From Promethearchaeota archaeon (GTDB lineage Archaea; Asgardarchaeota; Lokiarchaeia; Sigyniarchaeales; SOKP01): 28,327 bases of DNA. The stretch lies in contig JABCSY010000052.1 in NCBI GenBank assembly GCA_018238625.1, positions 1 through 28,327 of the forward strand. Reading direction: 5' to 3'. Below, one piece after another: positions 1-28,327 of this stretch. Positions within the stretch are counted from its first letter, which is position 1. Each line of letters opens with the position of its first letter. Below the pieces are notes generated by a model, which made no database searches, had not been told where the DNA came from, and worked only from the letters and a program-made list of their open reading frames with translations. The position numbers and the translations under genes were made by a program.

Positions 1-142
1 CTATCTTCAGTCACATATAAACTTAAGAATAAGTCGTAAGTCATAATTAATCATACCATTTTCTTTTTTTTTTACTATAAGATAATTCTTTTCTAAGATC
101 AGAATTGATTAAAAATTATTGAAAATGGTAGTGCATGCAAAA

Positions 143-1336
143 CTTAACAATTCTAAGATACTCTCAGAGTTACAATATGGTATTATTGTATCTTCTAATT
201 CTGTCAATATCACGAATGGAATAATTCAGGGTACAAATTATGTGAATAATACCATATTCATTAACGCTAATGTATCCAGCATGATTTTAAAGACTGTAGC
301 AGTTAATAATACAGGACAACTTTATATATCCAATTCTTCTTTAAATTTGTTCTTGTATGATTTAGCTAGCGTAATTATAAATGATTCTAGTACAAACAAT
401 CCAAATGAATATGGTGGATATCTCGAAGGTTCATCTAGATTAATTGGAATAAATTCAAGTTTTGATTTCCTTTTGTGTGAAGAAAATAGCTCAGTAGATC
501 TATCTGAAAATTGTATAATTGATTATGTCTCTATCAATAGCACTAACGATGTATCAATAAATAACTGTATACTAGACCAGATTGGATGGTATTCTGAACT
601 ATAAGGGGGTCGTAAAGCAGAGATTATTAATTCAACTATAGAAAGCTTCCTTGCCCCTCCTTCAAGTAAAGCAGATATAATAAATTGTTCAATAGAAATT
701 TTATATGAAGGGATTAGGTTTCAAACAGGAACAAATTATTTCAATTCCTCAGGAATTTTTGGAACGGGATTTGTTTCGAATTATTTAAACATTAGCGATT
801 CATTGATCTCTAATAGATCTTACAAATACATCGAAATAGTGGGAGACGCTAAGGTAATAATCGAAGATCTGCATAATCTCTTCAGTATTATTATCAATTC
901 AGGTAATCTAACGGTAAATAATTGTACTATAGAATTATTACAGATGAGGAATAATGCAATAGCATATCTAGAAAATTGCTCATTCCCAGATATCGAGGGT
1001 TTTGGTTCAATGCTTTTTAGTATGCTTAGTACTCAAGGAATTACTTGCTATGACAATTCGCACCTTTATATTAATAATTCAATTATCTCTAGTGGTATAA
1101 TGAAGCTTTTTAATGTTGCCGAAACAACCATAACTAATTCGGAGATATTGGCGGTTTTCCTTTTCCAAGAATCAAGAGTGATAATTTCTTATTCCGAAGT
1201 CAGGATAATAAGAGTGACGGCGTCCTCTTCAATGGGTTATGCTTTAAATATATTACATAGTTCAACGGAGTATTTGTTAACTAACTTCTGGAAAAACCAT
1301 AGTATATCTAGTTGGTCTCTTTTAGTACTGATATAA
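143..1336 (+). pseudogene. 5'-truncated, nonsense-interrupted paralog of the C-terminal half of the surface protein at 3963..6308
   Basis: ORFs 119..604 and 803..1336 are in the same frame and align to 5118..6308. GAA CTA TAA GGG at 596-607 corresponds to GAA CCA CAA GGA in the intact copy (CAA->TAA). The frame is open again from 605 to 1336. There is no homology upstream of ~143, so the anchor and CARDB half are missing. Confidence 0.88.
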
Positions 1337-1355
1337 AATCTACAATACAAACAAA

Positions 1356-2459
1356 TTATTGATCTTTGATTAGCGGTGGAAGATAGATTTCTCTTTGTTC
1401 TGTTCGTTCTAGAATCCTAGCATTTTCGGGACAGTGGTGAACACAGACCCCACAACCTATACATTTGTTTTCATCATCATGGGCTATCCCATCTATCAAA
1501 GTTATTGCTTCGATTGGACACTTATCGACACATATTCCACACCCTACGCATTTACTCTCATCTATTTTCGCGATGTAGGAAGTTAAAGTATGATAGGGAA
1601 AAATTCCACGATAATAGCTCTGAAAAAGAATACAACAACACTTGCAGCAATTGCATATCGCATTTTCTTTCTTATCGAGACTGAAATCATCATGAAAAAT
1701 CTTATGAACAAGTCCCTCTTCTTCTGCTTCCTTTAAAATTCGCTTTGCTTCGTCTTTTGAGATCGACTTACCAAGATTATGTTCAATAAAGTAACGACCA
1801 ATATTTCCAAAATGAAGGCACCTAAATATATCACTTGATGTTTTACAAGGATCGCCTAAAAGAGCTCTTTCCAGCTTACAAGGACATTCAGAGAGCGATA
1901 TAATATCTTGCTCATCTATAATTTTAGAGGCTTCATGTAAAGGTAACACTTTTTCTTGAGCTACGCTCAATTCTTTTTCGATTGGAATAATTCTGGCAAA
2001 AATAGGCAATTTATCTTTAAATATCGGTAATAATCCCTCATAATTAGTTTGAGTCACCTCAGTTGCTTCTTTAAACATTTTCTCGTAAATCAGTGCTAAT
2101 TTCTTTTTTTGTTCAATTGGACGATCAAATCTAACGAGAGAAAATTCAAATATATCGGCAACTGGTGCCAATAGACGATATTCCATTATATTCGTGTTTT
2201 CAATCGGCCAATCCATCAGAATTCCATTACCCATTAATGAATTTAACATTTCCATTAGCTTAGTATCATTCATCCCTGTTTTTTCTTTTAACTCCTGAAA
2301 CGTTAAGTTAGGTTTCCTAAAATTCAACAAGAATTTCACTTGCTCTTCATTTAAAAGCGTTTGGAGGAGCTCAACTAATGTTTCATTAGCTTGGAAAAGT
2401 GGATTCCCACTTGCCCTCACAATCAATTTAGCCGCTTTAATCCATATTTTTTCCGACAT
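1356..2459 (-). CDS. 4Fe-4S dicluster domain protein with N-terminal winged-HTH-like region and Cys-rich central domain
   Basis: Two CxxCxxCxxxCP motifs at the C-terminus (CVGCGICVDKCP, CIGCGVCVHHCP). CPCK..PCK, GLVH and ICNCCKCCC motifs are typical of this anaerobe family. Confidence 0.88.
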   Translation of the reverse strand: MSEKIWIKAAKLIVRASGNPLFQANETLVELLQTLLNEEQVKFLLNFRKPNLTFQELKEKTGMNDTKLMEMLNSLMGNGILMDWPIENTNIMEYRLLAPVADIFEFSLVRFDRPIEQKKKLALIYEKMFKEATEVTQTNYEGLLPIFKDKLPIFARIIPIEKELSVAQEKVLPLHEASKIIDEQDIISLSECPCKLERALLGDPCKTSSDIFRCLHFGNIGRYFIEHNLGKSISKDEAKRILKEAEEEGLVHKIFHDDFSLDKKENAICNCCKCCCILFQSYYRGIFPYHTLTSYIAKIDESKCVGCGICVDKCPIEAITLIDGIAHDDENKCIGCGVCVHHCPENARILERTEQREIYLPPLIKDQ

Positions 2460-2701
2460 CTTAAAAAATCCCTAGCAAACTAGTACAATACTTATTTTAA
2501 ATATTTGAATTAATTGTATTTAAAAGATAGGATAGTGAAGAAAAATAATTATATAACTTTTTGTTAAATAGCTTTATTTCTCTCGTATTGTCCAAATAAG
2601 ATTATAATATCTGTATTATATTCTCGTAAATCTTTTTATGCAAAAAAGTCATTTAATATATAACTAATGAAAAATCTAAGAAAAGAGAGCAAGCGAAAAA
2701 A

Positions 2702-3775
2702 ATGACAATTTTAGACCGAAAAAAAGTTCGACCTGATATTCTCAAAATTTATAACGATGGTTTTAAAGAACAAATGAAATTTTTGCTTCAATTTACGGCA
2801 CTCGAAGAAAACAAGCGATTTAATTTTCAAAAAATCTTTAATAAACTTCAAGAGTTAAACGAACTTTTCTTTAAAAAAAAAGCTGGAATGGTTGAGCTCC
2901 ACGATAAATTAACTGATGAGGAACGGAATTATTTAACAAAATTCTTTCGTTATGTGTTTGAACACTCGACAATGAAAGAATTAGAAAACTATCCTATTCC
3001 GAATGAAATTGAAATCAAACCTATAATACTCGATAAAATTCCTGCTGAGTGGGTTATTCCCTCAGATCCAATAGAAGATCGTGTAATTTTATATCTTCAC
3101 GGGGGTGGATGGATAGTGGGCTCTCCTTTAACTTGTCGGAGGTTAAATTCTGCTATAGCTGAAGCTACTAAAATAAGAATTCTCAGTATTGATTATCGCC
3201 TTGCCCCAGAACATCCATTCCCCAAGCCATTAGAAGATTGTGTTGATGCCTACAATTGGTTATTATCAAATGGATTTAAAAGTAACCATATAATCATCGC
3301 AGGAGATTCTGCCGGAGGAAATCTAACCCTAGCTACCCTTCTAAAATTAAGAGATCAGGGGACTGATTTACCTGCTGGAGCGATTTGCCTATCACCTGCG
3401 ACAGACTTTACTTTAGCTGATGATTCCTATTTTAAAAATGCTGAAACCGATCCCGGTTTGGCAGATATCGGAATTTTTTGGTGGTTTGTCGCATATCTTG
3501 CTGGAGAGGACCCTCGCAATCCATATATCTCACCATTGTTCGGGGATTTAAAGGGACTACCTCCAATATTAGTACAAGCAAGCACATGTGAAATGCTTTA
3601 TAGCGATGCTACTCGCTTTGTTGAAAAAGCTAAGAAGGCAGGAACAAACGCAATATTACAATCATGGGATGATATGACGCATGTATTTCAAGGAACAAGA
3701 TACGAACTTATTCCAGAAGCTAAAGATGCCATTAATAAGATAGCTGACTTCACTAACCAGCTATTTAAAAATTAG
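2702..3775 (+). CDS. Alpha/beta hydrolase, hormone-sensitive-lipase (family IV) esterase
   Basis: HGGG oxyanion motif, DYRLAPEHPFP, GDSAG nucleophile elbow, C-terminal HVF catalytic His. Confidence 0.93.
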   Translation: MTILDRKKVRPDILKIYNDGFKEQMKFLLQFTALEENKRFNFQKIFNKLQELNELFFKKKAGMVELHDKLTDEERNYLTKFFRYVFEHSTMKELENYPIPNEIEIKPIILDKIPAEWVIPSDPIEDRVILYLHGGGWIVGSPLTCRRLNSAIAEATKIRILSIDYRLAPEHPFPKPLEDCVDAYNWLLSNGFKSNHIIIAGDSAGGNLTLATLLKLRDQGTDLPAGAICLSPATDFTLADDSYFKNAETDPGLADIGIFWWFVAYLAGEDPRNPYISPLFGDLKGLPPILVQASTCEMLYSDATRFVEKAKKAGTNAILQSWDDMTHVFQGTRYELIPEAKDAINKIADFTNQLFKN

Positions 3776-3962
3776 AATTAAATTTTTAAATTTTAATTAA
3801 TAAATAATTTTTCCCTATTTAAGCTTTCTTTTGAGGTTTATTTCTAATACAACAAATATTTTATATGTAGCCAAATCTTTTTAAATCTCTATTTTTATAT
3901 GATAATATATTTTATTTTCAAAATTAATTAATGAAATTCAATAAAATAAATCTGTGATTTTT

Positions 3963-6308
3963 ATGAATAAAACTAAAAAATTGATTATTAGTATAGCTTT
4001 AATAGCTATCATCGCTATTTCAGGTGGTTTAGTTTCATGGTTCATCTTTTTTGGAGAACAACCTAAATATCCAGACTTAACAATATCCGATTATTCTCTT
4101 GAAAATGATAATCTTACAGTTAGTATTTCAAACATAGGGGATTCAGATACAAATGCGGTTATTATTATTGTGCAAATCGACTCGTTAGCACTCGTACTTT
4201 ACAATAACTCACTAAATCCTCTGGACCTTGATATTTCTGAAGTTTTTATCTTTTCCCTAAATCTTACTACTTTTGAATCTTATTTCAATTCCGGAACTAG
4301 TTATTCTATTACTATTCAAGTAGATCCTTACGATGACATTAAAGAAAAATTGGAAAACAATAATGAACTAATCGTGGATTATTATTATGAAGAAGAGGTT
4401 CCACTTACTCTATTCTCTCCTAATACTTATTCCTTGAATTGTTCAATAGATTCCTTTGGTTATGCCGTACTATTTAATGCAAGTCAAATTATAATAGAAG
4501 ATTCCTTAATAATTACAAATGGAACTTTTAACGGTTATAACGTGATAAATTCTACAATATTGGAAAATTCCACCATCTCAAATAATGTTACGTGGATATC
4601 TATAGCCCTCTACGGAGATCAAAATTTAACCTTACGAAATATATGGGATGACCGACTTAGCATTGTATTATGTAATAACAGCACTCTCTCCCTTTTTAAT
4701 TGCAGCATTATGGAACTTGCGGTTACCGGTTCTAATAACATATTTCTTTCGAATAGTTCGATTAAAATTTTAAGCTCTGCTGTAAATATGACGAATTTAA
4801 TCTCTCTAAGAATTACCAATCATTCATATATAGAATATTGTATTATCACCAGTCCAATATTCCTTGAAATAGAATATAGCTCGCTCAAAATGCTGTTCAT
4901 AATGGTTTCAAGCAATCCCTACTCTCAACAAGGAGATTATCTCGCATCAGGTACCATCAAAAATTGTTCAATCTATACTTTTACTGCCTATGGTCAAACA
5001 AATTTAAACGTTTATGGTACAGATTTTTACCAAATTAGTATTATGGGTAAAACGCGACTAAACCTAGTTGAATGTATCGTTAATGAAGAATATGTCTATC
5101 AAAGTGCTATTTCTATTTTAAATAATACGAAGATACTCTCAGAGTTACAATATGGAATTATTGTATCGTCTAATTCTATCAATATCACGAATGGGATAAT
5201 TCAGGGTACAAATTACGTGAATAATACCATATTCATTAACGCTAACGTGTCCAGCATGATCTTAAAGCATGTAGTAGTTAATAATACAGGACAGCTTTAT
5301 GTATCCAATTCTTCGTTAGATTTGTACTTGTTTGATTTAGCTAGCGTAATTATAAATGACTCTAGTATAACTAATTCAAATGAATATGGTGGATATCTCG
5401 AAGATTCATCCAGATTGATTGGAATAAACTCAAGCTTTGATTTCCTTTGGTGTCAAGAAAATAGCTCAGTAGATCTGTCTGAAAATTGTATTATTGATTC
5501 TATCCTTATCAATAGCACTAATGATGTATCAATAGATAATTGTATACTAGATCAGATTGGATGGTATTCTGAACCACAAGGAAGTCGGAAAGCAGAGATT
5601 ATTAATTCAACTATAGAAACCTTCCATGCCCCTCCTTCAAGTAAAGTCGATATAATAAATTGTTCAATAGATACTTTATATGAAGGGATTAAGTTTCAAA
5701 CAGGGACAAATTATTTCAATTCCTCAGGAGTTTTTGGAGCGGGAGTAGTTTCAGATTATTTAAACATTAGCGGCTCATTGATCTCTAATAGATCTTACAG
5801 GTACATCGAAATTATGGATGAAGCTAAGGTAATAATCGAAGATATGCATAATCTCTTCAGTATTATTATCAAATCAGGTAATTTAACGGTAAATAATTGT
5901 ACGATAGGATCATTACTGATGTGGAATAATGCAATAGTGTATCTAAAAAACTGTTCAACCCCAGATAGTGGGGGCTTTGGTTTAATAATGGCTATGCTTG
6001 GTCCTCAAGGAATTACCTGCTACGACAATTCGCACCTTTATATCAATAATTCAACTTTCTCTGAGGGTTTAATAACACTTGATAATGCTGCTGAAATAAC
6101 CATAACTAATTCGGTGATATTTGTTATTTACCTTTTCCAAGAATCAAGAGCAATAATTTCTTATTCCGAAGTATGGATGATACGAGTGACAGCTTCCTCT
6201 TTAATTGGTTATGCTTTAAATATATCACACAGTTCAACTGACTACTTATTAACTAGCTCCTGGAATTACCACAGCACTTCTATTGGTTTTCTTTTGTTCG
6301 TAATATAA
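3963..6308 (+). CDS. Membrane-anchored extracellular protein: N-terminal TM/signal anchor, CARDB Ig-like domain, long Asn/Ser/Ile-rich beta-helix-like region
   Basis: Basic N-terminus plus hydrophobic stretch (KKLIISIALIAIIAISGGLVSWFIFF). CARDB-like PDLTI...VSISNIGD...IQVDPYDDIKE..ENNN. Many NCSI/NSSI/NSTI units and N-x-S/T sequons. ATG 3963 preferred over GTG 3954. Confidence 0.75.
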   Translation: MNKTKKLIISIALIAIIAISGGLVSWFIFFGEQPKYPDLTISDYSLENDNLTVSISNIGDSDTNAVIIIVQIDSLALVLYNNSLNPLDLDISEVFIFSLNLTTFESYFNSGTSYSITIQVDPYDDIKEKLENNNELIVDYYYEEEVPLTLFSPNTYSLNCSIDSFGYAVLFNASQIIIEDSLIITNGTFNGYNVINSTILENSTISNNVTWISIALYGDQNLTLRNIWDDRLSIVLCNNSTLSLFNCSIMELAVTGSNNIFLSNSSIKILSSAVNMTNLISLRITNHSYIEYCIITSPIFLEIEYSSLKMLFIMVSSNPYSQQGDYLASGTIKNCSIYTFTAYGQTNLNVYGTDFYQISIMGKTRLNLVECIVNEEYVYQSAISILNNTKILSELQYGIIVSSNSINITNGIIQGTNYVNNTIFINANVSSMILKHVVVNNTGQLYVSNSSLDLYLFDLASVIINDSSITNSNEYGGYLEDSSRLIGINSSFDFLWCQENSSVDLSENCIIDSILINSTNDVSIDNCILDQIGWYSEPQGSRKAEIINSTIETFHAPPSSKVDIINCSIDTLYEGIKFQTGTNYFNSSGVFGAGVVSDYLNISGSLISNRSYRYIEIMDEAKVIIEDMHNLFSIIIKSGNLTVNNCTIGSLLMWNNAIVYLKNCSTPDSGGFGLIMAMLGPQGITCYDNSHLYINNSTFSEGLITLDNAAEITITNSVIFVIYLFQESRAIISYSEVWMIRVTASSLIGYALNISHSSTDYLLTSSWNYHSTSIGFLLFVI

Positions 6309-6362
6309 AATCTACAATGCAAAAAAATTATTTTCTTTTTCTTTTTTATGTTTTAATAATAA

Positions 6363-6387
6363 TGTTGGAATGTCCATTTGATTTAAT
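6363..6387. repeat. Dispersed repeat, copy 1 (core only)
   Basis: TGTTGGAATGTCCATTTGATTTAAT is identical to 21701-21725 and near-identical to 7697-7720. Confidence 0.85.
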
Positions 6388-6447
6388 TGGAGAAATCGTC
6401 AGAGAAAAACATGCTCTTATTCCTTGGAAAGATATTGCTGGCATGAG
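6384..6447 (+). pseudogene. Remnant of a HepT (DUF86) toxin gene
   Basis: Matches 22246-22330 with an internal deletion. Translates VREKHALIPWKDIAGMS versus IREKHSHIPWKDIAGMR in the intact HepT. Confidence 0.85.
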
Positions 6448-6477
6448 TTAATGCATGTTTATTTTAAAATTGAAGTT

Positions 6478-6804
6478 TTATTGATTCATTTCTTCAAATA
6501 ATTTTTTAGCCCACTTTAATTCCTCCTCCATTTCAACATCAGTTAAAAAGGGAGGTTGGATTTTCTCGCGATTAACATAATCCATCATTACATAAATCGA
6601 TACTTTTGCCAAGATGGCTGCTTCTGCTAAACTTACTAATCCTTTTCTGTATTTTTCACCGGCATCTTTCAATCTATATTCTTCAATTTGATTAAGAAAA
6701 AATTTTCGAATTAAAGAAGAACGATCCATTCGTTCTTTTTCACAGATCTTGTTTAATTCTTCAATTTCTTTTTCATCTAATCTGGTTGAAACTACATCAG
6801 TCAA
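6478..6804 (-). CDS. Antitoxin-like protein, RHH/CopG N-terminus plus UPF0175 domain (orphan)
   Basis: VVSTRLD..E...L...DRSSLIRK (RHH-like) followed by YRKGLVSLAEAAILAKVS (UPF0175-like). TTG start. Confidence 0.8.
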   Translation of the reverse strand: MTDVVSTRLDEKEIEELNKICEKERMDRSSLIRKFFLNQIEEYRLKDAGEKYRKGLVSLAEAAILAKVSIYVMMDYVNREKIQPPFLTDVEMEEELKWAKKLFEEMNQ

Positions 6805-6887
6805 TTATCATCATCTTTCTTCTCTTTAAGTTTTTTCATAATAAACAATATAGATTTTGGCTTAGTTGCATTCACGGATTCTAATAA
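6801..6887 (-). pseudogene. Possible 3' remnant of the gene formerly coupled to the UPF0175 antitoxin (putative PIN toxin)
   Basis: 28 open codons (LLESVNATKPKSILFIMKKLKEKKDDDN) end in a TGA that overlaps the TTG start of 6478..6804 (TTGA coupling). No 5' part is present. Confidence 0.4.
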
Positions 6888-6921
6888 CTATTAATTCAGA
6901 AAATATTATAAGCCTTCGGAT

Positions 6922-6945
6922 ATAAATATTTATATAAATATTTAT
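6922..6945. promoter_or_regulatory. Putative vapBC operator: perfect 24-bp palindrome made of two ATAAATATTTAT palindromes, downstream of a TATA-like TTATAAG (~6906)
   Basis: ATAAATATTTATATAAATATTTAT lies just upstream of the antitoxin start. TA autoregulation through palindromes is established. AT-only sequence lowers certainty. Confidence 0.5.
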
Positions 6946-6961
6946 GATTAAGGTTAAAAAT

Positions 6962-7216
6962 ATGACTTCAAAAATGATTTCAATTCGGGATGAAATATAT
7001 AAAAACCTGAAAAAATTAAAAGGTCCGAATGAAAGCTTTTCAGAATTAATAGAACGGTTAATAGCAAATCAACAGAAGGACCCCCTAAAACATTTTGGGA
7101 TTGCAAAAAATCTTTCAGATGAAGTTTTAGATGAGTTTGAAAAAACAATTAAGGAAGGAAAAAAGAAAGATGCTGCTATATCTTCATCAAAATTCTCAGA
7201 AATCTGGGGAGAATAA
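6962..7216 (+). CDS. vapB: VapB-family antitoxin (archaeal DUF217 type)
   Basis: KMISIRDEIYKNLKKLKGPNESFSELIERLI matches the archaeal antitoxin signature and lies directly upstream of a PIN gene. Start is 6962 or 6944. Confidence 0.87.
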   Translation: MTSKMISIRDEIYKNLKKLKGPNESFSELIERLIANQQKDPLKHFGIAKNLSDEVLDEFEKTIKEGKKKDAAISSSKFSEIWGE

Positions 7217-7218
7217 TT

Positions 7219-7632
7219 ATGATAATCGTGGATACAACTGTTATTATTGATATATGGCGTGGTAGAGCTAATGTAAAATCTGTTTTAAAACCATATGCTG
7301 ATCAAACTATATGCATTTCTGCTATTACTATTGCCGAGATTTACGATGGATTAGGATATACAAAAGAAAAAAAAAGTGAGAACATTTATCTTCAAATCAG
7401 AGAACAAATAGAAAAATTATTGTCTGAATTTCATATAATTCCTTTGAATTCACAAATTCTCCAAGAATCTGGAAGTTTAAAAGGATCCTTAAGAGCAAAG
7501 GGAATCACACTTGATTTAGCAGATTGTATAATAGGTACAACAGCAAAGCTAATGAATACCGAAAAATTGATAACTAGAAATATCCGCCACTTTCAAGATT
7601 TTGGGTTAACAATAGAATCTTATGAAATTTAA
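7219..7632 (+). CDS. vapC: VapC PIN-domain ribonuclease toxin
   Basis: IVDTTVIID, SAITIAEI, DLADCIIG and LITRNIRHF PIN motifs. Confidence 0.92.
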   Translation: MIIVDTTVIIDIWRGRANVKSVLKPYADQTICISAITIAEIYDGLGYTKEKKSENIYLQIREQIEKLLSEFHIIPLNSQILQESGSLKGSLRAKGITLDLADCIIGTTAKLMNTEKLITRNIRHFQDFGLTIESYEI

Positions 7633-7640
7633 CTTGTATT

Positions 7641-7733
7641 AAAGAAACTATTCAAATTCTTCCCTTTTGCTATTGATTTTTTCTATTTTAAATAAGGTTG
7701 GAATGTCTATTTGATTTAGTAATTCTATTGAAT
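7641..7733. repeat. Dispersed repeat, copy 2 (~90 bp)
   Basis: AAAGA..TTCAAnTTCTTCCCTTTTG..TTTCTATT..GTTGGAATGTCyATTTGATTTArTAATTCTAwTGAAT is shared with 21644-21738. Confidence 0.85.
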
Positions 7734-7806
7734 TTGACAATAAATTTGGAAGGTTTTTATTAATATTTAACTTCTATAACATTAATTAGTATTCCATTTT
7801 AGTCTA

Positions 7807-8619
7807 ATGAATATTGCACTCTTTTATTTCTCAGCAACCGGGATAACTGAAACTATTTCAAATCACATTGCTACGATTTTAAAAAGAGAAGGAAACTCTG
7901 TAAAACTGATAAACATAATTACACCTGATAGTAGACGATTTCAATATGATTTCTTAGAGTTTGATGCGTGTATTTTTGGATTTCCAGTTTTCGGAGGAAG
8001 ACCTCCCAAGGTTGCTGAGGATTGGATGAGAACACTTGATGGTAGGGGGCAGAAATGCTCCATGTTTTTTACATACGGTGCACGAGATTTAGAGTGGGCA
8101 CATCAAGTTACCTATTATTTATTAACGCAAGCGAATTTTCAAGTGGTTTTGTCAGCAGAATTTATCGGAAAACACGCATTTAATGTCGCAAAAGGATGGT
8201 CACTAGCAGAAAACCGGCCCAATCAATTAGATTTTGATATTGCTACAGATTTTACATTACAATCGATTAAACGGATTCAAAAGGACTCTGAATTTGGCGT
8301 CGACTTGTCAGAATTTACCTATAAACCAAAGAAGACTATAGAGTCTCGTGGATCTTGGGCTAATTTTTATCCTTCGAGAGTTAATGACGATTGTAGTATG
8401 TGTTATTTATGCGAAAAAGAATGCCCTGTTAAAGCTTTTGATGCTATTTCAGGGGAAACTAACAGAAAACTGTGTGTTCAATGTATGCATTGTGTAACAA
8501 TCTGTCCTGATAAAGTAATCCATACTGGCGAAGTATCTCAGTTGTTTAAGAAATTTATAGATAATTTTGGATTGACTGAAGATGTAGTCGAGCAAAAAAG
8601 GAGTAAAATTATTTTTTAA
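7807..8619 (+). CDS. EFR1-family flavodoxin-ferredoxin fusion protein
   Basis: Flavodoxin start YFSATGIT and FGFPVFGGR, TYGAR motif, C-terminal CSMCYLCEKECP and CVQCMHCVTICP. Confidence 0.88.
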   Translation: MNIALFYFSATGITETISNHIATILKREGNSVKLINIITPDSRRFQYDFLEFDACIFGFPVFGGRPPKVAEDWMRTLDGRGQKCSMFFTYGARDLEWAHQVTYYLLTQANFQVVLSAEFIGKHAFNVAKGWSLAENRPNQLDFDIATDFTLQSIKRIQKDSEFGVDLSEFTYKPKKTIESRGSWANFYPSRVNDDCSMCYLCEKECPVKAFDAISGETNRKLCVQCMHCVTICPDKVIHTGEVSQLFKKFIDNFGLTEDVVEQKRSKIIF

Positions 8620-8740
8620 ATTTCTTGAAATATTAACGCTCCTTTGAACATAAGCTTTCAAGTCGTTGCTTTAGTATATATTGTTCTTGCATCTTTATTA
8701 GCTCTATTGGTGTTTACTTCCAGTCACTCTTAGCGAGTAA
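8561..8740 (+). repeat. 180-bp direct repeat, left copy (3' end of the EFR1 gene plus downstream DNA)
   Basis: Aligns without gaps to 18502-18681 (offset 9941), with 12 mismatches by manual alignment. Confidence 0.95.
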
Positions 8741-9086
8741 CTTTTTTCTAAGTGTACTTAGATTTACTATTTCAAGTATGATTAATAAAAATCTTATTGT
8801 AAGTAAAAGGATTGACTCATTTGTTGATTTGAAGATAATTCTATGGAATCATGATATTTTGACAGAAAAATTATATGGAAAAGTGTTCATTCTCTCTACT
8901 GTCACAATAAAAACGAAATTAGGATGTTTAAATTAAATAAATAATTAATTGGCATAATGAATAAAACGATCAGAAAAGGTTAATAAAAAGGGTTAAATTA
9001 TCAAATGAAATGTTAGTGCCCCGTTATGTTTTCCTAATGACTCATGAAAATAGTAATACTTTCCTTATCTCTAGTTTTCTTTCAAA

Positions 9087-9452
9087 TCAATAATTCTTAG
9101 ATCGAATTACATCATACCATTGATTCCAAATACTTAATAATTCTGCAAACTTTTCTCTGGAAATTGAGTATTCCTTGAATTTACCTTTTTTAGAACTATG
9201 AATAAAATTATGTTTCTCCAAAATTCTAACATGATGGGAGATGGAAGGTTGATTTCTATTCAAACTTTTTTCAATTTCAGAAAGTAAACATGGTTTATTA
9301 TTTAATAGATTTAAAATTAGAAATCTATCTTCATTGCCTATGATTTCCATGCATTCTCGTAAGAACTTATAGGATGTATTGTTCTTGAAATTTTCTTTTA
9401 TATTTTTAATTTTATTCTTTGCTAGTTCTTCCATGGTTTTCTTCCTATTCAA
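9087..9452 (-). CDS. ArsR/SmtB-family winged-helix transcriptional regulator
   Basis: IGNEDRFLILNLL..PCLLSEIE..L..NQPSISHHVRILE..I...KKGK...YSI. Confidence 0.9.
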   Translation of the reverse strand: MNRKKTMEELAKNKIKNIKENFKNNTSYKFLRECMEIIGNEDRFLILNLLNNKPCLLSEIEKSLNRNQPSISHHVRILEKHNFIHSSKKGKFKEYSISREKFAELLSIWNQWYDVIRSKNY

Positions 9453-9466
9453 TTATTATTAAATAA

Positions 9467-10291
9467 TTAAGTTGAGAGATTTTTAATCCAATTCTCCCAT
9501 ATTTGTACAAATTCCGTTAATTTTGGTTTATTTAATGAGTAATAAATATACTTTCCATTTTTCCATCCTTTAACGAATCCTGTTTTCTCTAATTTCTTAA
9601 TATGATGTGAAGATGTAGATTGAGATTTACCGATAAACATCTGTATCTCATCCAATTTTAATGGTAGAGTTTTTAATATTTCTATTATTAAAAATCTATC
9701 AGGATTTGAGAGCGATTTCATCCATTCAACTAAATTGATTTTTTCACCAAAAACTTCTATTTCAAGCATTGGATTTAGGTCTTCATTTGTTTGTTCAAGA
9801 AAATTTCTTCTTTCTAAGAGATTATTAATTTGAGAGGGTAAAATATTTTTATCTGGTTGAATTAATCGTTTAATCTGTTCAAATTTTTCATTACCTTTCT
9901 TAAGTTTCTTTTTCACTTGATGATTATACATTGCGAGTTCTATTGTAGGTAGAAGATCATCTTCATTCGTGATAGGTTTTACTATGTAACCATAAGGTTC
10001 CGATAATTTGGCTCTATTTAATGTTTTTTTATCTCCATATGCAGTTATAAATATAATGGGAATATTATAGTTTGTATTAATAATTCTAGCTGTTTCAATT
10101 CCATCCATAGTTCCCGCTAGAATTATATCCATTAATACCAAATCAAGTTTTAAATTCTTGATTTTGGAAATTGCTTCTTCTCCAGAAGAAACAATAGCAA
10201 TTGGATTGTAGTTTGATTTTTTTAAAAGAACCGCTATTGCTTCAGCGGTAATTAATTCGTCTTCAACAATCATTACTTTTATTTGCGCCAT
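9467..10291 (-). CDS. Response regulator: receiver domain plus C-terminal ArsR-type wHTH
   Basis: Intact REC motifs (IVEDE, LVLMDI, IFITA, YIVKP). C-terminal LSNPDRFLII..SQSTSSHHIKKLE..KNGKYIYY. ATG 10291 preferred over 10327. Confidence 0.9.
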   Translation of the reverse strand: MAQIKVMIVEDELITAEAIAVLLKKSNYNPIAIVSSGEEAISKIKNLKLDLVLMDIILAGTMDGIETARIINTNYNIPIIFITAYGDKKTLNRAKLSEPYGYIVKPITNEDDLLPTIELAMYNHQVKKKLKKGNEKFEQIKRLIQPDKNILPSQINNLLERRNFLEQTNEDLNPMLEIEVFGEKINLVEWMKSLSNPDRFLIIEILKTLPLKLDEIQMFIGKSQSTSSHHIKKLEKTGFVKGWKNGKYIYYSLNKPKLTEFVQIWENWIKNLST

Positions 10292-10320
10292 TTTACTATT
10301 TCTTATAGTAATTTTTAAAA

Positions 10321-12609
10321 TTACCAAGTGATCATAACATGAGTTCCATTATTTTTTTCAATAGAAATCTTTCCATCCATTTGTTTGGTTATAGTGGATA
10401 TAAGTTTTAATCCTAGCGTATTTGAATTTTTATAATCTACATCTTTGGGAAATCCTATTCCATTATCATACACATCTAATAATGTTCTATTGTTTATGGT
10501 TTTTTTCAATGTAACAACAATTTTTCCGTCATTATTTTTAGAAAATGCATGTTTTAATGAGTTAGATACAAGTTCATTTATAATTAAGCCACAAGCATTG
10601 GCTTTGTCTAGACTTAAATCAATATTTTCAATGTTCAATTGTAGTTTAATCTGTTTGGAATTTGCTGAATAAACTTTAAATAGATTATTAACAAGGTTTT
10701 TTATGAATGATGAAAGACAAATCTTATTCAAGTTTTCGGAGTTGTATAACGCTTGGTGTATTAGAGCCATAACTTTAATACGACTCTGGAAATCCTTAAA
10801 AATATGGAGAACTCTTTCATCTTTTACATATTGTTCTTGTAGTACTATTAAACTTGAAATTATTTGTAAATTGTTTTTTACCCTATGATGGATTTCTTTC
10901 AGGAGTATTTCTTTTTCAGATAGGGAAGATTCCAGTAGGGATTTATTCTTTTTCTGTTCAGTTATATCAATTATATTCATATATAGAGCAGGATTTCCTT
11001 GGAGTAGAATCCTTTTTAAATATTGTCGAGTAAACAAATAATTTTCATTTTTTTTCTTCATTCGTATTTCAGATTGAAATGAAGATATATCTTCATTTAA
11101 AATTTTATTATACTTTTCAATAGTTATTTGTAAATCTTCAGGATGAATATGCTCGGTTATAGTGTTTAGATTCCAAGATAATAGTTCATTTATTGAAAAT
11201 CCTAAGATATTAGATATACCTTTGTTTGCAAAAATTATTCGTTCATTAGCAATGATAAGCGTACCCAACAAGGATTGTTCTGTGAGCATTCGATATTTTT
11301 CTTCACTTTCTCTTAGCTCTTTTTCAGTAGAATCACGAACAATAACACCTGCAAGAACATTCGCTATAGATTGTAAAAAATTGATATCATTTTTTGAAAA
11401 TATCCGATATTCTTTTGTATGAGCTCCTAAAATACCAAATGGGGTGTTTTTTCCTTGAATAATAACACTCATTCCGCTAATAACATCATGATCCGCAAGA
11501 AGTTTTGGGGCATGAAATCTAGTTTCAGTTTTTAAGTTTTCCGCAATTACTGGAGTAGTTTTTAGTAATGTAAAACCCGCTTGCGAATTTATATTATTTT
11601 CAACAGTGGCATTTCCAACTAATCCTTTATGCCAACCAACTCCTGCCAGTAATTTTAAAGATTTCTTATCAGGAAGAATTTCAAGTATTTTCGTAAACTC
11701 AACATCCAATATTTTTGCAAGTAAAGATGTTGCATATTTAAATAAGTTATCAATTTTTTTTTCAGTAATAGTTTCCAAGCCAAATTTGGCAATCAAAGCT
11801 TGTCTATGGATATGATCTTCAATGCACTGTTGGATTTCCATGTTTTCCGTTAAATCATGGGAAACACAGAGAATTCCTATAATTGTGTTTTGATCATTAA
11901 AAATTGGTGCGTGATTTGAAGAAAATTGTATATAAGTTCCATTTTTTTTTTTTAATCGAATTTCAATATTTTTAACAAATGTACCTTCCAATCCTTTTTT
12001 AATTCCTTTAGTAAGAATTATTTTATCATTAGGATGAATAAATTTATAGATGCTTAAGTTAAGGGTTTCTTCTTTATTATATCCTAAAATATCATTAAAA
12101 GCATTATTAACATCAAGAATATTTGTGTTTAGATCTAATGTATAAATCATACAGTTAGAAATTTTTAGTAATGTTTGAAATTTCGTTTCAGTTAAACTTT
12201 GAGAAAAATTAAAATTTTTTAGTTTATTGAAGGAATCTGCATTTTTTATCTCTCGTTTAATAGTAGGAATTAGGCGATTTAGATTATCCTCTTTTATGTA
12301 ATCATTTATTCCAGTTTCTATCAAGGAAATCATCGCTTTTTCATCTATTTCTTTTCCAATAACAATATAGGGAATCTTTTTTTTTTTTTCTTTAATAATT
12401 CTTAATATTTCTATTCCGCATAGTGTCCATGCTTTATAGTCGGATAATATAATATCCCATGTTCTTTTAGATAACACGGAATATAAATTGATATGATTTT
12501 CGATGAATTCCAATTGCACTTTGAAGTTATTTACTTTTAACTTTTGTATTATTGGAGATACTACATCTTTAGAATCAGAAATGAATAGTATATCATATTT
12601 TTCACTCAA
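10321..12609 (-). CDS. Cytoplasmic hybrid sensor histidine kinase REC-PAS-GAF-PAS-HisKA_2-HATPase
   Basis: WDIILSDY (REC), two IHPxD PAS motifs, GAF (AGVGW..SQAGFTL..FLQSIANVLA), EIHHRVKNNLQ H-box, NELVSNSLKHAF, DNGIG, LGL. No TM segment. Confidence 0.93.
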   Translation of the reverse strand: MSEKYDILFISDSKDVVSPIIQKLKVNNFKVQLEFIENHINLYSVLSKRTWDIILSDYKAWTLCGIEILRIIKEKKKKIPYIVIGKEIDEKAMISLIETGINDYIKEDNLNRLIPTIKREIKNADSFNKLKNFNFSQSLTETKFQTLLKISNCMIYTLDLNTNILDVNNAFNDILGYNKEETLNLSIYKFIHPNDKIILTKGIKKGLEGTFVKNIEIRLKKKNGTYIQFSSNHAPIFNDQNTIIGILCVSHDLTENMEIQQCIEDHIHRQALIAKFGLETITEKKIDNLFKYATSLLAKILDVEFTKILEILPDKKSLKLLAGVGWHKGLVGNATVENNINSQAGFTLLKTTPVIAENLKTETRFHAPKLLADHDVISGMSVIIQGKNTPFGILGAHTKEYRIFSKNDINFLQSIANVLAGVIVRDSTEKELRESEEKYRMLTEQSLLGTLIIANERIIFANKGISNILGFSINELLSWNLNTITEHIHPEDLQITIEKYNKILNEDISSFQSEIRMKKKNENYLFTRQYLKRILLQGNPALYMNIIDITEQKKNKSLLESSLSEKEILLKEIHHRVKNNLQIISSLIVLQEQYVKDERVLHIFKDFQSRIKVMALIHQALYNSENLNKICLSSFIKNLVNNLFKVYSANSKQIKLQLNIENIDLSLDKANACGLIINELVSNSLKHAFSKNNDGKIVVTLKKTINNRTLLDVYDNGIGFPKDVDYKNSNTLGLKLISTITKQMDGKISIEKNNGTHVMITW

Positions 12610-13018
12610 ATTTCATGCACTACACTAAATATTCTTTTTTTTCTAATACTCTATAGAAATTCTTTAATTATAATATTGGAATTTTCATTAAAAAAATATC
12701 TGTTTATATTAACTACATCCAAACTTTCATTCTAATGTTCTTAATAATATTAAAAAAAAATGCTTTAAAATAAATCTTTTGAATATAAATCGAAATAGGT
12801 TAATATTATTAGTCCAGTAAAGGATTTTTATGGCAGTATAAATTTTAAGAATATTCTTCCATTTTTCACTGGGATTCTCTGTAATTTATCATTCTAAAAA
12901 TTTTTTCGTAAAATTTATAAATGAAAAAATGTAGAAAAACTCATATAAAAGATTTTAGATTATTATTTAAATCTTTTTGTTTCAAAAAATATATAATCCT
13001 AAAAATAGGAGAAAAAAA

Positions 13019-13504
13019 ATGGTAAAACTAACAAATGAAATGAAAGAAGGTTTACGTGTTCCTGGTAAAGGAGGCAGTTTAATTTATTTGGCAACATCAT
13101 CATTAGATGGTAAACCAAACATAGCCGCAATGCGTTATATAGATACAGTAAAAAACGATAAGCTTCTGGTTGCAGATATGTTCTTGCTTAAAACTAAAGC
13201 GAATCTTAAAGAGAATCCCGAATGCATCATAGCAATATGCCATCCAATGGACTCTGGAAGAGACTGGATCTTTAAAGGTAAAGCTGTTGATATCGAATAT
13301 GGTTATCCTCCCGAATTCGATTGGTATGGTGTTTCAGCTAAAGAAGTTTTAGATGGTTGGGGTGACTGGCATAATAAAGAACCTCCAGATGAAGTTCCTC
13401 CAGATGTCGTTTATCCTAAAGCAGCACAACGTGGAGTTGTAGTATTACATGTGGAAGAAATTTATTCTATTGAAAATGGAAAAGTAGGGGAAAAAATACA
13501 ATAA
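13019..13504 (+). CDS. Pyridoxamine-5'-phosphate-oxidase-like (flavin-binding split-barrel) protein 1
   Basis: YLATSSLDGKPN, ADMFLLKTKANLKENP, FKGKA and VEEIYS motifs. ATG 13019 follows AGGAG. Confidence 0.85.
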   Translation: MVKLTNEMKEGLRVPGKGGSLIYLATSSLDGKPNIAAMRYIDTVKNDKLLVADMFLLKTKANLKENPECIIAICHPMDSGRDWIFKGKAVDIEYGYPPEFDWYGVSAKEVLDGWGDWHNKEPPDEVPPDVVYPKAAQRGVVVLHVEEIYSIENGKVGEKIQ

Positions 13505-13517
13505 GAGGGGAAAAAAT

Positions 13518-13934
13518 ATGGCTGTAAAACTAACTGATAGAATGAAAGCTTGGATTAAAATTGGTTGTCATTTAAATGTGGCAAGTAAAACCGGGATCCC
13601 GTTTGTGACTGTATCAAGAAATATTAAATCTGTTTCTGATGATGAGGCTGTCTTTGCTTTGTCTCAAGATGAATATTCTGTGATTGAGTCAGCTTTATCT
13701 GAAAACCCTTGGGTTGCATTTGGAGTATCTCAATTAGGAGGTGTCCGTGCGTGTTATCAATTCAAAGGCAAAGGAAGTGTAGATAAAGAAGGCGAAATTT
13801 ACAATTTAAAAGTAAAAATATCTGAATTGTATTGCACCAAACCAGGATGCTATGCTGGACAAAGACTTGATACTAAACCCGCGAAAGATTGTGAAGAATG
13901 GGAGCATGGTCTTTGGAAAGATTTACCAAAATAA
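13518..13934 (+). CDS. PNPOx-like split-barrel protein 2 (divergent paralog)
   Basis: VASKTGIP, LSENPWVA, YQFKGKG and ISELYCTKPG..AG motifs. Same M(A)VKLTxxMK start as its neighbour. Confidence 0.75.
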   Translation: MAVKLTDRMKAWIKIGCHLNVASKTGIPFVTVSRNIKSVSDDEAVFALSQDEYSVIESALSENPWVAFGVSQLGGVRACYQFKGKGSVDKEGEIYNLKVKISELYCTKPGCYAGQRLDTKPAKDCEEWEHGLWKDLPK

Positions 13935-13956
13935 TAAACTTATAAATAAAACATAA

Positions 13957-13967
13957 TTTTTTTTTTT
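13957..13967 (+). terminator. Archaeal-type oligo-T terminator candidate after the split-barrel pair
   Basis: Run of 11 T starting 23 bp after the stop at 13934. Confidence 0.4.
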
Positions 13968-14034
13968 GAATTTAATGTATAATTAAAAATGAAATTTTAT
14001 TAGATAATAAAAATCAAACGATCACACAAACATA

Positions 14035-14352
14035 ATGAATGAAATTAATTCTGAAGAAAATATTGAAGAGAAAAAAATAATTAAGAAGAAACCAAAAAAA
14101 ACTCCGAAGCAATTTCCGTGGTTTATGCCCTTTATGTGTGATGGGTGTGGTGATTGCGTTGAAGCTTGTCCACAATCCGGCATTAAATTATTGGGTCTTG
14201 ACAGAAAGGTTCCATGTGCTTGGCTTATTTATCCGGATTATTGTATTGGATGTGGTAAATGTGCAGACGCTTGTCAATGCTCAGCAGTTCAAATGACTGC
14301 GTATGTAGAAAAAGCTATTGAAAGGTATAAAACTAAAAAGCCTTTCCAATAA
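14035..14352 (+). CDS. 2x[4Fe-4S] ferredoxin
   Basis: CDGCGDCVEACP and CIGCGKCADAC motifs. Confidence 0.9.
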   Translation: MNEINSEENIEEKKIIKKKPKKTPKQFPWFMPFMCDGCGDCVEACPQSGIKLLGLDRKVPCAWLIYPDYCIGCGKCADACQCSAVQMTAYVEKAIERYKTKKPFQ

Positions 14353-14404
14353 AGTTTAACAAAATAAATATATTTTAAAAAGAAAATAAAAGAGGAAATT
14401 AAAA

Positions 14405-15469
14405 ATGGTATTTGACTTAAGAAGATGCGATTTTTCAAAATGTAAGGGAGAATGTCTTGCGAGGTGTTTGTTCGTTGATTACGATGAAGATCAAGCTAAA
14501 GCAGATATGGCTAAATTGATACATCTACAACCTGCAGATATACTTGCTAAATGTGTAACCTGTTATGCGTGTAATGAATTTTGCCCCCAAGGAGCAAATC
14601 CATGGGATTTAATTAATCAAATGCAAGAAAAAACGGGTCTATATTTATATCCAGAAGAAGCTAAAAAAACTGCATTAGGGTGGGCGAAAAAAGAGGATAA
14701 GATTATTAAAGGAGATCTTGGTAAACCTGCATTGTCTATAGGAGGTTTTGCTGATGCTCTTCCATATGATAAAGTGTTTAAAGGAAAATTATTTGAGGGC
14801 ATCTCTTTAATAATGGGAGGGTCATACGCTTGTAGAGCACCTGAAACCCATATGTGCGATGCCAATTCGTGCATAGATAATCTACCTTCACTAATTAAAA
14901 AACTAACAGATACAGGTTATAAAGAGATAATTTTCTACCATGATGCCTGTTATGGTTTTGTAACATCGGAAGCATTAGCAATGATGATTGAAGTTCCTTT
15001 TAAACCTATTCATATTATGGAATACATTAGAAACTGGCTCCGTGATAATAAAGATCTTATTACGCCACTGAATATGAAAATCGCATATCAACGACCTTGT
15101 ACTTCAAGATATAACCCCCATGGAGAGCTTAAAGAAGATTTATATGATTGGATGGAACAGACTTTTGAATTACTTGGTTGTGAGCTTGTAGAACGAAAGT
15201 ATCAAAAGGAGAACTCTATGTGCTGTTGTTCTGGAATTTTTCCAACCCAGAAAAAGAGGGCAATGGGGTATGTCAAACAAAATCTTCAGGATGCTAAAGA
15301 TGCCGGAGCGGAAGCTTATGTAACATTTTGTCCAATCTGCACTGCTGTAATGCGAAATACAGCTAAAAATATGGAAATGACACCTTACTATATAGTTATG
15401 CTAGTACAGAAAGCTCTTGGAGAAGAATTGCCGATAGGTGGCGCTGGAATTGGTATACCAGTTCATTAA
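14405..15469 (+). CDS. Fe-S oxidoreductase, ferredoxin plus CCG-domain protein (HdrD/GlpC-like)
   Basis: N-terminal CKGECLARC and CVTCYACNEFCP. CCG-type YQRPC..MCCCSG..FCPIC. The first CCG domain is degenerate. Confidence 0.82.
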   Translation: MVFDLRRCDFSKCKGECLARCLFVDYDEDQAKADMAKLIHLQPADILAKCVTCYACNEFCPQGANPWDLINQMQEKTGLYLYPEEAKKTALGWAKKEDKIIKGDLGKPALSIGGFADALPYDKVFKGKLFEGISLIMGGSYACRAPETHMCDANSCIDNLPSLIKKLTDTGYKEIIFYHDACYGFVTSEALAMMIEVPFKPIHIMEYIRNWLRDNKDLITPLNMKIAYQRPCTSRYNPHGELKEDLYDWMEQTFELLGCELVERKYQKENSMCCCSGIFPTQKKRAMGYVKQNLQDAKDAGAEAYVTFCPICTAVMRNTAKNMEMTPYYIVMLVQKALGEELPIGGAGIGIPVH

Positions 15470-15507
15470 AAATTATTATACAATTTTTTTTATATAGGTG
15501 AATATTA

Positions 15508-16254
15508 TTGAAAGTTTTGATTAGTATCCGTTCATTAGAAGAGTTAATCCCTACTATTGATGGAGGAGCTGACATAATCGATTTGAAAAATCCTAGTGAA
15601 GGTTCACTTGGTGCTGCTTTTCCTTGGTTGATTAAGGAAATTAGAAATTTTGGTAATGACTTTACTTTGAGTGTTGCTATTGGAGATATGCCCAACTTGC
15701 CAGGGACTGCAGCACTTGCTTCTTCTGGTGCAGCAGCTTGTGGTGCAGATATTGTTAAAGTAGGCCTCTATGGTCCTCGTTCTTTAAAGGAAGGAGCTAG
15801 ATTATTAAAAAGCGTAGTAAAAGCAGTAAAAGATATTAAACAAAATATTCTAGTTGTTGGAGCAGGTTACGCTGATTTCAAATTTTTTAATGGAATTGAT
15901 TCAATGGATATTCCTTCGATATGTAATGCAGCTGGAGCAGACATAGCAATGTTAGATACTTATTCAAAAACGGGTCAAAAATTATTCGATTTCATAGATT
16001 CTAAAAAATTAAGAAAATTTGTTATTAAATCTCACGAAAATAACTTATTAGCAGCTTTAGCTGGTTCACTCGAGCTAAAAGATATAAAAAAAATCGATAA
16101 TTTAGGGGCAGATATTATCGGATTCAGAGGTGCTGCTTGTAGTGGATCCGATAGGAAAAATGGAGTTGTAGAAATCAATAGGGTAAAAAAAATTATAGAA
16201 ATCTCACAAAATCTAAATAACAATGATAAAATTTTAAGATCTGCTACAATGTAA
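15508..16254 (+). CDS. mfnB: (5-formylfuran-3-yl)methyl phosphate (4-HFC-P) synthase
   Basis: GGADIIDLKNPSEGSLGA, SVAIGDMP..PGTAALA, VKVGL, MLDT..K, ALAGSL and DIIGFRGAAC are characteristic DUF556/MfnB motifs, and the Schiff-base lysines are retained. Confidence 0.92.
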   Translation: MKVLISIRSLEELIPTIDGGADIIDLKNPSEGSLGAAFPWLIKEIRNFGNDFTLSVAIGDMPNLPGTAALASSGAAACGADIVKVGLYGPRSLKEGARLLKSVVKAVKDIKQNILVVGAGYADFKFFNGIDSMDIPSICNAAGADIAMLDTYSKTGQKLFDFIDSKKLRKFVIKSHENNLLAALAGSLELKDIKKIDNLGADIIGFRGAACSGSDRKNGVVEINRVKKIIEISQNLNNNDKILRSATM

Positions 16255-16326
16255 TAAAATTTTGTTAAGAAAATATAATATTATAGAAAAATGAATTATA
16301 AACTTACATAAATTGAGATAAAAAGT

Positions 16327-16581
16327 ATGACTAATATGAAAATTAAACATTCTCCTGAAAAATGTTATGCGTGTAAAACTTGTGAATTAATATGTTCTTT
16401 TCATCACACGAAAACTTTTCAACCATCTATTTCAAGTATTTCTGTTGAGAGAGACCATATTAATGGAATTTGGCGTTGGACCTTAATGGATACATGTGAT
16501 AAATGTCAAGGCGAAGAACAGCCCTTATGTGTAAAATTTTGTTTTTATAATGCAATTTCGTTTGAGGAGGTTGATGATTAA
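16327..16581 (+). CDS. Small Fe-S protein, AOR-associated ferredoxin-like subunit
   Basis: CYACKTCELICSFHH and CDKC..PLCVKFC motifs. Ends 1 bp before the AOR start. Confidence 0.82.
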   Translation: MTNMKIKHSPEKCYACKTCELICSFHHTKTFQPSISSISVERDHINGIWRWTLMDTCDKCQGEEQPLCVKFCFYNAISFEEVDD

Positions 16582-16582
16582 A

Positions 16583-18502
16583 ATGAATGAATTTAATATC
16601 CGCGGGGGAATCACGGGAAAAATACTTAGAATAAATTTAAGTGATGAAACCGTAAGTGTAGAAGATAACGAATACGCAAAAAGATGGATTGGGGGGAGGG
16701 CTCTAAGTAGTTGGATACTTCTAAATGAACTAGAATCCAACGTAAAATGGGATGATCCAGAAAATTATCTTATTTTTGGCACAGGTGCCCTTGTAGGAAC
16801 GCTTACTCCAGCAGCATGCCGGATGAATATTGATACTTTAAATGTTTTCAATAATGGCAAGGGATCATCCAATTTTGGTGGACACTTCAGCCCTGAGATG
16901 AAGTTTGCTGGTTTTGATCAAGTTATAATTAGTGGAAAAGCAGAAAAACCCATATATCTCTTTATAGAGGATGGAAAAGCTGAAATACGGGATGCTGGTC
17001 ATTTATGGGGTAAAAACACATTTGAAACAGAAGAACTCCTTAAAACCGAACTAAATGATAATAAAATTGAAGTTGCCTCAATAGGACCCGCTGGAGAGAA
17101 TCTTGTTCGTGGATCTGCTATCATCATAGATTGTGGTCGAGCAGCTGGAGGGTCAGGTGTTGGATGTGTAATGGGAGATAAAAAAATAAAATCAATCGTT
17201 GTTCGAGGACATAAAGAGGTAAAGGTTGCTTACCCTGAGAAATTTATTGAACGGGTATATGAAACATATCAGAAAATAATGAAACGCCCTACAGCTAAAT
17301 TATTTAGAAGAAGAACGCTCGCAGGATTAGTATATAACGATTCTGAACAATTCGATGAACTTTGGGAGATGATGCATACCGTCAGAAATTCCCAAGATGT
17401 CCATTGGTCTCGTGAAAAAAGAACAAGAATGATGGGTAAAAATGGCGTTGGAAGGTTTTTCAAAAAAATTCAAGCGTGTTATGCTTGTCCAGTGGGGTGC
17501 CAGCCATATTCAGAAATTGAGGAAGGAAGATATAAAGGTACTAAGGGTTTAGGATATTGGATAAATTCTGTAATGTGGTCAGGTAAAATGGATATTTCTG
17601 ATCCAGAAGCATCATTGAAATACCATATTCGTGCCAACCAGTTAGGTTTGGATGGGGATAATTCTTCTGTCGTGATGGCATGGGCATTTGAGGCATATGA
17701 GAAAGGATTGTTAACGAAAGACGAAACTGATAATCTAGAATTAATATGGGGAAATGTAGATGCAATGATGGAATTACAAGAAAAAGTAGCTTACCGCAAA
17801 GGTTTTGGAGATTTTCTCGCAGATGGCGTGGTTGAGGCAGCAAAAAAGCTTGGAAAAGGCTCAGAAAGATTTGCTATTCACCAAAAAAACCAAGACACTC
17901 TTGATCCTTATAGACTTGCGAAGGGTTGGTCTTTAGCATGTGCAACATCACCTGTAGCAGGACGTCATATGAGAGGTAGTATCAATCTCCCTATCGCATT
18001 TGGTCCTAAAGGAGTTAAATTTAATCCTTACTCTTATGAAGACCAGCCACCAATCGTATTCTGGGAATTAATTTCAAAAGAAATCGAAGATATCATAGGA
18101 ATTTGCGTCTATGTTGGAACATGGTCCGGTGTATACGCGCTTGAACGGCCTGATTACGTTGACTTAACTAATTTAGCGCTTGGAACTAACTTAAATGAAG
18201 AAGAATTCACGTTACTTGGACAGAAATCATATAACTTAGAAAAAGCGTTCAATACTTTACATGTGGGATTCACACGTAAGGATGATTTACCACATCGGAG
18301 ATTCTTTGAAGATCCAATCCAATCTGGACCCCATAAAGGTGAAAAATTAGATATTACTAAGTATAATTCAATGCTGGATAAATTTTATGAACTTCATGGT
18401 TGGGACAAAAAAACGGGATGGCAAACCCGTGAAACTTTAGAAAAATTAGGATTAGATGATGTAGCGGAAAAATTAGCCAAAGCGGGACGCTTAATTGAAT
18501 AA
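16583..18502 (+). CDS. aor: Tungsten-containing aldehyde:ferredoxin oxidoreductase (AOR/WOR family), atypical clade
   Basis: GKILRINLS, SNFGGHF..EMKFAGFD, SIGPAGENLVR, GCVMGDKKIK, CYACPVGC, LGLD, LADGV, GIC and FYELHGWD motifs. ATG 16583 preferred over 16550. Confidence 0.93.
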   Translation: MNEFNIRGGITGKILRINLSDETVSVEDNEYAKRWIGGRALSSWILLNELESNVKWDDPENYLIFGTGALVGTLTPAACRMNIDTLNVFNNGKGSSNFGGHFSPEMKFAGFDQVIISGKAEKPIYLFIEDGKAEIRDAGHLWGKNTFETEELLKTELNDNKIEVASIGPAGENLVRGSAIIIDCGRAAGGSGVGCVMGDKKIKSIVVRGHKEVKVAYPEKFIERVYETYQKIMKRPTAKLFRRRTLAGLVYNDSEQFDELWEMMHTVRNSQDVHWSREKRTRMMGKNGVGRFFKKIQACYACPVGCQPYSEIEEGRYKGTKGLGYWINSVMWSGKMDISDPEASLKYHIRANQLGLDGDNSSVVMAWAFEAYEKGLLTKDETDNLELIWGNVDAMMELQEKVAYRKGFGDFLADGVVEAAKKLGKGSERFAIHQKNQDTLDPYRLAKGWSLACATSPVAGRHMRGSINLPIAFGPKGVKFNPYSYEDQPPIVFWELISKEIEDIIGICVYVGTWSGVYALERPDYVDLTNLALGTNLNEEEFTLLGQKSYNLEKAFNTLHVGFTRKDDLPHRRFFEDPIQSGPHKGEKLDITKYNSMLDKFYELHGWDKKTGWQTRETLEKLGLDDVAEKLAKAGRLIE

Positions 18503-18681
18503 TAATTATGGATTGACTGAAGATGTAGTCGAGCAAAAAAGGAGTAAAATTATTTTTTATATTTCTTGAAATATTAACGCTCCTTTGAATATAAGCTTTC
18601 AAGTCGTTGTTCTAGTATAAATTATTCTTGTCTCTTTATTAGCTCTATTGGTGTTTACTTCCAGTCATTCTTTGCGAGCAA
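18502..18681 (+). repeat. 180-bp direct repeat, right copy (non-functional duplicate of the EFR1 3' end)
   Basis: Matches 8561-8740. Begins at the last base of the AOR stop codon. The EFR1 stop TAA is TAT in this copy. Confidence 0.95.
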
Positions 18682-18691
18682 TATCCTAGAA

Positions 18692-21547
18692 TCACTTAAA
18701 ACTTTCTTTTAGTAATCCAAGATATTTCTCTAATAATTCTAAATTGAAGAAAAAATAGAGGGGTAATTTCATTTCATTTTCCCATATTCCCTTCCATTTA
18801 TTCTGAATTTTTTCATATTTATCTACAATTTCTTCATAAAAAGGATACGGTTTCAAACCATCTTCTGATGTTTTCAGCATATCTAATCCATAGAGCTCAT
18901 CTAGATGACCAAGGAAAAGAGTTCTTTTTATGGGTGAATCTAATTTTCCTACGTATGAAATAAAATAACCTACCTTAATTATTATTGGATACAATACTTT
19001 GGGTAGAAACTCTTTAAAATCCGTTTGTTTAAATTCTAACTCGTACTCTTTTTTTATAGCACTTTCTATAAACCCCCCGAACGTAATATCCAACACCCTG
19101 AAGCTAATCCATTCTTTTGGATCAACTTGATTAAAAATATCATAAATCAATCCGTAGGTTCTTCTAATAGGCTCTTTTAGTTGAGGTAATATATGTTTTA
19201 GATTATTAAGATGATTTTGATTAAGGTCATCAATAGCGTCTTGAGCTGGTTGCATGCGAGGGTCTATTTTTAATGCATTTTGTAAGCATTTTAATCCATC
19301 GTCAGGTTTCCCTACGTTTATTAAAGCTAACCCCCGAATATACCACCCCTCTGTTTTATAAGGGTGATAATGACACAATTCATCTGTTACTTTAATGACT
19401 TCTTCATCTCTAGCCGCTTGAAGCAAAACATTAGCTTTCAATAATAGTGTAAACCATGCGCGAGGCATTAACTTTAACGCTTTGTCATACCATTCAATTG
19501 CTTCATCGAATCGTTTTTGTTGTGCAAATACGGTGCCCTTATCGGTAAGTTCCATGAATTCCTGCATATTCTCCATAGATGGTAGCTCGAAAGGTTTTTG
19601 TGGTTCTGTTTCCTCATCGACAGCCGGAATGTTTTGGATTTTCAAATCTTTGAGATCCATCGTTTCTACGCTAGTAGGACCGCCTAACCCCAAATGAATT
19701 ACAGGAACCTTATCTCCGCCTTTTCCTACCTGAGTACCGCATTTTTTACAATATTTGTCACCAAATTTAACAGGATTTCCACAATTATCACACACAAAAT
19801 CACCTTTAGGAGGAGTTCCACGATTTTTCCCAAAAAATGATTTACTATCAATGATTGCTACGATGTCTGATTTATCTAACGCAGGGTTAATTGATGTGGC
19901 TTCTTGTTTTGCCTTATCCGCCTCTTCCGTTCTGCCTAATTGTCTTAACGCCACAGATTTATTGTACCACGCTTTATCTGAATTTGGATTTAATTTAATC
20001 GCCTTGTCAAAACATTCCAACGCTTCTTGAAGTTTATTAAGATTCGTTAAAATACCACCCTTATTTACCCATCCATCCTCATATCTTGGTTCCAATTTTA
20101 ATACTTTCTCAATAGATTCCATAGCCTCCTCATTTCTTTTTAAATTCATGAGTGTAGCTGCTTTATTAGATAATAAACGAAAATCGTTAGGAGCTATTTT
20201 CAATGCCTCGTTCATGCATTCAAGAGCTTCGTCAAACTTTTTAAGTTGGCCAAGTAGGCTTCCTTTATTATGTAACGCTTGTAAGAAATCTGGTTTTAAT
20301 TTAAGAGCCTCATCAAACATTTCAATGGCCTTCTCGTAATCGCCTACTAAGTTTAAAGCGTAAGCTTTGTTGTAAAAACCAGCTGCATCGGTCGGGTTAG
20401 ATAATAATAATTTTTTCACTTCTTCTTCAGGAAGATGTATTTTTATCATTTTTAAAGCGATTTCTTTAGCCTCTTGAGCGGGTTTGAAATCAGGGTTGAT
20501 TTTTAAAGCTTTATCAAGATATTCGATTGCTTGTTTAAAATCTTTTTTGAAACCTAGAAGATGCCCTTTCAAAAATAAAAGCTGATGAGAATCTGGCGAT
20601 GTTTTTAAAGCTTCGTCGCATATACTTAGTGCCTCGTCAGTTCTCCTAAGAGAGACTAATGTCTGCGCTTTTTCTCCTAAGGCCGTAAAATCTTTCCGAT
20701 CTAAAGCTATAGCTTTGTCAAAGCATTCTAAGGCTTCACTTATCCGCTTTAAACCCCTCAAAGCCACCCCTTTTAACCCCCATGCTTTATTTGAATTGGA
20801 ATCTAGTTTGATTGCGCTATCAAAACATTCAAGGGCTTCAGAATCGTGTTTAATCATCAATAATTCCATACCCTTATTTATCCAAGCTTCAACATTCTCC
20901 GGATCTTTACCAGTTAAAATATCTAAAGTATCAACGGCCTCACTATCTCTTCCAAGTTCCTTTAAAACCATTGCCTTGAACCTCCTAGCTTCGTTCATGT
21001 TCGGATTTATCTTTATTACCTCGTCAAAACATTTTAACGCACCTTCAAACTTTTTCTCGAACGATAATATCAACCCCTTGCTAAGCCAGCCTCCTATAAA
21101 TTTCGGATCAACCTCAATTGCCTTTTCAAAATATTCTAGGGCTTTTTGAGGATTGCTCCTATTCATATAAATAGCGCCCTTCTCGTGATAAGGTCCAGGA
21201 TTTTTCGGATTAATTTTTATTGCTTTATCAATACATTCGAGAGCGGCTTCTAAATTTCCTTGCATACTTAAAACCCTTCCCTTTAAACTCAACACTTCAC
21301 TAGATTTATCGTCTATCTCAAGTGCCTGATCCAAGAGATTACGGGCCTCTTTTACTTTTTGTAAACTTAGATAAACAGTAGCTTTAAACGTTAATGCCTC
21401 TACAGATTTAGGGTTTCTTTTTAGGATTTGATCGAAACACCTTAACGCCTCCTCAAAGTCACCTTTCCTTCCCGCATTTACCCCTCTCTTGAACCATATA
21501 TCAAATTCAGGATCGCGAGATCGCTCTCTATCTCTCTTTTTTGTCAT
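18692..21547 (-). CDS. Large TPR-repeat protein with internal zinc ribbon and unknown C-terminal domain
   Basis: Many 34-aa W.NKG..L..L.R..EAL.CFDKAI.L.P repeats in three blocks. CDNC..CKKC zinc ribbon at 19736-19792. Start is ATG 21547 or GTG 21556. Confidence 0.88.
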   Translation of the reverse strand: MTKKRDRERSRDPEFDIWFKRGVNAGRKGDFEEALRCFDQILKRNPKSVEALTFKATVYLSLQKVKEARNLLDQALEIDDKSSEVLSLKGRVLSMQGNLEAALECIDKAIKINPKNPGPYHEKGAIYMNRSNPQKALEYFEKAIEVDPKFIGGWLSKGLILSFEKKFEGALKCFDEVIKINPNMNEARRFKAMVLKELGRDSEAVDTLDILTGKDPENVEAWINKGMELLMIKHDSEALECFDSAIKLDSNSNKAWGLKGVALRGLKRISEALECFDKAIALDRKDFTALGEKAQTLVSLRRTDEALSICDEALKTSPDSHQLLFLKGHLLGFKKDFKQAIEYLDKALKINPDFKPAQEAKEIALKMIKIHLPEEEVKKLLLSNPTDAAGFYNKAYALNLVGDYEKAIEMFDEALKLKPDFLQALHNKGSLLGQLKKFDEALECMNEALKIAPNDFRLLSNKAATLMNLKRNEEAMESIEKVLKLEPRYEDGWVNKGGILTNLNKLQEALECFDKAIKLNPNSDKAWYNKSVALRQLGRTEEADKAKQEATSINPALDKSDIVAIIDSKSFFGKNRGTPPKGDFVCDNCGNPVKFGDKYCKKCGTQVGKGGDKVPVIHLGLGGPTSVETMDLKDLKIQNIPAVDEETEPQKPFELPSMENMQEFMELTDKGTVFAQQKRFDEAIEWYDKALKLMPRAWFTLLLKANVLLQAARDEEVIKVTDELCHYHPYKTEGWYIRGLALINVGKPDDGLKCLQNALKIDPRMQPAQDAIDDLNQNHLNNLKHILPQLKEPIRRTYGLIYDIFNQVDPKEWISFRVLDITFGGFIESAIKKEYELEFKQTDFKEFLPKVLYPIIIKVGYFISYVGKLDSPIKRTLFLGHLDELYGLDMLKTSEDGLKPYPFYEEIVDKYEKIQNKWKGIWENEMKLPLYFFFNLELLEKYLGLLKESFK

Positions 21548-21643
21548 TCTGAACACGTGAATTTTTTTCTTTTATATGAATATTGATTAATATGTTGAAG
21601 TTATATTTAATAATTTTGAGTCTCATCAAATTCAATTTCTCTC

Positions 21644-21738
21644 AAAGAGTCCTTCAACTTCTTCCCTTTTGTCGTTTTTTTTTCTATTGAATTTTTAAAT
21701 TGTTGGAATGTCCATTTGATTTAATAATTCTAATGAAT
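21644..21738. repeat. Dispersed repeat, copy 3 (~95 bp), upstream of mntA-hepT
   Basis: Shared with 7641-7733 and 6363-6387. Confidence 0.85.
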
Positions 21739-21817
21739 ACTTATTCTATAAAGAAGAAGAATATAAGTGCATTAACTTGTTACAAGAATAAGTTTAAGAA
21801 AAGAGAAGGGAAAAATT

Positions 21818-22114
21818 ATGGTAGAGACTAAAGAAAATATCCTCAAAACGCTTAATCGGTTAAAAAATGAAATCGCAACAGATTACAAGGTAAAAAAAAT
21901 TGGACTCTTTGGCTCATATGTCAAACATAAGCAAGATGATTCAAGTGATATAGACATTCTAGTTGATTTTGAAGATGGCGCTGACCTAATTCACTTCATT
22001 GGTCTTTCGCGCTATTTAGAAGAAATCTTTAAAACAAAAGTCGATGTTGTGTCAAAATCTAGTCTGAAAGAGGAACTTAAACAAAATATCCTTCAAGAGG
22101 TTATCTATGAGTGA
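21818..22114 (+). CDS. mntA: Minimal nucleotidyltransferase antitoxin (MNT)
   Basis: LFGSY..SDIDILVDF and KVDVV motifs. Overlaps the downstream HEPN gene. Confidence 0.9.
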   Translation: MVETKENILKTLNRLKNEIATDYKVKKIGLFGSYVKHKQDDSSDIDILVDFEDGADLIHFIGLSRYLEEIFKTKVDVVSKSSLKEELKQNILQEVIYE

Positions 22115-22439
22115 AAAATCATTTGTTTACTTAAGAGATATTAAAAACGCAATAAATAGTATCGAATTATTTATTAAAAACATGACCTTTCCTCAATTCC
22201 AAAGTGACGACAAAACATCCAGTGCGGTAATTCGTAAGTTTGAAATAATTGGAGAAGCAAGCAAAAACATTCCTAAATCCATCAGAGAAAAACATTCTCA
22301 TATTCCCTGGAAAGATATTGCTGGCATGAGAGATAGGTTAATCCACGCTTATTCTGAAGTTGATCTAAAGCTAGTTTGGATGACAATTAAACAAAGATTA
22401 CCTGAATTAAAGAGTGTAATTGAGGAAATACTAAGATAA
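22107..22439 (+). CDS. hepT: HEPN/DUF86 ribonuclease toxin
   Basis: EIIGEASK, IPWKDIAGMRDRLIHAY (Rx4HxY motif). Confidence 0.92.
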   Translation: MSEKSFVYLRDIKNAINSIELFIKNMTFPQFQSDDKTSSAVIRKFEIIGEASKNIPKSIREKHSHIPWKDIAGMRDRLIHAYSEVDLKLVWMTIKQRLPELKSVIEEILR

Positions 22440-22494
22440 GACAATTTTAGGTAGATTAATCATATTTTTTAATTGTGGTTGATTGAAATTATTC

Positions 22495-25284
22495 ATGCCT
22501 AAGCGTAAAATCCAGCAAGTTTTTCAAGAAAAAAATAAACTCAAAAAAAAGTGGGAAAACAGCTGGCTCAATTTCTTGAAAAATGAGACTTATTTAACTT
22601 TTATCGAAAAAGATCAATTTATTACAGAATTGGACCATTTACTCAAGTATCCGCGAATAAATTGGTTTCATTTAAAGGATTTCCTTAAGGTAAGAAAACG
22701 TAAAAAAGAGCTGCGTTACGCAAAACATAAAACAATAGAATATAACAAAGAATTTATTGCTCGGCGTTTAAAAGATCACGATTCCTTCTTCGAAGGTACA
22801 GATGACGGTTTAAAGTATCCTCTTGATATTGATCAAAGAATAGCAATTATTAGAGACGATAAACACAATCTTGTCGTTGCTGGCGCTGGCTCAGGAAAAA
22901 CTAGCGTACTCTCGTCTAGAATTGCTTATTTAATTAGACGAAAAGATAAAATTAACAGCGAGAGAATTCTTGCACTGGCTTTCACAAGGGTGGCGGCGCA
23001 AGAAATGAGAGAAAGGATAAAAAAGAACTACAACATTGACATCGATATTTACACGTTTCACGCATTAGGAAGAAAAATCATACGAGATGAGACGGGTAAG
23101 AAACCCAGATTAATATTTGAACAAAAATTCGACGCTAATCAGTACAAACTAATCAAAAACCTATTTGGAGAAGCGCTAAAAGAAAAAAAATATCAACAAT
23201 TACTTATTGAATATTTGGCTTACTATAGCGAGCAAGAAGTGGACGAAACTTCTTTTGCTGACAAGGAGGAATATTACAAATACATGGAAAACAAAAAGTA
23301 CTCGACCATAAACGATATAGAAGTAAAATCTGTAGCTGAGCGAGACATAGGCAACTTCCTATTCTTACATAATATTAAATTTAAATACGAACCACTTGTA
23401 GAATGGGTGGATAAAAGTGAGGAAGAGAAAGATGAAGATGAATTCGAAAAAGAAAATGATATTGACGAAAAGGAATATCATCCGGATTTCTTTTTACCTG
23501 ATTTCGACATTTACATCGAACATTGGGGCCTTAACGAAAATATGGAAGTCGCACCGTGGTTTTCGCAATCTTCGGAAGAATACTTGGAAGTTAGAAAGTG
23601 GAAATTATCGCAATTTGAGAAGCATGATAAAATACTTGTAGAAACATGGGATTACGAGAGGAGACGCGACGAATTAATTCCTAATTTGAAAAAGAAACTA
23701 CTTGACGTTAATCCCAAAATTGAGTTTATACCATTGTCCTACGAGGAATTGGTCGGAAAAACTCACCAATTTAAAGAAAAAAGAGACCAGTTGGTAAATT
23801 TAATCGCCAACTTCATTAAAATAGCTAAATCCAACTTCTACAACGAAAAAGACATCGAAAAAAAATTAGAAACTATAAAGTACAAGAAAAAACAAAGGCT
23901 ATTTGGCTACATCGCCCTTGAAGTCTTTAAAAGGTATCAAAACTATTTGAAAACCGAAGATAAAATCGATTTTAGCGACATGATAAACCACGCCGTAGAG
24001 TTCGTTAAAAATCGGCCTGAAAAATATCATAACATGTACGACCACATTCTCGTAGACGAATTTCAGGATATCTCGTACCAAAGATTACAATTAATAAAAG
24101 GGATCGTTAACGAGAACTCGCGTACAAAATTGTTCTGCGTGGGCGACGATTGGCAAAGCATATATCAATTTACCGGGAGCGATGTCCGCTTTTTTACGAA
24201 TTTTGAAGAATTTTTCGACAAACCCGAAATTAGCTACCTCAAAACAAATTACCGCAGCTCATTTAACATCGTTGACGTGTCTAATTACCTCATTTCAAAG
24301 AATAAAGATCAGATTAAGAAAATTATTCAAACTAATAACACGCAAGGACAACAACCAATATTTTTCGAATTATCTAAAAGATTTATTTACGGAAAAACTC
24401 AAATACCGCACGTGTACGAATTAATAAAAAAACTATTGGCTGAAGGCGTAAAACCCGACGAGATTATGGTCTTATCGCGCTTCAATAACTTTTTAAAAGA
24501 ATTAGAAATTTATTGCGGGGCAAGAGAAATTCCAACAGAATATAAAGCGGGAGGCGTGAGATTTTATAGCGCTCATGGATCTAAAGGTACTGAATGCAAA
24601 CACGTCATCCTCACCGGCGTCACATCGGGATTGTACGGATTTCCGTGCGAAATTCAAGATTCTTCCGTAATGGAAGTAGCTAAACGATTTAAAACCAAAA
24701 AATACATCGAAGAAGAAAGAAGGCTCTTTTACGTCGCTCTTACTCGAAGCAAAAAGTTTCTTTATATTTACAGCATCGAAGATAACAACTCAATCTTTAT
24801 CGACGAAATAAAAACTCATTTAATGAAATTTCACATCGATTCCTTACCAAGATGGGAAGAACTCGATTCAGAGGTCATATCTAATCTCTTAAACGAAAAG
24901 AAATTTGAAAGACCAATTATATGTCCAGAATGCGGCAAATTCCTGAAAGAACGATCTGGTAAGTATGGAAAGTTTTTAGGTTGTACCGGCTACCCCCAAT
25001 GTAAATATACATTTGACACAAGAGAAAAGTTGAAAGTATCTGAACTTCCTAATACCTGCCCAAAGTGCAAAAGGCGTTTAGTAATTAAGAAAGGAAAATA
25101 CGGCGGTTTTATAGGCTGCACCGGCTATCCTAAATGTAATTTTACTTTTAATCTTAGTAACGATATATCTATTCCTTGCCCAAAATGTGGAAAACATTTA
25201 GTAGCCCGCAGTGGAAAGTATGGCGCTTTTTTAGGGTGCTCAAACTATCCAAGTTGTAAATTTACTTTTAATTTAAGAAAATAG
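22495..25284 (+). CDS. SF1 UvrD/HelD-like DNA helicase with inserted nuclease-like domain and three C-terminal topoisomerase-type C4 zinc fingers
   Basis: AGAGSGKT, LAFT, TFH, DEFQD, VGDDWQSIY, NYRS, HGSKGTE and EERRLFYVALTR motifs. Insert S..E..IGNFL..YEP..PDF..IYIEHWG. Three CPxCG..GKYG.F.GCxxYPxC units. Confidence 0.9.
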   Translation: MPKRKIQQVFQEKNKLKKKWENSWLNFLKNETYLTFIEKDQFITELDHLLKYPRINWFHLKDFLKVRKRKKELRYAKHKTIEYNKEFIARRLKDHDSFFEGTDDGLKYPLDIDQRIAIIRDDKHNLVVAGAGSGKTSVLSSRIAYLIRRKDKINSERILALAFTRVAAQEMRERIKKNYNIDIDIYTFHALGRKIIRDETGKKPRLIFEQKFDANQYKLIKNLFGEALKEKKYQQLLIEYLAYYSEQEVDETSFADKEEYYKYMENKKYSTINDIEVKSVAERDIGNFLFLHNIKFKYEPLVEWVDKSEEEKDEDEFEKENDIDEKEYHPDFFLPDFDIYIEHWGLNENMEVAPWFSQSSEEYLEVRKWKLSQFEKHDKILVETWDYERRRDELIPNLKKKLLDVNPKIEFIPLSYEELVGKTHQFKEKRDQLVNLIANFIKIAKSNFYNEKDIEKKLETIKYKKKQRLFGYIALEVFKRYQNYLKTEDKIDFSDMINHAVEFVKNRPEKYHNMYDHILVDEFQDISYQRLQLIKGIVNENSRTKLFCVGDDWQSIYQFTGSDVRFFTNFEEFFDKPEISYLKTNYRSSFNIVDVSNYLISKNKDQIKKIIQTNNTQGQQPIFFELSKRFIYGKTQIPHVYELIKKLLAEGVKPDEIMVLSRFNNFLKELEIYCGAREIPTEYKAGGVRFYSAHGSKGTECKHVILTGVTSGLYGFPCEIQDSSVMEVAKRFKTKKYIEEERRLFYVALTRSKKFLYIYSIEDNNSIFIDEIKTHLMKFHIDSLPRWEELDSEVISNLLNEKKFERPIICPECGKFLKERSGKYGKFLGCTGYPQCKYTFDTREKLKVSELPNTCPKCKRRLVIKKGKYGGFIGCTGYPKCNFTFNLSNDISIPCPKCGKHLVARSGKYGAFLGCSNYPSCKFTFNLRK

Positions 25285-25367
25285 ATTTTTGTGAAAAAAT
25301 TTTAGAATTCAATTCAATTACTTACAATTAAGATAAATATAAAATATACAATTAACATATATTTAGT

Positions 25368-25595
25368 ATGGACTTTTCTTTCGATAAGGTTGCTAATACT
25401 CTTTACATTCGTTTTTCTCTTGAAGACATTCTTAATTCTGATGAAATAGCAGAGGGAATTATAATCGATTATGGAAAAGAGAATAATATTATGGGTATAG
25501 AAATACTTAATTTTACAAATAGAACGTTAAACCTTAACGATCTTATTCAAATGAATGTAGAAGAATTAATACCAAGACTAACTCAATGTCAATAA
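25368..25595 (+). CDS. DUF2283-family small protein (putative antitoxin)
   Basis: FDKVANTLYIRF..SDEIAEGIIIDY...IMGIEIL. Confidence 0.82.
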   Translation: MDFSFDKVANTLYIRFSLEDILNSDEIAEGIIIDYGKENNIMGIEILNFTNRTLNLNDLIQMNVEELIPRLTQCQ

Positions 25596-25831
25596 AATTC
25601 ACTAAACACGCCTTACAACTGATGAAGGCTCGAAATATCTCTAAAGATGAAATTATTGAAGCTATTAATTATCCTGATAATTTATTAAATGATTCCTACA
25701 AAAATAAAATCGCTCATAAAGTAAAAAAGAATTATTTATTACGAGTTTTTTATTATTTAGAGGGAAATTCGAAAATTGTGATTACTGCTTATAAAACTAC
25801 TAAAATTGATAAATATATTTCAAACCCTTAA
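25586..25831 (+). CDS. DUF4258-family protein (putative RelE-like toxin)
   Basis: FTKHA..M..RNIS..EI..AINYPD..LLRVFY..VITAY. Overlaps the DUF2283 gene. Confidence 0.8.
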   Translation: MSIKFTKHALQLMKARNISKDEIIEAINYPDNLLNDSYKNKIAHKVKKNYLLRVFYYLEGNSKIVITAYKTTKIDKYISNP

Positions 25832-25854
25832 ACCGTGGCATTTAAAACTATGAT

Positions 25855-25893
25855 AATAATATTTGAAAAGATCATGAAATAACCCTCATTCAA
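25855..25893. repeat. att-like junction site A (left arm + TGAAATAACC core + right arm)
   Basis: AATAATATTT-N10-TGAAATAACC-CTCATTCAA. The left part is shared with site C and the right part with site B. Confidence 0.55.
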
Positions 25894-25923
25894 GTTTGAA
25901 ATAAGATTAATAAATAATGGAAA

Positions 25924-26103
25924 ATGGAAAAAATTAATTCTGGCAATTGTATAATTTCATGTGAATCTGAAGCAATTTCTCTACAGATAAGAGAAAAAGA
26001 GTATATTCCATTCGATTCAATGGAAGAACTCTATGCTAAAATCTTAGAACGAAGAGAAATCATTAAAAAAAGAGAGGAAAAAAGAAGATCAAGAAAAAAA
26101 TAG
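25924..26103 (+). pseudogene. C-terminal remnant of a 4Fe-4S dicluster protein gene (59-codon ORF, below the ORF-track cutoff)
   Basis: MEKINSGNCIISCESEAISLQIREKEYIP..MEELYAKI retains half of a CxxCxxCxxxC motif and resembles the C-terminus of 1356..2459 (GVCVHHCPENARILERTE..YLP). Confidence 0.55.
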
Positions 26104-26125
26104 TGAGTTATATATGTAATCTTCC

Positions 26126-26144
26126 TGAAATAACCGTCATTCAA
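26126..26144. repeat. att-like junction site B
   Basis: TGAAATAACCGTCATTCAA, 18/19 identical to 25875-25893. The core abuts the PIN gene stop codon. Confidence 0.55.
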
Positions 26145-26562
26145 TTTCAAAATTAAATCCAACTTTAATAATTAATTCCCCTGTGGTTATTATATCAATT
26201 TCCTCTTGACCTTCTTTTAGTTTTTTATCATTTGACCATATTTTAGAATCTATTGCTAGTGCGCAAGCGAGATAAACCGTATCTTTTGGATCCGGAGAAA
26301 ATCTCTCTGCTCTTTCTATATATGGCGTAATCAAATTTTGAGGAACAATTTCTATCTCTTCCTTCAATATATTTAAATATTGAGCAAAATCTTCCTTAGA
26401 ACGGTTTGTTTTCTCAAGTATATACACCTCATATTTTATAAATTCGTCAAAAAGAAACTCAGGAGCAAATAAATTTAATTTATCACTAAGTAGTAGTTCA
26501 GCAGTTAAACTATTTTTGATCAACGAAGCAAATAAGATATTGGCATCTACAACCAATTTCAA
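26137..26562 (-). CDS. PIN-domain toxin (archaeal PIN_2-like)
   Basis: LVVDANILFASL, PDPKDTVYLACAL and IWSNDKKL motifs. Confidence 0.9.
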   Translation of the reverse strand: MKLVVDANILFASLIKNSLTAELLLSDKLNLFAPEFLFDEFIKYEVYILEKTNRSKEDFAQYLNILKEEIEIVPQNLITPYIERAERFSPDPKDTVYLACALAIDSKIWSNDKKLKEGQEEIDIITTGELIIKVGFNFEIE

Positions 26563-26564
26563 AG

Positions 26565-26789
26565 TTAATCCCTCTTATAACGTTTCACCAATAATTGATT
26601 CACTTCTTGTCCTAATTTCAAAGCCTCATCAATAGTAATATCACTATCCATTCTGAAACCTTTCAGAAAACTTAACTGAGCTATCTTTTTCTTTATAGAA
26701 TCTCTCGCAACTTCCGACCAATTAATTTCTGGAAATTTTTCCATTTCTTTTTTAAGGTCTTCTGGAATCGATAAAGTTATATTCGCCAT
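26565..26789 (-). CDS. RHH/CopG-type antitoxin
   Basis: MANITLSIPEDLKKEMEKFPEINWSEVAR, directly upstream of the PIN gene. Confidence 0.87.
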   Translation of the reverse strand: MANITLSIPEDLKKEMEKFPEINWSEVARDSIKKKIAQLSFLKGFRMDSDITIDEALKLGQEVNQLLVKRYKRD

Positions 26790-26820
26790 CTTATAAACAA
26801 ATATTCATTTTCTTTTTATA

Positions 26821-26847
26821 TTATGTGAAATTATGTGAATACACATA
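26821..26847. promoter_or_regulatory. Putative operator of the RHH-PIN pair
   Basis: TTATGTGAA direct repeat at 26821 and 26831, plus the palindrome TATGTG-AATA-CACATA (26832-26847), 30-60 bp upstream of the antitoxin start. Confidence 0.55.
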
Positions 26848-26872
26848 TTTATATTTTCCTTTCTATAAGAAA

Positions 26873-26917
26873 AATAATATTTAGCAAGTGGTCGTGAAAT
26901 AACCGAATATTATTCCA
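26873..26917. repeat. att-like junction site C
   Basis: AATAATATTT-N12-TGAAATAACCG. Also forms the imperfect inverted repeat TGAAATAA-CCGAATA-TTATTCCA. Confidence 0.55.
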
Positions 26918-26944
26918 AAAAAATTAATTCCTAATGAAAACTGC

Positions 26945-27196
26945 GTGAGTCTATTGGAGATAAATGTACATGGGCACGAACTATGGGGCGCTATTGACGA
27001 AGTATTAAGCGCTTTAGAAGAATGTAAATTAAATGGCGACGGGGAAATCAATATCATCCACGGGTATAAGCACGGGCAAGTTCTAAAGAATTACTTTAGA
27101 TCGAATAAATTTCTAGCGGAAATGGCCCGGGAAGGATTCCAACTAAAATTGAAAGCCATTTCTGATCCTGCCATATCGTCTTTTGTACTACTATAA
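26945..27196 (+). CDS. Stand-alone Smr-domain protein (putative endonuclease)
   Basis: EINVHG..A..EV..L..C..INIIHGYKHGQVLK matches the Smr DLHG/IHG pattern. GTG start. Confidence 0.78.
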   Translation: MSLLEINVHGHELWGAIDEVLSALEECKLNGDGEINIIHGYKHGQVLKNYFRSNKFLAEMAREGFQLKLKAISDPAISSFVLL

Positions 27197-27449
27197 CCCC
27201 ATATTTACACGCTTAAAATCAATAATAGTTTTTGAAGTTCTATGGGTTGACTGAAAACAGTTTTAATGTGATTTTTATTTTTTATTTTTTATTTTTTCAA
27301 TAATTGGTTTTTTAATTCCAACAAGTAATTCTTTAATTCTCTAAGGAAACTAAAAATTCACAAACTTATTATTACTATATTATATTAGCTATCCTAAAAA
27401 TAGCTCATTAATTCCTATAATTTTAATTAAAAATCATTTGGATGAAAAA

Positions 27450-28327
27450 ATGACAAAATATGATTATTTTGTAGCATGTGATTTTAAAATACCAGATAAA
27501 GACGATTTAATTAACGCTATTAAAGCAGCGTTTGAAGGCACGAGCATGATTGGTTATTATGCCGATTTAGAGGTTAGAGCAAATGGAAAACATATATTTA
27601 ATAAAATTGAGGAGATGATTCATTCAACCGAATTCGGCATTTACGAAATTTCAACTAATAATCAAAACGTCAGCTTAGAATTAGGATTAGCCAAAGGAGC
27701 CAAAAAACGGTTTTATATACTCGCAAAAAAAGGCACGAAAATCCCCTCAGATTTGAAAGGAATGGATAGAATAGAATACGACGATTATCGTCAATTAACT
27801 GAAAGAATTAGGCAAAAGATTGCTCTTGTAGAAAAAAATAGGATAACGGAAAAAGAAGACACTTTATCGAATAAATACGACAACATACCAGAGAAAATCA
27901 TAATAGAAAAAGCTTACACATTGTATCAAGCTGAGGCCCTTATGCATAACTTCGGTTCAGAAATCGAAGATAAAGACGCTTCAAATAAAAAAGCTTGGTG
28001 CGCTAACCTTTCAGATAAAAACAATCACTTCATCTATGGGCCCTATAACTCGTTAGATGAATTAGGCAAATTCATAACGTATTTTAAAATCAAAATAAGC
28101 GAAAACTCTTTTCCAGGACAATTGTTATTTCTCGACGTAGTAGGGGCAGGAAAAGGAGGGAGGGTTTTGCAGAGTAAAGATTTCAAAGAGCCAAATAAAT
28201 ACGAGCTTTTTGGTATCAAATTTGGCTGCGAATCGTTAGGACCAATGGAATATAGAGTTAAGAATCTAATGCGGGAAGACATAGATGTTTGTATTGACTA
28301 TGTAGCAATAGTTAAATTTGAGAAATT
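27450..28327 (+). CDS. Partial (runs off the window): TIR/nucleoside-2-deoxyribosyltransferase-like N-terminal domain fused to a galactose-binding-like/CBM-type beta-sandwich
   Basis: Manual translation shows 292 open codons from ATG 27450: MTKYDYFVACDF..IYEISTNNQNVSLELGLAKG..IPSDLKGMDRIEY..YQAEAL..DASNKKAW..FIYGPY..FLDV..DF..F..MEYRV..IDYVAIV. Absent from the ORF track because there is no stop in the window. Confidence 0.8.
   Translation, partial: MTKYDYFVACDFKIPDKDDLINAIKAAFEGTSMIGYYADLEVRANGKHIFNKIEEMIHSTEFGIYEISTNNQNVSLELGLAKGAKKRFYILAKKGTKIPSDLKGMDRIEYDDYRQLTERIRQKIALVEKNRITEKEDTLSNKYDNIPEKIIIEKAYTLYQAEALMHNFGSEIEDKDASNKKAWCANLSDKNNHFIYGPYNSLDELGKFITYFKIKISENSFPGQLLFLDVVGAGKGGRVLQSKDFKEPNKYELFGIKFGCESLGPMEYRVKNLMREDIDVCIDYVAIVKFEK

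Follow-up and report, generated by a model that had tools for sequence, protein, structure and literature searches.

The window analyzed here, a 28,327-nucleotide stretch of contig JABCSY010000052.1 from a Promethearchaeota (Asgard, Loki-type) MAG, contains a conserved unit of ten genes, made up of a seven-gene operon and a divergent trio of regulator genes. The operon combines an extra copy of mfnB with genes for an enzyme of the aldehyde oxidoreductase (AOR) family, Fe-S proteins and two split-barrel proteins, and our best reading of this block is that it is an accessory redox module that works at low potential and is linked to furan-aldehyde or methanofuran chemistry. An earlier note on this DNA had not recognized the arrangement from any described pathway, and our literature search likewise found no description of it and no described pathway with such a gene set.

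The seven co-oriented genes of that note (g1 to g7) were confirmed with correct coordinates, all on the + strand, with intergenic gaps of 13–100 nt and with g6 and g7 overlapping or abutting. The note had seen no mfnA/C/D/E/F or formylmethanofuran dehydrogenase genes nearby, and the window's contig gave no match to mfnA/D/E/F, FwdA or Ftr. The host encodes Fwd and Ftr, mcrA is absent from its MAG, and its mfn set, including a second mfnB, is scattered across the genome, with the matches to mfnA/D/E/F, FwdA and Ftr on contigs C24, C97, C148, C61 and C109/C100. The arrangement of the seven genes is more than chance, since it recurs in 17 other genomes.

The three genes that the earlier note did not count in the unit lie on the − strand (9087–12609). 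A cytoplasmic hybrid histidine kinase of 762 aa (10321..12609; REC-PAS-GAF-HisKA_2-HATPase by Pfam), divergent from the operon, is followed by a response regulator of 286 aa with a receiver domain and an ArsR-type HTH (9467..10327; Pfam Response_reg, 76.4 bits; HTH_5, 26.7 bits) and, as the last gene of the trio, an ArsR/MarR-type winged-helix regulator of 121 aa (9087..9452; Pfam HTH_5, 36.9 bits). Fifteen other loci were informative, with a contig extending at least 700 bp upstream, and 14 of them had a kinase orthologue (69–86% identity) adjoining g1; the kinase was absent at L018. Thirteen other loci had a response regulator orthologue (71–89% identity) next to the cluster, and the ArsR/MarR-type gene adjoined it in 12 of 17 compared loci (the window counted), the remaining loci being limited by contig ends. 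Because the trio adjoins the block in 14/15 informative loci, we count the unit as ten genes. An AT-rich divergent intergenic region (12610..13018; GC of 0.218 in 12001–13000) is the presumed site of both promoters.

In a survey of 400 genomes of the phylum, orthologues of g4 (at least 71% identity) and of the AOR (at least 73%) had an identical distribution, in 17 genomes besides that of the host, which all belong to a single family. Linkage between mfnB and the AOR and flavin/CCG genes, for which the earlier note had proposed a neighborhood search, was conserved in 16 of these 17. In 15 of them mfnB was flanked by g4 and g6; one of these loci, G252, is cut by a contig end within mfnB, with the AOR on a separate contig. 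G006 has two half-blocks, g1-g4-mfnB and mfnB-g6-AOR, each of which carries a copy of mfnB. The whole block is present without mfnB in G179, which indicates that the embedded mfnB is dispensable where another mfnB exists. Within the family (135 genomes), the module was present in 18 and mfnB in 123. The window's g4 shares 93% identity with the g4 of a genome from another genus and only 72% with that of a genome from its own.

A second arrangement, also linked to mfn genes, was found with a sister AOR lineage (62% identity) in a second family. There, g4-g3-g2-g1 are divergent from g6-AOR, and beyond the module lie two ATP-grasp genes, an Orf17-like HisA/F gene, Hydantoinase_A (MfnF-type) and AA_kinase (MfnE-type) genes and mfnB. 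At L134 an ATP-grasp ligase gene lies 100 bp after the AOR gene on the same strand, followed by mfnD/F/E/B-like and Orf17-like genes. The common ancestor of the two arrangements in the AOR tree indicates that they do not have independent origins; g7 and the G046-type AORs formed one clade (SH-aLRT 99). Furan-cofactor synthesis genes similarly adjoin cofactor-using enzymes in the “archaeal-like” C1 cluster of methylotrophs, which, in the available text of PMC8141765, has the mfnB/E/F homologues Orf22/21/9, Orf17 and MyfA/B with fhcABCD; that cluster, as described there, differs from the block in that an AOR, an HdrD-like protein and a PNPOx-like pair are all missing. An Orf17-like HisA/F gene and ATP-grasp ligases are likewise present at L134 and beside the second mfnB of the host.

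MfnB is the 4-HFC-P synthase, which makes the furan aldehyde of the cofactor methanofuran. The embedded copy, g5 (15508..16254, + strand; 248 aa), matched PF04476 with 242.7 bits and MJ1099 (PDB 4rc1) with 218 bits, and is 49% identical to the Methanotorris igneus enzyme. It retains all six key residues (D25, K27, K85, D151, K155 and R217), which were invariant in 56/56 aligned MfnBs. These residues and the full-length PF04476 match are shared with MJ1099 (PDB 4RC1/4U9P), from which g5 differs in being a second copy and in lying within a redox operon under two-component control. In the phylogeny that the earlier note had proposed, g5 fell in a Promethearchaeota clade A (support 100/99), distinct from clade B, the usual mfnB copy of this family. 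Clade A also includes the sole mfnB of G259, G264 and G173, while G006 has just its two cluster copies, and all four genomes encode FwdA. Based on the six residues and these sole copies, the embedded MfnB most likely still makes 4-HFC-P, contrary to the earlier proposal that it had been repurposed. The second host mfnB, for which that note had suggested a search, is on C22 beside an Orf17-like HisA/F gene and is 50% identical to g5; the other mfn genes are elsewhere. Extra mfnB copies within the family were found essentially only in cluster bearers.

The first gene, g1 (13019..13504, + strand; 161 aa), encodes a PNPOx-like split-barrel protein (PNPOx_N, 28.8 bits versus a cut-off of 28.1) whose atlas neighbors belong to the PNPOx family (0.94). 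Its mechanical ORF begins at 12977, and 13019 is the right start since orthologues have stop codons upstream of the MVKLT start. No Pfam match was obtained for g2 (13518..13934, + strand; 138 aa), even at E ≤ 5. We assign it as a divergent paralogue of g1 based on 29% identity over 96 aa and on its AlphaFold model (pLDDT 88.8), which resembles split-barrel PNPOx-like/FMN-binding structures, with Foldseek matches to HupZ (7kpz, E 2.6e-5) and a putative PNPOx (2htd); the model of g1 was poor (pLDDT 60.4). The two proteins are predicted to form a heterodimer, as their complex model had an ipSAE of 0.88 (best of three controls, 0.00), with at least 82% contact agreement between runs and partner pLDDT of at least 88. 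The ipSAE mark was attained by 58/80 solved complexes and 2/110 mismatched pairs, and this pass may reflect only likeness to solved PNPOx dimers. The fold, and the predicted dimer, are those of PdxH and other split-barrel FMN-binding proteins, and the PdxH substrates PLP and PMP appear to us chemically similar to 4-HFC-P and F1-P. Unlike PdxH, g1/g2 would be a heterodimer of diverged paralogues (10–15% identity to solved members) with a putative flavin role, its genes lying next to those for Fe-S electron carriers in an anaerobe. Close homologues of g1 and g2 (71% and 46–50% identity) occur in methanofuran-using Methanomicrobiales; those of Methanoculleus bourgensis, where the 71% match to g1 was found, have consecutive accession numbers.

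Three further genes encode Fe-S proteins. The product of g3 (14035..14352, + strand; 105 aa) is a 2x[4Fe-4S] ferredoxin with a Lys-rich N-terminal extension and two CxxCxxCxxxC motifs (Fer4_7, 44.7 bits). That of g4 (14405..15469, + strand; 354 aa) is HdrD/GlpC-like, with an N-terminal cluster motif, a C-terminal CCG domain (32.9 bits) and 19 Cys, including one CxxCxxCxxxCP and “CCCSG...CPIC”; HdrB structures were matched by the CCG part only (29.8 bits). Its orthologues are 71–95% identical and the next paralogues at most 47%. The short g6 (16327..16581, + strand; 84 aa) is a probable Fe-S subunit of the AOR, with 8 Cys (two clusters, versus four in Class II WorS as described in PMC13328260) and no Tat motif; its Fer4_9 score (23.1 bits) was below cut-off and a YdhY-like match was weak. 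Of 80 metagenome loci, 73 have this gene immediately before that of the AOR, and six of the other seven begin or are cut at the AOR.

The AOR/WOR-family pterin enzyme g7 (16550..18502, + strand; 650 aa; start possibly 16574 or 16583) matched AFOR_N (220.7 bits) and AFOR_C (269.9 bits). The earlier note had called the operon a tungsten one; the family assignment stands, and the sequence fits W and Mo alike. The nearest solved structure was the Pyrococcus furiosus AOR (PDB 1aor, 340 bits), with which g7 has in common both AOR domains, the Cys residues that bind the [4Fe-4S] cluster and a His448 equivalent. However, GLGYWINS stands in place of PEYE(T/S), and QDTLDPYR in place of LPxYDPR, leaving g7 with no equivalent of Glu313 or Tyr427, which are conserved in most aldehyde-oxidizing WORs surveyed by Putumbaka et al. 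2026 (PMC13328260, section 5). This weakens the idea that the AOR oxidizes the aldehyde of 4-HFC-P. Its partners (ferredoxin, HdrD-like protein and PNPOx-like pair) occur in none of WOR classes I–V as described in the available text of that survey, where class II benzoyl-CoA reductase BamB is the one known family member with a non-aldehyde substrate (section 11). BamB ranked only sixth among the solved structures matched (224 bits, over the N-terminal two thirds), and BamBCDEFGHI of Geobacter metallireducens (PDB 4Z3W) likewise joins an AOR-family subunit to a small Fe-S subunit and an Hdr-like CCG protein; homologues of BamE/F/G/H/I were not found in the block, whose flavin partners are instead split-barrel proteins.

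We tentatively favor, at less than an even chance, the proposal that the phosphorylated furan that MfnB makes, or its close congeners, are the direct substrates of two redox units within this regulated ten-gene unit. The trio would control the operon, whose genes would supply an additional MfnB with its catalysis intact, a pterin enzyme of the AOR family, soluble and altered in its active site, together with a short two-cluster Fe-S subunit, and a flavin/Fe-S unit of the g1/g2 heterodimer, ferredoxin and HdrD-like CCG protein. 4-HFC-P is a PLP-like heteroaromatic aldehyde with a CH2-O-phosphate; the flavin/Fe-S unit may carry out an oxygen-independent, PNPOx-type two-electron step on a formyl, aminomethyl or hydroxymethyl group (4-HFC-P to or from F1-P or the alcohol), and the AOR unit would handle an aldehyde/acid couple at ferredoxin potential. 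We infer every substrate and reaction direction in this scheme. In its favor are the conservation of the block and of the place of mfnB in it, the near restriction of extra mfnB copies to cluster bearers, the retained MfnB residues, the FwdA-encoding genomes that have only clade A copies, the second arrangement beside mfn genes and the predicted g1/g2 heterodimer.

A lone first committed gene in the operon is also expected if the operon just needs more methanofuran; this, the G179 block without mfnB, the missing Glu313/Tyr427 equivalents and G210, whose only mfnB is of clade A and which gave no FwdA match at E ≤ 1e-100, count against a furan-acting role. It is possible, if somewhat unlikely, that the module works as an oxidoreductase dependent on methanofuran, for instance with an AOR-type enzyme whose substrate is the N-formyl of formyl-methanofuran or another methanofuran-bound group; mfnB would then be embedded only to raise cofactor supply on induction. 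The mfn-like set beside the sister-lineage module, the methylotroph clustering with methylofuran-using Fhc genes (in the available text of PMC8141765), the Methanomicrobiales homologues of g1/g2, the AOR active site, the G179 locus and the FwdA and Ftr of the host are consistent with this. However, no subunit known to bind methanofuran (FwdA/C, Ftr) is encoded in the block, a FwdA is already present in the host (765 bits), and neighbors in the wider AOR clade are amino-acid-type ABC transporters and xanthine-dehydrogenase-like genes, not C1 genes.

We consider it improbable that the module, as an optional part of the mfn pathway, provides a redox reaction for maturing, repairing or salvaging methanofuran or for building its side chain. 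The L134 neighborhood is suggestive of such a step, as are the available sections of PMC8141765, in which no enzyme is assigned to the addition of linker or terminal moieties to methanofuran, and methylofuran synthesis requires Orf17, a member of the HisA/F family. However, presence in 18/135 genomes versus 123/135 for mfnB means that it cannot be a core step, and sensor-kinase control would be unusual for cofactor synthesis. A little less probable again is a general aldehyde or stress module unrelated to furans, with mfnB a passenger kept by descent. The block loci of the window's family share one origin and were probably spread laterally, based on the g4 identities; mfnB was lost at one locus; and broad aldehyde detoxification is the role for which the AOR family is best known (available text of PMC13328260). 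Against this, mfnB was retained in 16/17 loci with AOR divergence down to 73% identity, each half-operon of G006 keeps a copy, and an independent rearrangement in another family again sets the module beside mfn genes. The furfural/HMF catabolism or detoxification that the earlier note had also proposed is very improbable, as a biosynthetic, furan-forming synthase has no place in a degradative route, the ten genes include no transporter, CoA ligase or decarboxylase, and the AOR lacks residues typical of aldehyde oxidizers, although enzymes of this family elsewhere oxidize furfural among many aldehydes, as partial source text describes; to our knowledge, none of the seven genes is in a family of the known Hmf pathway.

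In the furan-acting scheme that we favor, both redox units together would lead to a furan metabolite branching off methanofuran synthesis. The sister-lineage module beside a whole mfn-like set fits both a methanofuran-linked role and a free furan-aldehyde pathway.

The seven co-oriented genes follow one another on the forward strand at 13019–18502 and encode, in order, two PNPOx-like proteins (g1 and g2), a 2x[4Fe-4S] ferredoxin (g3), a CCG-domain Fe-S protein (g4), MfnB (g5), an 84-aa Fe-S protein (g6) and an AOR-family protein (g7). The spacing between the genes is 13–100 nt, with g6 overlapping or abutting the AOR gene. The start of g1 was placed at 13019, as it had been in the earlier note, and not at the mechanical ORF start of 12977, because orthologues carry stop codons 5' of the MVKLT start. 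The description of these genes as a tungsten-oxidoreductase operon held for the seven genes and their coordinates, but not for tungsten as the metal, which we leave as W/Mo.

To assess conservation we searched 400 genomes of the phylum and then ran the seven proteins by tblastn on the fetched loci. Orthologues of g4 (71–95% identity) were found in 17 other genomes among the 400, all of the window's family, and the next-best matches after these were paralogues with at most 47% identity. Orthologues of the AOR (73–94%) occurred in the same 17 genomes, and one extra AOR match lay outside the family (genome G046, 62% identity). In 15 of the 17 other loci the mfnB gene was flanked by g4 and g6, such that its linkage to the AOR and the PNPOx-like pair is kept. 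In genome G252 the contig end falls inside mfnB and the AOR is on a separate contig. The block of G006 consists of two convergent units (g1-g2-g3-g4-mfnB and mfnB-g6-AOR), each with its own mfnB, and in G179 the six redox genes are kept, mfnB is absent and the gap from g4 to g6 is only 119 bp.

A divergent regulator trio lies next to g1, at 9087–12609; its products are a histidine kinase (REC-PAS-GAF-HisKA_2), a receiver-HTH regulator and an ArsR-type regulator. Of the 15 other loci whose sequence extends 700 bp or more upstream, 14 have this trio beside g1 and one, L018, lacks it. No neighbour besides the trio recurred in more than three of the 17 loci. Based on these two observations, the conserved unit comprises ten genes, at 9087–18502, and it is set in variable flanks. 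The g4 of the window was 93% identical to that of G213, which is from another genus, versus 72% to that of G011 from the same genus. Since identity does not track genus, these sequences suggest that the block spread laterally within the family. The block is thus a conserved accessory ten-gene unit, probably under sensor control. Just beyond the variable flank of the cluster, an MNT-type nucleotidyltransferase gene (98 aa) overlaps that of a HepT-like RNase (110 aa) at 21818–22439 (+), forming a HEPN/MNT toxin-antitoxin pair; it is followed at 22483–25284 (+) by a gene for a 933-aa UvrD/REP-type helicase whose C-terminus consists of three Top1-type C4 zinc ribbons.

The embedded MfnB gave a full-length match to PF04476 (242.7 bits against a cut-off of 22.4, profile positions 1–227 of 228). 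Its score against the NCBIfam equivalog NF002573, (5-formylfuran-3-yl)methyl phosphate synthase, was 266.7 bits, below the cut-off of 341. As the other mfnB copy of the genome, on contig C22, also falls below its NCBIfam cut-off (276.5 versus 304), we attribute this shortfall to the lineage and not to the paralogue. PF04476 detects mfnB in 123 of the 135 genomes of the family, and two full copies were found essentially only in genomes bearing the cluster.

In an IQ-TREE phylogeny of 56 MfnB sequences, from which the partial L017 and L049 were left out, 20 copies from elsewhere in the genomes formed clade B (100/100), one of two supported Promethearchaeota clades. Clade A (100/99) contained all 17 cluster copies together with the non-cluster copies L035/L113, L039/L040, L045 and P0087. 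The mfnB of L035/L113 lies beside a URO-D-like gene, and L039/L040 and L045 have the order mfnB-GNAT-proC, which is also the context of the clade-B copy of the window's genome. By their coordinates, the non-cluster clade-A loci belong to genomes G210, G259, G264 and G173, in each of which the clade-A gene is the sole mfnB, and the only mfnB copies of G006 are its two cluster copies. FwdA, a methanofuran-using enzyme, is encoded in G259, G264, G173 and G006; G210 gave no FwdA match at E<=1e-100. Sequence identity alone was rejected as a marker of cluster mfnB, with the non-cluster clade-A copies being 56–65% identical. In G210 (L035 788–3472) and on a second contig of G254 (L037 347–2987), a URO-D-family (methyltransferase-like) gene is transcribed divergently from the clade-A mfnB, and a 127-aa protein without a Pfam family is encoded downstream of that mfnB.

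Asp25, Lys27, Lys85 and Asp151 (M. jannaschii numbering) were reportedly assigned by Wang et al. in 2015 as catalytic or substrate-binding residues of MfnB. Lys155 and Arg217 are likewise named as such (PMC11365854). All six residues were invariant in 56 of 56 MfnBs (23 clade-A, 20 clade-B, 6 other archaeal and 7 bacterial), and at the set thresholds the alignment of 56 had no position at which clade A and the remaining archaeal MfnBs were fixed for different residues; a neofunctionalised MfnB was rejected on these grounds. Based on the invariant residues and on clade A supplying the sole copy in FwdA-bearing genomes, the embedded MfnB is predicted to be a genuine synthase of 4-HFC-P, its furan aldehyde phosphate product. 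The proposal of the earlier note that MfnB has been repurposed was therefore not supported at the enzyme level: the phylogeny did set the cluster copies apart from clade B, but it placed sole copies of FwdA genomes in the same clade.

In the window's genome, all matches to MfnA, MfnD, MfnE, MfnF, FwdA and Ftr were off the window's contig, supporting the absence of these genes near the block. We identified FwdA on C61 (765 bits, above cut-off), two Ftr genes, an MfnA-type tyrosine decarboxylase on C24 (431 bits) and ATP-grasp homologues on C82 and C97. On C148, a TIGR03123 protein (284 bits), a family that we take to be MfnF, adjoins an MfnE-like kinase with 119 bits, under the cut-off of 300. 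The further mfnB on C22, 50% identical to that of the window, is surrounded by housekeeping genes (proC, a GNAT, RPA and archaeal pyrH) and adjoins a HisA/F-family gene, whose bacterial counterpart, Orf17, is required for methylofuran synthesis (PMC8141765). A methanogen host is ruled out by the lack of an mcrA match in this genome (4.29 Mb in 201 contigs, ~31% G+C, 97.9% complete, 7.6% contaminated), of which the window makes up one entire contig, C154. There is also a second FwdA-like gene, additional to the normal FwdA on C61, at C140:1784–3406 (−) (L011), which scored 310 bits against a cut-off of 392.75.

The AOR, g7, has both domains of the AOR/WOR family, AFOR_N (PF02730, 220.7 bits) and AFOR_C (PF01314, 269.9 bits), and among solved structures the P. 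furiosus AOR was its best match, with 340 bits. All four Cys that ligate the [4Fe-4S] cluster are retained in g7 (C-x2-C-x3-C and the Cys494 equivalent). Most aldehyde-oxidising WORs keep Thr243, Glu313, Tyr427 and His448 (PfAOR numbering), according to section 5 of PMC13328260. In g7, Glu313 and Tyr427 are both replaced by Leu in the HMMER alignment to 1aor, and by Asn and Asp, respectively, in a MAFFT alignment with the ten other AOR paralogues of the genome, nine of which keep E-Y-E. The PEYE(T/S) of canonical AORs is replaced by GLGYWINS and the LPxYDPR by QDTLDPYR, the 12-residue segment of the Glu313 region has no acidic residue, His448 is retained and the Thr243 equivalent is ambiguous. 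These altered motifs were common to seven of seven aligned orthologues. Because the Glu313 and Tyr427 equivalents are missing, g7 is predicted not to be an aldehyde-oxidising AOR sensu stricto, and thus to be no ordinary aldehyde oxidiser. The genome has 11 AOR-family genes on eleven contigs, and another of these, at C32:6322–7446, is also without E-Y-E and has a very long branch.

Comparisons with characterised systems did not place g7 in a known class. Its match to BamB was 224 bits versus 340 for PfAOR, and the block has no BamE-I-type partners. Against the YdhV equivalog NF007354 it scored 244.7 bits, below the cut-off of 868. The small subunit, g6, has 8 Cys in its 84 residues, enough for two clusters, whereas the WorS of Class II WORs (WorL and WorS) has four [4Fe-4S] clusters (PMC13328260, section 9). 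Inspection by eye of the g6 N-terminus revealed no twin-arginine (Tat) motif, unlike the exported WorS of Class V WORs and YdhV-YdhY, for which the same source describes a Tat signal or membrane anchor. The block encodes nothing HdrA-like or NuoEFG-like.

The g1 protein scored 28.8 bits against PNPOx_N (cut-off 28.1). The g2 protein, which had no Pfam match, is 29% identical to g1 over 96 aa, and its language-model neighbours were PNPOx-family clusters (0.95). Its AlphaFold model (pLDDT 88.8) gave 77 PDB matches at E<=0.001 and, among the matches listed, all were split-barrel proteins, e.g., HupZ (7kpz, E 2.6e-5) and a putative PNPOx (2htd). Based on the g1 profile score and the predicted g2 fold, both proteins are placed in the PNPOx-like split-barrel superfamily. 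The model of g1 by itself had a pLDDT of 60.4, too low for use in a structure search. The g1-g2 complex model reached an ipSAE of 0.88, a mark attained by 58 of 80 solved complexes and two of 110 mismatched pairs, and the best of three controls was 0.00. The runs agreed in at least 82% of contacts, with a partner pLDDT of at least 88. This modelling supports a g1-g2 heterodimer, although the result may only mirror PNPOx likeness as PNPOx-family dimers have already been solved. Outside the phylum, proteins of Methanoculleus, Methanoplanus and Methanospirillum were 71% identical to g1 and 46–50% to g2. The counterparts in M. bourgensis MS2 (P0208 and P0154; CCJ35067.1 and CCJ35066.1; WP_014866044 and WP_014866043) were 71% and 49% identical to g1 and g2, respectively, and their consecutive accession numbers are the sole basis for considering them adjacent. 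In all, 139 proteins from across Methanomicrobiales make up the g1 cluster.

The g4 protein has one CCG domain (32.9 bits, cut-off 20.6), in which the motif is CCCSG and not CCG, and one canonical CxxCxxCxxxCP, as against the ferredoxin-type cluster motifs and two CCG domains that characterise HdrD/CCG-domain proteins; all of its scores against NCBIfam equivalogs were far below the cut-offs. Its paralogues (35–47% identity) were uninformative as a guide to function because their contexts are unrelated (sulfatase, GH2, DUF6125 and GlcD-like oxidases), and across the phylum this HdrD-like family seems to serve as an electron module that is put to use widely. On contig C139 of the window's genome (L130 1494–9542), three g4 paralogues (33–35% identity) lie beside a sulfatase, a GH2 glycosidase and a DUF6125 protein.

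A second arrangement was found at the G046-type loci L133–L135, where g4-g3-g2-g1 (43–59% identity) is divergent from g6-AOR and embedded mfnB is absent. In L134 (13.9 kb), an ATP-grasp_3 gene follows 100 bp downstream of the AOR on the same strand, and after it are, in order, genes for a HisA/F-family (Orf17-like) protein, preATP-grasp_3 plus ATP-grasp_3 (MfnD/MyfA-like), Hydantoinase_A (MfnF-type), AA_kinase (MfnE-type), MfnB (46% identity) and an AdoMet_dc-like protein. L164 has the same gene order. NCBIfam gave only generic ATP-grasp matches for the G046 ATP-grasp that follows the AOR, so its assignment as MfnD was not upheld and we refer to it as MfnD/MyfA-like only. In L132 of G046, a gene for a DUF2119 protein ("conserved in archaea") at 2415–3053 (+), which L134 lacks, separates the AOR and ATP-grasp genes. 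A DDE transposase fragment (L134 87–575, +) is immediately adjacent to the G046-type module, which would fit a mobile module.

In a quick IQ-TREE phylogeny with SH-aLRT supports only, ten family-type AORs (100) and two G046-type AORs (100) were sisters (99), and together they lay inside a wider clade (100) separate from the other paralogues of the genome. As the two AOR lineages are sisters, the linkage of the redox module to mfn genes is one ancestral association kept through rearrangement, and not the product of two independent origins. A metagenome scan with the G046 AOR identified 80 loci; a g6-like gene was directly upstream in 73, and six of the remaining seven begin or are cut at the AOR. 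The motif of the wider AOR clade is mostly GEG(F/W)W, keeping a Glu, and its recurrent neighbours are a Liv-type ABC transporter, a xanthine-dehydrogenase-like Mo enzyme and an ATP-grasp_5 protein. On metagenome contigs, L139–L212 are short-FeS and AOR pairs 47–60% identical to the window's AOR with the motif GEG(F/W)W, and their xanthine-dehydrogenase-like Mo enzyme has MoCoBD, FAD_binding_5 and Fer2_2 domains.

Methanofuran core chemistry is regarded as settled, with synthesis by MfnA-F and use by Fwd and Ftr. Our best reading of the block, which we hold tentatively and short of an even chance, is that the substrate of its redox units is what MfnB makes, or a close congener. There is a chemical likeness between 4-HFC-P and PLP and between F1-P, the aminomethyl congener in the methanofuran pathway, and PMP; the PNPOx-like/HdrD-like/ferredoxin unit would carry out a PNPOx-type step without oxygen, and the aldehyde/acid step would fall to the AOR unit. 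It is a fair bet, if still slightly short of even, that the block represents an AOR-family (W/Mo-pterin) system of a new class, acting on a methanofuran-pathway furan, be it 4-HFC-P, F1-P or the formyl group of formyl-methanofuran. Such a system would consist of a catalytic subunit without the aldehyde-oxidising Glu and Tyr, a two-cluster subunit, a ferredoxin, an HdrD-like protein and a PNPOx-like flavin heterodimer.

Doubtful in itself, but nearly as likely as that best reading, is that the block encodes a methanofuran-dependent enzyme and that mfnB is embedded as the first committed step to raise cofactor supply. An optional maturation or salvage step of methanofuran seems improbable; the mfn genes beside the G046-type module are compatible with it. 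We give slightly less credence still to mfnB being a passenger, for which the G179 locus can be cited, and against which stand the retention of mfnB in most loci and the second mfn linkage in the sister lineage. Hmf-type furfural/HMF clusters encode furoyl-CoA ligase, furoyl-CoA dehydrogenase, HMF oxidase and a UbiD/UbiX-type decarboxylase, and as none of the ten conserved genes has a Pfam family of these enzymes, the anaerobic furfural/HMF-type catabolism or detoxification raised in the earlier note is very improbable.

We found no description of the mfnB-AOR-redox arrangement in a literature search, in line with its not having been recognised from any described pathway, with the proviso that the supplements of PMC13328260 (4,064 WorL neighbourhoods) lay outside the search and might hold it. 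Asgard, furan, heterodisulfide and pyridoxamine do not come up in that article, which counts over 4,000 proteins in the AOR/WOR family and, among its 92 clades, only five that contain an enzyme of defined physiological role. The present analysis ties an AOR with a changed active site genetically to a furan-aldehyde synthase and, in the sister lineage, to a whole mfn set, and so gives an orphan WOR clade a specific class of candidate substrates that can be tested. If the link is one of cofactor supply only, the block would still clearly exemplify an accessory redox island that is inducible and spreads laterally within a family. If the redox units do act on a furan of the methanofuran pathway, Asgard archaea would, under two-component control, make a new metabolite, a furan carboxylate or amine that might be a signal or a variant cofactor, or would alternatively have an AOR-type route as their second one at the level of formyl-methanofuran/CO2; as the g1/g2 pair is shared with Methanomicrobiales, the same chemistry would then extend to methanogens.

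Follow-up and report, generated by a model that had tools for sequence, protein, structure and literature searches.

Probable dif-like half-sites at the borders of gene cassettes in a family of Loki-type Asgard archaea

Four short sites, designated Z, A, B and C, are found within a 28,327 nt stretch of archaeal DNA, which is the window analysed here. They are probably half-sites of a dif-like site-specific recombination system that is common to family f1, one family of Loki-type Asgard archaea, where such sites occur mainly in genera g1 and g28. The f1 14-mer, TCGTGAAA-TAACCG, consists of one arm and the 6 bp centre of a dif-like palindrome. The whole palindrome, or master site, is TCGTGAAA-TAACCG-TTTCACGA, 22 bp with two perfectly inverted 8 bp arms and an asymmetric 6 bp centre. 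In the genome of the window (G000) a search allowing up to 4 mismatches finds no full TAACCG site, and C and B are the only half-sites, therefore the case rests on relatives. Integron-like accretion of cassettes by a trans-acting recombinase had been proposed in a first-pass annotation of the window, and this interpretation is partly supported.

The sites of the window are in a variable spot, anchored on the left by a helicase gene and on the right by an Smr-like gene, with the following features.

22483..25284, + strand: gene for a UvrD-type helicase with three Top1-type zinc ribbons (Pfam UvrD-helicase, E 3e-52; Zn_ribbon_Top1, E 8.9e-40), the left anchor
25289..25302, + strand: site Z, TTGTGAAAAAATTT, decayed half-site that retains 7 of the 8 arm bases and has lost the centre
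25368..25831, + strand: DUF2283 and DUF4258 gene pair (25368-25595 and 25586-25831; Pfam E 5.5e-15 and 1.4e-8)
25872..25885, + strand: site A, TCATGAAATAACCC, half-site that departs from the f1 14-mer by 2 changes
25903..25940, + strand: relic of the ancestral helicase-Smr spacer, which leads straight into Smr in relatives
25928-25940 and 26918-26930, + strand: 13 nt direct repeat AAAAAATTAATTC (repeat family D12)
25941..26103, + strand: 3' gene remnant, identified by alignment to full-length genes of relatives; the complete protein is cysteine-rich, 376 aa long, with CxxCxxC motifs of the iron-sulfur type
26123..26136, + strand: site B, TCCTGAAATAACCG, half-site that departs from the f1 14-mer by 1 change
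26137-26562, - strand: PIN_2 toxin gene (Pfam PIN_2, E 1.5e-27)
26565-26789, - strand: 74-aa ORF upstream of the PIN gene, with no Pfam match at E <= 0.01
26892..26905, + strand: site C, TCGTGAAATAACCG, an intact half-site (arm and centre)
26945..27196, + strand: Smr-like small gene (Pfam Smr, E 3e-5, 24.5 bits, below the 25.7 cut-off), the right anchor

Between the anchors are two array fragments, Z-DUF2283-DUF4258-A and remnant gene-B-PIN pair-C. The DNA of the Smr-like gene is 85-93% identical in at least nine relatives of the genus. Site Z, at the left end of the first fragment, aligns with TCGTGAAATAACCG, a sequence that is present 5' of the DUF2283 genes in G030:C231, G034:C137 and G031:C126. 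In G028:C39 and G020:C161 the gene is full-length, and the cysteine-rich remnant aligns with its last approximately 45 codons. A 59-aa ORF at 25924-26103, made up of the remnant and 17 nt of spacer, has no Pfam match. Fer4 matches are found in G014:C279, in a similar cassette gene of 372 aa. The 74-aa ORF ends 2 nt ahead of the PIN_2 start and the two form a block, cassette family K12, that is 83-90% identical in G026, G034, G031 and G014. This cassette is flanked by sites in G014:C16 and G031:C126, in both of which the 13-mer of site C follows it, and in G113:C175 it is itself the terminal segment, so that just one bounding site is seen. B and C had been described as bracketing an RHH-PIN pair; the bracketing and the PIN assignment hold, while the RHH label is unconfirmed because the 74-aa ORF lacks a Pfam match at that threshold. 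The last approximately 7 codons of the PIN gene, with its stop, are in the right flank of site B, and near B homology to the cassettes of relatives starts only at 26154-26161. The MNT-HepT pair (21818-22439) was considered as a further site-bounded cassette and rejected, being related to such cassettes at coding level only (74%) and having no flanking sites.

The core motif TGAAATAACC is found in the window at 6092, 25875, 26126 and 26895, all on the + strand. These 4 copies compare with 0.17 expected, and none of 100 shuffles reached 4. As first described, the copies at 25875, 26126 and 26895 are each between ORFs, spanning approximately 1 kb, and the one at 6092 is within a reading frame, with 3 of 14 positions mismatched to the f1 14-mer. 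The left arm is the same in sites A, B and C, and B and C have the identical TGAAATAACCG. The right-hand likeness of A and B that had been reported is borne out (TGAAATAACCxTCATTCAA, 18 of 19 positions identical) and belongs to a longer repeat of 49 nt with 76% identity, 25859-25907 against 26110-26158 (repeat family D1). The left-hand likeness of A and C is no more than the A/T-only decamer AATAATATTT, 10 nt from the core at A and 12 nt at C, and is taken as chance since the decamer is of low complexity and its spacing differs. The swapped-arms logic, by which site A was equated with the junction of a circularised B-C cassette, is accordingly not supported. Site C had also been read as an inverted repeat around a 7 bp spacer. 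The arms of TCGTGAAATAA/CCGAATA/TTATTCCAAAA do pair at 8 of 11 positions, but the true architecture is arm, centre and arm of 8-6-8. Changes relative to the f1 14-mer number about 5 in Z, 2 in A, 1 in B and 0 in C, the last being the sole exact copy of the 14-mer in G000. Such an order of decay would follow from a master site to the right, although with n=4 the indication is weak.

Enrichment of TGAAATAACC across the whole of G000 is not seen; there are 14 copies on both strands of the 4.29 Mb, and the median for 500 10-mers of shuffled composition is 14. None of the 10 other copies has a counterpart of the flanks of A, B and C. The clustering is local and its meaning is visible only through relatives. 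The A/B variant TGAAATANNNNTCATTCAA was rejected as a family of its own, matches with up to 1 mismatch being no commoner than those of the reversed control; exact copies are confined to A, B, G007:C21:266308 and G009:C101:51705. An Rfam search over 24500-28327 gave nothing at the sites, with a lone sub-threshold match inside the helicase gene.

The 12-mer CGTGAAATAACC has 77 matches in the 42 genomes of the genus, against 19 for the reversed control, and is carried by 28 of the 42; it is present in a second genus as well. The chance-level frequency of the core motif in G000 and the A/B repeat would agree with a local tandem duplication followed by decay, or with chance. These are, however, extremely unlikely explanations, given that the 12-mer bounds both homologous and unrelated cassettes in those 28 genomes and is found in a second genus, and in view of the grammar of the arms described below. 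Matches to the 12-mer form same-strand rows with a spacing of 0.75-5 kb, and all are intergenic or overlap just the last few bases of an ORF. Among 54 distinct sites the conserved length is approximately 15-16 nt, with no partner core. The earlier reading of the sites as recombination-type sites at cassette borders, dif-like and not attC, is supported by evidence from relatives and not from G000 itself. For 38 sites, the upstream neighbour is stop-facing in 19 and start-facing in 17, and the downstream neighbour is start-facing in 22 and stop-facing in 14. Site direction is thus unrelated to gene direction, for which reason a promoter or terminator role was rejected.

The full TAACCG palindrome is found in 13 of 161 genomes of the class (13 of the 134 in f1), never more than once per genome, and the control gave 0 matches. 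Present in just 13 of 134 f1 genomes, it is at best a candidate for the housekeeping dif. In all 8 contigs that hold a full site, it is located exactly where the half-sites switch sides. In each of the 26 contigs that have two or more sites (141 sites together), half-sites carry the conserved arm on the side far from the full site. This includes all 58 half-sites of the 8 master-site contigs, and left and right half-sites never alternate in these 26. Within each arm of an array the conserved arm is constantly on one side, and the orientation of the centre is mixed. The sequence CGTGAAA followed by the reverse centre CGGTTA occurs 36 times, in loci that were picked for TAACCG alone. The presence of both centre orientations fits a crossover region and not a word read by a protein.

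In the 300 kb contig G151:C4 the oriented sites form two groups of opposite direction, one on each side of a point, within approximately 50 kb. Such sites might also be seen as polar replication-terminus sequences, either a Ter-like fork trap or guide words to dif, with the variability being a property of the terminus. As this would have it, the genes of G105:C57 and G128:C28 run towards the switch from both sides. It is nevertheless very unlikely, since the arm adjoins centres of both orientations, which leaves no single polar word, and since one and the same cassette is found, sites included, in different neighbourhoods. Profiles of GC and AT skew and of coding bias for G151:C4 (300 kb) and G119:C84 (136 kb) have no turn where the half-sites switch sides, and are in themselves uninformative.

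Between the half-sites are shuffled cassettes with defence, toxin-antitoxin and accessory genes, and a single cassette often has several genes that point in both directions. Members of twelve cassette families are found again in differing neighbourhoods. The ends of alignments between loci are within 30 nt of a site in 34 of 243 cases, compared with 2.0% for random places, in a test that is not independent because the loci were picked for carrying sites. The refuting condition set in the first-pass annotation has a mixed outcome: in relatives the motif is enriched at breakpoints of gene content, but both insertions in the window end 13-18 nt past the cores or elsewhere.

Insertion 1 covers approximately 25285-25902, has site Z at its left end and the DUF2283-DUF4258 pair as its cargo, and ends on the right 18 nt beyond site A. 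This pair is missing in G008 and G028. In G008:C383 the Smr spacer comes directly after the 3' end of the helicase gene, and metagenome contigs of the empty allele join 25283 to 25903. The spacer stretch of 25903..25940 joins Smr directly in G008, G028, G007, G022, G016:C79, G035 and G027. Insertion 2 is 990 bp, with its left end in the gene remnant from 25941 and its right end, the repeat copy at 26918-26930, 13 nt beyond site C; its empty allele is seen in metagenome contigs that join 25927 to 26918 and 25930 to 26921. The empty alleles of both insertions, in relatives and metagenome contigs, contain no recognisable site. For metagenome run X16 the uncovered parts of the stretch were left out. 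Joints of 25867 to 26519 and 24938 to 26211 are unreliable because their sides are just 21-30 nt. A backward joint from 26154 to 25906 in run X10, at a depth of 4.5, is recorded without interpretation.

The ends of the array fragments, one of them with the 13 bp direct repeat, suggest that the fragments arrived by secondary events, and the sites in the window are best read as passengers, relics of cassette accretion. General or microhomology-mediated recombination, using the conserved 14-22 nt as short homologies and with no dedicated recombinase, could alternatively have shuffled the segments between them. The direct repeat of insertion 2 is unrelated to the site, a different toxin-antitoxin cassette at the same spot in G028:C20 is flanked by a direct repeat of approximately 120 bp, and no recombinase is near the arrays. 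This is a rather improbable account, as it leaves unexplained the single palindrome at the switch, the strict 6 bp spacing and the arm on the far side.

Palindromes with the same arms and other centres are also present. In G000 there are 13 perfect CGTGAAA-N6-TTTCACG palindromes, each with exactly 6 bases between the arms and with 12 different centres among them, and there are 3-14 per genome in all 41 genomes of g1 and all 54 of g28. The constant spacer, the varied centres and the presence in every genome would suit an operator for a dimeric DNA-binding protein with a regulatory or architectural role, the palindromes being portable promoter-operator units that travel with genes and are hence at borders. 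Likewise, 4 or 5 of the 13 are between divergent gene starts, and the class with the centre CTCAGC has a conserved A/T-rich left extension of approximately 25-37 nt. Several of the G000 palindromes are, however, between convergent genes or past stop codons, and the flanking genes have no common theme. Half-sites that hold one arm and a centre in either orientation are not expected of an operator, nor is a site direction independent of gene direction. The far-side arm and the duplication of an arm at insertion are signatures of recombination, and the operator explanation is therefore unlikely.

The duplication of an arm is illustrated by a pair of sister loci. The empty one, G016:C26, has one full site with the centre CAAGTC. 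The occupied one, G000:C148, has the left flank of G016:C26, arm A and 1 nt, an 860 bp MazE-PIN cassette and then a full site; the pair does not fix the crossover point, as identity stops 1 nt into the centre. Elsewhere in G000 arrays of half-sites with other centres are not seen, just 3 stray half-sites matching the centre of a palindrome. The CTCAGC class was considered as a universal true dif and rejected; although all 6 g1 genomes checked have it, it is present in no more than 52 of the 161 genomes of the class, in some of them twice.

That no recombinase is nearby, as a recombinase acting in trans would imply, is supported by the lack of any match to PF00589 or PF00239 among 255 ORFs of site-bearing loci (85, 91 and 79). 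The tyrosine recombinases of six genomes are on contigs other than those of the arrays. G014 and G034, with 8 and 9 sites, have one tyrosine recombinase each, which is XerA-like, and that of G000 best matches the XerA structures 4a8e and 5hxy. In 5 of 5 genomes there is no serine recombinase, and in 5 of 5 there is no same-arm palindrome within 3 kb of xerA. The relation of XerA identity to the number of palindromes is loose and not decisive (57% and 6 per genome in g5; 65-67% and at most 1 in g18). By elimination, the single XerA-like tyrosine recombinase is the sole classical candidate for the enzyme acting on the sites, and this tentative assignment may well be wrong. Circular junctions or other signs of activity were not seen.

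A mechanism that could give rise to the observed grammar begins with gene cassettes kept as circles, each of which would have one good arm and a centre. Such circles would integrate at the master site. Each integration would leave an outer hybrid half-site, of chromosomal arm, centre and cassette-derived arm, and would restore the master site beside the newest cassette, so that repeated integration would stack cassettes on either side of it. Occasional inversion between inverted sites may flip the centre, and the recombinase would work in trans.

The same logic is found in integrative elements of bacteria. IMEX at dif, which include CTX-phi, TLC-phi, VGJ-phi and the gonococcal island, have no integrase and use the host Xer recombinases to insert at a palindromic chromosomal site with a 6 bp centre, rebuilding the full site and leaving a hybrid. 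The f1 system is similar in the lack of an integrase on the element, the rebuilt full site, the hybrid with one poor arm, the serial arrays and an enzyme presumed to act in trans. The inverted arms and 6 bp centre of the master site correspond to the palindromic target, and the far-side grammar and the sister loci are the static pattern that hybrid sites would leave. It differs in that it is archaeal, with small gene cassettes rather than phage genomes as cargo, arrays that grow on both sides, centres in both orientations, approximately 10 sister palindromes per genome and a putative enzyme. The pdif modules of Acinetobacter plasmids, often toxin-antitoxin pairs, have Xer-type borders with varying centres in alternating orientation. 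These too are discrete gene modules bounded by Xer-type sites with variable centres, whereas the f1 arrays are chromosomal, in an archaeal host, with one master site, one-armed half-sites and a strict far-side rule.

The attC sites of integrons are structured imperfect palindromes of approximately 60-150 nt with inverse core sites. Further conceivable sources of the arrays are a canonical integron or CALIN, with IntI and attC, and the terminal repeats of a transposon or MITE. In Ghaly et al. 2022 (PMC9668308), archaeal integrons and CALINs are rows rich in toxin-antitoxin and defence genes, mostly with the integrase not nearby. As a platform for gene capture the f1 arrays resemble these, with sites in one direction between mobile cassettes of the same kinds of cargo. 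In contrast, no IntI is found, and there is no structured repeat of attC size or hairpin, the site being a sequence-conserved dif-like word of 14-22 nt of which approximately 15 nt are conserved. Cassettes may have several genes in either direction, and the arrays are two-armed. The ends of a transposon or MITE would alternate left and right, which was never seen. Both of these sources are accordingly extremely unlikely, and a dif-like system is preferred.

Chromosome dimer resolution by archaeal XerA and dif has been described (Cortez et al. 2010, PMC2958812). The master site is like dif in having inverted arms and a 6 bp spacer, occurring at most once per genome, being intergenic and not being beside xerA, and f1 genomes have one XerA-like gene each. 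The master-site arms are unlike those of the P. abyssi dif as printed there, the full site is in just 13 of the 161 genomes, and a location at the terminus is conjectural. The word IMEX is absent from a 2021 review of archaeal tyrosine recombinases (PMC8371274), and literature searches turned up no publication that describes arrays of this kind from Asgard archaea.

More broadly, it is plausible, at somewhat less than even likelihood, that this family of Lokiarchaeia captures genes genome-wide without a dedicated integrase. Each genome would have approximately 10 landing pads with common 8 bp arms, a strict 6 bp spacer and private centres. By serial site-specific integration the TAACCG pad would acquire an array with two arms, made up of defence, toxin-antitoxin and accessory cassettes, with catalysis in trans by the housekeeping XerA or another enzyme, making it an archaeal counterpart of the integron that works on the logic of dif. 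By itself the window is modest, with one intact and three worn sites beside two gene pairs of toxin-antitoxin type. If the broader reading is correct, Asgard archaea build and reshuffle their defence islands by means of a simple DNA grammar and a host enzyme, which would also account for the poor metagenome assembly of such regions. The 14-mer would then be a sequence handle for mobile cassettes and new defence genes in Lokiarchaeia. The hijacking of dif would extend beyond bacterial phages and plasmids to archaeal chromosomes, and there would be a testable route for the entry of foreign genes into the lineage closest to eukaryotes.

The core motif TGAAATAACC occurs four times in the window, at 6092, 25875 (site A), 26126 (site B) and 26895 (site C), where 0.17 matches are expected. 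Sites A and B have 18 of 19 bases in common and are 76% identical over 49 nt. The G000 assembly, to which the window belongs as one entire 28.3-kb contig (C154), comprises 4.29 Mb in 201 contigs at 32% G+C. The genes around the sites are listed here.

Genes of the window near sites A, B and C
22483-25284: UvrD-type helicase with three Top1-type zinc ribbons
25368-25831: DUF2283 and DUF4258 genes
25924-26103: 59-aa ORF
26137-26562: PIN_2 gene, on the strand opposite to the preceding genes
26565-26789: 74-aa ORF without a family match, on the same strand as the PIN_2 gene
26945-27196: Smr-like gene
27438 onward: TIR-like gene, open-ended

The contig stops 1.4 kb beyond site C. The first-pass annotation had read copies A, B and C as att-like sites with swapped arms, delimiting toxin-antitoxin cassettes of a possible integron-like array. 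Sites B and C do bracket the PIN pair. The left arm said to be common to A and C is only an A/T decamer, whose spacing to the core is not the same at A as at C. The proposed genome-wide enrichment test, applied to G000 alone, gives 14 copies, equal to the median of 500 shuffled 10-mers, and by this measure the idea would have failed. The flanks of A, B and C are found at none of the other TGAAATAACC copies in G000.

In the 42 genomes of the genus, CGTGAAATAACC matches 77 times and its reversed control 19 times. The matches form same-strand rows, for example five in G014 (contig C279), four in G034 (C102) and four in G010 (C112), and several relatives' contigs terminate at a site. Only about 15–16 nt of each site are conserved. 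The sites are intergenic or overlap just the final few bases of an ORF, independent of gene direction. Of 243 alignment ends between loci, 34 lie within 30 nt of a site, compared with 2.0% for random places, although this test is not independent. Twelve cassette families were found again in different neighbourhoods. The cargo includes toxin-antitoxin pairs (HepT/MNT, DUF433/DUF5615 and PIN pairs), defence genes (restriction-modification, McrBC, TIR, NB-ARC, AbiV, short Argonaute, SIR2-TPR, GmrSD and AAA_15) and accessory genes, and relatives' cassettes include Ras-family GTPase, Roadblock and WD40 genes, in keeping with a Loki-type Asgard archaeon. Recombinase families had no match among the 255 ORFs scanned at site-bearing loci.

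The class-wide search of 161 genomes found the motif enriched in two genera of family f1, g1 (the genus of G000) and g28. Where a contig carries both site orientations, plus sites invariably precede minus sites. Each such contig has one perfect palindrome, TCGTGAAA-TAACCG-TTTCACGA, positioned at the orientation switch. This full site is present in 13 of the 161 genomes and never twice in one genome, with no control matches. The remaining copies are half-sites, consisting of one arm and the 6-bp centre. Half-sites to the left of the full site all retain TCGTGAAA as their left arm, and those to the right of it all retain TTTCACGA as their right arm. The centre itself is found in either direction; the reverse-centre form CGTGAAACGGTTA occurs 36 times in loci picked solely for the TAACCG form. 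Among all retrieved contigs with two or more sites, the order of left-armed sites, optional full site and right-armed sites is obeyed in 26 of 26 (141 sites), including 58 of 58 half-sites in the eight contigs carrying a full site. This grammar is invariant under reverse complementing and is therefore a real test.

Such a far-side-arm grammar is the pattern expected from integration of circles at the full site. Circles with one good arm and a centre would integrate there, the outer junction retaining the chromosomal arm and acquiring a cassette-derived arm, and a full site would be re-formed beside the newest cassette. If the full site recombined with an inverted half-site, the resulting inversion would shift and flip the full site with the rule intact, and would explain the mixed centre orientations. 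A sister site offers a direct example of the integration pattern. G016 (contig C26) has a single full site with the centre CAAGTC; in G000 (C148) the same left flank is followed by arm A plus one base, an 860-bp MazE-PIN cassette and a full site. Identity between the two junctions stops one base into the centre, and the crossover point is not fixed by the example.

The sites belong to a larger group of palindromes. Perfect CGTGAAA-N6-TTTCACG palindromes number 13 in G000 (loci L119-L131, on contigs C12, C14, C19, C88, C95, C100, C123, C125, C131, C138, C148, C156 and C181), with a spacer of exactly 6 in each and 12 different centres. All are intergenic and adjoin unrelated accessory-type genes. 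Those at C100:37159 and C181:1499 have the centre CGCCAA and one flank in common. There are 3–14 palindromes per genome in all 41 g1 and all 54 g28 genomes examined, with controls near zero. Identical centres recur across species and even families. Their flanks are mostly unrelated past about 25–37 nt, and therefore the palindromes too sit at gene-content breakpoints. No palindrome class is universal, the commonest (CTCAGC) being present in 52 of 161 genomes.

Other recurrent segments adjoin the sites. One mini-module of ~139 nt is conserved, lacks an ORF, is not a simple hairpin and occurs at least ten times between reverse-centre and forward-centre half-sites (for example G128:C28:65-223, G105:C57:15734-15885 and G108:C41:62462-62620). 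Possible identities are an empty cassette, a small RNA gene and a folded attachment region. In G105 (C57:16174-21145) and G151 (C4:32867-38703), the full site is adjoined by a multigene module that encodes a ParA-like ATPase. In G105 and G034 (C102:141-5191) the module also carries a protein of about 379 aa and a HerA-type ATPase, and it makes up one 5-kb cassette common to these two genomes.

Sites A, B and C each keep the left arm, like half-sites on the left side of an array, and differ from the family 14-mer by two, one and no changes, respectively; a further copy, Z, is more decayed. The full TAACCG site is absent from the G000 assembly. In G008 (C383), the helicase stop is followed by about 10 nt, the equivalent of window 25903-25940 and then directly the Smr gene, and this spacer-Smr junction is also present in several more genomes of the genus. 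By comparison, the G000 locus has two insertions.

Insertions between the helicase and Smr-like genes
About 25285-25902: insertion 1, with the DUF2283-DUF4258 pair as cargo, starting at decayed site Z (25289-25302) and ending 18 nt past A
25941-26930 (990 bp): insertion 2, flanked by the 13-nt repeat AAAAAATTAATTC

Insertion 2 starts within the final ~50 codons of a gene that encodes a cysteine-rich, iron-sulfur-type protein of 376 aa; this remnant, read from a start codon that the spacer provides, is the 59-aa ORF. Site B, the PIN pair, site C and 13 further nt follow. The PIN-pair block is 83–90% identical in G026, G034, G031 and G014, only from 26154-26161 to 26860-26882, so it excludes site B and the final ~7 codons of the PIN gene. 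As at C, TCGTGAAATAACC comes directly after the same cassette in G014 (C16) and G031 (C126); the DNA beyond it is unrelated.

Contigs of public sediment and cold-seep metagenomes, matched at 90% likeness, show empty joints for the same two insertions. The joint 25283 to 25903 was found in two contigs of run X10 and two of run X16, 25927 to 26918 in one contig (X16), 25930 to 26921 in one contig (X10), and 25940 to 26926 in X16. The joint sides are short (22–35 nt) and the contigs probably come from related organisms. The joints show that both empty alleles exist in nature; they do not show excision by the G000 strain.

Some further features of this region were seen. Upstream of the 74-aa ORF, 31 nt from its start, 26820-26839 consists of two exact tandem copies of the 10-nt ATTATGTGAA; the repeat is kept in relatives' cassettes and is a likely operator of the PIN-pair promoter. 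An MNT-HepT toxin-antitoxin pair upstream of the helicase (21818-22439), without flanking sites, has 74% DNA identity to site-bounded g28 cassettes. A match to Rfam RF03531 inside the helicase gene (24682-24781) scores 36.9 bits, below the gathering threshold of 65.2, and is probably due to chance. At the same helicase-Smr spot, G028 (C20:3076-4634, L008/L056) has a different 1.13-kb antitoxin-plus-PIN-like cassette, at which the site motif is absent. The direct repeat of ~120 bp that flanks it combines 28 nt of helicase tail with the spacer and the Smr region's first 63 nt. In G016 (C79:16741-17124, L046) all that is left of the helicase is a 127-aa remnant, and the gene's first ~375 nt (window 22439-22857) directly adjoin the Smr spacer.

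On the same G016 contig a row of half-sites lies ~10 kb from the Smr gene and helicase remnant, and the helicase-Smr locus therefore seems to border the cassette island. The window sites are probably borders brought in with two array fragments, which seem to have reached the helicase-Smr spacer through secondary events.

A single conserved XerA-like tyrosine recombinase is encoded in each genome, away from the arrays; its nearest solved structures are XerA 4a8e and 5hxy. No second tyrosine recombinase was found in G014 (8 sites) or G034 (9 sites), and no serine recombinase in the five genomes searched; a Y1 transposase is present in G000 only. Sites with these arms are absent from the vicinity of xerA, the arms do not resemble the P. 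abyssi dif as printed in PMC2958812, and XerA identity correlates loosely with palindrome abundance. XerA is therefore only a candidate for the enzyme of the system. The neighbourhood of the XerA-like gene (G000:C48:49755-51737, L132, and loci L136-L140) is conserved. A Cdc6-type or same-sized gene of ~397 aa adjoins it in G000 and the five relatives examined, with the Pfam Cdc6/Orc1-type identification in G000 only, and two 314-aa genes lie on its other side in the relatives. The XerA-like gene may therefore lie close to a replication origin.

No published description of such an array system was found in the literature searched. An integron identity was rejected, with neither IntI nor attC found. 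The f1 site system appears to work like bacterial dif-hijacking elements and the pdif modules of Acinetobacter, and to have the same role as integrons.
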